NCBI GenBank assembly: GCA_022842325.1
Contig: JALHPU010000001.1
Location: 144,934 to 208,933, forward strand
Reading direction: 5' to 3'
From: Sulfuritalea sp.
Lineage (GTDB): Bacteria > Pseudomonadota > Gammaproteobacteria > Burkholderiales > Rhodocyclaceae
DNA: 64,000 nt
This document shows positions 1 through 64,000 of this stretch, one piece after another. The translations under genes and the position numbers were made by a program. Below the pieces are notes generated by a model. That model saw only the letters and a list, made by a program, of their open reading frames with translations. It did no database searches and was not told the DNA's origin. The stretch's first letter is position 1, and the number at the start of each line of letters is the position of its first letter.

Positions 1-842
1 TCGCCGTCCTGCTGCTCGCCGGCTGCAGCGCCGTGCGCCTCGGCTACGGCAATGCCGACAGCCTGGCGCGCTGGTGGATCGACCAGTACCTCGACCTCGC
101 GCCGGAGCAGGACGTACTGGTGCGCGAACGGCTCGGACGCTATTTCGCCTGGCACCGCAAAACCCAGTTAGCGGACTACGTGACCCTGATGCGTCAGGGC
201 CAGAAACTCGCCACCGCGCAGACCACGGTCGCCGATGCCCTGAGCCTGGGCGACGAACTGATCCGCCGCGGACGCATCCTCGCCGAGCAGGCCACACCGG
301 ACATCGCCGACCTGCTGCCGACCCTGACGCCGGCGCAGGTCGAGCGCATGGCGGCGCGCCAGGCGGAAAAGAACGCCGACTACGCCAAGGAGGCGCGACT
401 CGCCGAGGGTGAGGCCGGGCAGCGCAAGGCGCGCTACAAGCGCCTGCTGGAACGCGCCGAATACTGGTTCGGCGACTTCAGCAACGAACAGGAAGCGGCG
501 CTGCGGCGCATGGTCGACGCGCAGGATCCCGGCAGCCAGTTCTGGTACGAGGAAAGGCTGCGGCGCCAGCGCGACTGGCTGAGCCTGGTGCGCCAGGTGC
601 AGCGCGAACGGCTGCCGCGCGAGCGCGTGATCCAGATGTTGCGCGACTACGCGGCGCGCTTCGACCAGCCGACCGAACCGGCGCGGCTGGCGCAGGCCAT
701 CACCCTGCGCCGTGCTTCGGCGGAACTGGCCGTGGCGATCCACGCCCTGATGACGCCGGCGCAGCGCGAGCATGCCCGCTCCAAGCTGGACGACCTGATA
801 CACGATTTCACCGAGCTGTCCCGCGAAACCGCGCCAGGCTAG
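1..842 (+). CDS. Lipoprotein, 5'-partial (start lies upstream of window); Gln/Arg-rich secreted protein of unknown function
   Basis: Open frame runs from nt 3; window begins inside a signal/lipobox (AVLLLAGCS); the ORF track begins at an internal GTG at 33; no stop until 842. Confidence 0.5.
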   Translation, partial: AVLLLAGCSAVRLGYGNADSLARWWIDQYLDLAPEQDVLVRERLGRYFAWHRKTQLADYVTLMRQGQKLATAQTTVADALSLGDELIRRGRILAEQATPDIADLLPTLTPAQVERMAARQAEKNADYAKEARLAEGEAGQRKARYKRLLERAEYWFGDFSNEQEAALRRMVDAQDPGSQFWYEERLRRQRDWLSLVRQVQRERLPRERVIQMLRDYAARFDQPTEPARLAQAITLRRASAELAVAIHALMTPAQREHARSKLDDLIHDFTELSRETAPG

Positions 843-900
843 CCGCCTGCAGGGCCGGCTTCAGCCGGCCATGGCAGATGAAGTCCGCCCCGCCATGGAC
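843..900. repeat. REP-like palindromic element (GGCCGGCTTCAGCCGGCC, 853-870) plus half-site; same family as 6076-6200
   Basis: Perfect 8-bp-stem palindrome in an intergenic gap; sequence recurs at 6183-6200. Confidence 0.55.
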
Positions 901-980
901 ACCCAGCCGCCGCCCCGCTATGCTGCGCCCCTCGCGCCATGCAGCACAGCCCCCCGCCGCCGCACCCAGAGGTAATCCCC

Positions 981-2693
981 ATGCAGACAGAAAGCTTCAT
1001 CCCGGGCAAGGACGCCTCGCTCGAATCCTCGATCGCCACCATGCTGGCCGAGCTCGAAAAGCTCGACTTCCACGTCGAGCAGCGCTCCTGGCTCAATCCC
1101 GTGGATGGCGTCTGGTCGGTGCATGTGCGTGACCGCGATTGCCCGCTGCTGTTCACCAACGGCAAGGGCGGCTCGCGCCTGGCCGCTTTAGCGAGCGCGC
1201 TGGGCGAATTCTTCGAGCGCCTGTCCTGCAATTATTTCTGGACCCACTACTACCTCGGCGACCAGTTCGCCCGCCGCGATTTCGCCCACTACCCGCGCGA
1301 GCAGTGGTTTCAGCCCGGCCCCGATGGCGCATGGCCGGAGCAGTTGCTGAGCCCCGAACTGCGCCAACTGTACAACCCCGACGCCAGCATCGACGCCAAC
1401 ACCCTGGTGGACCTCAACTCGGGCGACGCCGAACGCGGTATCTGCGCCCTGCCCTATGTGCGCCAGCGCGACGGCGCGACGGTCTGGTTCCCGGTCAACA
1501 TCATCGGCAACCTGTATGTCAGCAACGGCATGTCGGCCGGCAATACCGAGATGGAGGCGCGCAGCCAGGCCCTGTCGGAAATCCTCGAACGCCACATCAA
1601 GTTCCGCATCATCAGCGAAGGCCTGTGCCTGCCCGACGTGCCCGAGGACGTGATCGCCCGCCATCCGCGCATCGCGGCCGGCATCCGCGGCCTGCGCGAG
1701 GCCGGCTTCGGCATCCTGGTCAAGGATGCCTCGCTCGGCGGCGAATACCCGGTGATGAACGTCACCCTGCTCCACCCCGAGGATCAGGGCTGCTTCTCCA
1801 GCTTCGGCGCCCACCCGCGTTTCGAGATCGCCCTCGAGCGCGCGCTGACCGAACTGCTGCAGGGCCGCGGCCTCGATGCGCTGGCCGGCTTTCCCCCGCC
1901 CGGCTTCGACCTCGACGAAATCGCCGCCTCGCCCAACATCGAAATCCACTTCGTCGATTCCAGCGGCATCATCAGCTGGAACTTCCTCGGCGCCGTGCCC
2001 GACTTCGAGTTCGTCGACTGGAACTTCAGCGACACCACAGCCGATGACTATCACTGGCTGGTGGAGCGCATCCATCGCTGCGGCCACGACATCTACATTG
2101 CCGACTTCACCCACCTCGGCGTCTATGCCTGCCGCATCCTGGTGCCGGGCATGTCGGAAATCTATCCGCTGGACGAACTGGAGTGGGAGAACAACAGCGT
2201 CGGCAACCTGATCCGCGAGGCCATCCTGCATCTGCCGGAGCTTGACGAGGACGAATGCGCCGACCTGCTGGAGACGCTCAACGAGTTCGATTTGCCGGAC
2301 CAGCGGCCGATCAGCACCCTGATCGGGCTGGCAGCGGAGGCCGATTCATTCTGGGCCGACCTGCGGGTGGGCGAACTGAAGACCATCCTGGCGCTGGCCG
2401 TCGGCGACGACGAGGCGATCCGCGAAGGCTGCGAATGGGTACGCCACTTCGAGCAGATCGACCCGGCGCGCCGCCTGGTCTATCGCTGCGTCGAAACCCT
2501 GCTCGAACTGGGCAGCGCCGACGGACACCGCAAGGCCCTCGAACACCTCTACGGCAACGCCACGCTGGCCACCGCGGAGGCCATGCTGCGCGGCGAGCAG
2601 CGCTGCTTCGGCATCGAGGCGCCGGGACTGGCGCTCAAGGGCTGCGATCTGCACCAGGCGCTGCTCGCGGCTTACGCCAAGCTGAGTCACTAG
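981..2693 (+). CDS. ycaO: YcaO-domain protein (ribosomal S12 methylthiotransferase accessory factor YcaO-like), about 570 aa
   Basis: N-terminus MQTESFIPGKDASLESSIATM...WLNPVDGVWSVHVRDRDCPLLFTNGKGGSRLAALASALGEFFERLS matches E. coli YcaO closely; start placed at ATG 981 (GAGG RBS) rather than the ORF-track start 939. Confidence 0.85.
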   Translation: MQTESFIPGKDASLESSIATMLAELEKLDFHVEQRSWLNPVDGVWSVHVRDRDCPLLFTNGKGGSRLAALASALGEFFERLSCNYFWTHYYLGDQFARRDFAHYPREQWFQPGPDGAWPEQLLSPELRQLYNPDASIDANTLVDLNSGDAERGICALPYVRQRDGATVWFPVNIIGNLYVSNGMSAGNTEMEARSQALSEILERHIKFRIISEGLCLPDVPEDVIARHPRIAAGIRGLREAGFGILVKDASLGGEYPVMNVTLLHPEDQGCFSSFGAHPRFEIALERALTELLQGRGLDALAGFPPPGFDLDEIAASPNIEIHFVDSSGIISWNFLGAVPDFEFVDWNFSDTTADDYHWLVERIHRCGHDIYIADFTHLGVYACRILVPGMSEIYPLDELEWENNSVGNLIREAILHLPELDEDECADLLETLNEFDLPDQRPISTLIGLAAEADSFWADLRVGELKTILALAVGDDEAIREGCEWVRHFEQIDPARRLVYRCVETLLELGSADGHRKALEHLYGNATLATAEAMLRGEQRCFGIEAPGLALKGCDLHQALLAAYAKLSH

Positions 2694-2720
2694 GGCCTGA
2701 CCCAGGCCCTGAGACCTGAC

Positions 2721-3086
2721 TTACTTCTTGGTGATGCTGGCGTCTTCGATCAGCAGCGGATAGGAATAACCGGCGCCGAAGTCACGGTTCACCACCACCA
2801 CGCCGGAGATCGAAACCTGGTCGCCCACGGCGGCGGTCTGCTTGCTGGTGACGATCAGGTTGTTGGTACCCTTGCCGGCCTCGCCCGTGCCGTCCTGCAC
2901 ATGGACGAAGTTGCGGCCCATGATGCCGTTATTGACCTTGACCACCTTGCCCTGGGCGCTGATGGTCTTGCCGGCCAGGCCAGCCTTGTTCTGGTTCAGT
3001 ACGGCGACGGTCTCGGCGGCGGCGTTGAAGGACGCCAGACCCAGGCTGCCGACGAAGGCAGCGACCACGACGGAAAAAATCCTCAT
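2721..3086 (-). CDS. Small secreted protein (121 aa), OB-fold BOF/YgiW-like pattern
   Basis: Signal peptide MRIFSVVVAAFVGSLGLASFNAAA; AGGAG RBS before ATG at 3086; the longer ORF 2721..3458 is an upstream read-through. Confidence 0.5.
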   Translation of the reverse strand: MRIFSVVVAAFVGSLGLASFNAAAETVAVLNQNKAGLAGKTISAQGKVVKVNNGIMGRNFVHVQDGTGEAGKGTNNLIVTSKQTAAVGDQVSISGVVVVNRDFGAGYSYPLLIEDASITKK

Positions 3087-3150
3087 CAAAAACTCCTGTG
3101 ATTGGTTGAAGGTCGGCAACGACCGGCCAGACGGCAGTATACCCGCAGCG

Positions 3151-3714
3151 TCAGGGCTTTTTCGGCTGGCCGACGCCGAGCGCCCGCCAGCCGTCGGGTC
3201 CCAGTTCGCGCAGCGTATCGATGTTGCGCTGGTAGATCTCCGCCGCATCCGGGAAGGCGGCCGTCGCCCGCTCCAGGCTGGCCTCGCGCAGCAGGTGCAG
3301 CGTCGGAAAGGGCGAGCGGTTGCTGCAGTTGGCGACGTCCTCCGCCTCGGCATCGGCAAACACGTAGTCCGGATGAAAGCTCGCCACCTGCAGCGTGCCG
3401 ACCAGCCCCTGGGTGCGCAGCACGACCTCGACCAGGTCGAGGAAGCTCGCGAATTCATCGAAATCGGCTAACACATCGGGGGTGATCAGCAGTGTGGTGT
3501 CGATCTCCTCGGGAGCCACTTCGCTGAGGAATTTCAGCTCCCGTTCGAGATCGTCGAGCAGTGCATTTTCGGTCTGCGCCGCGCTGACGCAATAGCGGAT
3601 CTGGCCCTTGACATGCACGCTCTTGGCGAAGGGACAGAGGTTGAGGCCGATCACCGCACGCTCCAGCCAGGTGCGCGTGGCGGCAATGATTTCGTCGTCG
3701 CGATCGGCTGACAT
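3151..3714 (-). CDS. DUF1415-family protein
   Basis: LNLCPFAKS motif and overall composition typical of DUF1415. Confidence 0.55.
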   Translation of the reverse strand: MSADRDDEIIAATRTWLERAVIGLNLCPFAKSVHVKGQIRYCVSAAQTENALLDDLERELKFLSEVAPEEIDTTLLITPDVLADFDEFASFLDLVEVVLRTQGLVGTLQVASFHPDYVFADAEAEDVANCSNRSPFPTLHLLREASLERATAAFPDAAEIYQRNIDTLRELGPDGWRALGVGQPKKP

Positions 3715-3741
3715 CAGGAGTCGGCGCTGGCGCTGCGGCGC

Positions 3742-4584
3742 TCAGCCGGCCTGGTACAGCAGCCGGCGCTCTTCCGCCTGCAGCGCGAGCTTGACTTCTT
3801 CGAGCACGGCGCCGACGTCGGCGATGCGATGCTCGACCTCGATGCGGCCGGTGAGTTCGCTGTCCACGGTGAGGCTGCCGGCCTGGTAGAGCTTCCAGAT
3901 TTCCTTGCCATAGTCGCGCTCCAGCAGTTCCGGCGCGAAACGGCCGAAGTAGCTGGCGAGGTTGGCGACGTCGCGCTCCAGCATGGCGCCGGCGCTGCTG
4001 TTGCCGGCGGCGTCGACCGCCTGCGGCAGGTCGATGATCACCGGCCCGTCGCTGCCGACCAGGATGTTGTACTCGGAGAGGTCGCCATGGATGATCCCGG
4101 CGCCGAGCATGCGCACCACCTGTCGCAGCAGTCCTGCATGGAACTCCAGGGCCAGTTCGGCGGAGAGTTCGATGTCGTTGAGGCGCGGCGCCGGCTGGCC
4201 GTCGGCATCGGTCACCAGCTCCATCAGCAGCACGCCCTCGTGACAGAGGTAGGGCTGCGGCACCGCCACCCCGGCGGCGGCAAGGCGATACAGGGCGTCG
4301 ACTTCGGCGCTTTGCCAGGCCTCTTCCTGCATCTGACGCCCGTAGCGCGAGCCCTTGTCCATGGCCCGCGCCTGCCGGCTATTCTTGGTCTTGCGGCCTT
4401 CCTGGTAGGACACGGCCTTGCGGAAGCTGCGCTGCGTGGCGTCCTTGTACACCTTGGCGCAGCGGATGTGCTCGCCGCAGCGCACGATATACACGGTCGC
4501 TTCCTTGCCGCTCATCAACTGGCGCAGCACTTCATCGACCAGGCCTTCGCTGACCAGCGGCTGCAGTCGTTTTGGCGTCTTCAC
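3742..4584 (-). CDS. RIO1-family atypical serine kinase/ATPase (bacterial PA4780-like)
   Basis: KEATVYIV..RCAKVYK..HGDLSEYNILV..IIDLPQAV motifs. Confidence 0.7.
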   Translation of the reverse strand: MKTPKRLQPLVSEGLVDEVLRQLMSGKEATVYIVRCGEHIRCAKVYKDATQRSFRKAVSYQEGRKTKNSRQARAMDKGSRYGRQMQEEAWQSAEVDALYRLAAAGVAVPQPYLCHEGVLLMELVTDADGQPAPRLNDIELSAELALEFHAGLLRQVVRMLGAGIIHGDLSEYNILVGSDGPVIIDLPQAVDAAGNSSAGAMLERDVANLASYFGRFAPELLERDYGKEIWKLYQAGSLTVDSELTGRIEVEHRIADVGAVLEEVKLALQAEERRLLYQAG

Positions 4585-4594
4585 GGCGGCGCGC

Positions 4595-6040
4595 TCACTC
4601 GGCGCGGTCCTGCAGCAAATGCACCTTGACCCGCTTGCCCTTGACCGTCCCCGCCGACAGCTTGCGCACCGCGTCGCGGGCGATGCTGCGCTCGACGGCG
4701 ACGTAGGTGCTGGTATCGGTGACGTTGATCTTGCCGATCTGTTCCTTGCTGAAACCGGCGTCGCCGGTCAGCGCGCCCAGCACGTCGCCGGGGCGGATCT
4801 TTTCCTTGCGTCCGCCGAGGATCAGCAGGGTCGCCATCGGCGGTTGCAGGGGCTTGCCGGACGTCGCCTCGAGTTCGCTCAGGGAGTGCCACTCGATCTC
4901 GTGACCGAGGGCCTTCTCGATGTTGTCCACGCGCGTCATCTGGTTGCCGCTGACCAGGCTGAAGGCCCAGCCCGCCTGATCCACGCGCCCGGTGCGGCCG
5001 ATGCGATGCACATGCACCTCGGTGTCCGGCGTCACGTCAACATTGATCACGGCTTCGAGCTGGTCGATGTCGAGGCCGCGCGCGGCGACGTCGGTGGCGA
5101 CCAGTACCGAGCAGCTGCGGTTGGCGAACTGGATCAGCACCTGGTCGCGCTCGCGCTGTTCCAGTTCGCCATGCAGGGCCAGGGCGACGAAGCCCTCGGC
5201 GCGCAGCACCTGCAGCAGCTCGCGGCATTGCTGCCGGGTGTTGCAGAAGGCCAGCGTGCTGACCGGCCGGTAGTGCTTGAGCAACAGGCCGACGGCCGCC
5301 AGCTTCTGCTCGGACTCCACCTCATAGAAGCGCTGGCGGATCTTGCCCGCCTCGTGCTGCTCGGTCAGCGTGATGCGCTGCGGCTGACGCAGGAAAGCCC
5401 GGCTCAGGCCGGCGATGCTTTCGGGATAAGTGGCGGAGAACAACAGCGTCTGCCGTTGCTTCGGGCAGGCCTTGGCGACGAAGGCGATGTCGTCGTAGAA
5501 GCCCATGTCCAGCATACGGTCGGCCTCGTCCAGCACTAGGGTATCCAGCGCCGACAGGTCGAGGCTTTCGCGCTGCAGGTGATCCATGATGCGTCCCGGC
5601 GTGCCGACCACGACATGGGCGCCGTGCTCGAGACTGGAAATCTGCGGCCGCATCTGGCTGCCGCCGCACAGGGTCAGCACCTTGATGTTGTCGGCGCCGC
5701 GCGCCAGGCGACGGATTTCCTGGGTCACCTGGTCGGCCAGTTCGCGCGTCGGGCACAGCACCAAGGCCTGCACCGCGAAGCGGCGCGGATTGAGTCTGGC
5801 CAGCAGGCTCAGGGCGAAGGCGGCGGTCTTGCCGCTGCCGGTCTTGGCCTGCGCGATCAGGTCATGGCCGGCCAGGGCCAGCGGCAGGCTGGCGGCCTGG
5901 ATCGGCGTCATCTGCCGGTAACCGAGCTGTTCGAGGTTGACCAGTGTCGCCGGAGCCAGCGGCAGGGAGGCGAACGACAGGCTGGGAGCGGCTGCGGGTG
6001 CGCCTTCGGCGGCGACTGCGGGGGTAGGATTCATGCGCAA
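4595..6040 (-). CDS. dbpA: ATP-dependent DEAD-box RNA helicase DbpA (with C-terminal DbpA RNA-binding domain)
   Basis: Q-motif, AKTGSGKT, DEADRMLDMGF, SAT, HRIGRTGR motifs plus C-terminal RRM-like domain. Confidence 0.85.
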   Translation of the reverse strand: MRMNPTPAVAAEGAPAAAPSLSFASLPLAPATLVNLEQLGYRQMTPIQAASLPLALAGHDLIAQAKTGSGKTAAFALSLLARLNPRRFAVQALVLCPTRELADQVTQEIRRLARGADNIKVLTLCGGSQMRPQISSLEHGAHVVVGTPGRIMDHLQRESLDLSALDTLVLDEADRMLDMGFYDDIAFVAKACPKQRQTLLFSATYPESIAGLSRAFLRQPQRITLTEQHEAGKIRQRFYEVESEQKLAAVGLLLKHYRPVSTLAFCNTRQQCRELLQVLRAEGFVALALHGELEQRERDQVLIQFANRSCSVLVATDVAARGLDIDQLEAVINVDVTPDTEVHVHRIGRTGRVDQAGWAFSLVSGNQMTRVDNIEKALGHEIEWHSLSELEATSGKPLQPPMATLLILGGRKEKIRPGDVLGALTGDAGFSKEQIGKINVTDTSTYVAVERSIARDAVRKLSAGTVKGKRVKVHLLQDRAE

Positions 6041-6075
6041 TTATACGTGGCCGTGGCGCCCGCGGCGGCATGCAG

Positions 6076-6200
6076 GGCCAACTTCAGTCGGCCAGGGGTG
6101 GATGGCGGTGTAGGGCCGACTTCAGTCGGCCAGAGGTGGCTGGCGGACTGAAGTCCGCCCATGGAGGTGAAGCTCCTGTAAGGCCGGCTTCAGCCGGCCA
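6076..6200. repeat. Cluster of four REP-like 18-bp palindromes (GGCNRRCTKMAGYYNGCC) in the dbpA-paaE intergenic gap
   Basis: Perfect hairpins at 6076-6093, 6114-6131, 6142-6159 and 6183-6200; the first two sit in a 33-bp tandem direct repeat. Confidence 0.6.
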
Positions 6201-6208
6201 TGACCATG

Positions 6209-7294
6209 TCAGCGTTCGTCGAAAGACAGCACCACGCGCTCGGTCAGCGGATGGGCCTGGCAGGCAAGGACGAAGCCGTTGGCGACCTCGACCTTGTCCA
6301 GCGCGAAGTTGCGCTCCATGCGCACCTGTCCCTCCATCACCTTGCAGCGGCAGGTACCGCACACGCCCGAGGTGCAGGAGAAGGGCACTTCCAGCCCGGC
6401 CGCCGAGGCGGCGTCGAGGATGCTCGGCTGGTCCTTGCGGAAGTCGATTTCGCGCCGCATGCCGTCGCGGATGATGACCACCTTGGCCTGCTCGGCGTCG
6501 CCCGGCAGCGCCTCGTGCACCACCGCACCCACCGGTGCACCGGCCGGCAGCGCGACACCGAAGCGTTCGATGTGGATCGCGGCCTCCGGCACGCCGGCCG
6601 CCAGCAGCGCGGCCTCGGCCTCGTCGTTCATCTGGAACGGGCCGCAGACATACACATGGTCGATAGTCGGCGCTGGCACCACGGTGGCAAGGAACTCGCC
6701 GATCTTGTCGCGGTTCATCACGCCCATGTTGAGCGGTGAATCGGTCGGCTCGTCGGAAAACACGTGCTGCAGGGCCAGGCGCGTCATGTAGCGGTTCTTC
6801 AGGTCTTCCAGTTCTTCCTTGAACATGGTCGAACGGAGCATGCGGTTGCCGTAGATCAGCGTGAAGCGGCTGAGCGGTTCGCGCGCCAGCACGGTTTTCA
6901 TGATCGAAAGTATCGGCGTGATGCCGCTACCGCCGGCGATGCCGACGTGGTGGCGCCTGGCCGTCGGCTCGATGGGAACGAAGAATCGGCCCTGCGGCGC
7001 CATGGCGCTGATGCGGTCGCCGGGACGCAGGTGTTCGTTGATCCAGTTGGAGAAGGCCCCGCCCTTGACGCGGCGCACGCCGACGCGCAGCTCGCCGTCA
7101 TCGACGCCGGCGCAGATCGAATACGAGCGGCGCAAGTCCTGGCCGTCGATGCTGGCGCGCAGCGTCAGGTACTGACCCTGGGTGAAGCCGAACACCGCGC
7201 GCAACTCGGGCGGCACGTCGAAGGAAACGATGGAGGCCTCGGCGGTATCGGGCTCGATGCTGCGCACGCGCAGGTCGTGGAAGAGTGTGCTCAT
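6209..7294 (-). CDS. paaE: Phenylacetyl-CoA 1,2-epoxidase reductase subunit PaaE (FNR-like with C-terminal 2Fe-2S ferredoxin)
   Basis: FAD/NAD-binding fold plus CxxxxCxxC...C ferredoxin tail; last gene of the paaABCDE block. Confidence 0.85.
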   Translation of the reverse strand: MSTLFHDLRVRSIEPDTAEASIVSFDVPPELRAVFGFTQGQYLTLRASIDGQDLRRSYSICAGVDDGELRVGVRRVKGGAFSNWINEHLRPGDRISAMAPQGRFFVPIEPTARRHHVGIAGGSGITPILSIMKTVLAREPLSRFTLIYGNRMLRSTMFKEELEDLKNRYMTRLALQHVFSDEPTDSPLNMGVMNRDKIGEFLATVVPAPTIDHVYVCGPFQMNDEAEAALLAAGVPEAAIHIERFGVALPAGAPVGAVVHEALPGDAEQAKVVIIRDGMRREIDFRKDQPSILDAASAAGLEVPFSCTSGVCGTCRCKVMEGQVRMERNFALDKVEVANGFVLACQAHPLTERVVLSFDER

Positions 7295-7806
7295 ATCGGC
7301 TTGAAGTGTTCGAAGGGCTCGCGGCAGTCGAGGCAGCGGTGCAGCGACTTGCAGGCGGTGGAACCAAAGGCGGACAGGCGCTCGGTATGCGCACTGCCGC
7401 AGCGCGGACAGGGCACTGCGGCCTGGCGACGACCGACGATGCGGATCGGAACCGCGCCATCGGCGAGTGCCGGACCGGGCGGCGCGATGCCGTATTCCAG
7501 CAACTTGCGCTTGCCCTCGGCGCTGATCCAGTCGCTGCTCCAGGCCGGCGCCCGGCGCATCGTGACCCGCGCCGGGCCGAGGCCGGCGGCATCGATGGCA
7601 TCGAGCACGCTGCGGGTGATGACTTCGGTCGCCGGGCAGCCGCTGTAGGTCGGCGTCAGCACGATCTCCAGGCCGTCGTCATGTTCGATGACTTCGCGCA
7701 CCAGGCCCAGGTCGACCACGGACAGCGCCGGTACCTCGGGATCGAGCACCTCATTGAGCGCGGCCCAGGCGCTGTCCGTGCGCGAAGCGACGGCGACCGT
7801 CACCAC
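7291..7806 (-). CDS. paaD: Phenylacetyl-CoA epoxidase subunit PaaD
   Basis: Conserved LSVVDLGLVREV and C-terminal CPRCGS...CKSLHRCLDC motifs; 4-bp overlap with paaE. Confidence 0.8.
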   Translation of the reverse strand: MVTVAVASRTDSAWAALNEVLDPEVPALSVVDLGLVREVIEHDDGLEIVLTPTYSGCPATEVITRSVLDAIDAAGLGPARVTMRRAPAWSSDWISAEGKRKLLEYGIAPPGPALADGAVPIRIVGRRQAAVPCPRCGSAHTERLSAFGSTACKSLHRCLDCREPFEHFKPI

Positions 7807-8573
7807 GCGCCACCGGGATAAGTGCGCTGCAGGTATTGCATCTCGACCAGCAGGTAACCCATGTGCTCGCTGTGCAGGCCGCGCTTGCCGCTGCTGCGGA
7901 AAGCCGCTTCGCCGGGAATCGTCAGCTTTGCCTCGCCGAGGATTTCGCTCATCTCGGCCAGCCAGGGCTCGCGCAGTTGCGACCAGGCCGGGCCGAGGCC
8001 GGCGGCGTTGGCGGCGGCATCCACCGCGTCGTCCTCGAACAGCTCGGGCGTATAGAGCCAGACCTGGGCTAGCGCGGCTTCGCTGCGACGGCGTGATTCA
8101 TCGGTGCCGTCGCCGAGGCGCACCGCCCAGTCGGCGGCGTGCTGCTGGTGGTAGCGGGCTTCCTTGAGGGCCTTGCCGGCGATGGCGGCGAGTTCGCTAT
8201 CGCTGGAATCGCGCAGCCGTTCCCACATCAGCTTGAGCCAGGTGGCGAGCACGGTGTTGCGCAGCACGGTGAAGGCAAAGTCGCCGCGAGGCAGTTCGGC
8301 CAGCGTCGGATTGCGGTAGTCGATTTCGTCGCGCAGGAAGGCGAGCTGATCTTCGTCATAACCCTCGCCGCTGCGCTGGCCCGCCAGCGTGAGCAGCGCG
8401 CGCGACTGGCCGATCAGGTCGAGCGCCATGTTGGACAGCGCGATGTCCTCTTCGAGGATGGGCGCGTGGCCGCACCACTCGCCGAGGCGCTGGCCCAAGA
8501 TCAGGCAGGTGTCGGAGAGGCGCAGCAGGTACTGAAATTCGGGTGCGGCAGGAATGCGGATGGAAGCGACCAT
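7800..8573 (-). CDS. paaC: Phenylacetyl-CoA epoxidase structural subunit PaaC
   Basis: Ferritin-like PaaC signature (LRLSDTCLILGQRLGEWCGHAPILEEDIALSNMALD). Confidence 0.85.
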   Translation of the reverse strand: MVASIRIPAAPEFQYLLRLSDTCLILGQRLGEWCGHAPILEEDIALSNMALDLIGQSRALLTLAGQRSGEGYDEDQLAFLRDEIDYRNPTLAELPRGDFAFTVLRNTVLATWLKLMWERLRDSSDSELAAIAGKALKEARYHQQHAADWAVRLGDGTDESRRRSEAALAQVWLYTPELFEDDAVDAAANAAGLGPAWSQLREPWLAEMSEILGEAKLTIPGEAAFRSSGKRGLHSEHMGYLLVEMQYLQRTYPGGAW

Positions 8574-8584
8574 TCAGATCTCCA

Positions 8585-8875
8585 TTACATGTGGTCTACC
8601 GAATCCGGCAGCTTGTAGAAGGTGGGATGGCGATACACCTTGTCCTCGGCGGGATCGAAGTACATGTCCTTGTCGCTCGGGTCACTGGCAACGATCTGGT
8701 CGGAACGCACCACCCAGACGCTGCTGCCCTCCTGGCGCCGGGTATACACGTCGCGCGCCATCTGCACCGCCATCTTCGGGTCGGCGGCGTGCAGGCTGCC
8801 GCAATGCTTGTGGTCGAGGCCGGCCTTGGTGCGGACGAAGACTTCCCACAAGGGCCATTCGTTTTCAGGTTTCAT
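8585..8875 (-). CDS. paaB: Phenylacetyl-CoA epoxidase subunit PaaB
   Basis: 96-aa PaaB signature WPLWEVFVR...YTRR. Confidence 0.9.
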
Positions 8876-9876
8876 GCTGCCTCCTTCAATTCAACTTTAC
8901 GGGCGTGGGCCAGCGCGGCTTCACGCACCCATTCGCCCTCTTCCCAGGCCTTGACCCGCGCCGCCAGGCGTTCGCGGTTGCAGGGGCCGTCGCCGCCGAC
9001 CACTCGCCAGAATTCGGACCAGTCGATCACGCCGTAGTCCCAGTGCTGGGTTTCCTCGTTCCAGCGCAGGTCCGGATCGGGGAAAGAAACGCCGAGCACT
9101 TCGGCCTGCTGTATGGCGGCGTCGACGAACTTCTGGCGCAGCGTGTCGTTGCTGACGCGCTTGATGCCCCAGCGCATGCCCTGCGCCGAATTCGGGCTCT
9201 GGTCGTCGGGCGGGCCGAACATCATCAGGCAGGGCCACCACCAGCGATTCACCGCTTCCTGCACCATCGCGCGCTGCGCGTCGGTGCCGTCCTTCATCAT
9301 CACCAGCAGGCTGTCGAAGCCCTGGCGCTGGTGGAAGCTTTCCTCGCGGCAGATACGCACCATGGCGCGCGCGTAGGGCGCGAACGAGCAGCGGCAGATC
9401 GGCACCTGGTTCATGATCGCCGCGCCGTCGACCAGCCAGCCGATGGCGCCGACGTCGGCCCAGGTCAGGGTCGGGTAGTTGAAGATCGAGCTGTACTTGG
9501 CCTTGCCCCTATGCAGCGCGTCGAGCATCTGGTCGCGGCTGGTACCCAGCGTCTCGGCCGCGGCGTAGAGGTAGAGGCCGTGGCCGCCCTCGTCCTGCAC
9601 CTTGGCCAGCAGGATGGACTTGCGCTTCAGCGTCGGTGCGCGGGTGATCCAGTTGCCCTCTGGCAGCATGCCGACGATCTCGGAATGCGCGTGCTGGCTG
9701 ATCTGGCGCAGCAGCGTCTTGCGGTAGTTTTCCGGCATCCAGTCTTTGGCTTCGATGAAGTCGCCGGCGTCGATGCGATTGTCGAAGCGCTGCTGCAGTT
9801 GCGCTTCCTCGGCCGTGCGCAAGGCCGGCTTGTCGCCGCCTTCGTCGCGCATGGTGTCCATGGCTTGGGTGTACAT
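8872..9876 (-). CDS. paaA: Phenylacetyl-CoA epoxidase catalytic subunit PaaA
   Basis: Di-iron oxygenase motifs [26 protein letters not shown]; start taken at MYTQAMDTM (ATG 9876) inside the longer ORF 8872..9933. Confidence 0.88.
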
Positions 9877-10090
9877 GGCTCGGTCCTTTCTGCTGCTGTA
9901 GGGGTCGTTCGCGGCACATTCCGGCGCCGCCAATGTGATACATTTTTTAATAACTCATTAAATGATAGTGTATCACTTAAATCTTGTCAATCGAAACTTC
10001 AAGCATTTGGCCGGCAGAAAACCCTGCTCGACCAAGGGCAAGCATTGACTGTACGCCGAATTGAGAAGGGCGCCGCTCAGGCGCCCTCGG

Positions 10091-10981
10091 TCAGGCCGGG
10101 AGCGGCGTGACGCGCTCGTGGTAGCGCGCGCGGTAAAGCAGGCGACGCTTTTGCGGCGTCTCGGTGAAGCCGGAACGGTCGTGCAACACGTTGTTGCAGG
10201 CCAGGCCCATGCCCGGCTCCAGGCGCCCGTGCAGGGTCCACGGCGTCGGCGTCGCCAGCAGCCTGGCCAATGCCGCGATGGCGGCCTGCGTCGCGGAGTC
10301 ATTGCGCCATTCGATGCTGATGCTGCGTGCCGTGTAGCGCATGTGCAGGAAGCCCTGACCATCGACCGAAAACACCGGGCCGGGCTGCGCGGCGCGGGCG
10401 ACGCCGGTGTCGTCCAGACGCGGCGGGATGGTCATGGCGTCGTCGCGCGACAGGGCGCGGATGAAGTCCGGATTCTCGTCGCGCAGCAGGATGTAGGCGA
10501 TCTCGTGGTCGAGCAGCTGGTTCTCGCCGCCGCTCGCGGCGCTTTCCACGCAATGCAGGACCATGCCGCGCACGGTGCGCTCGGGGACGTTGTAGTAACC
10601 GTCGGTGTGCCACTTGATCGGCTTGTCGGTGTAGGGAATGAATTCCTTGCGCTCGCCGCGCTCCTCGGCGCCGCGCACCGAGATCGGCGAGATCGCGTCG
10701 TCGTCGGTCAGCCAGTGGCTGTCGAGATGGACCAGCCCGAGCTGCCGGCCCAGCCCGCGCGGAATTTCCTTGTCCGCGTCGCCGACGGTATTGCTGGTGT
10801 AGATCGCCATGTTGGCGATGGCGCAGCGCTGCAGCAGGGCATTGCGTTCGGCCTCGCTCAGGGCGCGCGGATCGTCGAGCGCGACCACGATATCCTCGAT
10901 GCGGCGCGGCGCGCTGTCTAGCTTGTGCTCGCGCCAGCGCTGGTAGCTGGCGTTGTCGGCAAGATCGAAGGGGCTGGACAT
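10091..10981 (-). CDS. TauD/TfdA-family 2-oxoglutarate/Fe(II)-dependent dioxygenase-like protein
   Basis: WHTDGYY (HxD) motif and C-terminal His-containing region in a double-stranded beta-helix-sized protein. Confidence 0.55.
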   Translation of the reverse strand: MSSPFDLADNASYQRWREHKLDSAPRRIEDIVVALDDPRALSEAERNALLQRCAIANMAIYTSNTVGDADKEIPRGLGRQLGLVHLDSHWLTDDDAISPISVRGAEERGERKEFIPYTDKPIKWHTDGYYNVPERTVRGMVLHCVESAASGGENQLLDHEIAYILLRDENPDFIRALSRDDAMTIPPRLDDTGVARAAQPGPVFSVDGQGFLHMRYTARSISIEWRNDSATQAAIAALARLLATPTPWTLHGRLEPGMGLACNNVLHDRSGFTETPQKRRLLYRARYHERVTPLPA

Positions 10982-10991
10982 CGGGGTGCCC

Positions 10992-11603
10992 CTAGTCGCC
11001 TGTCGTTGCGCCGTGGCGCGGGCGCCGACTCTTGGCCTCGCCGGGATGAAACAGGCCGGCCAGTGTCTTGTCCAGCGCCTTGATGGCCTCCGGCGATTCG
11101 ATTTCCATGACCTGATCGACGGCCCAGAGTTGGTCCTTTTCCGGCAACACCTCTTTCAGGCAGGCCGCAAAGCAGCGGCGGAAGCCGAAGTCCGGACCCT
11201 CCTCGGTGTAGCCGTGATCGGCGTATTCCGCACCCCGCTGGTTGAAGAGGTCGAGCACGTGCTGCTGCACCTTGCCCGGCGCCACGTCGTAGAGCAGCAT
11301 GTCGCGGTTGTCGTCGATCGCGGCGGCGATGCGCTGCGCCAGCGCGGTGGTGAATTCCAGGCGCTGCTCCGGCGTCAGTTCGCGGTAGGCGATGCGATCC
11401 GCCGCCAGCGCCAGGAACACCATGAACTCACAGACGAAATCGAAATAGGCGCTGCCCAGGTCGATGTCGTACTCGGCCTCGCGCATGCGCTTGATCGAAT
11501 CGATCGCCAGTTTCCAGGCCAACATCGCAATCACGCCGGCGAGTTCGGTCATCGACCGCGGCTTGCCGCCGGCGTGGAAACTGGATCGTATGCGGATGGC
11601 CAT
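10992..11603 (-). CDS. Hypothetical protein (203 aa; a start at MTELAGV... about 11552 is also possible)
   Basis: Continuous ORF with host-like codon usage; no family recognised. Confidence 0.4.
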   Translation of the reverse strand: MAIRIRSSFHAGGKPRSMTELAGVIAMLAWKLAIDSIKRMREAEYDIDLGSAYFDFVCEFMVFLALAADRIAYRELTPEQRLEFTTALAQRIAAAIDDNRDMLLYDVAPGKVQQHVLDLFNQRGAEYADHGYTEEGPDFGFRRCFAACLKEVLPEKDQLWAVDQVMEIESPEAIKALDKTLAGLFHPGEAKSRRPRHGATTGD

Positions 11604-11658
11604 GAATTACACCGTTGAGGCGCCCTCAAACATACGAGCGCAGCGAGCTAACTGGTTA

Positions 11659-11742
11659 CCCCCGCCCCGGGGCGGGGGCCAGGGGGTGGGGGGCGATTAA
11701 TTGCCCTTGCCGAAGGCAAGGGCGGGTACGTCAGTACCCGCC
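11659..11742 (-). terminator. Three consecutive GC-rich hairpins downstream of the dsrC-like gene; the middle one (11703-11723) is followed by AATTAAT on the transcribed strand, so a likely intrinsic terminator
   Basis: CCCCCGCCCCGGGGCGGGGG; GCCCTTGCCgaaGGCAAGGGC; GGCGGGTACgtcaGTACCCGCC. Confidence 0.35.
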
Positions 11743-12069
11743 TTTGCCTAAGGGCATCGGCAGGCCACCGACCTTGCAGCCTTCCTTGGCCGCGCCGCCA
11801 TCCGGGAACAGTTCGAACAGCAGCGCGCTGTCGGCCTCGGGCATGTCGCCTTCTTCCTGCAGGCCCTTGATCAGGTTGCGCATGTTCGGCGTGTGGCCGT
11901 CTTCCTTGTATTTCTCGCGCAGAAAATTGACGACCTTCCAGTGCTGATCGGTCATGGTGATGCCGCAGGCGGCGGAAATCACGTGCACCGCCTCCTCGCT
12001 GAAATCCGGCTCCAGCAGGTAGCCGTATTCGTTCACTTCCTTTTCGACGCCGTTGATGGTGTAGCTCAT
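11731..12069 (-). CDS. DsrC/TusE-family sulfur-relay protein paralog that lacks the penultimate (CysA) cysteine
   Basis: Full-length DsrC fold (TDQHWKVVNFLREKY...) but C-terminus ...CKVGGLPMPLGKGGY versus ...CKIAGLPKPTGCV in the cluster dsrC; strong AAGGAG RBS. Confidence 0.75.
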   Translation of the reverse strand: MSYTINGVEKEVNEYGYLLEPDFSEEAVHVISAACGITMTDQHWKVVNFLREKYKEDGHTPNMRNLIKGLQEEGDMPEADSALLFELFPDGGAAKEGCKVGGLPMPLGKGGY

Positions 12070-12098
12070 GGGGATCTCCTTTTTCGGGCTAACTTGAA

Positions 12099-12581
12099 TT
12101 ATTTTCGACGCAGGTAAAACTCATGGACCCCGCGTCCGGACTCATGGGTAAACAGCAGGTCCGCCGCGCCGGCCTTGGCCCAGGACGTGATGTCGTCGGC
12201 CGAGCCGGGGCAATCGCTGACCAGTTGCAGCACTTCGCCGGCCTTCATGCCGTCGAGCAGTTTCTTGGCCTGGACGATGGGGCCGGGGCAGGACACGCCG
12301 CGCATGTCCAGCGTGACGTGGGCGACCGGCGTAGCGTTGGCGCCGCCGGCGCGCTGGATCATGTAGGCGCTCTTGTGGCCGCCCAGCTTTTCGCTGCCAA
12401 GCACCACGTTGCCGGTGACCTTGGCCCAGGCGAACAGGTCGTCGGCGGTGCCGGGGCAATCGGAAATCAGGCGCAGGGTCTGGCCCGGCTGCAGGTCGTC
12501 GATCAGTTTCTTGGCGCCGAGCAGCGGCGCCGGACAGGGCAGGCCGCAGACATCGAGCGTAACGGTGGCAACTTCGGACAT
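12099..12581 (-). CDS. Tandem two-domain TusA-like sulfurtransferase
   Basis: Two TusA repeats, each with a CPxP active-site motif (LDVCGLPCPAP and LDMRGVSCPGP); GAGGAG RBS. Confidence 0.8.
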   Translation of the reverse strand: MSEVATVTLDVCGLPCPAPLLGAKKLIDDLQPGQTLRLISDCPGTADDLFAWAKVTGNVVLGSEKLGGHKSAYMIQRAGGANATPVAHVTLDMRGVSCPGPIVQAKKLLDGMKAGEVLQLVSDCPGSADDITSWAKAGAADLLFTHESGRGVHEFYLRRK

Positions 12582-12614
12582 GAGGCGTCTCCTCGTTTGA
12601 GTAGTAGGTAGTGT

Positions 12615-13211
12615 TTAGTCGCCGACAGCGACGACCGATTTATGGGGTATGAACAGCCCGCAGCCCAGCGCGCGATGCGTACCCAGGCCGGATTCCTGCA
12701 CGGCCAGCGATTCGGCGGCAGCCAGTCCGTGCAGCATCAGGCTGAAGCCGCGCACCACGCCCTGCGCCAGGCGCAGCTCCTGCGCCTTGCCGCTGATAAG
12801 CTGCGGCGCGAGGCCACGCTCTGCCAGCAGCGCGCGGCAGCGGGCAAGAAATTCGATTTCGTCGTCGGCACCGACGCTGACGAGATGCGAATAGACCACG
12901 CCGCGCGCCGGATACAACCGACGCACGCTGCACTTGCCCAGCGTCAGCCAACTGCCATCGAGGTCGAGCCGGGTGCCGGCCAAAGAGTCGGCGCTGGCGC
13001 TACGGTGAATCGGCAGGCGCAAAGCCAGGCGGCTGCGGCGGCCGACGAAGCACACGCCGTTGTTGCCGTGCGCCACGCCGGACAACGGCAGGATGCCGGC
13101 GTCCGCTTCGTCGTCGAACCAGGGCAGCGCACGCCGCACCGCCAGCGACAAGGCATCGGCGTGGTCGTCGCGGAAGCTTCCCTCCTCGAGCGAAAACACC
13201 ACGTCCACCAT
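12615..13211 (-). CDS. Orphan Cas6e (CasE/Cse3)-like RAMP protein, about 198 aa
   Basis: C-terminal glycine-rich loop GLGTHRALGCGLF matches the Cas6 G(phi)GxxxxxG(phi)G motif and E. coli CasE GIGPAKSMGCGLL; N-terminal His plus ALPWF resembles the CasE catalytic His region; start taken at MVDVVFSL (ATG 13211) instead of the ORF-track start 13292. Confidence 0.45.
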   Translation of the reverse strand: MVDVVFSLEEGSFRDDHADALSLAVRRALPWFDDEADAGILPLSGVAHGNNGVCFVGRRSRLALRLPIHRSASADSLAGTRLDLDGSWLTLGKCSVRRLYPARGVVYSHLVSVGADDEIEFLARCRALLAERGLAPQLISGKAQELRLAQGVVRGFSLMLHGLAAAESLAVQESGLGTHRALGCGLFIPHKSVVAVGD

Positions 13212-13240
13212 AACGGTCGACGCCTCGTCCGGCGAATAAT

Positions 13241-13480
13241 TCAATCGGCCTCTCCTTGTGCCTCGGCGCCGCCCGGCTGCGTCGCGGCCCAATCGCTCAG
13301 CACCTTGCCCCAGCGGGCCGCCGTGGCCGGATCGATGTCGAAAATGGTGAAGCGGCTGCGTTCGCGAATCCGCGTGCGCAGCAATGGCATGCCGCCGGCC
13401 TCGAAGATGAACTGCTGCAGTTCGATCTCCTGGTTGCCGATGGGCACGCGAAACTTGTCGAGCGAGGTGACGGTATCCAA
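13241..13480 (-). CDS. Hypothetical 79-aa protein, first gene of the divergent operon
   Basis: AGAGGA RBS; ORF ends 29 nt before the Cas6e-like start. Confidence 0.4.
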   Translation of the reverse strand: MDTVTSLDKFRVPIGNQEIELQQFIFEAGGMPLLRTRIRERSRFTIFDIDPATAARWGKVLSDWAATQPGGAEAQGEAD

Positions 13481-13568
13481 AACTATTCCTCTATGTGGGG
13501 GCGGACTATGGCATCAGCGACGGGCATCAGCCATCACCGCGTGGGAGTGCAAGCATATAACCCTTTGG

Positions 13569-13588
13569 GGTAGGTCCATTTACCTACC
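13569..13588. promoter_or_regulatory. Perfect inverted repeat GGTAGGTccatttACCTACC in the divergent dsrA / upstream-operon promoter region (candidate operator)
   Basis: 7-bp arms with a 6-bp spacer, about 80 bp upstream of the dsrA start. Confidence 0.25.
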
Positions 13589-13666
13589 GGGAGTATGGTT
13601 TGTGCACCGCACACATCTCTATGATCGCTCCATCGAGTTTCACCCCCGACCACGAGGAGATAAACC

Positions 13667-14962
13667 ATGGCCAAGCCCATGCACCCAACACCGAACCTGG
13701 ATCAACTGGAAAGCGGCCCCTGGCCGAGTTTCGTCACCGGCCTCAAGCGCCTGGCCAAGGACAAGGACTATGTGGTCGACATTCTCGGCCACCTCGAGCA
13801 TTCCTACCAGACCCGCAAGGGCTACTGGAAGGGCGGCACGGTGGGTGTGCGCGGCTACGGCGGCGGCATCATCCCGCGTTTCACCGAGATCAAGGATGAG
13901 GCCGGCAACCCGGTTTTCAAGGACGCTGCCGAATTCCACACCCTGCGCGTCATGCCGCCCCCCGGCATGCACTACAACACCGCGACGCTGCGCCAGTTCT
14001 GCGACATCTGGGAAAAGCACGGCTCCGGCCTGATCGCCTTCCACGGCCAGTCGGGCGACATCATGTTCCAGGGCGCCACCACGGAAAACGTGCAGAAGGC
14101 CTTTGACGAAATCAACGACATGGGCTTCGACCTCGGCGGCGCCGGCCCGGCCGTGCGCACCTCGATGTCCTGCGTCGGCGCCTCGCGCTGCGAGCAGTCC
14201 TGCTACGACGAAGCCAAGGCACACCGCGAAGTGCTCAACACCTTCCTCGACGACATCCACCGTCCGGCCCTGCCCTACAAGTTCAAGTTCAAGTTCTCCG
14301 GCTGCCCCAACGACTGCATGAACTCCATCCAGCGTTCGGACATGGCCGTGATCGGCACCTGGCGCGACAACATCCGCACCGACGAAGCGCTGGCGAAGAA
14401 GTGGTTCGCCAAGCACGGCATGAACGAACTGGTGAACGACGTCGTCGCCCGCTGCCCGACCAAGGCCATCCAGATCAAGGAAATCAAGGATGTACGCAAG
14501 GCTGACAACTTCAGCAGCGTCGCCGTCAATGACACCCAGGCACTGGAAATCGACAACAAGGACTGCGTGCGCTGCATGCACTGCATCAACGTCATGACCG
14601 GCGCCCTGGCGACCGGCACCGACAAGGGTGCGACGATCCTGATGGGCGGCAAGCGCACCCTGAAGATCGGCGACCTGATGGGCACCGTGGTGGTTCCCTT
14701 CATGCCCCTGAAGACCGATGAGGACTACGAGAAGCTGGTCGAACTGGGCCAGAAGACCATCGACTTCTTCGCCGAGAACGCACTGGAGCACGAGCGCACC
14801 GGCGAAATGATCGAACGCATCGGCCTGGTCAACTTCCTCGAAGGCATCGAGGTTGATATCGACGCCAACATGGTCTCGACGCCACGCATGAATCCCTACG
14901 TCAATACCATTGGCTGGGACGACGAAGTCGCCAAGATCAACGCCAAAAAAGCTGCCGCCTGA
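13667..14962 (+). CDS. dsrA: Dissimilatory sulfite reductase alpha subunit DsrA (siroheme and [4Fe-4S])
   Basis: Siroheme-binding Cys motifs (CVGASRCEQSC, CPNDC), ferredoxin insert (CVRCMHC); GAGGAG RBS. Confidence 0.95.
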   Translation: MAKPMHPTPNLDQLESGPWPSFVTGLKRLAKDKDYVVDILGHLEHSYQTRKGYWKGGTVGVRGYGGGIIPRFTEIKDEAGNPVFKDAAEFHTLRVMPPPGMHYNTATLRQFCDIWEKHGSGLIAFHGQSGDIMFQGATTENVQKAFDEINDMGFDLGGAGPAVRTSMSCVGASRCEQSCYDEAKAHREVLNTFLDDIHRPALPYKFKFKFSGCPNDCMNSIQRSDMAVIGTWRDNIRTDEALAKKWFAKHGMNELVNDVVARCPTKAIQIKEIKDVRKADNFSSVAVNDTQALEIDNKDCVRCMHCINVMTGALATGTDKGATILMGGKRTLKIGDLMGTVVVPFMPLKTDEDYEKLVELGQKTIDFFAENALEHERTGEMIERIGLVNFLEGIEVDIDANMVSTPRMNPYVNTIGWDDEVAKINAKKAAA

Positions 14963-14975
14963 GGAGATATCGAGC

Positions 14976-16064
14976 ATGAATGCACCTACCCCCGCCGCCC
15001 CGCTGCGCAAAGCCATTGAATGCGGCGTGCCGGACAACAAGCCGCACCTGCACCCGACGTTGCTGAAGAACTACGGCAACTGGAAGTATCACGACCGGCC
15101 CCGTCCCGGCGTGCTGCACCATGTGTCGCATACCGGCGATGAAATCTGGACGGTTCGCGCCGGCACCCAGCGCCAGATGGACGTTTGGACCATCCGCACG
15201 CTGTGCGACATCGCCGACAAGTTCGCCGAAGGCTTTGTCCGCTTCACCATCCGCTCCAACATCGAGTTCATGGTCGCCGACCCGAAGAAGGTCGATCCGA
15301 TGATCGCCGAACTGGAAAAGAACGGCTTCCCCGTCGGCGGCACCGGCAACTCGGTGTCGATGGTCTCGCACACCCAGGGCTGGCTGCATTGTGACATCCC
15401 GGGCACCGACGCCTCGGGCGTGGTCAAGTCGATGATGGACGAGCTCTACGCCGAGTTCAAGAACGAGGAAATGCCCAACCGCGTGCATATGTCCACCTCC
15501 TGCTGCGAGATCAATTGCGGCGGCCAGGCCGATATCGCCGTGATCATCCAGCACACCAAGCCGCCCAAGATCAACCACGATCTGGTCGCCAACGTCTGCG
15601 AGCGCCCCACCGTCGTCGCCCGCTGCCCGGTCGCCGCGATCCGTCCGGCACTGGTCAATGGCAAGCCCTCGCTCGAAGTCGATGAAAAGAAGTGCATCTG
15701 CTGCGGCGCCTGCTATCCCCCCTGCCCGCCGATGCAGATCAACGATCCGGAGCATTCCAAGCTGGCGATCTGGGTTGGCGGCAAGAACTCCAACGCCCGC
15801 GGCAAGCCCACCTTCATGAAGATGGTCGCTTCCGGCCTGCCCAACAACGCCCCGCGCTGGCCCGAAGTCAATGCCGTGGTCGGCAACATCCTGCGCACCT
15901 ACAAGGCCGACGCCCGCCCCTGGGAACGCCTCGCCGACTGGATCGACCGCATCGGCTGGCCGCGTTTCTTCGAAAAGACCGGCCTGCCTTTCACCAAGTA
16001 CCTGATCGATGACTGGCGTGGTTCGCGTGCCAATCTCAACGCCTCGACCCACATCCGCTTCTGA
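14976..16064 (+). CDS. dsrB: Dissimilatory sulfite reductase beta subunit DsrB
   Basis: DsrB Cys motifs (CCEINCGGQADIAV, CICCGACYPPC); start at MNAPTPAAP (ATG 14976, GAGGAG RBS) rather than the overlapping ORF-track start 14910. Confidence 0.93.
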   Translation: MNAPTPAAPLRKAIECGVPDNKPHLHPTLLKNYGNWKYHDRPRPGVLHHVSHTGDEIWTVRAGTQRQMDVWTIRTLCDIADKFAEGFVRFTIRSNIEFMVADPKKVDPMIAELEKNGFPVGGTGNSVSMVSHTQGWLHCDIPGTDASGVVKSMMDELYAEFKNEEMPNRVHMSTSCCEINCGGQADIAVIIQHTKPPKINHDLVANVCERPTVVARCPVAAIRPALVNGKPSLEVDEKKCICCGACYPPCPPMQINDPEHSKLAIWVGGKNSNARGKPTFMKMVASGLPNNAPRWPEVNAVVGNILRTYKADARPWERLADWIDRIGWPRFFEKTGLPFTKYLIDDWRGSRANLNASTHIRF

Positions 16065-16087
16065 GTGGAATTTAGGATAGTCAGCTC

Positions 16088-16447
16088 ATGAAATTTGCAG
16101 TCACCATCAACGAAGGGCCCTACCAGCACCAGGCCAGCGATTCCGCTTACCTGTTCTGCAAGGCCGCGCTGGAAAAGGGTCACGAGATCCGTCGCGTGTT
16201 CTTCTACAACGACGGTGTGAACAACGCCTCCTCGCTGACCGAGCCGCCGCAGGACGACCGCAACATCGTCACGCGCTGGTCCAAACTCGCCGATGAGCAC
16301 AAGCTGGACCTCGTGGTCTGCGTTGCCGCAGCCCTGCGCCGCGGCATCCGCGACGAGAACCTGGCTGCCGGCTTTCGCATCTCCGGCCTCGGCCAGTTGG
16401 TCGAAGCCGGCATCGAAGCCGACCGCCTTGTAACCTTCGGAGACTGA
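16088..16447 (+). CDS. dsrE: DsrE (TusD-like sulfur-relay subunit)
   Basis: DsrE/TusD family, 119 aa, follows dsrB. Confidence 0.88.
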   Translation: MKFAVTINEGPYQHQASDSAYLFCKAALEKGHEIRRVFFYNDGVNNASSLTEPPQDDRNIVTRWSKLADEHKLDLVVCVAAALRRGIRDENLAAGFRISGLGQLVEAGIEADRLVTFGD

Positions 16448-16448
16448 C

Positions 16449-16820
16449 ATGAGCGAAGGAACCATCAAGAAGTTCATGTTCGTCAATCGCAAGGCGCCCT
16501 ACGGCACCATCTACGCGCTCGAATCGCTGGAAGTGGTGCTGATCACGGCGGCCTTCGACCAGGACGTCAGCCTCGTCTTCATGGACGACGGCGTGTTCCA
16601 GCTGAAGAAGGGCCAGCAAACCAAGGGCATCGAGAACAAGAACTTCTCGCCGACCTACCGCGCGCTGGACGGCTACGACATCGAGAAGCTCTATGTCGAA
16701 GAAGAAGCGCTGGCTGCCCGCGGCCTGTCCGAAGACGACCTGCTGGTCGACGTCACCGTCATGTCGCGCGCCGAACTGGGCAAGCTGATGGACGAGATGG
16801 ACGTCGTCCTCAGCTTCTAA
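16449..16820 (+). CDS. dsrF: DsrF (TusC-like)
   Basis: Family pattern and gene order. Confidence 0.88.
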   Translation: MSEGTIKKFMFVNRKAPYGTIYALESLEVVLITAAFDQDVSLVFMDDGVFQLKKGQQTKGIENKNFSPTYRALDGYDIEKLYVEEEALAARGLSEDDLLVDVTVMSRAELGKLMDEMDVVLSF

Positions 16821-16835
16821 GGGAGATAAGAATTC

Positions 16836-17135
16836 ATGTTGCACATCGTCAATAAATCGCCGGCCGAACGCAATGCGCTGGATTCATGCCTGCACGTGGC
16901 ACAGGACGGCGGCGCCATCCTGCTGATCGAGGACGCCGTGTATGCCGCCACTCGCGGCAACGAGGCGGAAGCCAGGCTGCGCCAGGCTTTGTCGCGCTTC
17001 AAGGTCTACGCCCTGGCGCCGGATCTCGAAGCGCGCGGCATGCACGAGCGCGTCATGGAAGGCGTCACCACCGTGGATTACGGCGGCTTCGTCGACCTCG
17101 TTGCAGAACACAAGAACTGCCAGTCCTGGCTGTAA
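16836..17135 (+). CDS. dsrH: DsrH (TusB-like)
   Basis: Family pattern and gene order. Confidence 0.85.
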   Translation: MLHIVNKSPAERNALDSCLHVAQDGGAILLIEDAVYAATRGNEAEARLRQALSRFKVYALAPDLEARGMHERVMEGVTTVDYGGFVDLVAEHKNCQSWL

Positions 17136-17179
17136 TCGCCAACTTTCCATTACCCCGCACCACACCAAGGAGACATTCA

Positions 17180-17514
17180 TGTCCAGCATCGAAGTCAACG
17201 GCAAGTCCTACGAAACCGACGAAGAAGGCTATCTGGTCAACCTCGCCGAATGGAACGAGGACGTCGGTACCTACCTCGCGCAAACGGAAAGCGTCGAGAT
17301 GACCGACCAGCACTGGGAAGTCATCAACTTCCTGCGCGACTACTACAACGAATTCCAGATTGCCCCGGCCGTGCGCGTGCTGACCAAGGCCATCGGCAAG
17401 AAGCTCGGCCCGGAAAAGGGCACCAGCCAATACCTGTACGACCTGTTCCCCTACGGCCCGGCCAAACAGGCGTGCAAGATCGCCGGCCTGCCGAAGCCGA
17501 CCGGCTGCGTCTGA
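17180..17514 (+). CDS. dsrC: DsrC with both conserved C-terminal cysteines (...CKIAGLPKPTGCV)
   Basis: Canonical DsrC C-terminus; start at MSSIEVNGK (ATG 17180, GGAG RBS) inside ORF 16942..17514. Confidence 0.93.
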
Positions 17515-17632
17515 ACGGAATTGGATTGATTGGGGTAGGCGCCGGCATATGGTCCTCCTTGTGCCGCCCGGCGCCTCTTTTTTCCCCGGCCTTCCTCACC
17601 CTACCGAAACCGACCTGCGCCCGCGCTGACCG

Positions 17633-18358
17633 ATGAATCTTCTCTTCGCCCTGCTGTTCTACGTTGCCACGCTGATCCTGGTGGGCGGTATCGCCTACCG
17701 GGTCTACGACTACGCACGCACGCCGGCGCCACTGAAGATTCCCACCACCCCGGCACCGACCACCAGCGGCGGCGTGGCCTTCCGCATGTTCCGCGAAGTG
17801 GTGTTTTTCGAAAGCCTGTTCAAGTCCAACCTGTGGATCTGGGCATTCGGCTGGCTGTTCCATGTCGCCCTCGCACTGGTGCTGCTGCGCCACCTGCGCT
17901 ACTTCACCGAGCCGGTGAATTTCATCATCGCCTTCATCCAGCCTTTCGGCATGTATGCCGGCTTCGCCATGGCCGCTGGCCTGGCCGGGCTCTGGGCGCG
18001 ACGCTTCCTGGTCGAGCGTATCCGCTACATTTCGACCCCATCCGATCATTTGATGCTGGCACTGCTGCTCGGCATCGCCGTCACCGGCCTGCTGATGAAA
18101 TTCGTCATGCATACCGATGTCGTCGCGGTGAAGACTTTCTTCCTCGGCCTGATGGCCTTTGAGGTCCAGCCGCTGCCAGCCGACCCCGGCCTCTATCTGC
18201 ATCTGGGCATGGTCGTACTGCTGATGATCATCTTCCCCGTCAGCAAGCTGCTGCACGCGCCCGGCCTGTTCTTCTCGCCGACCCGCAACCAGGTCGACAA
18301 CCCGCGCGAAACACGCCATCTGGCACCCTGGGCAGCCACTCTCGGAACGAAGGACTGA
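17633..18358 (+). CDS. dsrM: DsrM, NarI-like dihaem-b membrane subunit
   Basis: Five TM helices with His ligands; gene order. Confidence 0.85.
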   Translation: MNLLFALLFYVATLILVGGIAYRVYDYARTPAPLKIPTTPAPTTSGGVAFRMFREVVFFESLFKSNLWIWAFGWLFHVALALVLLRHLRYFTEPVNFIIAFIQPFGMYAGFAMAAGLAGLWARRFLVERIRYISTPSDHLMLALLLGIAVTGLLMKFVMHTDVVAVKTFFLGLMAFEVQPLPADPGLYLHLGMVVLLMIIFPVSKLLHAPGLFFSPTRNQVDNPRETRHLAPWAATLGTKD

Positions 18359-18359
18359 C

Positions 18360-19958
18360 ATGGCCGACGAAACCACACCCGTCGCCGTCGCACCAGCGCC
18401 GACTCCTGCACCGCCCGCCAAGCCAACCGAGAAGGCCAAGGTCGTCGCGCCGGCCTTCCGCGAGTATCCGACCATCCCGGCGCTGCAGATCGACTCGATG
18501 GTCGAGTCCAATCCCTATGTTTCCGCTGCCGTGCATAACGAGTCGGTCGGCTTCCCCGGCACCCTGGTCGATGGCTGGGAGCAGAAGGCCGTCGCCAAGA
18601 TGGGCGAACTGCTGGGCAAGTACCGCTCGCTCAAGGTGTACATGGACAGCTGCGTACATTGCGGCGCCTGCACCGACAAGTGCCACTATTTCATCGGCAC
18701 CGGCGATCCGAAGAACATGCCGGTGGCGCGCCAGGACTTGATGCGCTCGGTATATCGCCGTTACTACACCCTCCCGGGCAAGCTGTTCCCCAAGCTGGTC
18801 GGCGCGCGCGACATGACCAAGGACGTGCTCGACGACTGGTTCCGCTACTACAACCAGTGTTCCGAGTGCCGCCGCTGCTCGGTGTTCTGCCCCTACGGCA
18901 TCGACACCGCCGAAGTCACCATGGCGGCCAAGGAAATCATGCACAGCGTCGGTCTCGGCCACAAGTATGTGAACGAGATCATCGGCAAGGTGCACAAGAT
19001 CGGCAACAACCTCGGCCTGCCCGGCCCGGCGCTGGAAAACACGCTGGAAGGCCTGGAAGAGGACGTGCTGGAAGATACCGGCGCCGCGGTCAAGTACCCG
19101 CTCGACGTCAAGGGCGCCGAGGTATTGCTGGTTACCCCCTCGGCTGATTTCTTCGCCGAGCCGCACGTCGACAGCCTGATCGGCTACGGCAAGGTCTTCC
19201 ACGCCGCCGGCATTTCCTGGACGCTATCGTCGAAGGCCTCCGAGGCCGGCAACTTCGGCATGTTCATCGGCAACTACGAGCAGATGCAGAAGATCGCCAT
19301 GCGCGTGCGCGAAGCCGCACTGGAACTCGGCGTCAAGCGCATCGTAGTCGGCGAATGCGGCCACGCCTGGCGCGTCGCCTATGCCTTCTGGAACACCCTG
19401 ACCGGCATCGGTGCCGGCGCCGACGATCCCTTCGCGATCCAGCTGCAAAAGCAGCTCGACCCGAACTACAAGCAGCCCTCGCACATCTGCGAAGTGACCT
19501 GGGACCTGATCCAGGCCGGACGCCTGAAATTCAACAAGGAAGCCAACGATCACCGCATCGTCACCTTCCACGATTCCTGCAACGTCGCGCGCGGCTCGCG
19601 CATGGGCGATTACGCCGGCGGCCAGTTCGACATTCCGCGCAACATCATCCGCGCCGTCGCCAACCACTACGTCGACATGTCGGAAGCCACCACGCGCGAA
19701 AAGACTTTCTGCTGCGGCGGCGGCGGCGGCCTGCTGACCGACGAACTGCTCGACCTGCGGGTCAAGGGTGCCCTGCCGCGCATGGAAGCGCTCAACGAAA
19801 TCGTCCAGCACAACGGCGTCAATTTCATGGCCACCATCTGCGCCATCTGCAAGGCCCAATTCACCAAGGTGCTGCCCTACTACGGCTTCAAGATGAGCAT
19901 GGTCGGCGGCGTGCACCAACTGGTCAGTACCGCGATCGTGCTCAACAGCGAGCAATGA
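18360..19958 (+). CDS. dsrK: DsrK, HdrD-like CCG-domain iron-sulfur subunit
   Basis: CVHCGACTDKCH ferredoxin motif and two CCG domains (CCGGGGG). Confidence 0.9.
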   Translation: MADETTPVAVAPAPTPAPPAKPTEKAKVVAPAFREYPTIPALQIDSMVESNPYVSAAVHNESVGFPGTLVDGWEQKAVAKMGELLGKYRSLKVYMDSCVHCGACTDKCHYFIGTGDPKNMPVARQDLMRSVYRRYYTLPGKLFPKLVGARDMTKDVLDDWFRYYNQCSECRRCSVFCPYGIDTAEVTMAAKEIMHSVGLGHKYVNEIIGKVHKIGNNLGLPGPALENTLEGLEEDVLEDTGAAVKYPLDVKGAEVLLVTPSADFFAEPHVDSLIGYGKVFHAAGISWTLSSKASEAGNFGMFIGNYEQMQKIAMRVREAALELGVKRIVVGECGHAWRVAYAFWNTLTGIGAGADDPFAIQLQKQLDPNYKQPSHICEVTWDLIQAGRLKFNKEANDHRIVTFHDSCNVARGSRMGDYAGGQFDIPRNIIRAVANHYVDMSEATTREKTFCCGGGGGLLTDELLDLRVKGALPRMEALNEIVQHNGVNFMATICAICKAQFTKVLPYYGFKMSMVGGVHQLVSTAIVLNSEQ

Positions 19959-19985
19959 CGAACAAGACTTATATGGAGACCCCTC

Positions 19986-21956
19986 ATGTCCGCCACGCCT
20001 GAAATCACCACTGAAAAACTGACCTTCCGCCGCTACAAGGAAGGCGAGACCAAGGTCAAACGCTGGCAGGAACAGATCTTCCAGGCCAGCTACACCTACA
20101 AGTGCCCGACCTACGTCCAGTCGACACCTCCCTGCCAGGGTTCCTGCCCGTCCGGCGAGGACATCCGCGGCTACCTCAACATCGTGCGCGGCATCGAAAA
20201 GCCCCCGGTCGGCGCTGATGGCAAGCCGACCATGAGCTGGCAGGAATACGCCTGGCGTCGCCTGACCGAAGCCAATCCGCTGCCTTCGGTGATGGGCCGC
20301 GTCTGCCCCGCGCCCTGCGAAACCGGTTGCAACCGCAATGAAGTCGAAGACCACGTCGGCATCAACTCGGTCGAGCATTACCTCGGCGACTGGGCGATTG
20401 CGAACAAGCTGCAATTCAAGGCGCCGGAACACAAGACCGGCAAGAAGGTCGCGATCATCGGCGGCGGACCGGCCGGGCTCTCGGCGGCCTACCACCTGAC
20501 GCTCAAGGGCCACAGCTGCACCATTTTCGACGAGCACGAATTCCTCGGCGGCATGATGCGCTACGGCATCCCGGGTTACCGCACGCCGCGCGAAACGCTC
20601 GACGCCGAAATCCAGCGCATCCTCGACCTCGGCGTCGAAGTGCATCTGAAGACGCGCATCGGCACCGATGTCACCCTCGAACAGTTGCGCGAAAGTTATG
20701 ACGCGATCTTCCTCGGCCTCGGCGCCCAGGCCGGCCGCGCCCTGCCGCTGCCCGGCGACCCGGCTGACCATGCCGCGCCTAACGTGGTGACCGCCACGTC
20801 CTTCCTCAAGGCCTTCAACGATGGCCGCCTGAAGACCGTTGGCCACCGTGTGGTGGTGGTCGGCGGCGGCGACACCTCGATGGACGTCGCCACCGTGGCG
20901 CGTCGCCTCGGCCACATCGAGAAGGTCAATCCGACCGATTTCGAAGGCGCCATCGCCGGCCACCTGGCCCAGGATGTAGCCGACATTTCACTGCGCCAGG
21001 GTGCCGAAGTCACCCTGACCTCCGTCTATATGACCGCCAGCAAGCCCGAAATCGAGCATGCCGAAGCGGAAGGCATCACCATCATGGGCGGCTGGATGCC
21101 GATCGGTGTGGTCAAGGGCCCCGACGGCCGCGCCACCGCGCTGCGCGTCATGCAATGCGAAGCCAAGATGATCTCCGGTCGCCTCGACATCAAGAAGATC
21201 GAAGGCACGGAAAAGGAACTGCCGGCCGACCTGATCGTTTCCGCCATCGGCCAGGCCGTGGATTTCACCGGCATCGAGGAATTCAACGCCGGCAAGGGCA
21301 TGATCGCGGCCGACAAGAACTACCAGGTGAGCGGCAAGCCGGGCGTGTTCGCCGGCGGCGACGTGATCCGCCCGCACCTGCTGACCACCGCCGTGGGCCA
21401 TGGCGCGATCGCCGCCGACGGCATCGACCAGTTCCTCGCCGGCCAGGAAATGCAGCGCCGGCCGAAGATCGACGTGCATTCCTTCGACCTGATGCGCAAG
21501 TACGTCGAAAAGGGCGTCCAGCTGGGCGAAGTCAAGGGCGCGACCCACGGCACCGACAGCAACAAGGGCGTGGTGCACAACTACGAGAACCGCTCCGAGC
21601 GCTACGTGATCCCGCACGACCAGCTGTTCCTCGGCCACTTCCAATACACCGACCGCAACAAGCGCCACGTCACGCACCTGAACAAGGATTCGGCGCTGGG
21701 CAACTTCGACGAGCGCATCGACGCCCTCTCCGAAGCCGAGGTAATCGCCGAAGCCAAGCGCTGCATGAGTTGCGGCCAGTGTTTCGAGTGCGACAACTGC
21801 GTCGTGTATTGCCCGCAGACCGCCGTGTACAAGGTCAAGAAAACCGAGACCATGACCGGCCGCTACGTCGCCACCGACTACGACAAGTGCATCGGCTGCC
21901 ACATTTGTGCCGACGTCTGTCCGACCGGCTACATCCAGATGGGTTTGGGCGAGTAA
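19986..21956 (+). CDS. dsrL: DsrL, NAD(P)H:acceptor oxidoreductase (GltD-like with C-terminal ferredoxin domain)
   Basis: N-terminal Cys cluster, two GGGxxG dinucleotide folds, C-terminal CMSCGQCFECDNCVVYCP / CIGCHICADVCP. Confidence 0.9.
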   Translation: MSATPEITTEKLTFRRYKEGETKVKRWQEQIFQASYTYKCPTYVQSTPPCQGSCPSGEDIRGYLNIVRGIEKPPVGADGKPTMSWQEYAWRRLTEANPLPSVMGRVCPAPCETGCNRNEVEDHVGINSVEHYLGDWAIANKLQFKAPEHKTGKKVAIIGGGPAGLSAAYHLTLKGHSCTIFDEHEFLGGMMRYGIPGYRTPRETLDAEIQRILDLGVEVHLKTRIGTDVTLEQLRESYDAIFLGLGAQAGRALPLPGDPADHAAPNVVTATSFLKAFNDGRLKTVGHRVVVVGGGDTSMDVATVARRLGHIEKVNPTDFEGAIAGHLAQDVADISLRQGAEVTLTSVYMTASKPEIEHAEAEGITIMGGWMPIGVVKGPDGRATALRVMQCEAKMISGRLDIKKIEGTEKELPADLIVSAIGQAVDFTGIEEFNAGKGMIAADKNYQVSGKPGVFAGGDVIRPHLLTTAVGHGAIAADGIDQFLAGQEMQRRPKIDVHSFDLMRKYVEKGVQLGEVKGATHGTDSNKGVVHNYENRSERYVIPHDQLFLGHFQYTDRNKRHVTHLNKDSALGNFDERIDALSEAEVIAEAKRCMSCGQCFECDNCVVYCPQTAVYKVKKTETMTGRYVATDYDKCIGCHICADVCPTGYIQMGLGE

Positions 21957-21963
21957 ACACCCC

Positions 21964-22356
21964 ATGAAGCTGCTGCGCCTCCTCGTCACCGCCTTCACGG
22001 CTTTCATCGCCGTGTCACCAGCGCCGACTCTTGCCGGCGAAGGCGGGCGCACCGCGAAGCCGGTCATCGAGATCGCCAACCCCGGCAAGTGCGTGGCGCC
22101 GGCCGAGGAGATGCGCCGCAACCACATGGAAATGCTCAAGCACCAGCGCGACCGCACCATGCGCGCCGGCATCCGCGGCGAACCGGCCTCGCTCAATGCC
22201 TGCATCGAATGCCATGCCAGCAAGACCACCGGCTCGGTGCTGGGCGGCAAGGAAAACTTCTGCGAAAGCTGCCACAGCTACGTCGCGGTCAAGCTCGACT
22301 GCTGGGATTGCCACCAGCCCAAGGCCAAATTCAAGGCCGCAGGATTGAAGCCATGA
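21964..22356 (+). CDS. dsrJ: DsrJ, periplasmic trihaem cytochrome c
   Basis: Signal peptide; three CxxCH motifs (CIECH, CESCH, CWDCH); start at MKLLRLL inside ORF 21907..22356. Confidence 0.87.
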   Translation: MKLLRLLVTAFTAFIAVSPAPTLAGEGGRTAKPVIEIANPGKCVAPAEEMRRNHMEMLKHQRDRTMRAGIRGEPASLNACIECHASKTTGSVLGGKENFCESCHSYVAVKLDCWDCHQPKAKFKAAGLKP

Positions 22357-23114
22357 GTACCCCCGATACCAACCCGCGCCGCAAATTCATCGCCGCCGCC
22401 GGCGCCGGCGTTGCCGGCCTCGGCTTCACCGTGATTGCGCCGGGCCTGCACCTGATGGCTGTCGGCCAGGCTAACGCGGCGACCGAAGCGCGCAAGGCCG
22501 GCACGGCCGCCTCGCCCGCCGTGCGCTGGGGCCTGCTGATTGACGCCAACAAGTGCACCCCCGGCTGCACCAAGTGCATCGACGCCTGCCACACCGAAAA
22601 CGGCGTCAGCGAAAAGCTGCCCGACGCGCGGCAGAACGCACAGTGGATCCGCAAGATCGAGCTGGTCGATCGCCGCGACGGTCGCAAGACCGAATTGCCG
22701 ATGATGTGCCAGCACTGCGCCGAACCGCCCTGTGTCGATGTCTGCCCCACCGGCGCCTCGATGAAGCGTGCCGACGGCATCGTACTGGTCGATCGCCACA
22801 CCTGCATCGGTTGCCGCTACTGCATGATGGCCTGCCCGTACAAGGCGCGCTCCTTCGTCCATGCGCCGCTGACCGAGCAGAACCCCGAAGTGCCGCGCGG
22901 CCAGGGCTGCGTCGAGAGCTGTACCCTCTGCGTGCATCGCGTGGACAAGGGCCAGACCCCGGCCTGCGTCGAATCCTGCCCGACGGGCGCAATGACCTTC
23001 GGCGACCTCAACGACCCCGCCAGCGACATCGCCAAACGCATCGCCAGCGTGCCCACCACCCAGGTTCGTGCCGACCTGCGCCTCAACCAAGCCGTGCGCT
23101 ACCAGGGAATCTGA
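22353..23114 (+). CDS. dsrO: DsrO, Tat-exported [4Fe-4S] ferredoxin subunit
   Basis: RRKFIAAAGAG twin-arginine signal; multiple CxxCxxCxxxCP clusters; ATG 22353 overlaps the dsrJ stop. Confidence 0.87.
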   Translation: MSTPDTNPRRKFIAAAGAGVAGLGFTVIAPGLHLMAVGQANAATEARKAGTAASPAVRWGLLIDANKCTPGCTKCIDACHTENGVSEKLPDARQNAQWIRKIELVDRRDGRKTELPMMCQHCAEPPCVDVCPTGASMKRADGIVLVDRHTCIGCRYCMMACPYKARSFVHAPLTEQNPEVPRGQGCVESCTLCVHRVDKGQTPACVESCPTGAMTFGDLNDPASDIAKRIASVPTTQVRADLRLNQAVRYQGI

Positions 23115-23116
23115 TC

Positions 23117-24316
23117 ATGGCCGTCCTCAATCCTCGCCACGAAGAAGGCTTCTTCTACCTGCTGGCCGGCATCGGCGGCCTGGTTTCGGCCATCGGCTTC
23201 GCCGCCGCGCTCTACATGGAACATTCGGGCCATGTCGTGACCGGCATGAACAACCAGATCGTCTGGGGCCTGCCGCACGTCATCGCCATCTTTTTGATCG
23301 TCGCCGCCTCGGGCGTGCTCAACGTCGCCTCGATGGGCTCGGTGTTCGGCCGCGTGCTCTACAAGTCGCGCGCGCCGCTGTCCGGCCTGCTGGCGATCGC
23401 CATGCTCAGCGGCGGCCTGTTCGTCATCATGCTCGACCTCGGCCGCGCCGACCGCCTGATCGTCGCCGCGACGCACTTCAACCCGACCTCGGTATTCGGC
23501 TGGAACGTGATCCTCTATCCGGTGTTCTACGCCCTGGTCGGCGTCTATCTATGGACCATGATGGAACGCCGCATGAACCCCTGGTCCAAGGTGGCGGGCC
23601 TGGCGACCTTCATCTGGCGCGTGGTGCTCACCAGCGGCACCGGCTCCATCTTTGCCTTCCTGGTCGCGCGCCAGGCCTACGGCAGCGCCCTGCTGGCACC
23701 GATGTTCATCATCATGTCCTTCTCCTGGGGCCTGGCCGTATTCCTCGTGGTGCAGACCACCATGTACGCCTGGAACAACATGCAGCTGCCGCCGCTGATC
23801 CTCAAGCGCATGAAGAACCTGCTGGCGACCTTCGTCGCCGCCGTACTGTATTTCACCTTCATGCTGCACCTGGTCAACGCCTATTTCGCCAAGAACATCG
23901 CCTTCGAATATTTCATCCTGTTCGACAGCGAGTTCGCCAGCCAGTTCTGGATCGGCCAGGTGCTGCTCGGCAGCCTGCTGCCGCTGGTCCTGCTGTTCAG
24001 CCCGGGCACCCGCGACAAGGTGCTCTGGGTCAATGTCGCGGCCCTGCTGGTGATCCTCGGCGCCTATTTCCAGCTCTATGTCTTCATCATCGGCGGCCAG
24101 GCGTTCCCGCTCGACATCTTCCCCGGCTACGACGTCAAGAGCAGCTTCATGGATGGCGCCGTCGATCATTACAGTGCGAGCCTGCCGGAATTCCTGCTCG
24201 CCGTCGGCGGCTTGGGCGTCGCCTTCACCATGACCACGATCGGCGTGCGCATCCTGCACTTCCTGCCGCAGGACGATCTCGCCGAGCTGGACGCCGCCGG
24301 CCGCGTCACGGATTGA
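23117..24316 (+). CDS. dsrP: DsrP, NrfD/PsrC-like integral membrane subunit
   Basis: About 10 TM helices; start at MAVLNPRHEEG (ATG 23117). Confidence 0.85.
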   Translation: MAVLNPRHEEGFFYLLAGIGGLVSAIGFAAALYMEHSGHVVTGMNNQIVWGLPHVIAIFLIVAASGVLNVASMGSVFGRVLYKSRAPLSGLLAIAMLSGGLFVIMLDLGRADRLIVAATHFNPTSVFGWNVILYPVFYALVGVYLWTMMERRMNPWSKVAGLATFIWRVVLTSGTGSIFAFLVARQAYGSALLAPMFIIMSFSWGLAVFLVVQTTMYAWNNMQLPPLILKRMKNLLATFVAAVLYFTFMLHLVNAYFAKNIAFEYFILFDSEFASQFWIGQVLLGSLLPLVLLFSPGTRDKVLWVNVAALLVILGAYFQLYVFIIGGQAFPLDIFPGYDVKSSFMDGAVDHYSASLPEFLLAVGGLGVAFTMTTIGVRILHFLPQDDLAELDAAGRVTD

Positions 24317-24338
24317 CCTGTCGCCCGGCGCGCGCGCC

Positions 24339-25760
24339 ATGCATCGCTTCCTGATCTCGGCCGCACACAAGTCCTCGGGCAAGACCACCGTCAGCATCGG
24401 TCTGGCCGCGGCGCTGAGTTCCGGCGCGCACGGACTGCCGGCGCGGTCCGTGCAGCCGTTCAAGAAGGGCCCCGACTACATCGATCCGCTGTGGCTGTCG
24501 GTTGCCGCCGGACGCCCCTGCTACAACCTGGATTTCTTCCTCTCGCCGGATGCCGAACTGCGCGACCAGTTCGCACGCCAGGGTCACGACGCCGACGTCT
24601 GCCTGGTCGAGGGCAACAAGGGCCTCTACGACGGGCTCGACCTCGAAGGCTCCAACAGCAATGCCGCGCTGGCGCACCTGCTCGACCTGCCGGTGGTGCT
24701 GGTGCTCGACGCGCGCGGCATGACGCGCGGCATCGCGCCGCTGATCCTCGGCTACCAGGCCTTCGATCGCAACATCCGCATCGCCGGCGTGATCCTCAAC
24801 CGCCTCGGCGGCCGCCGCCACGAAGCCAAGCTGCGCGCCGTGATCGAGCACTACACCGACGTGCCGGTGATCGGCGCGGTGCAGGAAGACGCCGACCTGG
24901 CCCTGGTCGAGCGCCACCTGGGCCTGATGCCGGTCAATGAAACCGCCGAGGCCGCGCGCCACATCGCCACCATCGGCCAGCGCATCGCCGACCAGGTCGA
25001 TCTCGAGCGCCTGCTGGCGATCAGCCATACCGACCATCAACTGTCGGCGCCGGCGACACGCCGACCCAGCCAGGAAACCCCGGTGCGCATCGCCATCGCG
25101 CGCGATGCCGCCTTCGGCTTCTACTATGCCGACGACCTCGACGCACTGGCCGCCGCCGGCGCGCAAGCCGTGTTCTTCGACACCCTGAAGGACCCGAAGC
25201 TGCCGCCCTGCGACGGCCTGCTGATCGGCGGCGGCTTTCCCGAATGTTTCGTCGACGGTCTGGAAGCCAATGCCGCTTTGCGTGCCGATATTCGCCAGGC
25301 CATCGAAGGCGGCCTGCCGACTTATGCCGAATGCGGTGGCCTGATGTACCTTTCGCGCAGCATCGAATGGCATGGGCGGCGCGCGGACATGGTCGGCGTG
25401 ATTCCCGGCGACGTCACCATGCACCCCAAGCCCGTCGGCCGCGGCTACGTGATCCTCGAAGCGCAGCCCAGCCATCCCTGGCGCTCGACCGACCAGGCGC
25501 TCGGCGGCGCCCCGCTGCACGCCCACGAATTCCACTACTCGAGCCTGTCCGCCCTGCCGGCCGACACCCGTTATGCCTATGCGGTGCGCCGCGGCCACGG
25601 CATCGACGGCAGGCACGACGGCGTCCTGCTGCATCGCATGCTCGCCTCCTACACCCACTTGCGCGCCACCAGCGGCTGTGACTGGCCGGCCAAGTTCGTC
25701 CAGTACGTGCGCAATTGCCAGAACATCAACATCAAGGAAGCCATCCCATGTTCACACTGA
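24339..25760 (+). CDS. dsrN: DsrN, CobB/CbiA-like glutamine amidotransferase (siroheme amidase)
   Basis: Cobyrinic acid a,c-diamide synthase fold (SGKTTVS, GATase domain with ECGG). Confidence 0.85.
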   Translation: MHRFLISAAHKSSGKTTVSIGLAAALSSGAHGLPARSVQPFKKGPDYIDPLWLSVAAGRPCYNLDFFLSPDAELRDQFARQGHDADVCLVEGNKGLYDGLDLEGSNSNAALAHLLDLPVVLVLDARGMTRGIAPLILGYQAFDRNIRIAGVILNRLGGRRHEAKLRAVIEHYTDVPVIGAVQEDADLALVERHLGLMPVNETAEAARHIATIGQRIADQVDLERLLAISHTDHQLSAPATRRPSQETPVRIAIARDAAFGFYYADDLDALAAAGAQAVFFDTLKDPKLPPCDGLLIGGGFPECFVDGLEANAALRADIRQAIEGGLPTYAECGGLMYLSRSIEWHGRRADMVGVIPGDVTMHPKPVGRGYVILEAQPSHPWRSTDQALGGAPLHAHEFHYSSLSALPADTRYAYAVRRGHGIDGRHDGVLLHRMLASYTHLRATSGCDWPAKFVQYVRNCQNINIKEAIPCSH

Positions 25761-26086
25761 CCCCGACCGCGGCCGAGCAGATCGCGCGCGCCGCCGCCGA
25801 ACAACCCGACGGCAAACCCCTGTTGCGCATTGCCGCCAAGTACGACGAAGACGACGGCGAGCTGGTCTATGGCATGGGCTTCGACGACGAACGCGAAGAC
25901 GACCTGGCCATCGAGACCGGCGGCATCAAGATCCTGATCTCGCCGCCCAGCCAGCCCCTGCTGGAGAACACCACGCTGGACTTTACCGAGGTGCAGCCCG
26001 GCGAATTCCAGTTCATTTTCCGCGGCGGCTGCAGCAGCCCGGCCCCCAAGAGCGGCTGCGGAAGTTGCGGCGGCGGTTGTTCCTGA
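25748..26086 (+). CDS. dsrR: DsrR, IscA/HesB-like protein with an unusual Cys/Gly-rich C-terminal tail
   Basis: A-type carrier fold ([22 protein letters not shown]...); tail [20 protein letters not shown]. Confidence 0.7.
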
Positions 26087-26126
26087 TCAAGTAGCGAGCC
26101 CAAAAGCTGCGCTAGCATTCCCGTCC

Positions 26127-26894
26127 ATGAAACCAATTCCTGCTCAACCCGGCTGGGTCTACCTGGTCGGCGCCGGTCCCGGCGACCCCGAATTGTTGAC
26201 CATGAAAGCCGCGCGCCTGATCGGCGAGGCCGATGTCCTGGTCTATGACAATCTCGTCTCCAAGGCCGTGCTCGGCCTGGCCCGCCCCGACGCCGAGTGC
26301 ATCTACGCCGGCAAGGAACGTGGCAACCACTCGATACCGCAGGAACAGATCAATCAGCTGCTGGTGCGTCTGGCCAAGACCGGCAAGCGCGTGGTGCGGC
26401 TCAAGGGCGGCGACCCCTACATCTTCGGTCGCGGCGGCGAGGAAGTCGAAACCCTCCACGCCGATGGCGTCAATTTCGAAGTCGTGCCCGGCATCACCGC
26501 GGCGGCCGGCGTCGGCTCCTATGCCGGCATTCCGCTGACCCATCGCAATCACGCCCAGGCCTGCGTCTTCGTCACCGGCCACCTCAAGGACGGCAGCATG
26601 AACCTCGACTGGCCCGGTCTTGCCCGGCGGCGCCAGACGGTGGTGATCTACATGGGCCTGTCGGGCCTGTCCTACCTGTGCGAAAAACTCATGGAGCACG
26701 GCCTGCCGCCCGACTGGCCGGCCGCCATCGTGCAGCACGGCACGCAACCCACCCAACGTACCGTCACCGGCACCCTGACCACCCTGCCTGAACTGGCCAA
26801 GGCCGCCAACCTGCGCGCACCGACCCTGATCATCGTCGGCGAAGTGGTCACCCTGCGCGACAAGCTGCGCTGGTTCGCCGAAGCCAGCGACTGA
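26127..26894 (+). CDS. cobA: Uroporphyrinogen-III C-methyltransferase (SUMT; CobA / CysG C-domain)
   Basis: [29 protein letters not shown] motifs. Confidence 0.85.
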
Positions 26895-27130
26895 AGCACG
26901 GCACCGCCATCACGGCGGAATGCCGGGAGTCGGCGCCGACACTACGGCGCCGAACGCGCCCCACCGCAATGTTGTTTGCGCCAGCCTTTGGCACGCAAGG
27001 TGGGGGCGCACTTTCGGCCACAAGCGGTCCCTCGTCACGCGCTCGAAATTTGTCCCGCACTGCGCCAGGGAACGGCGGCTTTACGGCGATGAAACTGGAA
27101 CCCGGTCTGGCTTGACCCGGCCACAACCAG

Positions 27131-27235
27131 CCGGTCAAGGTAATCATCCAATTTCTACAAGCGAGGCCCCATCTGCCGCCGCTGAATGTCCGGATTACGG
27201 CGAGCAAATTGACGTCGACACTGCTTCGACTCGGC
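27131..27235. repeat. Copy 1 of an about 105-bp direct repeat (other copy 31070-31175)
   Basis: CCGGTCAAGGTAATCATC...TGAATGTCCGGATTACGGCGAGCAAATTGAC...GACTCGGC, roughly 80% identical to copy 2. Confidence 0.6.
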
Positions 27236-27464
27236 AGAAGCGGCCAACGCTGTTAAACACAATTGAAGCGATCAAATGCCCGGTCTACTGGCGGTACGAG
27301 GCGTCAATCTTCGTGTCGCAATGACACTTCCGTGCCAGGTAGATGGATAGTGCGGACCTGACCGAGAGCGGTAGCGCAGATAGGCTACCATTGGCTAAAA
27401 AGCATTCCCGTCGTTACCACCATGCAATACCGCCTACATTCCCAAAGCCCAAGAGCCTTCTGAC

Positions 27465-29195
27465 GTGGATCAAGTCAATACCCTGCTGCTGCTTTCGGGC
27501 GTCCTGCTGTTTCTCGGCGTGCTGGCCAGTACGCTGTCAGCGCGCCTCGGCCTTCCCTTCCTGCTGATCTTTCTTGTCGTCGGCATGCTGGCCGGCGAAG
27601 ATGGTCCAGGGGGCATCCGCTTCGACGATTTCGGGGTCTCGTTTTTTGTCGGCAATCTGGCGCTGGCGATCATCCTGCTCGATGGCGGCCTGCGCACGCG
27701 TATCTCTACCTTTCGCGTCGCGCTCTGGCCGGCGACGGCACTCGCCACCTGGGGCGTGATCGCCACCGCCGCACTGCTGGGGGCCTTCTGCACCTGGCTG
27801 CTCGGCGTGGACTGGCGCTATGGACTACTGATGGGGTCCATCGTCGGGTCGACCGATTCCGCCGCCGTCTTCAACCTTTTGCGCCACAGCGGCGTACGCC
27901 TTAACGAGCGGGTCGGCGCTACGCTGGAAATCGAATCCGGTGCCAATGATCCGATGGCCATCTTGCTGGTTACGGTGCTGGTGGGCATCATCGCCGGCAC
28001 CGGCGTGACCACGCCGGAGGGTGTGCTTCTGCAACTGATAACGCAGTTCGTGATCGGCGCCGCGCTCGGCATCGGCGCTGGGCGCTTGCTCGCCGAGTTG
28101 CTGCGGCGCGTGCGCCTGGCCGAGGGGCTTTCCGCCTTGTTAATCGTCTCGGGCGGGCTGACGGTATTCGCCGCCACCAACCAACTGGGCGGCAGCGGCT
28201 TCCTTGCCATTTATCTTGCCGGTGTGATCGTTGGCAACCGGCGCACGCGCGCCACCTCGCACGTGCTGAAGGTAATGGACGGCATGGCCTGGCTGGCGCA
28301 GGCCGGCATGTTCCTGCTGCTCGGCCTGCTGGTGACGCCTTCCCACCTGGTCAATTATTTCTGGGAGTCGCTCGCCGTCGCGCTGTTTCTGACCTTCGTC
28401 GCGCGGCCGCTGGTGGTTGCCGTGACACTGAAGCCTTTCCACTTTCCCAATCGAGAAATCGCCTATATCTCCTGGGTCGGCCTGCGTGGCGCGGTGCCCA
28501 TCGTGCTGGCCGTGTTTCCAGTCATGGCGGGCATTCCGGAGTCGCGCCTGCTGTTCGACGTCACCTTTGCCGTGGTGCTGTTTTCGCTGCTGGTGCAAGG
28601 CGCTACAGTGCCGTGGGCCGCGCGCCGACTTGACGTGGAAGTTCCACATAGCGCCGAACCGCTCGAATCGAAGGAAGTATGGATCGGACGGGAAACCGTG
28701 CTGGCGCTGGTCGCCTTCCGTGTCGAGACGCAGTCGCTGGCCATCGGCATGTTGCCAAGCTCGCTCACAGATCTGCGCGGTCGGCCCATGCGGTGTGCGG
28801 CCCTTGTGCGTCAGGGGCGTCCCCTGCTCGCGCCCAGTGCGACGGCGCTCAAGGTCGACGATGTTGTCTGGCTGCTGGCTTCGCCCGAACAGGTTGACAA
28901 CCTCACCGCGCTATTTAGTCGCCAAGAACAAAGCGGCCACCTCGCGGTGCGCAACTTCTTCGGCGAATTCGTGCTCGACGCCGACTCATCGGCGGCCGCA
29001 CTTGCTGCGACCTATGGCTTGGAACTCGACGCTGCCGAATCTGAGGGCAGCATTGGCGAACTGTTGGCGAAACGACTGGGGCGTCGCCCGGTGGTTGGTG
29101 ACCGCGTCGGGATTGGGAGCATGGAACTCACGGTGCGTGCGGTAAGCGGCAACCGTGTTGCCTCCGTAGGTCTCAAGATGTCGAAGAGTCACTAA
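27465..29195 (+). CDS. nhaP2: K+/H+ antiporter NhaP2/CvrA family (CPA1) with C-terminal TrkA-C domain
   Basis: 12 TM helices, conserved IESGANDPMAI motif, C-terminal RCK_C domain; GTG start. Confidence 0.8.
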   Translation: MDQVNTLLLLSGVLLFLGVLASTLSARLGLPFLLIFLVVGMLAGEDGPGGIRFDDFGVSFFVGNLALAIILLDGGLRTRISTFRVALWPATALATWGVIATAALLGAFCTWLLGVDWRYGLLMGSIVGSTDSAAVFNLLRHSGVRLNERVGATLEIESGANDPMAILLVTVLVGIIAGTGVTTPEGVLLQLITQFVIGAALGIGAGRLLAELLRRVRLAEGLSALLIVSGGLTVFAATNQLGGSGFLAIYLAGVIVGNRRTRATSHVLKVMDGMAWLAQAGMFLLLGLLVTPSHLVNYFWESLAVALFLTFVARPLVVAVTLKPFHFPNREIAYISWVGLRGAVPIVLAVFPVMAGIPESRLLFDVTFAVVLFSLLVQGATVPWAARRLDVEVPHSAEPLESKEVWIGRETVLALVAFRVETQSLAIGMLPSSLTDLRGRPMRCAALVRQGRPLLAPSATALKVDDVVWLLASPEQVDNLTALFSRQEQSGHLAVRNFFGEFVLDADSSAAALAATYGLELDAAESEGSIGELLAKRLGRRPVVGDRVGIGSMELTVRAVSGNRVASVGLKMSKSH

Positions 29196-29409
29196 ATTGT
29201 TGGGTTGCATTGATCGAGATTGCGAAACCCTTGCACGTCCCTTCACCATAGCGATGGCGGTATGACTGTCTGTGCATCGAGCAAAAACAACCGACCGCTT
29301 CCAGGAAGTGAAATCGCACAGGCCGCTTTTCGGCAATGAATTGTGGAAGGCGACGGTCGCATCGGTGCCCTTAGCAGACGTAGGCGATTTGAGAAAGCGG
29401 ACGCTCAGG

Positions 29410-29494
29410 AACGTAGAGGTGACCGGCGCAGCGCGGCTTTATCGCGCAGCGCCCAGCGACCGAAGGGGGCGAGGTTGAGCGTAGGGGGTTAGAC
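29410..29494. repeat. attC-like palindromic repeat, copy A; the i1 stop codon lies inside its GTTAGAC end
   Basis: AACGTAGAGGTGACC...GCGCAGCGCGGCTTTATCGCGCAGCGC...GGGGGTTAGAC. Confidence 0.55.
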
Positions 29495-29839
29495 ATCGGT
29501 AAATGCAAAGCACCGGTCAAAATTCATTTTGGCTAGCACTACCCTGGCTTCCTTCATTTCACCCTTGTTCACAGAGCCGACATCGAGAACGTAGCGCCGT
29601 ACGGTTGTTTGAATTTGAACTTCGATGCCACTCCAGCGCACAGAGAGAAGCATCTCCGGTTCGGAAAAGCTCGAAGCCTCAGTTCTAACGGAAACACCCC
29701 GTTCTTCCTCAGGAATCAGAGACTCATACTTCGGAGTGCGAAGCAACGTAAGACTTGTACTCGAATGCTCTCCAAGACCGAACGAAACGACCAGATCGTC
29801 TGCGTCGTCAATGGTGATGAAAGGAACGTAGGTACTCAT
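29489..29839 (-). CDS. Hypothetical 116-aa protein (island ORF i1)
   Basis: ATG sits 3 nt beyond the GTTTAAC end of repeat B; low-GC codon usage. Confidence 0.5.
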   Translation of the reverse strand: MSTYVPFITIDDADDLVVSFGLGEHSSTSLTLLRTPKYESLIPEEERGVSVRTEASSFSEPEMLLSVRWSGIEVQIQTTVRRYVLDVGSVNKGEMKEARVVLAKMNFDRCFAFTDV

Positions 29840-29842
29840 GAT

Positions 29843-29908
29843 GTTTAACGTGGAGATAAGCCACCTGCGCGGCCTTTCGCGCAGGTCGCCTCGAACGCAG
29901 GGTTAGAT
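29843..29908. repeat. attC-like palindromic repeat, copy B
   Basis: GTTTAACGTGGAGATAAGCC...CTGCGCGGCCTTTCGCGCAG...GGGTTAGAT. Confidence 0.55.
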
Positions 29909-29926
29909 TCCGGCGCTGCCATGGCC

Positions 29927-30811
29927 TTAATGACGGATCGTTTCATCTTGCGGAACAATACTTCCGACGTACTCGCCTTGCCGCCAGTAGCCCTCGTGGA
30001 CAACTTGTGAATCAGCGTCGAAATAGGTGCCCGGGCCGTCAAAAGAACCTCTCGAGAAGTTGCCTTTATACCAATCTCCGTTCACGTAACTCAACCGCCC
30101 TTGTCCAGAAAACTCCCCTCTACTGAAATCACCGACATATAGCTCGCCATTGGCACGCTTCAATTGGCCATGCCCGTGAAAGAAGCCGTACTCAAAAGTA
30201 CCCTCGTAGATGTCTCCGAGGGCGTTGATATGGCGTCCTTGCCCATGCCAAAGCCCCCCTTTGAATTCGCCGTCGTAGCGATCGGCGTTTGGAAATAATG
30301 CAGTCGCGACTCCCTGACAAACGCCTGAGTCAAAGTTTCCAGAAAGAACCGTCCCGTCTCTGTAAGTCCATGTTCCGCGGCCATGAACTGCTCCACGGAA
30401 GAAATCGCCCTCGTACCTATCTCCCGCCGCAGTAACCACGACGCCCTTTCCATCACAGTAGTCGTTCTTGAACTCCCCTTCATAGACTTGGCCAGTTTCC
30501 GACCATATTTTCCCCGCGCCATGGTATTGGCCGTTCCGAAAATCGCCTTCGTAATGGCTGCCAGAAGCGAAGGTATACGAGCCCTTTCCGGTTCTTGCGC
30601 CGTTCGTCATTGCGCCAAGATATACATCCCCAGAAGCAAATGTGGTCTTCCCTGATCCATGCATCAGTCCATTTAGGAATGTACCCTCATACACCGTACC
30701 GTCAGGCCATCGGAGAACACCACGGCCGTTAAATAGGCCGTTGGCAACTTCGCCCACGTATATCGAGCCATCCGGCAAAAGTGCTTCCTGTTCGGGTTGT
30801 GAGAAAGTCAT
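29927..30811 (-). CDS. MORN-repeat protein (about 12 repeats, cytoplasmic)
   Basis: Reiterated YxGxxxxGxxHGxG units (YEGEFKNDYCDGKGV, YEGDFRNGQYHGAGK and others). Confidence 0.8.
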   Translation of the reverse strand: MTFSQPEQEALLPDGSIYVGEVANGLFNGRGVLRWPDGTVYEGTFLNGLMHGSGKTTFASGDVYLGAMTNGARTGKGSYTFASGSHYEGDFRNGQYHGAGKIWSETGQVYEGEFKNDYCDGKGVVVTAAGDRYEGDFFRGAVHGRGTWTYRDGTVLSGNFDSGVCQGVATALFPNADRYDGEFKGGLWHGQGRHINALGDIYEGTFEYGFFHGHGQLKRANGELYVGDFSRGEFSGQGRLSYVNGDWYKGNFSRGSFDGPGTYFDADSQVVHEGYWRQGEYVGSIVPQDETIRH

Positions 30812-30836
30812 CGTATGGCGGAACAGAGGAATCTAA

Positions 30837-30910
30837 ACGTGGAGATGGCCGGCGCTGCGCGGCCTCATCGCGCATTTCTTCTTCGGGTGAGAGGCAGCGC
30901 ATTTTTAACC
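30837..30910. repeat. attC-like palindromic repeat, copy C (immediately upstream of the MORN gene start)
   Basis: AACGTGGAGATGGCCGGCGCTGCGCGGCCTCATCGCGCA... Confidence 0.5.
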
Positions 30911-31069
30911 CCTTCTCCGAAGATCGTTACATTATTTTCAGTCACATGGTATTTTTACGGTCAGTATGACAACTCCTATATGCCTGACACCTGTGGATAG
31001 TTTTCCGAATGCGGGAGTACGGGGACGAGTGTCCGCGCAGGGGTAGCAATCATTTAGGTCCGCCTTTGG

Positions 31070-31175
31070 CCGGTCAAAGTAGTCATCAAGTTCCCCCAGG
31101 CGAAGCACCCGCCGCCCGTGTTGAATGTCCAGATTTACGGCGAGCAAATTGACACCTGCACTGCCCCGACTCGGC
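31070..31175. repeat. Copy 2 of the about 105-bp direct repeat (see 27131-27235)
   Basis: CCGGTCAAAGTAGTCATC...TGAATGTCCAGATTTACGGCGAGCAAATTGAC...GACTCGGC. Confidence 0.6.
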
Positions 31176-31306
31176 CATCAAAAGACATTTCCCCAAAGAT
31201 CTGAATTAGCGCTTCAGGCGCAACGACCATTCGGATAAGCCTAAAACGGTGGATAAAGCGACCGCCACGATCCATGCGGCGACATTCGAGGTATCGGTGA
31301 GCGTGC

Positions 31307-32695
31307 TCATTTTCCGCTGCCGGCTACCGCAGTTATTTTGTTCAGCAAACTCTTGCCCTCATCGGTCTGAGCCAAGGCCGTCAGCATGCCAGAAATGTTG
31401 GTTCCACCCTGAGGCGTGAACATGTCACCAAGCTTGACGACGCCCCCTTGGATGTCACCGGCATTGGCGATGACTTTCAATTCGGCGCTTTGCATGGCTT
31501 TCGCCATCTCGATACCCACATCCTTGCCAGCCTTGACCTGTTCGATAGTCACCAAATACTTCTGGTAGCCCTCGTTGCTGCCGATTTCCTTGGCCAGCGT
31601 GATCTGCGTTTCAACAGGCGCCAACAGCATCGCCTTCTCGGCAGCCGCGTGGGCTTCACCCTTGGCCTTGATGCCTTCCGCTTCTTTTAGTGACGCCGCC
31701 AGATCACCTTCCGCTTTGACAGTCATTGACCGGCTGTCCGCCTCGGCCCCGACAACCAGCGCCTGCCGGTCGGCTTCGGCATTCACGATCTTGACCTGCT
31801 TGTTTTGCTCCGCCAACACTATGGCGACTTCTTTGCCAATCTCGGCTGCCCGCACCTTTTCAACTTGACTGACCGACATGTTGCGTTCGGCGGTGGTTTT
31901 GGCTTCCACCTGAATCTGTTGGCGCGACTGCTCGTTGGCAATGCCAACTACCTGGTCCTTCTGCGCCGTCCTTAGCCCCACCTGTTGCTCGGCGTCTTGG
32001 CGTTGTACTTCAACCGTACGCTTGGCATCGATCTCTGCCATCTCGGCTGCCTGATGATTGCTAGCGACGGCGATCCGACTTTCCTTCTCGATACGGGACT
32101 TCTCTTTCTCCATGATATTGGCGATCACTTGCCCTTTGCTCGAATCACGGATATCCATGAACTCAATGGTCTTGACTGGAAGCACTCCCCACTCCGCGAT
32201 CTGGTTCTTTACTTCCATCGTGAATTGGTTACCAAGGTCGGAACGCGACTGAAGAATGATCTCAAGAGGATTGGTCGCAAGGATGCGGCGAACAGCGCCC
32301 TGTAGCACTGATGTCAGTTGGCTCTGAAGTTCGCCAAACGATGCCACACGCTGTGCCGCGGTCTCCGCCAACTCAACACGAAAGAATGCCGAGACATCGA
32401 CCGTGAAAGGCAGCCGTGCCTGATCGTAGGCTTCGTACGCATCGAGGTTGATCTGAAATATAGACTCCGGGAACTCGATGATCGACACGCCAAGACTGGG
32501 CACGCGCGTCGGCCAGGCGTAGTAAGAATTGCCGGAAGCTTTGCCGCGCCCGTAGGGTGTGGTACTGGACGACGACTGGACAATGTGCACCATGTTGGTA
32601 GGCACCACCCGACGCAACATCATGGCAACGAGGAAACCCGCAAATGCCAGTGCGAGGACTAGTAAAAGCAACAACGGAACAAGAAATTCAAACAT
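31307..32695 (-). CDS. Flotillin-like SPFH/band-7 domain protein (YqiK/FloT-like)
   Basis: N-terminal TM, SPFH domain, long Ala/Glu/Gln-rich coiled-coil flotillin region. Confidence 0.8.
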   Translation of the reverse strand: MFEFLVPLLLLLVLALAFAGFLVAMMLRRVVPTNMVHIVQSSSSTTPYGRGKASGNSYYAWPTRVPSLGVSIIEFPESIFQINLDAYEAYDQARLPFTVDVSAFFRVELAETAAQRVASFGELQSQLTSVLQGAVRRILATNPLEIILQSRSDLGNQFTMEVKNQIAEWGVLPVKTIEFMDIRDSSKGQVIANIMEKEKSRIEKESRIAVASNHQAAEMAEIDAKRTVEVQRQDAEQQVGLRTAQKDQVVGIANEQSRQQIQVEAKTTAERNMSVSQVEKVRAAEIGKEVAIVLAEQNKQVKIVNAEADRQALVVGAEADSRSMTVKAEGDLAASLKEAEGIKAKGEAHAAAEKAMLLAPVETQITLAKEIGSNEGYQKYLVTIEQVKAGKDVGIEMAKAMQSAELKVIANAGDIQGGVVKLGDMFTPQGGTNISGMLTALAQTDEGKSLLNKITAVAGSGK

Positions 32696-33205
32696 AGGAT
32701 CGGCCTTACGAAAGTAAATGGAATGAGGAATACGTCAGAAGACTTCGTGCCCAATGGGCGGGAATTGTTCTGGACATTCAGTCCCAAAGTCCAATGGCGA
32801 AAACAAACCTCTAAAGGATAGAAAATACAGTGGGCATTCAGGAAGTATGGCTGATGCCGTATGCCGCAGTCAATCGTCGATTCCACACGGAGAAGCATCT
32901 GAATCCGCCGAAATGCCTTCCGCAGTGGCCCGCGCGCTGGGGCAATGCGCGGTGATGGAACGGCAGCAATGAGTCAAGCACTTCGGCAATTAGACGTTTA
33001 TCTTCCATGCTATCTGGGAAGTGCTTTGCCGCGACTGAAATGGGCGTCGGGGGGGGCTGTGGTTGGTGTGGCCGGCGCGGACAAAAAGGCAGCCCCGCAC
33101 TTAGCGCAATCTGACGCACCCAATGAGACCATTAAGTGGCAGTTCGGACAGATCATGAGGCTCAACGTGCTAGCGCAGAGGTGCGAAGCCGGCTTCCGCT
33201 TGCAC

Positions 33206-34060
33206 CTAGTTAACTCGTATCTCTTCTATGAGGAAACCAAAGAGAGAACTTCTCCCTGCAACTGTGATCGAGTCGCCGATTTTTGGAGTACGGCCAATGA
33301 CTCGCCCTTCAATACAAATTTTTACATCAATTCCTTCAATACTAATTTTCGCCGTTTGGTCGCATTTCATGCTTCTGCGTGGTTCGCGCATCACCTCCAC
33401 TGACACTACTTTCGCTGCTTTAGGCGCTGAACGAGTTCCGATTGCCCAACCTGCCAATGCCGACCATCCCAACGGCGAGAAGATCACCATAGCTGACGAC
33501 ATAACGACAACCAGCGGAAACATAAGCAGCCATCGCACCAGCCAAGTAGGGTATCGGTAAGCCAGGGTGCGTTGTTTCCGTTCAAGTCGAAACCACATGA
33601 TCGCGAATGCCGGCAATAGAACAGCAAACAGATATGGCAATGCGACGCGGTATTGGTTGGTGTACGAAAAGACAAAATTTTCCCCAACGGTGAACTCAAG
33701 AGGAACGCTTAGGAAGGCGAACAACGCAAGCACTAATGCTGTTTTCTGCCACACACCAGGACGCGGAGTCGTTGGATGCTGCGTTTTGATTTCAGCAATA
33801 CTATCGGCTACCTCCTTGTCCAAACGGTCCGAGATCGACTGTAACCGGGCCTCTATGCGCTTTGTGGCGTCCGCGTCGAGTTTTCCTTGGCGCTCAAGTT
33901 CCGATCCTTCTCGAAAGACAGCCTCCATTTCGGCAGATGCACGCTTAAAGGCTGCATTTGCGTTCCCATCCAAGTCATTAAGTGGTTTGTCCGGCAGACG
34001 AGCCTGGCAATCTTGGACTGGGACTTGGTTACTCATTTTGGAGACGCCAAACGTAAACAT
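33206..34060 (-). CDS. Hypothetical membrane protein (island ORF i4); coiled-coil N-terminus, about 4 TM helices, C-terminal beta-rich domain
   Basis: ORF with TM segments; alternative start at MSNQ (34036). Confidence 0.45.
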   Translation of the reverse strand: MFTFGVSKMSNQVPVQDCQARLPDKPLNDLDGNANAAFKRASAEMEAVFREGSELERQGKLDADATKRIEARLQSISDRLDKEVADSIAEIKTQHPTTPRPGVWQKTALVLALFAFLSVPLEFTVGENFVFSYTNQYRVALPYLFAVLLPAFAIMWFRLERKQRTLAYRYPTWLVRWLLMFPLVVVMSSAMVIFSPLGWSALAGWAIGTRSAPKAAKVVSVEVMREPRRSMKCDQTAKISIEGIDVKICIEGRVIGRTPKIGDSITVAGRSSLFGFLIEEIRVN

Positions 34061-34108
34061 GATCTGCGCTTCGCGGCATCGTCGCGTAGCATCCGGGGGA
34101 ATGATTCG

Positions 34109-34534
34109 TTATGCCTTTGTAGCGACAAGATAGACCCAGCCACCAGCAGGCTCACGCTTTACAGTGGCCTGCGAACGAGGAAGGCACCGCGGCTGAAGTT
34201 TCGAGAAGTCACCCTTGTTTCTTGGGTGCTCCGTATATGCAACGACTTGTTGTTTCTGAACGAAGACAAGCACGTTAATTCCATCGCTTCCAGCAATTGA
34301 TGTTTTTGATTCTGCGTCCCACCTGAAGCCCAGAACCTGTTCGGCAGTTTGGTTGGTTGTGTACGGCGACAACACACAAACACGCTCCCACGACGCTGGC
34401 CCGACGAGTGACAAATCAATCGGGGCAGTCTTGCTGGCCTCAAATTGCATTGCGATCTGCTTACTTATGGGCGAGCTACCACTGGAACACCCTAATAACA
34501 AAATCAGTGGCAAGACGAGCGAAGTTAGTCTCAT
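34109..34534 (-). CDS. Lipoprotein (island ORF i5, 141 aa)
   Basis: Signal peptide with LLGC lipobox. Confidence 0.5.
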   Translation of the reverse strand: MRLTSLVLPLILLLGCSSGSSPISKQIAMQFEASKTAPIDLSLVGPASWERVCVLSPYTTNQTAEQVLGFRWDAESKTSIAGSDGINVLVFVQKQQVVAYTEHPRNKGDFSKLQPRCLPRSQATVKREPAGGWVYLVATKA

Positions 34535-34613
34535 AGGGCAGAATTAATTCACAGGCCAGCGAGGATTTTTAGCGCTGGTCCGGTGGAATGATGGGCTACG
34601 CCGAAACCTGGTA

Positions 34614-35519
34614 TCAGTTCTTAGTCGTCCTATGCCTCTCGAAGTAGCTAATAAGACCTTCCAGTTCTTGATCAGATAATGCCCGAGGAGTGCTATAGCC
34701 AAGTGTCGGGAACGGGCCTAGGTAGACGAATACTGCTTCAAATGACCATGACTGGCGATGTCTTTTACAGGTGAATGAACACGTACTCCATCTATCACCA
34801 ATCCTTCCCATATGTGCATATAGGCGGGCGCAGAAGTAGTGAAGTGCCAAGGAAGGCTCGATTCGTTCCGCGGAACCACCGTCACCGTTAATTTGGCATC
34901 GAATTGAAATCCCATCGCAGTCGACAACTAGTTCGGCGCCACGCCAAGATTGTGGGAGCGCAGCAACTAATTCACAGATCAACGGCTGGATAGTTGTTTC
35001 GTAGTCAGAAGCTCGACTAACAATACGATGATCTGAACTCTTATTGCGCCATATTGGAAGAGGATTGATAGTTCTCGGCTGGCTGCGCTCCTTTAGCGCT
35101 TCAACGAGGGAAACAGCCTGCCACTCACGGCGCGAAAACAGATTTCGAACACTCCTACGTTTTACCAATACAAACACCCCAGACATGAAAACTACCAAGC
35201 CAATCAGGACCACCAACATCGAAATTGAAGAAATTCGAGCCGCTGACTGCACGCTTACGATAGAAATGGCAATAGCCACCATGCCAAGGCCAGCCACTAC
35301 GGCAGTTCTGCCCCCACGTTGTAAGCCTGAAGCCTTCCTGCGGTCATAACTTTCAATGGCAGAATCAAGGCGATCAGAAGTCGCCATGCTTCTTATCATT
35401 TCGTCAACCGCAGCTAACATTTCTTGCTTTTCAGGGTTATCCGGAAGTGCGTGGAGTTCTTTACGGAAAGATTCGGTCTCCACGAGCATGTGTTCGCTTT
35501 GAAAGGGTTTAGTGTTCAT
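34614..35519 (-). CDS. Hypothetical membrane protein with Cys-rich C-terminal domain (island ORF i6, about 301 aa)
   Basis: Start at MNTKPFQ (ATG 35519), immediately 3' of repeat D; the longer ORF 34614..35630 reads into the repeat. Confidence 0.45.
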   Translation of the reverse strand: MNTKPFQSEHMLVETESFRKELHALPDNPEKQEMLAAVDEMIRSMATSDRLDSAIESYDRRKASGLQRGGRTAVVAGLGMVAIAISIVSVQSAARISSISMLVVLIGLVVFMSGVFVLVKRRSVRNLFSRREWQAVSLVEALKERSQPRTINPLPIWRNKSSDHRIVSRASDYETTIQPLICELVAALPQSWRGAELVVDCDGISIRCQINGDGGSAERIEPSLALHYFCARLYAHMGRIGDRWSTCSFTCKRHRQSWSFEAVFVYLGPFPTLGYSTPRALSDQELEGLISYFERHRTTKN

Positions 35520-35528
35520 TGGGAGATG

Positions 35529-35644
35529 ACTGTGGAGATATACCAAAGGCAACACAGGGCTTACCGTGAGGCGACCGGCGCTGCGCGGCTTCATCGCGCA
35601 GCGTCCAGAGATCGAAGCGAACGGGACCAACCGCAGGGTTAGCC
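35529..35644. repeat. attC-like palindromic repeat, copy D; the i7 stop codon lies inside its GTTAGCC end
   Basis: ACTGTGGAGATATACC...GCTGCGCGGCTTCATCGCGCAGC...CAGGGTTAGCC. Confidence 0.55.
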
Positions 35645-36088
35645 ATCGGATTTGACGGAGACATATTCAACCTTGACGTCTCGACGGAGAGGCTCGGCTT
35701 TGAAAAGGCGGACGAGCGGATGATGCTCAATACGCAAGTGATGGTCAGAAACCCAACTTACGGCGATAGCTGGCCCACCACTTGGACCAGCGGGGGCTTT
35801 GCCGTGATCGCGGTCTGCGACGAAGATGTTTCCTCCTTCATTAGGGAGCGAGTCAGTACCCCTGAGAATGGAAACCTGAGTTGAAAAATCCGTGGTGGCG
35901 CCACAGTCGCGACTGAAAACAACAGCATTGATTTGGCCACCGGGAGCGCCAGACTCAGCAAGGATGGAATTTCCGCAGAGATCCGGAACGAGAAGCGAGA
36001 ATGCGGTGACGGCCAAAGCAACAAGGCCAGCGACAACACCCGCGATAACGCCACGTACCTTCAACCAATAAAAGAGCCGCGGGTTCAT
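35639..36088 (-). CDS. Hypothetical membrane-anchored protein (island ORF i7, 149 aa)
   Basis: N-terminal TM helix; ORF bounded by repeats D and E. Confidence 0.45.
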   Translation of the reverse strand: MNPRLFYWLKVRGVIAGVVAGLVALAVTAFSLLVPDLCGNSILAESGAPGGQINAVVFSRDCGATTDFSTQVSILRGTDSLPNEGGNIFVADRDHGKAPAGPSGGPAIAVSWVSDHHLRIEHHPLVRLFKAEPLRRDVKVEYVSVKSDG

Positions 36089-36241
36089 GTCAGATGGCTA
36101 ACGAAGCTGTAGAAAAAGTCTTTTCATAGTCGCATCGTGCCGCGAACCAAATGGAATATCAATACTCGAAGCATGAGTTATTGCGCAGATGTAATCATGG
36201 CCCGCTACAAACACATCAATAACGTAGAGCTGACGATGCCG

Positions 36242-36763
36242 TCAACGTGAAGTGGACCGGTTCTGCGCGGCTTCATCACGCGACACCTGGTGGCTTGATA
36301 GCGCAGAGGGGAATTGAGTTCCGTCATGCCACAGGCGTCGCGCAACATAGAGAAATGCCAAGCCTAATGGTAAGAAGGCAATCAGCAAGCCGCGACTTGC
36401 GGCAACGTAAGCTGAAATTGAATCAACTGGTAATGACTGACCCATTTCTTTCTGATTGAATCGAATTTCAATCGTACTTCCTAAATAGATGTCTGGCCGT
36501 ATCGGTGCCTGGGCGGTACCGAGATTCAAATTGCCCTTTGAGTCGGTGTAGTTGTACCGGATAAGTGAGTAGCGAGTATCACGGACAAAACAATAGAACG
36601 AAGGCAATCTAACGTCGGTCCGTTCAGTGACTCGGCCATATGCTGTTTCCCAGTTGTATGCATCGGAACTTTGCCGATAATCAGACACGGCTCCGGGTAC
36701 CGATACGAATAAACCCAAAGCCATCAAGGCAGCGAGTATCGCAACTACGCGTTCAGCGTTCAT
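36242..36763 (-). CDS. Hypothetical protein with N- and C-terminal TM helices (island ORF i8); the true 3' end may lie upstream of repeat E
   Basis: ORF with TM segments; C-terminal codons run through the repeat. Confidence 0.4.
   Translation of the reverse strand: MNAERVVAILAALMALGLFVSVPGAVSDYRQSSDAYNWETAYGRVTERTDVRLPSFYCFVRDTRYSLIRYNYTDSKGNLNLGTAQAPIRPDIYLGSTIEIRFNQKEMGQSLPVDSISAYVAASRGLLIAFLPLGLAFLYVARRLWHDGTQFPSALSSHQVSRDEAAQNRSTSR
36244..36310. repeat. attC-like repeat, copy E (degenerate; overlaps the 3' end of ORF i8)
   Basis: AACGTGAAGTGGACC...CTGCGCGGCTTCATCACGCGAC...AGCGCAGAGGGG. Confidence 0.4.
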
Positions 36764-37158
36764 AGCTCTAGCTTCCTTTTTTATGTCACGCCAATTCTTA
36801 TTTTGAACAACGCCGTTTTGATCGACATTGTGCCGACAAATCGAGGAGACAACAATGCCTCTGACATGCTGAATGGCAGGTTACTGCCATATATATGAAG
36901 GACCGCTCCTGGCCGGTAGGTTGAGGTCGACAATGGCCGGTTCGGAGCATCCAAGTCGCAAAGTCAGGATTTGGCTGACTGGCCGGTATGGAGAAATGCG
37001 ACTGGCCGGAATGGGCACATAGCGCCAGTCCGCGATACTGGATGCAACCACGATGGAGTTCCGAGGAACGGACCCTGACCAACTACCAAAGCGTCGCGCC
37101 GCCACTGCGTTGACGTGCCGAAAGTCGGCGCTGACAACACGGCACCAGTCGTGCGTCG

Positions 37159-39744
37159 CTAGGCCTTCCTGACCCGCATCGCCTCGGCCATCGAAATGTT
37201 CGGCCGATGGATGTAGAAGCCCTGCGCCAGATCGATGCCCTGCACGATCACCTGATCGAGCACCTCCTGGTCCTCGACATATTCGGCCACGGTGCGGATG
37301 CCGAGATCCTTGCTCAGCGTGACGATGCTGCGCACCAGCGCGCGGTCCTTCTCGCTGTGCTTCATGCCGAGGATGAAGTCGCCTTCGATCTTGAGGAAAT
37401 CGATCGGGAAGCGCTTGACGTAATGGAAGGACGAAAAGCCGGAACCGAAATCGTCGATCGCCAGCTTGAAGCCTTCGTTGCGCAGTGTGCCTATGAAGCG
37501 TTCCAGCAGCGCCATGTTCTTGATCGTCTCGCGTTCGGTGATCTCGAACACCAGCCGGGTCGGATCGATCTTGAACTGGCTGGCGATGCGCCGCGTCTGC
37601 TGGACGAAATCGTTGAGCACCAGCGCGCGCGGCGACATGTTGATGAACAGGTAGCCACCGTAGCCGGTCTGCTCCACCGCTTCCAGGGTCTTTTCCAGCT
37701 GGATGAAATCCAGCTTGTGCATGACGCCCATCTTTTCGGCGATGGCCACGTACTCGTCGGCGATGACATAACTGCCATCCTCCATGCGGATGCGCGAGAG
37801 GATCTCGATCGCCTCGACCTGGCCGCTGAGCACATTGACGATGGGCTGGAAGAAAGGCACCACGCTGCGCTTTTCGACCGCATTCAGGATCAGCATGCTC
37901 TTCTCGCCGAGGGTGCGGAAGACGTCGATCACGTCCTGCGCATCGGGTACCACCACACGATTCTTGCCCTCGGCCTTGGCCCGGTACATCATGTTGTCGG
38001 CGAACAGGAACAGGTCCTTCATGGCCTGCGCATGATCGGGATAGGTGGCCATGCCGATCGACACCGAGCCGCACATCACCGCACCGTCGGGCGCGGTCAT
38101 GCTCACCGCGGCGACCGATTCGATGATGCGCCGCGCCACCGCCTCGCCGGCTTTCAGATCGGTTTCCGGCAGGATCGCAACGAACTCGTCGCCGCCGTAG
38201 CGCGACAGCAGGTCGTCGTCGCGGATCGCCGCCTTGATGCCGCCGACCACCAGTTGCAACATCGAATCGCCGATGCCATGGCCGTAGGAATCGTTGATCG
38301 ACTTGAAGTTGTCGGCGTCGATCACCAGCAGGGTGAACTTGTTGCCATGGCGCGAGGAACGCAACACTTCGTTCTCGATCAGTTCCCAGAATACGCGCTG
38401 GTTGTAGAGGTTGGTCAGCGGGTCGCGCGTCGCGTAGTACTCGAGGTCCTTGGTGTATTTGTCGATCGCCTTGACCGAGCCGACCACGTTGAGCAGCGTG
38501 GTGAGGATGCTTTCCACCACCAGCAGGCGCATCGGGTCGGTCTCGAACTGCGGCTGCATGCCGATGCCGACGATGCCGCCGATCTTGGGCGCATCGACCA
38601 TCAGCGACTTGATCTGCACGTCGATGTCCTCCTCGCGCAATTCCGCGATGTTGCCGGCCATGTCGGCGATGTTGTGGCGGATGCGGATCGCCAGGCCGGC
38701 CTCGAAATGCTCGGCGCGCTGGAGGATGTGCTGCAGGCAGTTCTCGAATACCTGCCTGGTGGCTTCGGACGGCCGGGCGCGCCAGAAGATCTCCAGGTCG
38801 TAGGCCTCGTCGCTGATCTTGAACACCGAGAACATCACATAGGCCGGCACCACGCTGTCGATGTCGAGGATCAGGCGGCTGACGTAGGCCCGCCAGTCCT
38901 TGATCACCTCCGTGGTGAGGATGAATTTCTCGAGCAGCCGGATCTCGAATTCGAGCATGTCCTTGTCGACGGCAATGGTCCGTATGCGCTCGGTGAGTTG
39001 CCTCACTTCACTGGCCACGGCATCGAACTCGGCAAAGCCCAGGTCGGGCTGCCGGGCTTCCAGCGCGCGCAGGTCCGAGATGCGGTTCACCGCACGGATG
39101 CTCTTCGCCAGCGACTCGATCGGGCCTTCCAGGCGGCGACGGATGTAGAGCACCATCAGGAAAGTCACGATCAGCATCACCGGAATGATCGGGGCGAAGG
39201 CATAGCTGAAACGCGCGCGGTGCGATTCGATTGCGGCGCCGACGTTCTGCTGCACGTCGATCACACCCAGCACGTCGCCGACCGCGGCATTGACATGGCA
39301 CTTGAGGCAGACCTCCTGCGCGCGCAGGGGATACACCACGCGGATCAAGTCACCGGTTTCGAGATGCTGGCGATTGCCTTCCCTCAGCGCGCGCAGGATC
39401 TCGGCATCCGGGGTTTTCTGCGCGATCTCGCCGAACAGCGCGCTGACCTTGGGCCCACGATAGATGTCGATCTGGCGCTGGGTGTTATCGACGGATTTCT
39501 GGATGGCCCGCAGGTAGCCTTCGAGCTGCTGACGATTCCATCCGGTGCTCATCAGCTCGAACATGGCGTTGAAGGTCAGCTCGGCAAACACCGAGGCGTC
39601 CTCGACCGCATCGTCGCGTACCGAACGGTCGTAGATTCCCGAAACCACGAAAAGTGTCGTGGCAAATATCGCAATCGAGAAAACCGCGCCGGCAGCGAGC
39701 AGTAGTCCCTTGATGCTGCGGACAAGATTCATGTTTTGTTTCAA
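37159..39744 (-). CDS. Membrane-anchored sensor diguanylate cyclase/phosphodiesterase (periplasmic/HAMP-like N-terminus, GGDEF and EAL domains)
   Basis: GGDEF (RYGGDEF) and EAL (EAL...DDFGSG) motifs; 861 aa. Confidence 0.85.
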   Translation of the reverse strand: MKQNMNLVRSIKGLLLAAGAVFSIAIFATTLFVVSGIYDRSVRDDAVEDASVFAELTFNAMFELMSTGWNRQQLEGYLRAIQKSVDNTQRQIDIYRGPKVSALFGEIAQKTPDAEILRALREGNRQHLETGDLIRVVYPLRAQEVCLKCHVNAAVGDVLGVIDVQQNVGAAIESHRARFSYAFAPIIPVMLIVTFLMVLYIRRRLEGPIESLAKSIRAVNRISDLRALEARQPDLGFAEFDAVASEVRQLTERIRTIAVDKDMLEFEIRLLEKFILTTEVIKDWRAYVSRLILDIDSVVPAYVMFSVFKISDEAYDLEIFWRARPSEATRQVFENCLQHILQRAEHFEAGLAIRIRHNIADMAGNIAELREEDIDVQIKSLMVDAPKIGGIVGIGMQPQFETDPMRLLVVESILTTLLNVVGSVKAIDKYTKDLEYYATRDPLTNLYNQRVFWELIENEVLRSSRHGNKFTLLVIDADNFKSINDSYGHGIGDSMLQLVVGGIKAAIRDDDLLSRYGGDEFVAILPETDLKAGEAVARRIIESVAAVSMTAPDGAVMCGSVSIGMATYPDHAQAMKDLFLFADNMMYRAKAEGKNRVVVPDAQDVIDVFRTLGEKSMLILNAVEKRSVVPFFQPIVNVLSGQVEAIEILSRIRMEDGSYVIADEYVAIAEKMGVMHKLDFIQLEKTLEAVEQTGYGGYLFINMSPRALVLNDFVQQTRRIASQFKIDPTRLVFEITERETIKNMALLERFIGTLRNEGFKLAIDDFGSGFSSFHYVKRFPIDFLKIEGDFILGMKHSEKDRALVRSIVTLSKDLGIRTVAEYVEDQEVLDQVIVQGIDLAQGFYIHRPNISMAEAMRVRKA

Positions 39745-40092
39745 TGAATTACCAAGGAAGACCAGTCTAGGTTACGGCAACACGGAATGAGAACGTAAGC
39801 AATTTTAGTGCAAGCCCTGCGGGTAGAACTCTCTGACCAGCCCCTGCGGCCGCGCCACAAACCGGCCGCGACGCCTTGGCCCTGGCCAACAGCACGCTGA
39901 CTTCGTGACCCGCGCCATAGCGGTCGCGCACCTTGGCCGGAATCGGGCCGATGCAAAACCCGGCGGATTCATATCGCCGGGAACGCCGATACGCATTGCA
40001 CCACCCTGCAAATGGAATATTTTTTCCAGCATGCCGCAGCCTTGCTCCCGGCATTCTTTTCGATGCCGGCAACTGGTAAGATGGCCTTGATG

Positions 40093-40491
40093 ATGACATG
40101 GACACCCGACCTCAGCACCGGTGTACCAAGGCTCGACGAGCAGCACAGGGAGATTTTCCAGTGGCTCGCCGAATTGCAGAGCGCCACGGCCGACGAGCGA
40201 ACCTTGTTCGGGGTGTACGTCATTACCCGCTTGAAGCATTACATGCGCGAGCACTTCGCCACCGAGGAAGCAATGATGCGAGCCGCCGGCTACCCCGGTC
40301 TGGTTCAGCACATGGCGAAGCATGCGGAGTTTCGCGCCAAGCTCGAAGAACTCCAGCTGAAGTCGATCGCCCAGGACATTTCGGAAGATACCGTGAACTT
40401 TCTTACCGAATGGCTGACCCATCACATCGCCGAGACCGACATGGCATATGTGCCCTATCTCAAGCGGCCGGCGACCGGTGCAGAAAACTAG
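40093..40491 (+). CDS. Bacteriohemerythrin (hemerythrin-like metal-binding protein)
   Basis: MMTWTPDLSTGVPRLDEQHREIF...H..E...H motifs; start at ATG 40093 inside ORF 40012..40491. Confidence 0.8.
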   Translation: MTWTPDLSTGVPRLDEQHREIFQWLAELQSATADERTLFGVYVITRLKHYMREHFATEEAMMRAAGYPGLVQHMAKHAEFRAKLEELQLKSIAQDISEDTVNFLTEWLTHHIAETDMAYVPYLKRPATGAEN

Positions 40492-40533
40492 GCCTGCGTT
40501 GTACGCAAGCGGCCGACGATCCGTGATGAAGCC

Positions 40534-40971
40534 ATGAAACGGTTACGCTCCATCGGCGGTTTCGTGATGCTCCTGGCTGCGGCGGCGATCGCCTTTGGCC
40601 AGACCACGGAAGCAACCTCTGCCACGACGGGATTCGACTGCTGGATAGGCTCCAACGGCCCACCCCTGCATACGCGGTTCATCCGCTGCATGACGGACCG
40701 GGATTTGCCGCATGTCGAACTGAGCAACACCCAGACCGAAGAAGTGATGCACCTGCTGCATCAGGAATTTCACAGCAAGTCGGGGGCCGCTGCGGAAACC
40801 ATGTTCAAGGCAAACATCGAACTGATCCGGATGTCCCCCTCGGTGTGGAGCATCCGGATCTTTTCCTACCCGTCCGACTGGTCCTGGCAGGAAGGCACAC
40901 CGGAACGGCTGGTACGGGCGGTGCTTTGCCCCAGCGAGGGCAGCTGCACGGTGATGATCCGCAAGGACTAG
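40534..40971 (+). CDS. Secreted hypothetical protein (145 aa, 5 Cys)
   Basis: Cleavable signal peptide MKRLRSIGGFVMLLAAAAIAFG. Confidence 0.45.
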   Translation: MKRLRSIGGFVMLLAAAAIAFGQTTEATSATTGFDCWIGSNGPPLHTRFIRCMTDRDLPHVELSNTQTEEVMHLLHQEFHSKSGAAAETMFKANIELIRMSPSVWSIRIFSYPSDWSWQEGTPERLVRAVLCPSEGSCTVMIRKD

Positions 40972-41825
40972 TACAGGAGTTCGCTCCAGCGTCCGCTGGA
41001 GCGCAGCTTGGCGTGCAAGGAGGCCCAGTCCCGCGCCGAGCCGGCCAGCTCGACCATGGCCTTGTCGACCGCGGCGAGCATGTTTCCGGTGCCGGCGATG
41101 AAGACCCGGGTGTCGGGCCGCTGCAGCATCTCCCAGACCTCCGCCGCGTTCTGTTCCAGTGCCTCGTCCAATGTTGCCGGCGCATCGAAAGCCGGACGCG
41201 GGCTGACCGCCTGGAAGGCCTTGAAGGTGGGCTGGTCGAAGTAGTTGGCGAGGTCGTTGTTTTCGTCGTTCATGTAGAGCATTTCGAGCGGACTCCTGGC
41301 GCCGTAGAACAGCCGCACCTTGCCCTTCCAGCCGCCGATCTTTTCGTAGATCTGCCGGATCAGAGTGCGAAAGGGCGCGATGCCGGTGCCCATGCCGAGC
41401 ATCAGGATGTCGGCGTTCTTGTCCTCCGGGATCACGAACGGATAGCCCACCGGACCGGCGAACGCGAGTACGTCGTCGGGTCGCATGTCGCACAGGTAGT
41501 TCGAGGCGACACCCTTGTATTCCTCGCCGTTGAAATCATCGATGTAGGAGCAGCGCCGCACGCAGATGGCGAACTCGGTCGCATTGCCGCGCCGCTCGAG
41601 GTCCATGATCGAGTAGATGCGCGTGTGGTGGGCGTTGCCGAACTGGCCCGGCGCCATGACGCGAACGCAGTTGCCGACGGCGGCGTCGAAGGACAGGTCG
41701 TCGGTACGAAATACCAGATGTCGCACCTCCTCGCGCGAAGCGGGCGGTGTAATGCGGCGCGACTCGGTCAGGACCGCGGCATAGGTTTTGGCAGGGGGCG
41801 GTGAGGGTGGCTTCGAGATCTGCAT
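40968..41825 (-). CDS. fpr: Ferredoxin-NADP+ reductase (plant-type FNR)
   Basis: FAD-binding RIYSI and NAD(P)-binding GMGTGIAPF motifs. Confidence 0.8.
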   Translation of the reverse strand: MQISKPPSPPPAKTYAAVLTESRRITPPASREEVRHLVFRTDDLSFDAAVGNCVRVMAPGQFGNAHHTRIYSIMDLERRGNATEFAICVRRCSYIDDFNGEEYKGVASNYLCDMRPDDVLAFAGPVGYPFVIPEDKNADILMLGMGTGIAPFRTLIRQIYEKIGGWKGKVRLFYGARSPLEMLYMNDENNDLANYFDQPTFKAFQAVSPRPAFDAPATLDEALEQNAAEVWEMLQRPDTRVFIAGTGNMLAAVDKAMVELAGSARDWASLHAKLRSSGRWSELLY

Positions 41826-41849
41826 GGCATTGGCTCCGATAAAAGTTGA

Positions 41850-42062
41850 TCAGCGGCGAGGCGCGGCAGGCTGTGCGGCATCGGCGGCGCAGGACGCATC
41901 GCTGCAGCCGCTGCCGGCCGCGCAGCAGCCGCATTTGCTGTTGTCGCGAAAGGGACCGAGTTGCGGATTTCGTGCCGCAAATCGCTGATAGATGCGGTCG
42001 ACCAGAATCCCGCCGCAGAGGACGGCGAAGATGATGGCGATGGTGGTCAGATAGAGGCCCAT
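41850..42062 (-). CDS. Small membrane protein with Cys-rich tail (FeoB-associated Cys-rich membrane protein-like), 70 aa, distal gene of the rnf operon
   Basis: MGLYLTTIAIIFAVLCGGILV (TM) then ...NSKCGCCAAGSGCSDASC; start overlaps the rnfA stop. Confidence 0.45.
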   Translation of the reverse strand: MGLYLTTIAIIFAVLCGGILVDRIYQRFAARNPQLGPFRDNSKCGCCAAGSGCSDASCAADAAQPAAPRR

Positions 42063-42640
42063 CAGCCGCCCAGTCCGGCGAAGCCCATGAAGGACAGCGA
42101 CAGGATGCCCGCCAGCATCAGCGACAGGGCGGTGCCCTGCGCCAGATCGGGCACGTTGGACAATTGCAGGCGCTCGCGCACACTGGCCATCAGCACCAGC
42201 GCCAGGGTGAAGCCGGCACCACCGCCGATGCTGAAGGTGACCGACTGGATGAAGTCGTACTCGCGCGCGGTCTGGAACAGCGCGACGCCGAGCACGGCGC
42301 AATTGGTGGTGATCAACGGCAGGTAGATGCCCAGCGCGCGGAACAGTTTCGGGCTGTATTTCTTCAGCACCATCTCGACCAGTTGCACCGAGGAGGCGAT
42401 GATCACGATGTAGGAGATCAGGCGCAGGAACTCGAGGTGGAAGTAGCCCAGCAGCAGATTCAGGCCGTAGGCGCAAAGCGAGGCCACCAGCATCACAAAG
42501 GTGGTCGCCACACCCATCGGGAAGGCCGTATCGAGCCGCCCGGAGACGCCGAGGAAAGGGCACAGGCCGAGAAACATCGCCAGCACGAAATTGTTGGCGA
42601 GCAGCGCATTGATAAAAATCTGGAAGGCCGACTCATGCAT
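42062..42640 (-). CDS. rnfA: Rnf electron-transport complex subunit A
   Basis: RnfA/NqrE family six-TM protein. Confidence 0.9.
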   Translation of the reverse strand: MHESAFQIFINALLANNFVLAMFLGLCPFLGVSGRLDTAFPMGVATTFVMLVASLCAYGLNLLLGYFHLEFLRLISYIVIIASSVQLVEMVLKKYSPKLFRALGIYLPLITTNCAVLGVALFQTAREYDFIQSVTFSIGGGAGFTLALVLMASVRERLQLSNVPDLAQGTALSLMLAGILSLSFMGFAGLGG

Positions 42641-43283
42641 TTTGCGTCGCCTCCGTCAGTTTGGCTTGCTGCTTGCGCAACTTCCTGCGCTCGATCCAGG
42701 CGAACAGCAGCAGCCAGGCACCGAGCACGAAGAAGCCGCCCGGCGGCAGCACCATGATGACCCAGGGCTGGAAACCGGCACCGAACAGCCCGATGCCGAA
42801 CAAGGTACCGGCGCCGAGGATTTCGCGCACCACGCCCAGCGCCAGCAGGCCGATGACGAAGCCGATGCTCATGCCCAGCGCATTGATCATCGCCGGCAAC
42901 GGCGGATTCTTCGAGGCGTGGGCCTCGGCCCGGCCGAGGATGATGCAGTTCACCACGATCAGCTGGATGAAGGCGCCCAACGCATCGTAGAGCGTCAGGC
43001 TGATCGCCTGGATCGCGTAGTCGACCACGGTGACGAAGGTGGCAATGATCACGATGTAGACGGCGATGCGCACTTCCTTGGGCGTGAACTTGCGCATCAG
43101 CGACACCAGGCCGCAGGAGCAGACCAGCACGAACAGCGTCGCCAACCCCATCGACAGCGCATTCACGGCCGAGACCGTCACCGCCAGCGTCGGGCACATG
43201 CCGAGCACCATGACGAACACCGGGTTCTGGCGCCAGACGCCCTCCATGAATTCGTCCCAGGTCGCGACGGTGGACGGATTCAT
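42633..43283 (-). CDS. rnfE: Rnf complex subunit E
   Basis: RnfE/NqrD family; start at MNPSTVATW (ATG 43283) inside ORF 42633..43586. Confidence 0.9.
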   Translation of the reverse strand: MNPSTVATWDEFMEGVWRQNPVFVMVLGMCPTLAVTVSAVNALSMGLATLFVLVCSCGLVSLMRKFTPKEVRIAVYIVIIATFVTVVDYAIQAISLTLYDALGAFIQLIVVNCIILGRAEAHASKNPPLPAMINALGMSIGFVIGLLALGVVREILGAGTLFGIGLFGAGFQPWVIMVLPPGGFFVLGAWLLLFAWIERRKLRKQQAKLTEATQNA

Positions 43284-44020
43284 GATTTGCTCCCGAGCTT
43301 GTCGATGTTTGGAACCAGGCGCGGCAGCAAAGCCTGCGCCGAATCGTTGATGGCCTTGCCCACGGCGCGCGAAGTGATCGTCGCGCCGGCGATGGCGTCG
43401 ATCTGCCATGCGCTGGTCTTGGCGCCGTGCTTGACCGCCCTGACCTCGTTGGCCAGCGCCGACAGGTCGCCCTTGAGCTTGACGTCCAGCGCCGTGAAGT
43501 TGGCCAGGAAGTCCTTGTCGGTGATGATCTTGTCGCCGATGCCCGGCGTCTCGCGCATGGCCACCACGCCGATGCCGACCACGCACTGGCAGTCGGGCGA
43601 ATAGCCGAACATGATGCGCACCGTGTCGGCATAGCCTTTGGCGCCGCCCTCGGCGGCGATGCCGGCGAGCTTGCCATCCGCGTCGTAGGCGGCGAAGAAC
43701 TTGACCGCGCCGGGCGCGCTCGCCGTGTCGCCAGCGCCGACTCTTGGTTCGATGCCCCCACCGGGAAGTGCGACGTACTCGGCAATCGACTTCGCCGCCG
43801 GAATCACCTTGAACACCGCGCGCTCGGTAGCGATGCGCTTGTTGGCAGCGACCGCATCGTAGGTGCCCTGGTAGGCGCCGACGATGATCAGGCCGCAGAT
43901 CGCCGAGACCAGACCCAGGGTGCGGATCATGCCGACCGTCGGCGAGGCCGGCGGCGCAGCGCCAGGCGCGACCGCGATCGGGATCACCTTGTGTTCAGTG
44001 GGCTTGTCTGGCGTGTTCAT
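43280..44020 (-). CDS. rnfG: Rnf complex subunit G (FMN-binding)
   Basis: RnfG/NqrC FMN-binding domain (SGATITSRAV); start at MNTPDKP (ATG 44020). Confidence 0.85.
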   Translation of the reverse strand: MNTPDKPTEHKVIPIAVAPGAAPPASPTVGMIRTLGLVSAICGLIIVGAYQGTYDAVAANKRIATERAVFKVIPAAKSIAEYVALPGGGIEPRVGAGDTASAPGAVKFFAAYDADGKLAGIAAEGGAKGYADTVRIMFGYSPDCQCVVGIGVVAMRETPGIGDKIITDKDFLANFTALDVKLKGDLSALANEVRAVKHGAKTSAWQIDAIAGATITSRAVGKAINDSAQALLPRLVPNIDKLGSKS

Positions 44021-45165
44021 TTTTTCGGCTTCTTCGGCAGGAAGCGCTTCTTCGGCGTCACCGCGCCGGCTTCTTCGCGCGAGATGTAACCCGGGTTCAG
44101 CGGATAGGTGGCGCGCTTCCTGACGCGGTCGAGCACGCCGCGGCCGAAGGGCACCGGCTGGGTGATCTTCTCGATCAGCGGCGAGGCGGCATTGGCGATC
44201 AGGATCGCGTACATCACGCCTTCCGGCAGGCCGCTGTAGTAGCGGATCACCACCGTCAGGAGGCCGATCAGCGCGCCATACACCCACATGCCCTTGGGCG
44301 TCACCGGCGAGGTCGCCATGTCGGTCGCCATGTACACCGCACCGAGGATCAGGCCGCCGGAGAACAACATGAAGAAGGGATTCGGATAGCGCGTCGGATC
44401 GAACGCGAACAGCAGCCAGGCGGTCAGCGCCGCACTGCCGAGGATGGCCAGCGGAATGCGCCAGTCCATGAAGCGGCGCGCCGCAAGATAGGCGCCGCAG
44501 ACCAGGATCAGGACCGGCGCCGGACCCACCGCCATATGGCCGGAGAGCGATGTCAGCAGTTCGTCGGCATTGGCGATGACGCCATCGAACTTCCATTTCG
44601 CCAGCGGCGTCGCACCGGCCAGGGCATCGAGATTCTTCGCCTTGAGCCAGGTCGCGGTATCGGCCGGAATCATCAGCGGCCAGGCCAGCGTGGACGGAAT
44701 GAACTCGGTGAAGCGGCCGGCGAGGAAGGACGGCGTATAGGTGGCAATTGCCGTGGGAAACGCGGCCTGGACGAAGGCGCGGCCGACCAGCGCCGGGTTG
44801 AAAACATTGAAACCGATGCCGCCGAACAACGCCTTGCCCAGCGCGATGGCGACCATGCCGGCGACCGTGCCCATCCACAGCGGGAAGCCGGGCGGCAGCG
44901 TCAGCGCCAGCAGCAGGCCGGTGATCACGGCGGAGTAATCCGACAGGCGTCCGGCCTGCGTCCCGGTGCCGACGAAGAGGCGCTCGGTCAGCAGGCAGGC
45001 GGCAGTGACGACAAGGATCGATGCCAGCGCCGAGATTCCGTACTGGAAGACATAGAAGGCGCAGATCGGCAGCAGCGAGTACACCACGTGGCGCATGATG
45101 GTCTCGACGGTCTTCGCCGCCTGTACATGCGGCGCGGAACGGATTTCAATGAGCGGCTGGTTCAT
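44017..45165 (-). CDS. rnfD: Rnf complex subunit D
   Basis: RnfD/NqrB family; start at MNQPLIEIR (ATG 45165). Confidence 0.9.
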   Translation of the reverse strand: MNQPLIEIRSAPHVQAAKTVETIMRHVVYSLLPICAFYVFQYGISALASILVVTAACLLTERLFVGTGTQAGRLSDYSAVITGLLLALTLPPGFPLWMGTVAGMVAIALGKALFGGIGFNVFNPALVGRAFVQAAFPTAIATYTPSFLAGRFTEFIPSTLAWPLMIPADTATWLKAKNLDALAGATPLAKWKFDGVIANADELLTSLSGHMAVGPAPVLILVCGAYLAARRFMDWRIPLAILGSAALTAWLLFAFDPTRYPNPFFMLFSGGLILGAVYMATDMATSPVTPKGMWVYGALIGLLTVVIRYYSGLPEGVMYAILIANAASPLIEKITQPVPFGRGVLDRVRKRATYPLNPGYISREEAGAVTPKKRFLPKKPKK

Positions 45166-46538
45166 GCGGCCTTCTCGCGCAGGATCTGCTTGGCGACGCG
45201 GAACTGCTGCACCAGCGGAATGTTGGACGGGCAGACGTAAGTGCAACAGCCGCACTCGAAGCAGTCGCCGAGGAAAAACTGCTCGCCCATCAGGTCGTAT
45301 TCGCGCTTGGCGGCGAGCATGCCCAGCGTCGACGGATTGAGGCCCATCGGGCAGGATTCGACGCATTCGCCGCATTTGATGCAGGGATAGGTCTGGCGCC
45401 CCTCGCGCGCCGCCATGTCCTCGTGGCGGAATACCAGCACGCCGGAAACGCCCTTGGTGATCGGCACCTCGAGCGAGCCGACGGCCTGGCCCATCATCGG
45501 CCCGCCGAGGATCACCTGGCGCGCGTCGAGCGCATCGACCGCCGGCACACCGGCGTAGTCGAGCACGAACTTGAGCGGCGTGCCGAGGATCACGCGATAG
45601 TCGCCGGGGCGCGCCACGCCGGAACCGGTGACGGTCACCACGCGCTCGGTCAGGCCCTGCCCGGCCGGCAGCAACTTGCCCAGCGCGGCCAGCGTGCCGA
45701 CGTTGCTGACCACCATGCCCAGGGCGATGGGCAGGCCGCCGGCCGGCATCTCGGCGCCGAATAGCGCCATGATCAGCATCCGTTCGGCGCCCTGCGGATA
45801 CTTGGTCGGCACCGCCTCGACGTGGATTTCGCCTTCCGGAAACGCACCGCCGGCGCCGGCCCAGGCGATGGCCTGGCGCAGCGTAGCCACGGCGTCGGGC
45901 TTGTTGTCCTCGATGCCGATGATGGCGCGCACGGCACCGGTGGCGCGCATGGCATAGCGTGTGCCGGCAATCAGGTCGTCGGCATGCTCGACCATGACGC
46001 GATGATCACAGGTCAGGTAGGGCTCGCACTCGCAACCATTCACCACCAGCGTGTGCACCTTCGCCTGCTTCGGCACCGAGAGCTTGGCATGGGTCGGGAA
46101 GGCGGCGCCGCCCAAGCCGACCATGCCGGTGTCCCAGATCGCCTGCAGGATGTCCTGGCCGCTGGCCTGCGACAGGTCGCGCGACTGGCCCCACAGATCC
46201 TCCTGCGTCGCGCCGGGATGGGCGCGGATCACGATCGACTCGACCCAGGTGCCGCGCATGCCGGGGCGCAGGCCGATGAATTCGACCACGCCCGACAGCG
46301 GCGCGTGGTGCGGCACCGACAGCCACTCGTCGCTGCGGGCGATCGGCTGGCCGCGCACCACGTCCTGACCGACCCGGACGATGGGCCGCGGCGCCTTGCC
46401 GATGTGCTGCGACAGCGGCACCGTCACCTTGGGCGGAAACGGCAGGCGGCGGATCTTGCTGTCCGCCGTCAGCTTGCAGGACGGCGGATGCACGCCGCGC
46501 TGAAAGGCGCCGCCGCGAAAGTAGGAAATCAGCTTCAT
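45162..46538 (-). CDS. rnfC: Rnf complex subunit C (NADH-binding, two 4Fe-4S)
   Basis: RnfC family with CIKCGECVESCP / CFECGCCTYVCP; start at MKLISYFRGG (ATG 46538). Confidence 0.9.
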   Translation of the reverse strand: MKLISYFRGGAFQRGVHPPSCKLTADSKIRRLPFPPKVTVPLSQHIGKAPRPIVRVGQDVVRGQPIARSDEWLSVPHHAPLSGVVEFIGLRPGMRGTWVESIVIRAHPGATQEDLWGQSRDLSQASGQDILQAIWDTGMVGLGGAAFPTHAKLSVPKQAKVHTLVVNGCECEPYLTCDHRVMVEHADDLIAGTRYAMRATGAVRAIIGIEDNKPDAVATLRQAIAWAGAGGAFPEGEIHVEAVPTKYPQGAERMLIMALFGAEMPAGGLPIALGMVVSNVGTLAALGKLLPAGQGLTERVVTVTGSGVARPGDYRVILGTPLKFVLDYAGVPAVDALDARQVILGGPMMGQAVGSLEVPITKGVSGVLVFRHEDMAAREGRQTYPCIKCGECVESCPMGLNPSTLGMLAAKREYDLMGEQFFLGDCFECGCCTYVCPSNIPLVQQFRVAKQILREKAA

Positions 46539-46549
46539 GCCGGATAGGG

Positions 46550-49500
46550 TCAGTTGAACTTCGCCGCCCGCGTCATGAGCTTCTCGATGCCCGGCTCGCT
46601 CATGTTCCAGGGCGTGCCGGGATGGATGCAGCCGGCCGTGCACTTCTCCGCGGCCTTGACGATGTCGGCGAACTTGCCGCCCTTCGGATTGATGACGATG
46701 GCAAGCTTCTGGTCGTTGTAGGCGAAGGTCTTCGGCGCCAGCGTGGTGCACTCGTCGCAGGCCGTGCATTCGGGGGTTTCGATCCAGACCGGGTCGTAAT
46801 CGCCGCCACCCGCTGTCGCCGCCGCCGTGTCGCCAGCGCCGACTGTTGCCGTCGGAGCGGCGTCCGCCAGGCCGCCGAGACCGAGGCTGGCAGAAATCTT
46901 CGCCAGCAGTTCGGCGCGCACGCGCTCCGTCACTTCGACGGCGTCGGTTGCCTGAACGCCGAGACCGGCCAGATCGCGAAGCTGCCGCCAGAAATTCAGC
47001 CGCTCCTCGGCCGAGCGCACCAGTTCTTCGGTCACCAGCAGGCGCATCAGGCGGTTCTTCTTGTCCACCGCCCAGATGAAGGGGAAGCGGCCTTCGCGCG
47101 CATCCTTGTCGAGTTCGATGAACTCGGCGATCGGCAGCATGTTCTCGTTCCAGGTATCGGCCGGCGCCTTCTTGAAGTGCTTGAGGAAGCGCGCCTCGGT
47201 CGCGGCGAAGTCGGCGAAGGTCATCGGCAGCGTCATGCTCTGCTCCGCCCCTGCCTCGTCGAGATACTTGAGCGTATAGGTCGGCCAGTCGGTGTCGAGC
47301 GAGGGGTTGCCTTCGAGACTGACGCATTCGCTGAAGGTGGTGCCGGCATCGGGATCGAAGCGGAACAGCGGATAGGCACGGCCTTCCACCGCCAGCTTGC
47401 TCTGGTCCACGCTCTTGTCGTCGCCGACGCCGTGTTCCGGCGGGCACACGGCGTAGATGTTGAACACCGCCGGGCGGCGGCTGTTGAGGCCGTCGATGTA
47501 GCTTTCGATCAGGTGATTGACGTGGGCGATGGTGCCCTGCATGACGTAGGAGGTGCGATGCGCCATTCCGATCAGCGACATTTCCTTGCGCGTTTCCTGC
47601 TTGCCGCGCGACGCGCTGCCGAAAGGCGCCATGTCGGACACCTGGCTGATGAAGCCCGAGGTACAGGCCTGGCCGCCGGTGTTCGAATACACCTGGGTGT
47701 CGACCACCAGCACCTTGATCGGCATGCCGGACATCAGTGCGCGCGACAGGTTCTGGAAGCCGATGTCATACATCGCGCCGTCGCCGCCGATAGCTACCAC
47801 CGGCGGACAAAGCTCCCACTCGTCGGCCGTAAACTTGCTCCAGGTGAAGCGGCGGAAGAAATCGTCGTCGCGATCGGGCAGGTAATCGCCCGCCAGCTCC
47901 TGCTCGGCGATGCGCACCGCCTTGAAGCCGTCGGCCATCTTCGCCATGTGGCCCTCGAAGATGCCCATCGCCACCGAGGGCGAATCCTGGAACAGGTGCG
48001 AGGTCCAGGGGAAGGGATAGGGGTGGAAGGGATAGGTCGAGCCCCACACCGAGGTGCAGCCCGTGGAATTGACGATGCCCATTTCGGCGCGGCCGCGCTT
48101 GGTCGGGCCTTCGACATAGCGCCACTTCAGGTCCTTGAGCTTTTCCAGCAACTGGGCGGTGTTCTTGACCCAGGCCGGATCGAGCAATTGCGATGGCTTG
48201 TCGGCATTCAGCTTGTCGGCCAGGCTGGACAGCGTCAGGTCGTGCAATCCGGTGGAATTCACGGCGCGCACCACGGCGCCGGTGTCGCTGAGATCCACGG
48301 CGGAGGCCAGCTTGATGCGCATGTGCTGTTCGAGGCGCAGGATCAGGTCGTCGAGCTTGTCGACGAAGGCCGCCACGCGCGGCTGCATCAGCGCAGTCAC
48401 GGTCGAGGTGAACAAGTGGATCGCGGTCTTCTCGCCGCAGCCGAGGCAGGCGCCGTCGCCGCAGTTCATCGAACCGTAGTTGCGCTTGTCCAGCAGCAGG
48501 GTTTCCAGCGCGCCGATCTTCTCGTCGAGGCTGTCGATGCGGCTGTATTCCTTGGGCGTGGTCGGCAGTTCCAGCCAGGTGTTCCAGTCGCGGCGCAGGC
48601 GCTCGACCGAATCCTCGGTCTGGGTCACCATTTTCAGCGCATTGTCTTCGCAGACCGTGACGCACAGCGCGCAGCCCTTGCAGGTGTAAGGATTGACGGT
48701 GATCGAGAACAGGCCGCCGCTGCCTTTGGATTTCTTCTCCTTCTGCGACCAGTAGGGCTTGGTTGCGGCGAACTGGAAACCGCCGAGATGGATCTGCAAC
48801 TGCGTGAATTCGGCGGCGAGGCCGGCGCGCTCGGCTTCCGGCGTGTCGGCCAGCACGGCGTCCATGGCGCGGTCGATCAGCGGGCGGACGAAGCCACCTT
48901 CGTTGTCGACCAGTGCGCGCAGCTTCTTTTCGATCGAACGCGCGGCGCGGCGCAGGTAGCGCGTCGGCGTGCCGCTGGTCTCGATGCGGTTGATCGCCGT
49001 GGCGAGTACGTCGCCGATCGAGCTGACCAGGCCGGGAATCGCCGAGTCCGGGCATTCCACATAGCAGTTGCCGCAGGCCGTGCAATTCTCCGCGATCCAC
49101 TCCGGATGCTCGAAGCGGATGCCGGTCATGTCGCGGAACACACCGGTGGCGGCCGGCACCAGCGAGGCGCCGATGAAGGGATCGACCAGGTTGTCGTTGC
49201 CCTTGCCGGTCAGGTAGAAATGCCCGGTCTGTTCCCAGAAGCGATGGATGTCGCCCACCTTGGTCAGTCGAATCTCGTCACCGACCGGCAGTTGCTTCAG
49301 CATCACCGGCAGGCCGACATCCTTCTTGACGAAGCCCTTGCGCGTCACGCCTACTTGCTTGTCGGTGATCTCCGTCAGTTCGGTGAAGCCGCGCCGCACC
49401 ACGCGCAAATTGTCGGCCACCACGCGGGCACCCTTGCCGCCGAACTTGGATTGCAGCTGGGCTTCGATCGCGGTAAACAGCGCATCCTCGGTCAGCCCGG

Positions 49501-51517
49501 CATTGGCCATGGTCGGGCTGGCGGCGAAGAAGGCGCCCTGGAAGGCGATGCCCTGCATGCGCAGTTGCAGCTCGGCCGCACCGGCCTCCTCGCGGGCGAT
49601 CTGGAAGGCGTCGAGGTGGAACACGCGAATCTCGTTGTCGACGATGAACTTCTGCGCCCAGAGCGGAAAGCTGGCCCAGGTCTCATCGCCGAGATTCGAC
49701 TGGATGATGAAGAAGCCGCCCTTTTTCAGGCCCGACAGAGGATTGCTGTGGCCGAACACCGCGGGGTCGGGCGAGAGCACGACATCGACATAGACGTATT
49801 CGCAGTTGATGCGGATCGGTTCCGGCGCGGCCGAAAGGTAATAGGTGGTCGGCTGGCCCTTCTTTTCCGAGCCGTACTTAGGATTGGCCTTGATGTCCCA
49901 GCCGAGCAGTTCGAACAGGGTCATCGCCAGGTTCTTGCCGGTGGTGATGGCGCCCCAGCCGCCGACCGAGTGCATGCGCACGGTGATCGCGCCCTTGGGC
50001 AGCAGATTGGGATTCTCCGAGCCGCGCACCCCCAGTTCGCGGATGTGCGGATACTTGTCGGCGATGTCCTGCTGGTGCACCTCGTCCTTCGGGTTCAGCG
50101 GATCGCGGGCGAAGTCGATCGACAGGTAATAGAACTTGCGTTGCGTGCCCTCGGGCAACATGTTCTCGACGGCGCCGATCAGCGCCTCGGGCTGCAGGTC
50201 GCGCGAGCCCAGGCCGTAGCAGCCGGAATACAGGCGCGGCATGTCGCCGGCGCCGTAACTCGCGTAATCGGCATAGGACGGCGCTCCGCCGGCGGCGCTC
50301 ATGCCGTTCTCGAGGCACTTCATCAGCGTCGCACGCACCTCGCGCATCAGCGGCAGATCCTCGGCCAGCGGCTGGTCGGTGCGCTCCAGCACCGCCACGC
50401 CCTTCCTGCCGCGCAGCACGTGGCCCAGCAGGTCGCCGGGGAAGGGACGGAACATGGTCAGGTTCACCACGCCAACCTTGAGCTTGCGCGTCTCGCGCAG
50501 GTAATCGGCCACGGCTTCGGCCTGCACGATCATGCTGCCCATGCCGAGGATCAGGTAGTCCGCATCTTCGGCCTTGAAGGTGGCGACGCGCTGGTAGCGG
50601 CGGCCGGTGAGGCCGGCATATTCGTCGAGGCAGGCCTCGGTGATGGCTTCGATGTGATCGAAGAAGTAGGGGCGCTGGCCGGCGGTGGCCTGCATGTAGG
50701 CATCCTGGTTCTGCACCGAGCCCGACAGGAGGGGCGTATCCACATCCCAGATCGCCGGCACCCGGCGCCGCTTCGGCCCGTAGAGCATCTGCTGCGCCGG
50801 TGTCGGCGTATCGATCAGGTCGTCGGGCTTGCCGAGGAATTCGGCCACCAGTTCGCGTTCCGGCAGCAGCACCGACTCGATCAGGTGGGTGGTGAGAAAG
50901 CCGTCCTGGCCGATGATGGCCGGCGTCAGCGACAGCTCGGCGACCTTGCGCGCGATCAGGTTGAGGTCGGCAGCCTCGGTGGCATTCTTGGCCATGACCT
51001 GGATGAAGCCGGTGTCGTCGATGCAATGGTAGTCGTCGTGGCCGGCATGGACGTTGAGCGAAACCTTGGTGATGGCGCGACAACCCATGTTCAGCACATA
51101 GGGCAGGCGCTTGCCGACCGCGGCGTAGAGCGACTCGTGCATGAAGGCGACGCCCTGGCCGGAAGAGAAGTTGACCGCGCGCAGGCCGGTCATGGCCATG
51201 CCGGCGGTGACGCCCGCGGCCGCGTGTTCTGATTCCGGCTCGATGAAGATCAGCGGCTTGTCGGAAATATTGAGATGGCCCTTGGCGACCTCTTCCGCCC
51301 AATACTCGCCCATCTGCGTCGAGGGCGTGATCGGGTAGGCACCGGCGGCGTCGGACGACTCGCGTTCGACATGGATGACCGCGGTATTGCCATCGACGGC
51401 ATCGCGCACTCCCGGATATTTCACCGCCGTGGCCGCCTGGCCGGCACTGCCGCTTTCCAGAAGGGAGAACGAGAAAATTTTCTTGATCAGTGACTTGGAC
51501 ATGACGACTTCCTTCAA
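46550..51517 (-). CDS. Giant (1655 aa) pyruvate:ferredoxin/flavodoxin oxidoreductase-family protein (NifJ/YdbK-like) with inserted segments and an extra C-terminal Cys-cluster domain
   Basis: PFOR domains I-III, two ferredoxin motifs (CTACGNCYVECP, CKGCALCVTVCEDNA), ThDP motif GGDGAMYDIGF, plus C-terminal ...CTACDECTT...CTAGCIHP. Confidence 0.85.
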   Translation of the reverse strand: MKEVVMSKSLIKKIFSFSLLESGSAGQAATAVKYPGVRDAVDGNTAVIHVERESSDAAGAYPITPSTQMGEYWAEEVAKGHLNISDKPLIFIEPESEHAAAGVTAGMAMTGLRAVNFSSGQGVAFMHESLYAAVGKRLPYVLNMGCRAITKVSLNVHAGHDDYHCIDDTGFIQVMAKNATEAADLNLIARKVAELSLTPAIIGQDGFLTTHLIESVLLPERELVAEFLGKPDDLIDTPTPAQQMLYGPKRRRVPAIWDVDTPLLSGSVQNQDAYMQATAGQRPYFFDHIEAITEACLDEYAGLTGRRYQRVATFKAEDADYLILGMGSMIVQAEAVADYLRETRKLKVGVVNLTMFRPFPGDLLGHVLRGRKGVAVLERTDQPLAEDLPLMREVRATLMKCLENGMSAAGGAPSYADYASYGAGDMPRLYSGCYGLGSRDLQPEALIGAVENMLPEGTQRKFYYLSIDFARDPLNPKDEVHQQDIADKYPHIRELGVRGSENPNLLPKGAITVRMHSVGGWGAITTGKNLAMTLFELLGWDIKANPKYGSEKKGQPTTYYLSAAPEPIRINCEYVYVDVVLSPDPAVFGHSNPLSGLKKGGFFIIQSNLGDETWASFPLWAQKFIVDNEIRVFHLDAFQIAREEAGAAELQLRMQGIAFQGAFFAASPTMANAGLTEDALFTAIEAQLQSKFGGKGARVVADNLRVVRRGFTELTEITDKQVGVTRKGFVKKDVGLPVMLKQLPVGDEIRLTKVGDIHRFWEQTGHFYLTGKGNDNLVDPFIGASLVPAATGVFRDMTGIRFEHPEWIAENCTACGNCYVECPDSAIPGLVSSIGDVLATAINRIETSGTPTRYLRRAARSIEKKLRALVDNEGGFVRPLIDRAMDAVLADTPEAERAGLAAEFTQLQIHLGGFQFAATKPYWSQKEKKSKGSGGLFSITVNPYTCKGCALCVTVCEDNALKMVTQTEDSVERLRRDWNTWLELPTTPKEYSRIDSLDEKIGALETLLLDKRNYGSMNCGDGACLGCGEKTAIHLFTSTVTALMQPRVAAFVDKLDDLILRLEQHMRIKLASAVDLSDTGAVVRAVNSTGLHDLTLSSLADKLNADKPSQLLDPAWVKNTAQLLEKLKDLKWRYVEGPTKRGRAEMGIVNSTGCTSVWGSTYPFHPYPFPWTSHLFQDSPSVAMGIFEGHMAKMADGFKAVRIAEQELAGDYLPDRDDDFFRRFTWSKFTADEWELCPPVVAIGGDGAMYDIGFQNLSRALMSGMPIKVLVVDTQVYSNTGGQACTSGFISQVSDMAPFGSASRGKQETRKEMSLIGMAHRTSYVMQGTIAHVNHLIESYIDGLNSRRPAVFNIYAVCPPEHGVGDDKSVDQSKLAVEGRAYPLFRFDPDAGTTFSECVSLEGNPSLDTDWPTYTLKYLDEAGAEQSMTLPMTFADFAATEARFLKHFKKAPADTWNENMLPIAEFIELDKDAREGRFPFIWAVDKKNRLMRLLVTEELVRSAEERLNFWRQLRDLAGLGVQATDAVEVTERVRAELLAKISASLGLGGLADAAPTATVGAGDTAAATAGGGDYDPVWIETPECTACDECTTLAPKTFAYNDQKLAIVINPKGGKFADIVKAAEKCTAGCIHPGTPWNMSEPGIEKLMTRAAKFN

Positions 51518-51524
51518 TGCGAAT

Positions 51525-52403
51525 TCAATAATGCAGGGGCAACGGATCGTTGCGCAGGATTTTCTTGGCGGCGGCGCCCTTGACCGGACGGTCCGGGGTT
51601 TCGAACCAGACGATGGCGCCGGTCGGGCAGCGCTCGATCGGGGCGCGACCCGCGCGGTCGTTCCAGTCGTAATTGACCACTGCCAGGTTGTTGGCCAGTT
51701 GCATCAGCTTGAACGGCGAATCGGCGACGCACTTGCCGCAGGCGGTGCAGGCCACCTCGCAGGAGGCCTCTGCGGTATCGCCGTCCGCCTGGTTCTTGCA
51801 AGCCACCCAGAGCCGGTGACTGACCGGCTCGAGGCTGAACAGGCCCTTGGGGCAGACTTCGACGCAGTCGTTGCAGGCAGTGCATTTGTCGCTATCGACT
51901 ACAGGCAGGCCATGGGCATCCATGGCGATCGCATCGAAGGTGCAGACATTGGCGCAGTCTGCGAGGCCCAGGCAGCCCCAGGCGCATTCCTTGCCGCCAC
52001 CGGAAACCACCGCTGCGGCACGGCAGGTTTTCAGCCCCTCGTAGCGGGCGCGCAGAAACGCGACGTGATGGCCGCCGCCGCAGGCCAGGCGCGCCACGCT
52101 CTTTTCCACGCTGCCGGCGGCAACGCCGAGCAGGTCGGCGATGCCCTGGCGCTGCTGCGGTGTGCTGACGGTGCACTTGGCCGGTACCACTTCACCGCCG
52201 ACCACCTTTTCCGCGAAGTCGCGGCAACCGGCCTGACCGCAGGCGCCGCAGTTGGATTTCGGCAGCAGTTCTTCGACCTCGCCGATGCGCGGGTCTTCAT
52301 AGACGAACAGTTTCTTGTTGGCAAAGGCCAGCAGCAGCGCCAGGAGCACGCCCAGCCCCGCCATGAAGCCTCCTGCCACCGCCAGATTCGTCACCGACTC
52401 CAA
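51525..52403 (-). CDS. rnfB: Rnf complex subunit B (polyferredoxin)
   Basis: N-terminal membrane anchor, CGACGQAGC cluster and several CxxCxxCxxxCP motifs. Confidence 0.85.
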   Translation of the reverse strand: MESVTNLAVAGGFMAGLGVLLALLLAFANKKLFVYEDPRIGEVEELLPKSNCGACGQAGCRDFAEKVVGGEVVPAKCTVSTPQQRQGIADLLGVAAGSVEKSVARLACGGGHHVAFLRARYEGLKTCRAAAVVSGGGKECAWGCLGLADCANVCTFDAIAMDAHGLPVVDSDKCTACNDCVEVCPKGLFSLEPVSHRLWVACKNQADGDTAEASCEVACTACGKCVADSPFKLMQLANNLAVVNYDWNDRAGRAPIERCPTGAIVWFETPDRPVKGAAAKKILRNDPLPLHY

Positions 52404-52770
52404 GCCTGCCCACTCCCTCGCCAGCGCGGTTCGCTGATGCTTTAAATCTGAACTAAAACCGCTTTAATGTCATGGTTTTCATCCCGCGCTCCGGCGCCGA
52501 CAGAGAGATTCGGAATGACCTCTGCGGAAGCAATCGAAAGGCAGGAGAAATCGTAGAACCGCCGGCTTCCAGCCTTGAGGGCGGAAGCCGTCGGTCCCAT
52601 CACATCGCAGCCGGGAGTTGCTCCCGATCTACAGGGGAAGCCGGCGCGTTGGCACCGGCTCGGGCATACGCCTGGGGCGGGGTTTCGCCTCTGGCGTTTG
52701 TGACCAGTCAACTATAAGACTTGCGGTCCGCTGGACCTAGCGGATAATTTTATTTCGGCATTTGCCGAGT

Positions 52771-53625
52771 TCATTCCGCGGTCGCCATGGAACAGCGCGC
52801 ATGCACCCACTGCAACAGTTCCGCGGCTACCGCCTCGCGATCCAGATCATTGAGGGTTTCGTGGCGGCTGCCCGGCCACAGCCGCAGCGTACGATCCGCA
52901 CCGCCCCAGAGGTCATGGATCTCCCGGCTGCCTGCCGGATCGGTGAGGCGGTCGGCATCGCCGTGAAACAGATACACCGGCAGCGTCAAGCTGGCCGCCG
53001 CAGCGCGATTGGTCGCCATGGCTTGCAGCAATTCAGCCCCGGTGCGTGCCGGTGGCGCCGCCAGGCTCACCAGCGGATCGCCGACATAAGCCGCCACTGC
53101 CACAGGGTCGCGGCTGATCACTGCCGGATCGATGCGCGTACCACGCAGATGCGGCAACCAGCGCGAGAGAAACGGCGCCAGCCACACCAGCAGGCGCGGC
53201 ACGTCGCCGCCGATCTTGAGTGCCGCCGAGGACAGGATCAGTCCTGCCACCGGCTGGCGCCGTTGTGCTACCCAGCGCAGAACAATCGCGCCGCCCATGC
53301 TGTGGCCGAGGAGGAATACCGGACGGCCGGCGGCAAGTTCGTCCGCCTTCGTCCAGAGCGTGTCGACGTCCAGCAGGTAATCATCGAAGCGCTCGACGTA
53401 CGAGCGTTCGCCCGGTGAGCGGCCGTGGCCGCGCAAGTCGACCGATACCACACCCAGCCCCTGCCGGTTGGCCAGTTCGGCGAGAAAGGCGTAGCGCCCC
53501 GAGTGCTCCGCGATACCGTGCACCACAGCGATCACCGCGCAGAACTCAGGCGGCAGCCAGGCATGACCGGCAAGCGTCACGCCGTCGGCAGTGCGCAGTT
53601 CGAAGGAATGGTTTTCGGGATTCAT
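52771..53625 (-). CDS. Alpha/beta-hydrolase (lysophospholipase/monoacylglycerol-lipase-like)
   Basis: HGIAEHSGRY, GHSMGG nucleophile elbow; start at MNPENHSF inside the longer ORF. Confidence 0.7.
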   Translation of the reverse strand: MNPENHSFELRTADGVTLAGHAWLPPEFCAVIAVVHGIAEHSGRYAFLAELANRQGLGVVSVDLRGHGRSPGERSYVERFDDYLLDVDTLWTKADELAAGRPVFLLGHSMGGAIVLRWVAQRRQPVAGLILSSAALKIGGDVPRLLVWLAPFLSRWLPHLRGTRIDPAVISRDPVAVAAYVGDPLVSLAAPPARTGAELLQAMATNRAAAASLTLPVYLFHGDADRLTDPAGSREIHDLWGGADRTLRLWPGSRHETLNDLDREAVAAELLQWVHARCSMATAE

Positions 53626-53663
53626 ATCCGTCTCGGCTCGAGTAGCGGGGAATTGCCGTGCGG

Positions 53664-54434
53664 CTAGCGACGCTCCCTGACCACGAAAGGCTCGACCAGC
53701 GCCTCCTGCACCGACTCGTCCCTGTTGAGCGCCTTGTCGAAACTGGCGTTCCATACATCGGCGTTGGCCAGGTCGGCGCTTTTCATGTCCGCCTTGAAGA
53801 ACACCGCCTGGCGCAATGTGGCGCCCTTCAACCGCGTCTCCGTCAGATTCGCATCGGTGAAGTCAGCCTGCTCCATCGCCGCTCCGGTCAGGTCGGCGCC
53901 CGACAGATCGGTGCCGACCAAGCGGGCGCCGGAAAACACGCCGCGAAATGCGTAGCAGTTGCGGATCGAGCCACCCGAGAGGTCGATCCCCTCCATCAGC
54001 ACGTCCTTCAGATAGGCACCGGAAAAATCGGCCCGCAGCGCCCGGGTGTTGATCAGGTTGGCGCCGAACAGGTTGGCGCCCGCCAGCTTCGCGTCGCTCA
54101 GATCGCCGTCATCGAAGGTCGCATGGAACAGGTCGGCATTGCGCAGGTCTGCCCCCTTCAAATCCGTCCCGGTGAACTTGGCCCATTTGGCATTGCTGCC
54201 GCGCAGATCCGCGCCAGCCAGGTTGGCCTGGCTGAAATCGGTGCTTTCCAGCTTGGCGCCGGCCAGCCGCGCGCCGTGCAAGTCCCTGCCAGCCAGTTTC
54301 TTGCGCGAGAAATCGCAGAGCGAGAGATCGGTCGCCGCCTGCGGCGCGGCGCAGTTGCCCGCCGGCAAGTCGGCGGCCCCCGCCTCGATGGCGAACAGCA
54401 GCGGCAGCAGGATAATGATGACGTGTGATTTCAT
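53664..54434 (-). CDS. Secreted pentapeptide-repeat protein
   Basis: Signal peptide then reiterated A(D/N)LxG pentapeptides. Confidence 0.75.
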   Translation of the reverse strand: MKSHVIIILLPLLFAIEAGAADLPAGNCAAPQAATDLSLCDFSRKKLAGRDLHGARLAGAKLESTDFSQANLAGADLRGSNAKWAKFTGTDLKGADLRNADLFHATFDDGDLSDAKLAGANLFGANLINTRALRADFSGAYLKDVLMEGIDLSGGSIRNCYAFRGVFSGARLVGTDLSGADLTGAAMEQADFTDANLTETRLKGATLRQAVFFKADMKSADLANADVWNASFDKALNRDESVQEALVEPFVVRERR

Positions 54435-54458
54435 GCGGCTGTCTCCCCCTTGCGATCG

Positions 54459-54998
54459 TTAGGCTTTTTGCGGATGACGGTAGATGTGGAAGGGCGCGCC
54501 GGCGAATTCGATCTCGCGCTCCAGCGTGGCGCCGACCGCCAGCGCCAGCCGGATCGAGGCCTGGTTGCGGCTGTCGATCAGGCTGATCAGGCGCAACTGC
54601 GGCAGGCAGTCGTGCGCCATGCGCTGCACCGCGCGCACCGCCTCGCTGGCGTAGCCCTTGCCCCAGTGCCGTTGCGCCAGCGACCACTTGATTTCCGGCT
54701 CCGGCCATTCGATCGGATACCAGGGACCGACCGTGCCCAGCACGGTGCCCGTGGCCTTCTCCTCGACCGCATAGGGGCCATAGCCGCGCAGCAGCCAGTG
54801 CCCGGCCATGCTGGCCACGGCACGCCAGGTGGCGGCTTCCGTCAGGGCGCGGCGATAGGTGAAGCGTGTGCACTCGGGATCCGAGAAATGCTCGTGCAGG
54901 GCGCGCCAGTCGTCGTGTACGAAAGTCCGCAGCAGCAGGCGCTCGGTCTCCAGCAACTGCGGAATCATGAAGCTCGAAAGCTCAGGCTTCTGGCTCAT
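54459..54998 (-). CDS. GNAT-family N-acetyltransferase (RimJ/RimL-like)
   Basis: ERLLLR N-terminal motif and acetyl-CoA binding region (HWGKGYASEA). Confidence 0.7.
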   Translation of the reverse strand: MSQKPELSSFMIPQLLETERLLLRTFVHDDWRALHEHFSDPECTRFTYRRALTEAATWRAVASMAGHWLLRGYGPYAVEEKATGTVLGTVGPWYPIEWPEPEIKWSLAQRHWGKGYASEAVRAVQRMAHDCLPQLRLISLIDSRNQASIRLALAVGATLEREIEFAGAPFHIYRHPQKA

Positions 54999-55458
54999 GC
55001 TTGATCGCTCCCCTGGCTATTTCATAGCAGGCATCGATATGCGAGTTGCCCAGGTACATCATCGCCGTCACGCTGAGCGCCACCGCAGCGGCCTGCCCGG
55101 CGAAGGGGACGTACTTGAGCACCTGCTTGGTGGCAAGACGTACGCCGACCTTTCGCAGCGCCGCCACGGCAAGCTGCTTGGTGATGGCCCGTCCCGCCAG
55201 GTCGCTGCCCACCTTCTTCAGCATGGCGTAGATCAGCACCTTGTGGCGGGGATCAAGTTCGTCGATCTGCTCGGGAGTCAGTCCGAACTTCTGGTTGATC
55301 GCGGGAATCAATTGCAGCAACAGGCCGACGTCGCCGGCAATGTCCACCCCCGGAATCGGGATCAGCGACATGCCGCCGGAGGTTGCGGCGCGGCGCCTGA
55401 CCATGGTCTTGCAGGATGCGCGAATCCTGTCCAGTTCCGTCAGCGACTTCGGCAGCAT
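54982..55458 (-). CDS. Hypothetical protein (possibly DUF697-like); start taken at MLPKSL
   Basis: ORF only; the longer form would overlap the GFA gene. Confidence 0.35.
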   Translation of the reverse strand: MLPKSLTELDRIRASCKTMVRRRAATSGGMSLIPIPGVDIAGDVGLLLQLIPAINQKFGLTPEQIDELDPRHKVLIYAMLKKVGSDLAGRAITKQLAVAALRKVGVRLATKQVLKYVPFAGQAAAVALSVTAMMYLGNSHIDACYEIARGAIKHEPEA

Positions 55459-55471
55459 CTCGGTCCCGGCC

Positions 55472-55870
55472 CTAGGTCTTGCGCTCGGCGAAGCGCGGAT
55501 AGCGGTCGTTGCAATCCCACCAGGACGCCTTCGAGTCGACGAATATGTGAAATGCATTGTCGCAGACGAAGGGCGTATCGACGGTACCCAGGCGCAGGCG
55601 CTTGAGCTGCGGCAGGTCGTCCTTGGAGGAGTAGATCGGGCTGCCGCAGTTGGCGCAGAACACCCGGGCCTTGTCCGGCGTGGCGCGGAACTCCTTGAGC
55701 AGTTCGGTCCCGGCGATGAACCTGAGCCTGGCCGACTCGACCGGACTCACCGCGGCGAATGCCGAGCCCTGCGCCTTGCGGCATTGAGAGCAATGGCAGA
55801 TCGAGATCTCCTCGATCTCGCCGTCATACTGGTAGCGAATCCCGCCGCACAGACATCCACCTTCGATCAC
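55472..55870 (-). CDS. GFA (glutathione-dependent formaldehyde-activating / CENP-V) family protein
   Basis: GGCLCGGIRY...CHCSQCRK...CANCGSP zinc-binding Cys pattern. Confidence 0.75.
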   Translation of the reverse strand: MIEGGCLCGGIRYQYDGEIEEISICHCSQCRKAQGSAFAAVSPVESARLRFIAGTELLKEFRATPDKARVFCANCGSPIYSSKDDLPQLKRLRLGTVDTPFVCDNAFHIFVDSKASWWDCNDRYPRFAERKT

Positions 55871-55889
55871 GCCCCGCTCCTTTCGCCTG

Positions 55890-56435
55890 TCAGTTGCGGA
55901 TCAGGCGCTGTCCTTCGGCCAGCGCCTTGAGACTGGCCAGTCCCTGCTCGAACTGCGCCCCGACCATCCTGTCCATGCTGAAGAACAGGCCCATAAGCTT
56001 GGACATAAAGCTGTTGGGGCCGTGCATGAGCCAGGTGAACTCGGTGCCGTCGGCGGCTTCCGCCAGTACATACTCGGCGGTGTTGTGCGCCACGAAGGGT
56101 TTGAGGAAATCCAGCTTGATCACCACGCGCGCCGGTTCAACGGCATCGATGATCTCCATGCGCCCCTGCCCGACCTTGCTGTTGCCCAGCCACTCATATA
56201 CCGCGCCCTGCCCGCGCTCCGCACCGGAAAAGCGCTTCTGCATCCCGGGATCCAGCGCGGCCCAGGGCGACCATGCGTCGAACTGGTGGAAATCGCTGAC
56301 CAGCGCAAACAGCGCTTCGCGCGGGACGCCGATGCGCAGCGAGCGCTGCACGCGAAAGCTCGCCGGCCGCATCGCGACGACGATCAACAGGACCGCGACC
56401 AGCAGCAGGACGACAACGAGGATGACTCTCAGCAT
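55890..56435 (-). CDS. SRPBCC-superfamily protein with N-terminal TM anchor
   Basis: Size and pattern typical of polyketide-cyclase/START-like fold. Confidence 0.55.
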   Translation of the reverse strand: MLRVILVVVLLLVAVLLIVVAMRPASFRVQRSLRIGVPREALFALVSDFHQFDAWSPWAALDPGMQKRFSGAERGQGAVYEWLGNSKVGQGRMEIIDAVEPARVVIKLDFLKPFVAHNTAEYVLAEAADGTEFTWLMHGPNSFMSKLMGLFFSMDRMVGAQFEQGLASLKALAEGQRLIRN

Positions 56436-56526
56436 GGGGTTTCCTTTTCACGTGTACGCGCAACACCTTCCGACGCCGCCCGTGGATTCACCGCGCAAGC
56501 GCGCTGCACGGCGCTCAAGAATAGCC

Positions 56527-56856
56527 TCATTTCGGCGGCAGCGTGCCGACGAATCCGGCGCAGGCCTGGATCCAGTCCTGCAGCGCGGCATCCGATTCGA
56601 TGCCCGGCGGATCGACATAGACGTAGCCCTTCATCGGCCGCCCGGTGAAATCCATCGGCCGCACCTGCGGCAGGCGCAGCGCCTCCTCGTAACGCGCCGG
56701 CCCGACACGGGCCATCAGCGTGTCGCCGACGATGCCGACAGCCATGTGTCCGTCCAGCATGAAGGCCACGCCGCCGAACATCTTCCTCTCGCTTACGCCG
56801 ACCCGGTCGCGCAACACGTCGCGAATTCGTTCCGCCAATCCTTCGTCGTATGCCAT
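56527..56856 (-). CDS. TfoX N-terminal-domain protein
   Basis: KMFGGVAFMLDGHM motif. Confidence 0.6.
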   Translation of the reverse strand: MAYDEGLAERIRDVLRDRVGVSERKMFGGVAFMLDGHMAVGIVGDTLMARVGPARYEEALRLPQVRPMDFTGRPMKGYVYVDPPGIESDAALQDWIQACAGFVGTLPPK

Positions 56857-56953
56857 CTAGATCTCCTCCGCTTCGGGACAACAATCGCGTGATTCACCAC
56901 TTGGGCGCCGTACCGCCAGCGCCGACTCTCATTTCGCTGCCGACCCATTGCCA

Positions 56954-58471
56954 CTATGCGCCCAGCCGCTGCCGGACACGCTCCCTCTGCTCCGGCGTCA
57001 TGTGCAAGCCGCATTTACTGCGGCGCCACAGTACGTCATCCGCCGATCGTGCCCACTCGTGGGCACGCATCCATTCCAGCTCGCGTTCGCAGAGTCCGCC
57101 GCCGAAATCCTCGCCCAGATCTGCCGGCCCGCGCGCGTCGCCCAGCAACTCAGGCAGTTCGCTGCCGTGACGGCGCGCCAGCGCATCGCGCAATGGTTGC
57201 TCCAGCCAGGGATAGGGCGGCGCGACCTGCTGCCGGATGAACTGGTCGAGGCCGCCTGCCGGCATCGCGCCGCCGGGCAGGGTCGACTGTTCGGTCCACG
57301 CCGGCCGCGATTCTCCCAGCGCCGCTGCCAGGTGATCGACCACCTGCTCGGCGAGGCGCCGGTAGGTAGTGAGCTTGCCGCCGAACACCGACAGCACGGG
57401 CGCGTGGTCTGCTTGCGCCCGCGGCATGTCGAGGCGCAGGCTGTAGTCGCGCGTGATCGACGCAGGATCGCCCGAGCCGTCGTCGTACAGCGGCCGCACG
57501 CCGGCATAGCGCCATACGGCATCCTGCGGCTGCGGCGCCTGCAGCAGGTAGCGGCCGGCGGCACGGCACAGGTAGGCGGCCTCCTCCGGCGTCACTCGCG
57601 GCTGCAGGGGGTCGCCGGTTTCCAGCACGTCGGTGGTGCCGAGCAGGGTGAAGCGCCCTTCGTAGGGAATCATGAACACCACGCGGCGGTCGTCGTTCTG
57701 CAGGATGAAGGCGTGCTCCCCCTGATACAGCCGCGGCAGCACCAGGTGGCTGCCGCGCACCAGCCGCACCGAATCCGCGGAGGGCACACCGAGGCGCTGA
57801 TTGAGGACATCCTTGACCCAGGGCCCGGCGACGTTGGCGATCGCCCGCGCCTGCAGCATTTCGCCGCCGGCCAGTTGCACCTCCCAGAGGCTGCCGCGGC
57901 GCCGCGCGGCAAGCAGTTCGTTGCGCGGCAGGATGCGGGCGCCGCGCCGGGCGGCATCGCGCGCGTTGGCAATCACCAGCCGGGCGTCGTCGGTACGACA
58001 ATCGGAATAGATGAAGCCGTGCCGATAGCAATCCTGCAGGCCGGCATGAAACGGGCCGCGGTCGAGCCGCACCGACGCCGAGCCCGGCAACAGGGAATCG
58101 GCGTGATGGCCGCCCAGGTGGTCATAGAGAAACAGTCCGGCGCGGATCATCCAGCGCGGCCGCAGCGACGGTACGTGGGGCATGATGAAGCGCGCCGGCC
58201 AGACCAGATGCGGCGCCATGCGCAACAGGGTTTCGCGCTCGGCGAGGGCTTCGGCCACCAGGCGGAAAGCATACTGTTCGAGGTAACGCAGCCCGCCATG
58301 CACCAGCTTCGACGAACATGATGAGGTGGCGCCGGCCAGATCGCCGCGTTCCACCAGGGTGACCGAAAGACCACGGCCGGCGGCATCGCGGGCGATCCCC
58401 GTGCCGTTGATGCCGCCGCCGATGACCAGCAGGTCGATCGGATGGGCGGATGGATGCTGGTCAGGCGCCAT
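56954..58471 (-). CDS. glpD: Aerobic glycerol-3-phosphate dehydrogenase GlpD (FAD)
   Basis: DLLVIGGGINGTGIARDAAGRGL FAD fold, KLVHGGLRYLE; start at MAPDQ... (ATG 58471). Confidence 0.85.
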   Translation of the reverse strand: MAPDQHPSAHPIDLLVIGGGINGTGIARDAAGRGLSVTLVERGDLAGATSSCSSKLVHGGLRYLEQYAFRLVAEALAERETLLRMAPHLVWPARFIMPHVPSLRPRWMIRAGLFLYDHLGGHHADSLLPGSASVRLDRGPFHAGLQDCYRHGFIYSDCRTDDARLVIANARDAARRGARILPRNELLAARRRGSLWEVQLAGGEMLQARAIANVAGPWVKDVLNQRLGVPSADSVRLVRGSHLVLPRLYQGEHAFILQNDDRRVVFMIPYEGRFTLLGTTDVLETGDPLQPRVTPEEAAYLCRAAGRYLLQAPQPQDAVWRYAGVRPLYDDGSGDPASITRDYSLRLDMPRAQADHAPVLSVFGGKLTTYRRLAEQVVDHLAAALGESRPAWTEQSTLPGGAMPAGGLDQFIRQQVAPPYPWLEQPLRDALARRHGSELPELLGDARGPADLGEDFGGGLCERELEWMRAHEWARSADDVLWRRSKCGLHMTPEQRERVRQRLGA

Positions 58472-58659
58472 GGGGCTGCATGTTACGCGCTTGCCGTCCG
58501 CGCGGCGGTGCAACTCCGGCGACGGCAATTCCATGGCCTGGTCATGGTCTCTGGGTTTCGCGCACCATGATGCTGGCCTATTGCGGACGAGGAAATGTAG
58601 AATACTTGCTCCGACCCACACCAGACTCCCGGCATCAACCGGATGCGCGGCTGCCCAAC

Positions 58660-59979
58660 ATGGATGTCATAGGCTGGTTCGTACCGCCGGCTGCCCTGGA
58701 TGATCCGCGCAAGAACACGCGCCATCGGGGCATCGCCAAATCCCTGCTGACCATTTCGCTGGTCGTGTCGCTGATGCTCCTCGGCCTGATCGTCGTGCGT
58801 GAGGCGATGCCGGCCGCGGAGTACGCCCTGTTCGCCGCCGGCATCATTACGCCGGTCTTGGGTGCGCTGCTGATTCGCGCCACCGGCGACATCAGCCTGG
58901 GAATGGTGCTGACCAACATCGGCGGCATTGTGATCATTGGCGTCTGGGCCTTCCTCAGCGGCGGCATCAACTCGATCGCCCTGCCGGGATTCCTCGCCAA
59001 CCTGGCCCTGCAGAGCACCTTCGGCAACACGGCCATTCTGCTGGTGACGGGTGCCTTGCTGGCCGCCGTCCTGGTCTTCCTGTACGCGGCAACGATACTG
59101 GACTGGCTGCCGGTCAACATGATCACCAATGCCGAAATGCCGGGAATGATGCTGACCGCCATGCTCGGCTCGGTCGGCATGGTGGTCCTCGCCGGCGTTA
59201 CCGTGGCGCGCGACCGTTCGACGGTCAAGCGCTTGCTGCGCTCGGCGCAGCACGCTGCCGAGCAATCGAGCCGCGCCAAGACGGTATTCCTGACCTCGGT
59301 CAGCAACGAATTCCGCACCCCGCTGATCGCCATTCGCGAACTCGTCGAAAAGCTGCGTACCGAAAAGGCCAACCCGCTGACCAACGAGCAACTCGCCAGC
59401 GTCGAGCGCATCGCGACCGCCGGCGAGCACCTGCTCGGCCTGGTCACGCAGGTGCTGGACATGAGCCGCATCGAATCCGGCGAACTCCGGCTCAACATGG
59501 AACCGGTACGCTGCACCGACCTGATCCTGCCCTGCCTCGCGCTGGTGGAAATCGAAGCACAAGCCAAGCAGATTCAGCTGATCGACAAAGGCAGTGCCAT
59601 GCCAGGCTGGGTGGTCTGGGCCGACCGCGCCCTGATCAAGAAAGTACTGCTGAACCTGATTTCCAACGCGATCACGTTCAATCGTGCGGGTGGCTCGGTG
59701 ACGGTCTCCTGCGAACGTAAAGGAACCGCCTACCTGCGCATCAGCATCGCCGACACCGGTCCCGGCGTGTCCCCCGAGCGCAGGAACGATTTGTTCGAAC
59801 CCTTCTCCCGGCTTGGTGCCGAATCCGGCAACGTACAAGGCGCCGGCCTCAGTCTGGCGATCTCCAAGCAGCTCATGGACAGGATGCGCGGAAAAATCGG
59901 TTTCGATTCGGTCGAAGGCCTCGGCAGCACCTTCTGGGTCGAACTGCCGCTGGCCGAAACCCACGCCACCCAGGGCTGA
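58660..59979 (+). CDS. Membrane sensor histidine kinase (HisKA and HATPase_c); no adjacent response regulator
   Basis: Six TM helices, H-box VSNEFRTPL, G-boxes; start at MDVIGWF inside ORF 58450..59979. Confidence 0.75.
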   Translation: MDVIGWFVPPAALDDPRKNTRHRGIAKSLLTISLVVSLMLLGLIVVREAMPAAEYALFAAGIITPVLGALLIRATGDISLGMVLTNIGGIVIIGVWAFLSGGINSIALPGFLANLALQSTFGNTAILLVTGALLAAVLVFLYAATILDWLPVNMITNAEMPGMMLTAMLGSVGMVVLAGVTVARDRSTVKRLLRSAQHAAEQSSRAKTVFLTSVSNEFRTPLIAIRELVEKLRTEKANPLTNEQLASVERIATAGEHLLGLVTQVLDMSRIESGELRLNMEPVRCTDLILPCLALVEIEAQAKQIQLIDKGSAMPGWVVWADRALIKKVLLNLISNAITFNRAGGSVTVSCERKGTAYLRISIADTGPGVSPERRNDLFEPFSRLGAESGNVQGAGLSLAISKQLMDRMRGKIGFDSVEGLGSTFWVELPLAETHATQG

Positions 59980-59994
59980 TCGCGATCGCGCCGC

Positions 59995-60741
59995 TCAGCG
60001 GCCGCCGGAAACATCGATGGTCGCCCCCGTCGTATACGAAGCCTGCGCGGACAACAGCCAGAGCACTGCCTCTGCTACTTCCTCCGGATAGCCGCCGCGC
60101 TGCATCGGTACGGCATTCTTGACCCGATCGACGCGCCCCGGCTCGCCGCCGCTGGCATGGATGTCGGTGTAGATCAGTCCGGGCGATACCGCATTGACGC
60201 GGATGCCCTCGGCCGCCACTTCCTTGGCCAGGCCGATGGTCAACGTATCGACCGCCGCCTTGGAGGCCGCGTAGTCGACATATTCACCCGGTGAGCCGAG
60301 CCGCGCAGCGCGCGATGACAGGTTCACGATGGCGCCGCCCTTGCCGCCATGCCGCGTAGACATGCGGCGCACGGCCTCGCGCGCACAGATGAAGCTGCCG
60401 ACCACGTTGGTCGCAAAAACCCGGCCGATCCGTGCCGCATCCATGTCCTCGACACGCGCCTGCCGCTCGAGGATTCCGGCGTTATTGACCAGGGCGGTGA
60501 GGCGTCCCAGCGCCGAATCCGCCTGTTCGAAAAGCCGCACCACCTGCTCCTCGACGGCAACATCGGCCTGCACCGCGATGGCGCGGCCGCCTTTGCCGGT
60601 GATCGAAGCGACCACCTCCTCCGCCGCGGCGTGATTGTTCAGGTAGCTGATGCAGACCGCATAGCCCTGCCCGGCGGCCAGCCGGGCAACGGCCGCGCCG
60701 ATGCCCCTGCCGCCACCGGTAACGATCAGTACGTTTTCCAT
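59995..60741 (-). CDS. SDR-family oxidoreductase
   Basis: TGGGRGIG Rossmann motif, YxxxK; start at MENVLIVTGG (ATG 60741). Confidence 0.8.
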   Translation of the reverse strand: MENVLIVTGGGRGIGAAVARLAAGQGYAVCISYLNNHAAAEEVVASITGKGGRAIAVQADVAVEEQVVRLFEQADSALGRLTALVNNAGILERQARVEDMDAARIGRVFATNVVGSFICAREAVRRMSTRHGGKGGAIVNLSSRAARLGSPGEYVDYAASKAAVDTLTIGLAKEVAAEGIRVNAVSPGLIYTDIHASGGEPGRVDRVKNAVPMQRGGYPEEVAEAVLWLLSAQASYTTGATIDVSGGR

Positions 60742-60887
60742 GTCCTTCCTCCGCACATTTGACGCCAATTTGCCGCGCATGGCGGCGCTTGCGCCATGGT
60801 AGCGGATCGTCGCCACTGCGCCGCACGCCTGCGCCGAGGTGATGGTACTGCTAGACTCGCCACTGGCTTTCGACGGAGTAGAACAAA

Positions 60888-61874
60888 ATGAAATACATCG
60901 ACCACGGCGCGGGCGGCGACGCCGACTGCATGCGGCTGGCCGAAGGTTCGGCGCCACAGCCAGGCCCCGGCCAGATTCTGATCGAAGTGGTCTGCGCCGG
61001 AGTGAACCGGCCCGACCTGCTGCAACGCTCGGGACGCTACCCGCCGCCGCCGGATGCGTCGCCGGTGCTTGGGCTCGAAGTCGCCGGGCGCGTCGCGGCG
61101 CTGGGCGCCGGCGTCACCGAATGGAAAGTCGGCGCTGGCGTCACGGCGCTCACTCCCGGCGGCGGCTATGCCGAGTACTGCGTCGCGGCGGCCAGCCACG
61201 CGCTGCCGATTCCCGCCGGAATGGATTTCGCCACGGCGGCGGCACTGCCGGAAACCTGGTTCACGGTCTGGGCCAACCTGGTCGACCTGGGCCGCCTGAA
61301 GCGCGGCGAGCGGCTGCTGGTGCATGGCGGATCGAGCGGCATCGGCCTGGTCGCGATCCAGTTGGCGAAGCACCTCGGCGTCGAATGCATGGTCACGGTC
61401 GGCAATGACGAGAAGGCTGCGTTCTGCCGCGCCGCCGGTGCGGCGCACGCGATCAATTACCGCACGGCCGACTTCGCCGAAGAAGTGCAACGCATCACGG
61501 ACGGCGCGGGCGTGGACGTAATCCTCGACATGGTCGGCGCGCCCTACCTGCAACGCAACCTGGCCTCGCTGCGGCGCGACGGACGCCTGGTGTATGTGGC
61601 CTTCCTCGAAGGCAGCAAAGGCGAGGCCGACCTGATGCCGATCATGCTCAGGCGGCTGACCATTACCGGCTCGACCATGCGGCCGCGAACGCTGGCCGAG
61701 AAATCCGCAATCCGCGATGCACTGGCTACCAGCATCTGGCCGGCGCTGGCCCGCGGCGAGCTGCTGCCGCATCTGTTCGCCCGCTTTCCGCTGGCGCAGG
61801 CGGCCGAGGCGCACCGTTTGATGGAATCGAGCCGACATATCGGCAAGATCGTGCTGGAGGTAGGAAAACCATGA
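60888..61874 (+). CDS. qor: NAD(P)H:quinone oxidoreductase (MDR/zeta-crystallin family)
   Basis: GSSGIGL cofactor motif and MDR fold. Confidence 0.8.
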   Translation: MKYIDHGAGGDADCMRLAEGSAPQPGPGQILIEVVCAGVNRPDLLQRSGRYPPPPDASPVLGLEVAGRVAALGAGVTEWKVGAGVTALTPGGGYAEYCVAAASHALPIPAGMDFATAAALPETWFTVWANLVDLGRLKRGERLLVHGGSSGIGLVAIQLAKHLGVECMVTVGNDEKAAFCRAAGAAHAINYRTADFAEEVQRITDGAGVDVILDMVGAPYLQRNLASLRRDGRLVYVAFLEGSKGEADLMPIMLRRLTITGSTMRPRTLAEKSAIRDALATSIWPALARGELLPHLFARFPLAQAAEAHRLMESSRHIGKIVLEVGKP

Positions 61875-62542
61875 AGCCGCTGAAAATCGATGTCGTCTCC
61901 GACGTGGTCTGCCCCTGGTGCTTCATCGGCAAGCGCCATCTCGACCGCGCCCTGGAACTGTGGCGCGACGAACAGCCGGACTGCAAAGTGACCATTCATT
62001 GGCGTCCCTTCTTTCTCAACCCTGATACGCCGGAAGCCGGCGAGCCCTATCGACCGTTCCTGGAGAAAAAATTCGGCGGACCGAAACAGCTCGAAGAACT
62101 CTGGCAGCGGGTCAGCGCGGCAGGACGCACGGCAGGTATCGAGTTCGCCTTCGAGAAAATCGAGCTGCGCGCTAATACGCTGAACGCGCATCGCCTGATC
62201 CATCATGCGCAGTCGAAAGTCGGCGCTGACGCGACGGTGACTGCGGCGCTGGTAGAGGCCCTGTTCGCCGCCCAGTTCCTCCAAGGCCGCCATGTCGGGG
62301 ACCGTAGCGTGCTGGCGGACGTGGCGGCTGCCTGCGGCATGGACCGTGCGGCCGTGCTGAGCTACCTGGAAACGAACGAAGATGCCGATGCGGTACGCGG
62401 CGGCGCCAGCGAAGCCCAGCGCATGGGCGTCAGCGGCGTGCCATTCTTCATTTTCAACCAGCGTCTGGCCGCCTCCGGCGCGCAACCGCCCGAGGCCTTG
62501 CTGCAGGTGATGCGTCAGGCCACCAGCGAAGCCGCGGTCTGA
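61871..62542 (+). CDS. DsbA-family thiol oxidoreductase (FrnE / 2-hydroxychromene-2-carboxylate isomerase-like)
   Basis: CPWC active site in MKPLKIDVVSDVVCPWCFIGK. Confidence 0.75.
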   Translation: MKPLKIDVVSDVVCPWCFIGKRHLDRALELWRDEQPDCKVTIHWRPFFLNPDTPEAGEPYRPFLEKKFGGPKQLEELWQRVSAAGRTAGIEFAFEKIELRANTLNAHRLIHHAQSKVGADATVTAALVEALFAAQFLQGRHVGDRSVLADVAAACGMDRAAVLSYLETNEDADAVRGGASEAQRMGVSGVPFFIFNQRLAASGAQPPEALLQVMRQATSEAAV

Positions 62543-62548
62543 ACGCGG

Positions 62549-63220
62549 CTAGCTGCGCCGGGCCTGCCCGGCTGCCTTCTGCTCGACGGCGAAGACAGCG
62601 GCTTCGACGCGCGAGCTGAGGTTCAGCTTGGCCAGGATGTGCTTGACGTGCAGCTTGACAGTGTCATGGCTGATGTCGAGCACGCGGGCGATGGCCTTGT
62701 TCGACAGGCCTTGCGAGAGCTGCTGCAGGATCTCGTGCTCGCGCGCCGTCAGAAGCTTCAGGGTGTCGGCCTTGCTGGCGGTCGCCGTGCCTCCCTGCAG
62801 CAGGTTCACCAGCTTCAGCGTCATCGCCGGCGCCACCACGGTTTCGCCGCGCACCGCGCGCTGCACCGCGTCGACCACGTCCTCCGGCTCCATGTCCTTG
62901 AGCAGGTAACCCTTGGCGCCGGCCTGCAGCGCAGCGGCGAGATCCTCCTCGGCATCGCTGACGGTGAGGATCAGCACCGGGCCGTGCCAGCCGTCGGCCA
63001 CCAGCTGGCGCAACAGGCTGAGGCCGCCGTTGGGCGGCATGTTGAGGTCGGTGATGATGACGTCGGGCCGCGCCTCGGGCAGGATGCGACAGGCATCGTC
63101 GGCGTTGCCGGCAATGCCGGCGACCTTGATCGTGCCGCGCTGCTCCAGCAACTCGGCAAGTCCCTTGCGGAACAGGGTGTGGTCGTCGACCAGCAGAACG
63201 CGGATGGCTTCACTACTCAT
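62549..63220 (-). CDS. NarL/FixJ-family response regulator (REC plus LuxR-type HTH)
   Basis: LLVDDH...D phospho-acceptor, C-terminal LTAREHEILQQLSQGLSNKAIA HTH. Confidence 0.85.
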   Translation of the reverse strand: MSSEAIRVLLVDDHTLFRKGLAELLEQRGTIKVAGIAGNADDACRILPEARPDVIITDLNMPPNGGLSLLRQLVADGWHGPVLILTVSDAEEDLAAALQAGAKGYLLKDMEPEDVVDAVQRAVRGETVVAPAMTLKLVNLLQGGTATASKADTLKLLTAREHEILQQLSQGLSNKAIARVLDISHDTVKLHVKHILAKLNLSSRVEAAVFAVEQKAAGQARRS

Positions 63221-63222
63221 GG

Positions 63223-64000
63223 CTAGACGCCCCCCCCGGGCGGAAAGCTGAGCCTGACCCGAAATCCGCCCTGCGGCAGATTGACCACCTCGAGCCGGCC
63301 GCCGATTTTCTGCGCCCGCTCGCGCATGATGGTCAGGCCGAAATGATCGCGCAAGCCGGGATGCTCCTCAAAGCCGCCGACGCGATTGGCGATGGCGAAG
63401 AAACCCTGACCGCCCTTGCCGTTGTCCTCGACCGTCGCGGTGTAATAATCGCCTGCGGCTTCCAGGACCATGCTGGCCGCGGTCGCGCCGGAATGGCGGG
63501 CGACATTGGCCAGCGCCTCCTGCAGGATGTGAAAGACCTGGCTTTCCTGCTCCGGCGCCAGACGCAAATCGGTCAGGCGGTTGTCGTAGTGCAATGAAAT
63601 CCCGGTTCGCTCCTGGAAGCCGCAAGCCAGGCCCTGCAGGGCGTGTTCCAGCCCCATTGGATCCATGCGGCTGCGAAACTGCACCAGCAGTTCGCGCAGG
63701 TGGCCGTAGGCGTCGTCCAGTGCCTGGCCGACGTCGCCGGCATATTTGGCGGTGCGCTCGAGCGACTGGTCGGCGATCGCATCGTTGAGCATGGCCATGC
63801 GCATTTTCATGTAGGCCAGGGTCTGGGCCAGCGAATCGTGGATTTCCGCCGCCATCATCTGCCGCTCGCTGGTCAGCACGATGCGCAGGTTTTCACGCTT
63901 GAGCCGCGCATTCTCGAGCGCCATGCCGAGGTGTTCGCCGATCGAGCGGAACAGCAGCGCGACCTCCTCGGGCAGTTCGAAGGCCTCGGGCAGAAACAGG
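63223..64000 (-). CDS. NarX-like sensor histidine kinase, C-terminal portion (gene continues beyond the window end)
   Basis: HisKA_3 H-box (EIHDSLAQ) and HATPase domain; no in-frame stop before nt 64000. Confidence 0.75.
   Translation of the reverse strand, partial: LFLPEAFELPEEVALLFRSIGEHLGMALENARLKRENLRIVLTSERQMMAAEIHDSLAQTLAYMKMRMAMLNDAIADQSLERTAKYAGDVGQALDDAYGHLRELLVQFRSRMDPMGLEHALQGLACGFQERTGISLHYDNRLTDLRLAPEQESQVFHILQEALANVARHSGATAASMVLEAAGDYYTATVEDNGKGGQGFFAIANRVGGFEEHPGLRDHFGLTIMRERAQKIGGRLEVVNLPQGGFRVRLSFPPGGGV

What the first reader, a model, noticed from the sequence alone, without database searches (positions are those of the whole stretch)
41850..52403. Non-canonical rnf operon: rnfB, then a giant PFOR gene, then rnfCDGEA and a Cys-rich mini-protein, followed by FNR
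All six Rnf subunits are present on the minus strand. rnfB is separated from rnfC by a 5-kb PFOR-family gene inserted in-line (8-nt and 12-nt gaps), and the order is B-PFOR-C-D-G-E-A rather than ABCDGE. A 70-aa TM plus Cys-cluster protein overlaps the rnfA stop, and a plant-type ferredoxin-NADP reductase follows. That places a ferredoxin-producing or -consuming 2-oxoacid oxidoreductase, the Na+/H+-coupled ferredoxin:NAD oxidoreductase and an FNR in one transcriptional neighbourhood. The layout is compatible with Rnf-driven pyruvate synthesis (reductive carboxylation) in an autotrophic sulfur oxidiser.
Basis: partly seen in the sequence, partly recalled or inferred. Interest (0 to 1): 0.6.

Follow-up and report, generated by a model that had tools for sequence, protein, structure and literature searches.

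The report
Rnf operon with built-in ferredoxin-fused PFOR
This is a real nine-gene operon that joins a pyruvate-splitting enzyme carrying its own tethered ferredoxin to a membrane ion pump. It is the standard, widespread layout in sulfur- and iron-oxidising bacteria and was already noted in print, so it is not an oddity of this genome.

Summary
On the minus strand lie rnfB, a 1650-aa PFOR-family gene, rnfCDGEA, a 70-aa Cys-rich membrane protein and a plastid-type FNR. They are packed with gaps of -8 to +24 nt and have no internal promoter or terminator signal above chance.

The layout is not unusual. rnfB sits directly upstream of the long PFOR in 72 of 74 related genome loci, and rnfC directly downstream in 59 of 61. 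These loci span Rhodocyclales, Gallionellaceae, Rhodoferax, Hydrogenophilus, Sedimenticola, Thiodiazotropha, Thiothrix, Chromatiaceae, Ectothiorhodospiraceae and a Terriglobia genome. At least 593 species genomes hold this long PFOR. PFOR between rnfB and rnfC was reported for the Solemya velum symbiont in 2014, and rnfBCDGEA is a known order.

Three details were not found in the searched literature:
- The PFOR ends in a mono-cluster ferredoxin domain on a disordered linker.
- The mini-protein belongs to a large family with no Pfam or NCBIfam model.
- A 155-nt structured RNA with strong covariation and no Rfam match precedes rnfB in Rhodocyclales-type loci.

Most likely mechanism: PFOR passes electrons through its tethered ferredoxin to RnfB, coupling pyruvate/acetyl-CoA+CO2 to NAD(H) and the ion gradient. 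The direction cannot be decided from sequence.

The parts
52707..52720 (-). Invariant box GTCTTATAGT(T/G)GAC just 5' of the leader RNA. It is promoter-like (TATAGT after an AT-rich stretch).
   Evidence: Invariant in 13 Sulfuritalea/Sulfurisoma-group loci. The consensus sigma-70 scan did not call it, so the promoter role is inferred.
52553..52707 (-). Conserved structured leader RNA, 155 nt. A closing stem encloses three hairpins (four-way junction) and is followed by a fifth hairpin with loop CCCNCAAGG.
   Evidence: RNAalifold consensus. In 13 sequences 92.9% of cells are paired against 83.9% in shuffles, and 23 pairs change on both sides against 14.5 (0/500 shuffles). With 26 sequences the values are 89.3% against 74.0%, and 35 against 26.5. 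Covariance models find it upstream of rnfB in 27 Rhodocyclales-type loci, 13-14 of which were not used to build the model. There is no Rfam match. MFE z-score is -4.7.
51525..52403 (-). rnfB, 292 aa: N-terminal membrane helix, FeS domain and polyferredoxin part.
   Evidence: PF04060 49.9 bits. TIGR01944 80.4 bits against a cut-off of 68.7. Best matches are the PRK07118-type RnfB models.
46550..51502 (-). Long PFOR-family 2-oxoacid:ferredoxin oxidoreductase, 1650 aa.
   Evidence: POR_N, PFOR_II, POR and TPP_enzyme_C domains. TIGR02176 scores 381.6 bits, below the cut-off of 911. Best solved relatives are Moorella and Desulfovibrio PFOR. Cys motifs lie at 807-817, 941-951 and 1019/1022/1149/1280, with a GDG TPP motif.
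48728..49018 (-). Helical insertion (aa 829-925) between the two cluster motifs of the PFOR ferredoxin domain.
   Evidence: Absent from solved PFORs (alignment gaps). Predicted as a confident helical bundle with pLDDT about 90.
48113..48436 (-). Second helical insertion (aa 1023-1130) at the start of the TPP domain, including a 45-residue helix.
   Evidence: Alignment gap to 6cin between query residues 985 and 1137. Helices in the model have pLDDT 60-94.
46802..46882 (-). Ala/Gly/Thr-rich linker (aa 1541-1567).
   Evidence: Sequence composition. pLDDT 24-39, with no secondary structure.
46553..46801 (-). C-terminal mono-cluster ferredoxin domain (aa 1568-1650). Cluster ligands are Cys1579, 1582, 1585 and 1621.
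   Evidence: Fer4_13 scores 28.8 bits against a cut-off of 24.5. The four Cys are invariant in 25 sequences down to about 30% identity. Model pLDDT is 88. The best fold match is D. africanus ferredoxin I (1fxr; TM 0.80-0.86, 29% identity), followed by Pyrococcus, D. gigas and Thermotoga ferredoxins.
45162..46538 (-). rnfC, 458 aa.
   Evidence: TIGR01945 scores 463.5 bits against a cut-off of 246. RnfC_N, Complex1_51K and SLBB domains are present.
44017..45165 (-). rnfD, 382 aa.
   Evidence: TIGR01946 scores 265 bits against a cut-off of 207. DALAGAT flavinylation-type motif at 180-186.
43280..44020 (-). rnfG, 246 aa.
   Evidence: PF04205 FMN_bind scores 59.8 bits. TIGR01947 scores 85 bits, below its cut-off of 102. 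DAIAGAT motif at 208-214.
42633..43283 (-). rnfE, 216 aa.
   Evidence: TIGR01948 scores 224.6 bits against a cut-off of 213.4.
42062..42640 (-). rnfA, 192 aa.
   Evidence: TIGR01943 scores 243.4 bits against a cut-off of 229.3.
41850..42062 (-). 70-aa protein: one membrane helix, the motif (R/K)(N/H)P(E/Q)LGPFR, then a Cys cluster GC..C...C...C.
   Evidence: Its start overlaps the rnfA stop. The motif is present after rnfA in 49 of 53 loci, and the other four have a divergent Cys-rich small ORF. The family has 846 clusters, no Pfam domain, and is named 'hypothetical' or 'chemotaxis protein'. No Pfam or NCBIfam family matches.
40968..41825 (-). Plastid-type ferredoxin-NADP+ reductase, 285 aa, ending in Tyr.
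   Evidence: FAD_binding_6 and NAD_binding_1 domains. Best solved matches are spinach and pea FNR over residues 21-285. Present within 900 nt of rnfA in 23 of 51 loci.

Best explanation
The cluster is one operon encoding a dedicated pyruvate-to-NAD(H) electron route.

Proposed mechanism:
1. The long PFOR interconverts pyruvate + CoA with acetyl-CoA + CO2.
2. Electrons run through its three canonical [4Fe-4S] clusters to a fourth cluster in a small ferredoxin domain. That domain hangs on a flexible linker at the C-terminus.
3. The tethered ferredoxin docks on RnfB, so no free ferredoxin is needed.
4. Rnf passes the electrons to NAD+ and moves H+ or Na+ across the membrane, or runs in reverse.
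5. The FNR gives a side branch between the same ferredoxin level and NADP(H).
6. The Cys-rich mini-protein is an accessory subunit or a metal/cluster assembly factor of this Rnf type.
7. In Rhodocyclales the operon is preceded by a structured leader RNA that probably controls it.

Shown: gene content, domain content, conservation of the order, the ferredoxin fold and its ligands, and the RNA structure.

Inferred: physical docking, direction, and the roles of the mini-protein and the RNA.

My preferred physiological reading is a reversible module. Its main job in Calvin-cycle lithoautotrophs would be energy-conserving oxidation of pyruvate to acetyl-CoA at low oxygen. The roughly 180 mV between pyruvate and NAD+, which pyruvate dehydrogenase discards, would be saved as ion gradient. 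The module would run backwards when acetate or stored polyhydroxyalkanoate must be turned into C3 units.
For: - Operon structure: overlapping or near-abutting genes, and no promoter or terminator signal above chance.
- Conservation of order: rnfB-PFOR-rnfCDGEA in 72/74 and 59/61 testable loci across Beta- and Gammaproteobacteria and a Terriglobia genome. The same order holds around PFORs only 39% and 47% identical to the window's.
- PFOR catalytic features are kept: TPP GDG motif, three cluster motifs, and the Thr and Arg aligned to the pyruvate-binding residues of Moorella PFOR.
- Tethered ferredoxin: four invariant Cys, a disordered linker, and a fold match to D. africanus ferredoxin I and other mono-cluster ferredoxins.
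- PFOR lies next to rnfB, the ferredoxin-side subunit, rather than at the operon end.
- The FNR is a full-length plastid-type enzyme.
- Published reading for the Solemya symbiont: pyruvate as electron donor for this Rnf (PMC4287430).
- Thermodynamics (textbook values, my knowledge): acetyl-CoA+CO2/pyruvate is about -500 mV and NAD+/NADH is -320 mV.
Against: - No experiment or transcript data for this operon type was found in the searched literature.
- Docking of the ferredoxin domain on RnfB was not modelled.
- The PFOR scores far below the equivalog cut-off for pyruvate:ferredoxin oxidoreductase (381 vs 911 bits), so its substrate is inferred from a few conserved residues.
- A Dechloromonas genome carries the long PFOR without adjacent rnf genes (L028), so the enzyme can work away from the operon.
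- FNR is absent from about half of the loci.
- An FNR/Crp-box search upstream of rnfB gave no enrichment, so there is no sequence sign of anaerobic induction.
Confidence: 0.55

Rival explanations
1. Rnf uses the ion gradient to push electrons from NADH up to the tethered ferredoxin. The PFOR then works as pyruvate synthase, carboxylating acetyl-CoA to assimilate acetate or stored polymer, or as part of CO2 fixation.
For: - The hardware is the same as in the best explanation.
- The carriers include purple sulfur bacteria (Thiocapsa, Ectothiorhodospira, Thiorhodospira). Ferredoxin-dependent pyruvate synthesis was shown in Chromatium extracts in the 1960s (my knowledge, not checked here).
- Distant relatives place a korAB-type 2-oxoacid:ferredoxin oxidoreductase next to the operon, the pairing used in reductive TCA chemistry.
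- The Kentron symbiont study argues for PFOR as pyruvate synthase during polymer mobilisation (PMC6593406).
Against: - Lithoautotrophs of these lineages are described as Calvin-cycle organisms (e.g. the Thiodiazotropha and Solemya symbionts in the table of PMC6593406; for Sulfuritalea and Gallionellaceae this is my knowledge). They make C3 units directly, so they do not need pyruvate synthase for autotrophy.
- No citrate-cleavage or other reductive-TCA genes lie in the window or the flanks examined.
- korAB and PFOR also serve oxidative routes (PMC5460018).
Confidence: 0.3
2. The operon mainly supplies low-potential electrons for nitrogenase or other ferredoxin-dependent enzymes, as Rnf does in Rhodobacter and NifJ does in Klebsiella.
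For: Many carriers are diazotrophs (Thiodiazotropha, Sedimenticola, Gallionellaceae). Papers on these groups assign Rnf to nitrogen fixation (PMC10734482; PMC10734462).
Against: - No nif gene was seen among the neighbours examined.
- Not all Gallionellaceae with Rnf have nifDHK (PMC10734462).
- A ferredoxin tethered to PFOR is poorly suited to serve a distant soluble enzyme.
- The Solemya symbiont has a second, rnfABCDGE-type operon.
Confidence: 0.07
3. The PFOR-like enzyme acts on a different 2-oxoacid (2-oxoglutarate, glyoxylate/oxalate or a branched-chain oxoacid), so the module is not about pyruvate.
For: It scores well below the PFOR equivalog cut-off. It has about 420 extra residues in four places compared with solved PFORs.
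Against: - The best full-length matches are pyruvate enzymes.
- The Thr (ITPS) and Arg (CRA) aligned to the pyruvate-binding residues, and the YSNTGGQ motif, are kept.
- Distant loci carry a separate korAB beside the operon.
Confidence: 0.08

Closest known systems
rnf2 (rnfBCDGEA) operon of the Solemya velum gill symbiont, with PFOR between rnfB2 and rnfC2 (Dmytrenko et al. 2014, PMC4287430)
   Same: The gene order is the same, with PFOR inserted between rnfB and rnfC. The proposed meaning, that pyruvate feeds this Rnf, is also the same.
   Different: That paper gives one sentence. It does not mention the ferredoxin fusion, the mini-protein, the FNR, the breadth of distribution or a leader RNA. 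I did not retrieve the Solemya symbiont locus itself.
Rnf complexes of the rnfBCDGEA order (Chlorobi/Bacteroidetes type) and rnfCDGEAB order (Clostridia, Acetobacterium, Methanosarcina)
   Same: They have the same six subunits, and CDGEA follows in the same order (PMC4014512). RnfB here matches the PRK07118-type and Methanosarcina-type models better than the RsxB model.
   Different: Those operons have no oxidoreductase gene inside them and use free ferredoxin.
Single-chain PFOR of Moorella thermoacetica (6cin) and Desulfovibrio africanus (1b0p)
   Same: They share the domain order, the TPP site and three [4Fe-4S] motifs. They are the best sequence and fold matches.
   Different: The window protein has 1650 residues against 1171-1232. 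It has two helical insertions, a longer region after domain II and a fused fourth-cluster domain. Identity is about 16-19% over the structural alignment.
Desulfovibrio africanus ferredoxin I and other mono-cluster ferredoxins
   Same: The fold and the CxxCxxC...C ligand pattern of the C-terminal domain are the same. Fd I is a partner of D. africanus PFOR (my knowledge).
   Different: Here the ferredoxin is covalently tethered to the enzyme.
Pyruvate:NADP+ oxidoreductase of Euglena and Cryptosporidium (PFOR fused to a flavoprotein reductase; my knowledge)
   Same: The principle is the same: a PFOR fused to its electron acceptor module.
   Different: The fused module is different, and that enzyme has no membrane complex and no ion translocation.
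NqrM and FeoB-associated Cys-rich membrane proteins
   Same: They are small proteins with one membrane helix followed by a Cys cluster, encoded next to an Nqr/Rnf-type or iron-related operon (my knowledge for NqrM).
   Different: No member of the mini-protein family matched NqrM (PF04400). Only one of 25 weakly matched FeoB_associated (E = 0.12).

Membership tests
Rnf complex (RnfABCDGE-type ferredoxin:NAD+ oxidoreductase) | All six subunit families are present and pass the curated subfamily cut-offs. | tested here: met
   A, B, C, D and E pass their TIGR0194x cut-offs. G scores 85 bits against 102 but passes Pfam FMN_bind.
Rnf complex (RnfABCDGE-type ferredoxin:NAD+ oxidoreductase) | Covalent-FMN attachment motif (D-x-x-x-G-A-T) in RnfG and RnfD. 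| tested here: met
   DAIAGAT at RnfG 208-214 and DALAGAT at RnfD 180-186. The motif definition is from my knowledge.
Rnf complex (RnfABCDGE-type ferredoxin:NAD+ oxidoreductase) | Ferredoxin:NAD+ oxidoreductase activity coupled to ion transport. | not testable with these tools
   Requires biochemistry.
Pyruvate:ferredoxin oxidoreductase, single-chain type (TIGR02176) | Domains I, II, III, V and VI in order, a TPP GDG motif and three [4Fe-4S] Cys motifs. | tested here: met
   Pfam domains. Alignment to 6cin across all domains. Cys positions.
Pyruvate:ferredoxin oxidoreductase, single-chain type (TIGR02176) | Score at or above the equivalog cut-off. | tested here: not met
   381.6 bits against a cut-off of 911.35. 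It is therefore filed as a PFOR-superfamily member, a distinct long subfamily, and not as an equivalog.
Pyruvate:ferredoxin oxidoreductase, single-chain type (TIGR02176) | Pyruvate-binding Thr, Arg and Asn. | tested here: inconclusive
   Thr in ITPS and Arg in CRA align to the Moorella residues. Asn in YSNTGGQ is seen in the sequence, but that part of the alignment was cut off in the output.
Mono-cluster [4Fe-4S]/[3Fe-4S] ferredoxin | CxxCxxC...C ligand pattern, conserved across relatives. | tested here: met
   Cys1579, 1582, 1585 and 1621 are invariant in 25 sequences. Fer4_13 is above its cut-off.
Mono-cluster [4Fe-4S]/[3Fe-4S] ferredoxin | Ferredoxin fold. | tested here: met
   The model has pLDDT 88. 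The top PDB matches are all mono-cluster ferredoxins, with TM to target 0.71-0.80.
Plant/plastid-type ferredoxin-NADP+ reductase | FAD- and NAD(P)-binding domains, full-length similarity to plastid FNR and a C-terminal Tyr. | tested here: met
   The sequence ends ...SELLY. The cyanobacterial equivalog models are not reached (128 vs 600 bits).
NqrM (PF04400) / FeoB-associated Cys-rich protein (PF12669) | Match to the family profile. | tested here: not met
   None of 25 members matched NqrM. One of 25 matched FeoB_associated at E = 0.12. There were no NCBIfam matches.
Any Rfam RNA family (riboswitches, leaders, sRNAs) | Covariance-model score at the gathering threshold. | tested here: not met
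   No match at E <= 0.1 in 40000-54000. The best hits on the 401-nt stretch are far below the gathering scores.

The most novel reading that the evidence does not exclude
The long PFOR is a peripheral, physically bound module of this Rnf type. Its helical insertions form the docking surface and its tethered ferredoxin acts as a swinging arm, giving a membrane-bound, ion-translocating pyruvate:NAD+ oxidoreductase (or, in reverse, a gradient-driven NADH-dependent pyruvate synthase). The unnamed mini-protein would be a seventh subunit or cluster-insertion factor. In Rhodocyclales the whole unit would be governed by a new metabolite- or redox-responsive leader RNA.
Probability: 0.25. Interest if true: 0.75.

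Novelty: new member of a known kind. Interest (0 to 1): 0.42.

Why it matters
- Carbon/energy junction: if PFOR and Rnf work as one unit, hundreds of species of sulfur- and iron-oxidising bacteria, including animal symbionts, have a way to save or spend ion-gradient energy at the pyruvate/acetyl-CoA junction. Current metabolic models treat that junction as pyruvate dehydrogenase or as free-ferredoxin chemistry.
- Open question in the field: papers on Gallionellaceae and on symbionts say that the role of Rnf in these organisms is unknown or assign it loosely to nitrogen fixation. The tethered ferredoxin offers a concrete answer.
- Experiments enabled: it makes a clear experiment possible, namely pyruvate-dependent NAD+ reduction by membranes without added ferredoxin.
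- Leader RNA: it is a separate lead. It is a well-supported structured RNA with no family assignment in front of a central redox operon.

Tried and rejected
- FNR/Crp-box search (TTGAT-N4-ATCAA, up to 2 mismatches) in 350 nt upstream of rnfB: 26 of 70 loci against 24 of 69 in control coding sequence, so no enrichment.
- Sigma-70 promoter and intrinsic terminator scan of 40000-54000: nothing above the shuffled expectation.
- Exact look-up of the window's PFOR in the contig index: not on record.
- Pfam and NCBIfam scans of 25 mini-protein family members at E up to 10: no family.
- Hemerythrin and the unknown 145-aa gene downstream, and the hydrolase upstream: syntenic only in close Sulfuritalea relatives, so they are not part of the module.
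- korAB next to the operon: present in two distant loci but not in the window or the 80 genome loci.
- Second-round covariance model: the leader RNA was not found in Gallionellaceae, Rhodoferax, Hydrogenophilus or Gammaproteobacteria loci.
- Seven full-text literature searches were run. Six aimed at the operon; only the Solemya symbiont paper describes the PFOR insertion. The seventh found no report of a structured RNA upstream of rnf/PFOR genes.
- A metagenome pattern scan for the RNA was considered and dropped, because no pattern was both general and specific enough.
Full report
**What is in the sequence.**
- Pfam and NCBIfam identify RnfB, C, D, G, E and A.
- The 1650-aa protein has all PFOR domains.
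- The 285-aa protein has the FAD- and NAD(P)-binding domains of ferredoxin-NADP+ reductase.
- The 70-aa protein has no family.

I first placed the rnfB start at GTG 52394. For the PFOR the ATG at 51502 follows AAGGAAG and is the better start.

Gaps and overlaps run from -8 to +24 nt. A consensus scan finds no promoter and no terminator above the shuffled expectation inside the cluster.

The flanking genes are unrelated. Upstream is an alpha/beta hydrolase. Downstream are a convergent hemerythrin gene and an unknown gene, and these are syntenic only in close relatives.

**How common it is.** The PFOR has relatives at 82-96% identity in Sulfuritalea, Sulfurisoma, Azonexus and other Rhodocyclales.

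I mapped the window's nine proteins onto the best 80 loci:
- rnfB lies within 400 nt upstream of the PFOR in 72 of 74 testable loci.
- rnfC lies within 1 kb downstream in 59 of 61.
- The mini-protein motif follows rnfA in 49 of 53, and the other four have a divergent Cys-rich small ORF.
- The FNR follows in 23 of 51.

The loci come from Rhodocyclales, Gallionellaceae, Rhodoferax, Hydrogenophilus, Sedimenticola, Thiodiazotropha, Thiothrix, Chromatiaceae, Ectothiorhodospiraceae and one Terriglobia genome.

The exceptions are few:
- a Dechloromonas genome with a stand-alone long PFOR (L028);
- a locus with no adjacent rnfB or rnfC, in which the reading frame matching the PFOR is about 1520 aa (L040);
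- one locus with a histidine kinase and a phosphoglycerate mutase inserted before rnfC (L059).

PFORs only 39% and 47% identical to the window's over the C-terminal 850 residues sit in the same rnfB-PFOR-rnfCDGEA order. They also have a korAB-type oxidoreductase alongside.

**What is already in print.** The genome paper on the Solemya velum symbiont describes two rnf operons, rnfABCDGE and rnfBCDGEA. It states that PFOR genes lie between rnfB2 and rnfC2, so pyruvate may be an electron donor for that Rnf (PMC4287430). The rnfBCDGEA order is described as typical of Chlorobi/Bacteroidetes (PMC4014512).

The other papers I read on Gallionellaceae, Ferrigenium, Riftia, Kentron, lucinid symbionts and Accumulibacter mention Rnf and PFOR separately, and several state that their direction or the role of Rnf is unknown. 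None describes the insertion.

**Anatomy of the PFOR.** It is a divergent member of the PFOR superfamily. It scores 381 bits on the equivalog model against a cut-off of 911. Its best solved relatives are the Moorella and Desulfovibrio enzymes.
- The TPP GDG motif and the three canonical cluster motifs are present.
- The Thr and Arg aligned to the pyruvate-binding residues are present.
- About 420 extra residues sit in four places.

A structure model of residues 761-1650 (mean pLDDT 77.6) shows:
- a confident helical bundle inserted between the two cluster motifs of the ferredoxin domain (aa 829-924);
- a second helical insertion (aa 1023-1130);
- an Ala/Gly/Thr-rich stretch with pLDDT below 40 (aa 1541-1567);
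- a compact final domain.

Modelled alone (pLDDT 88), that final domain matches mono-cluster ferredoxins. D. africanus ferredoxin I is first (TM 0.80, 29% identity), followed by the Pyrococcus, D. gigas and Thermotoga proteins. The same match appears in the search with the large model (rank 31). Its four Cys are invariant in 25 sequences down to about 30% identity.

The wider long-PFOR group has two subtypes, one with this domain and one with a different, helical tail. Both examined members of the ferredoxin-bearing subtype that are distant from the window are rnf-linked.

**The mini-protein and the FNR.** The mini-protein family shares one membrane helix, the motif (R/K)(N/H)P(E/Q)LGPFR and a Cys cluster.
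- A profile search finds 846 clusters. None has a Pfam domain, and they are named 'hypothetical' or, oddly, 'chemotaxis protein'.
- No member matches NqrM, and only one weakly matches the FeoB-associated family.
- Its translational coupling to rnfA and its near-universal presence argue that it belongs to this Rnf type. Its role is inferred.

The FNR matches plastid FNRs over its whole length and ends with the typical Tyr.

**How it most likely works.** The position of the PFOR next to rnfB, the fused ferredoxin on a flexible linker, and the conservation of the unit across phyla point to direct electron transfer from PFOR to RnfB. Free ferredoxin would not be needed.

By textbook potentials the pyruvate couple lies about 180 mV below NAD+. 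That is enough for Rnf to move ions when pyruvate is oxidised, and small enough for the ion gradient to drive the reverse reaction. Sequence cannot choose between the two.

I favour oxidation as the everyday role in Calvin-cycle lithoautotrophs. They must convert C3 units to acetyl-CoA and gain from saving that energy. The reverse reaction would serve acetate or polymer assimilation. It is helped by the purple sulfur bacteria among the carriers and by korAB next to distant versions.

Supply of nitrogenase and a different substrate are less likely, for the reasons given under the rival explanations.

**An unexpected extra: a leader RNA.** While looking for regulator sites I aligned the 375-nt region upstream of rnfB with close relatives. 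It holds an invariant box, GTCTTATAGT(T/G)GAC, followed by hairpins with compensating changes.

RNAalifold gives a closing stem around three hairpins plus a fifth hairpin.
- On 13 sequences, 92.9% of cells pair (shuffles 83.9%; slid controls 36-44%). Twenty-three pairs change on both sides, against 14.5 in shuffles (0 of 500).
- A covariance model found the element in 13 further loci that were not used to build it. It is always on the operon strand, upstream of rnfB or, in L040, directly upstream of the PFOR.
- On the 26-sequence alignment the support holds, with 89.3% paired against 74.0% and 35 pairs against 26.5. The caveat is that this alignment is fitted to the model.
- A second-round model added one more Rhodocyclaceae locus and found nothing in the other lineages.
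- Rfam has no match.
- The window's own leader folds into the same shape, with z = -4.7.

I take this as a real structured 5' leader specific to Rhodocyclales-type operons. What it senses, and whether it acts on transcription or translation, is unknown. A weakly supported pairing between UUCCA and the start-codon region is only a hint.

**Verdict.** The finding is real but ordinary in its main claim. This is the standard, widespread form of a known rnf operon type, and it was already noted in 2014. I did not find three details in the literature: the tethered ferredoxin, the unnamed mini-protein family and the leader RNA. They turn a vague association into testable mechanisms. I score interest at 0.42 and class the finding as a new member of a known kind.

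Noticed in passing
window 52553-52720 (minus strand): A 155-nt structured RNA with strong covariation, preceded by an invariant promoter-like box, lies upstream of rnfB. It has no Rfam family and occurs in 27 Rhodocyclales-type loci.
   Followed up: yes
window 13664-21956 (plus strand): Reverse-type dsr sulfur-oxidation genes: two NIR_SIR proteins (dsrAB-like), small genes, a CCG/Fer4 protein (dsrK-like) and a Pyr_redox_2/Fer4 protein (dsrL-like). They support the sulfur-oxidiser label.
   Followed up: partly
window about 29400-37100: A low-GC stretch (51-55% against about 65% elsewhere). It carries a MORN-repeat protein, an SPFH/Band 7 protein and seven ORFs with no Pfam match. It may be an acquired island. 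There is no tRNA in the window.
   Followed up: partly
L081 12823-14577 (and L082): After korAB, a 619-aa protein is 27-33% identical to the last ~480 residues of the long PFOR, including the ferredoxin domain. It lacks the GDG TPP motif. It looks like a stand-alone adaptor-plus-ferredoxin module beside a second oxidoreductase.
   Followed up: partly
proteins P0130, P0134, P0148 and many others: A second subtype of long PFOR (1400-1650 aa) lacks the C-terminal ferredoxin domain. It ends instead in a helical tail with a recurring LTxxLLxLxGY-like motif. Its gene context was not examined.
   Followed up: no
L028 7244-12235; L059 12896-18295: Exceptions to the synteny. A Dechloromonas aromatica genome carries the long PFOR among unrelated genes. 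One gammaproteobacterial locus has a CHASE histidine kinase and a phosphoglycerate mutase inserted between PFOR and rnfC.
   Followed up: partly
window 882-2693 and 6209-11155: A YcaO-family gene. Also a cluster with a PaaA/PaaC-type oxygenase subunit, a reductase with FAD, NAD and 2Fe-2S domains, and a TauD-family dioxygenase.
   Followed up: no
mini-protein family: NCBI annotation names many members of this 60-80-aa Cys-rich family 'chemotaxis protein'. Nothing in the sequence or context supports that name.
   Followed up: no
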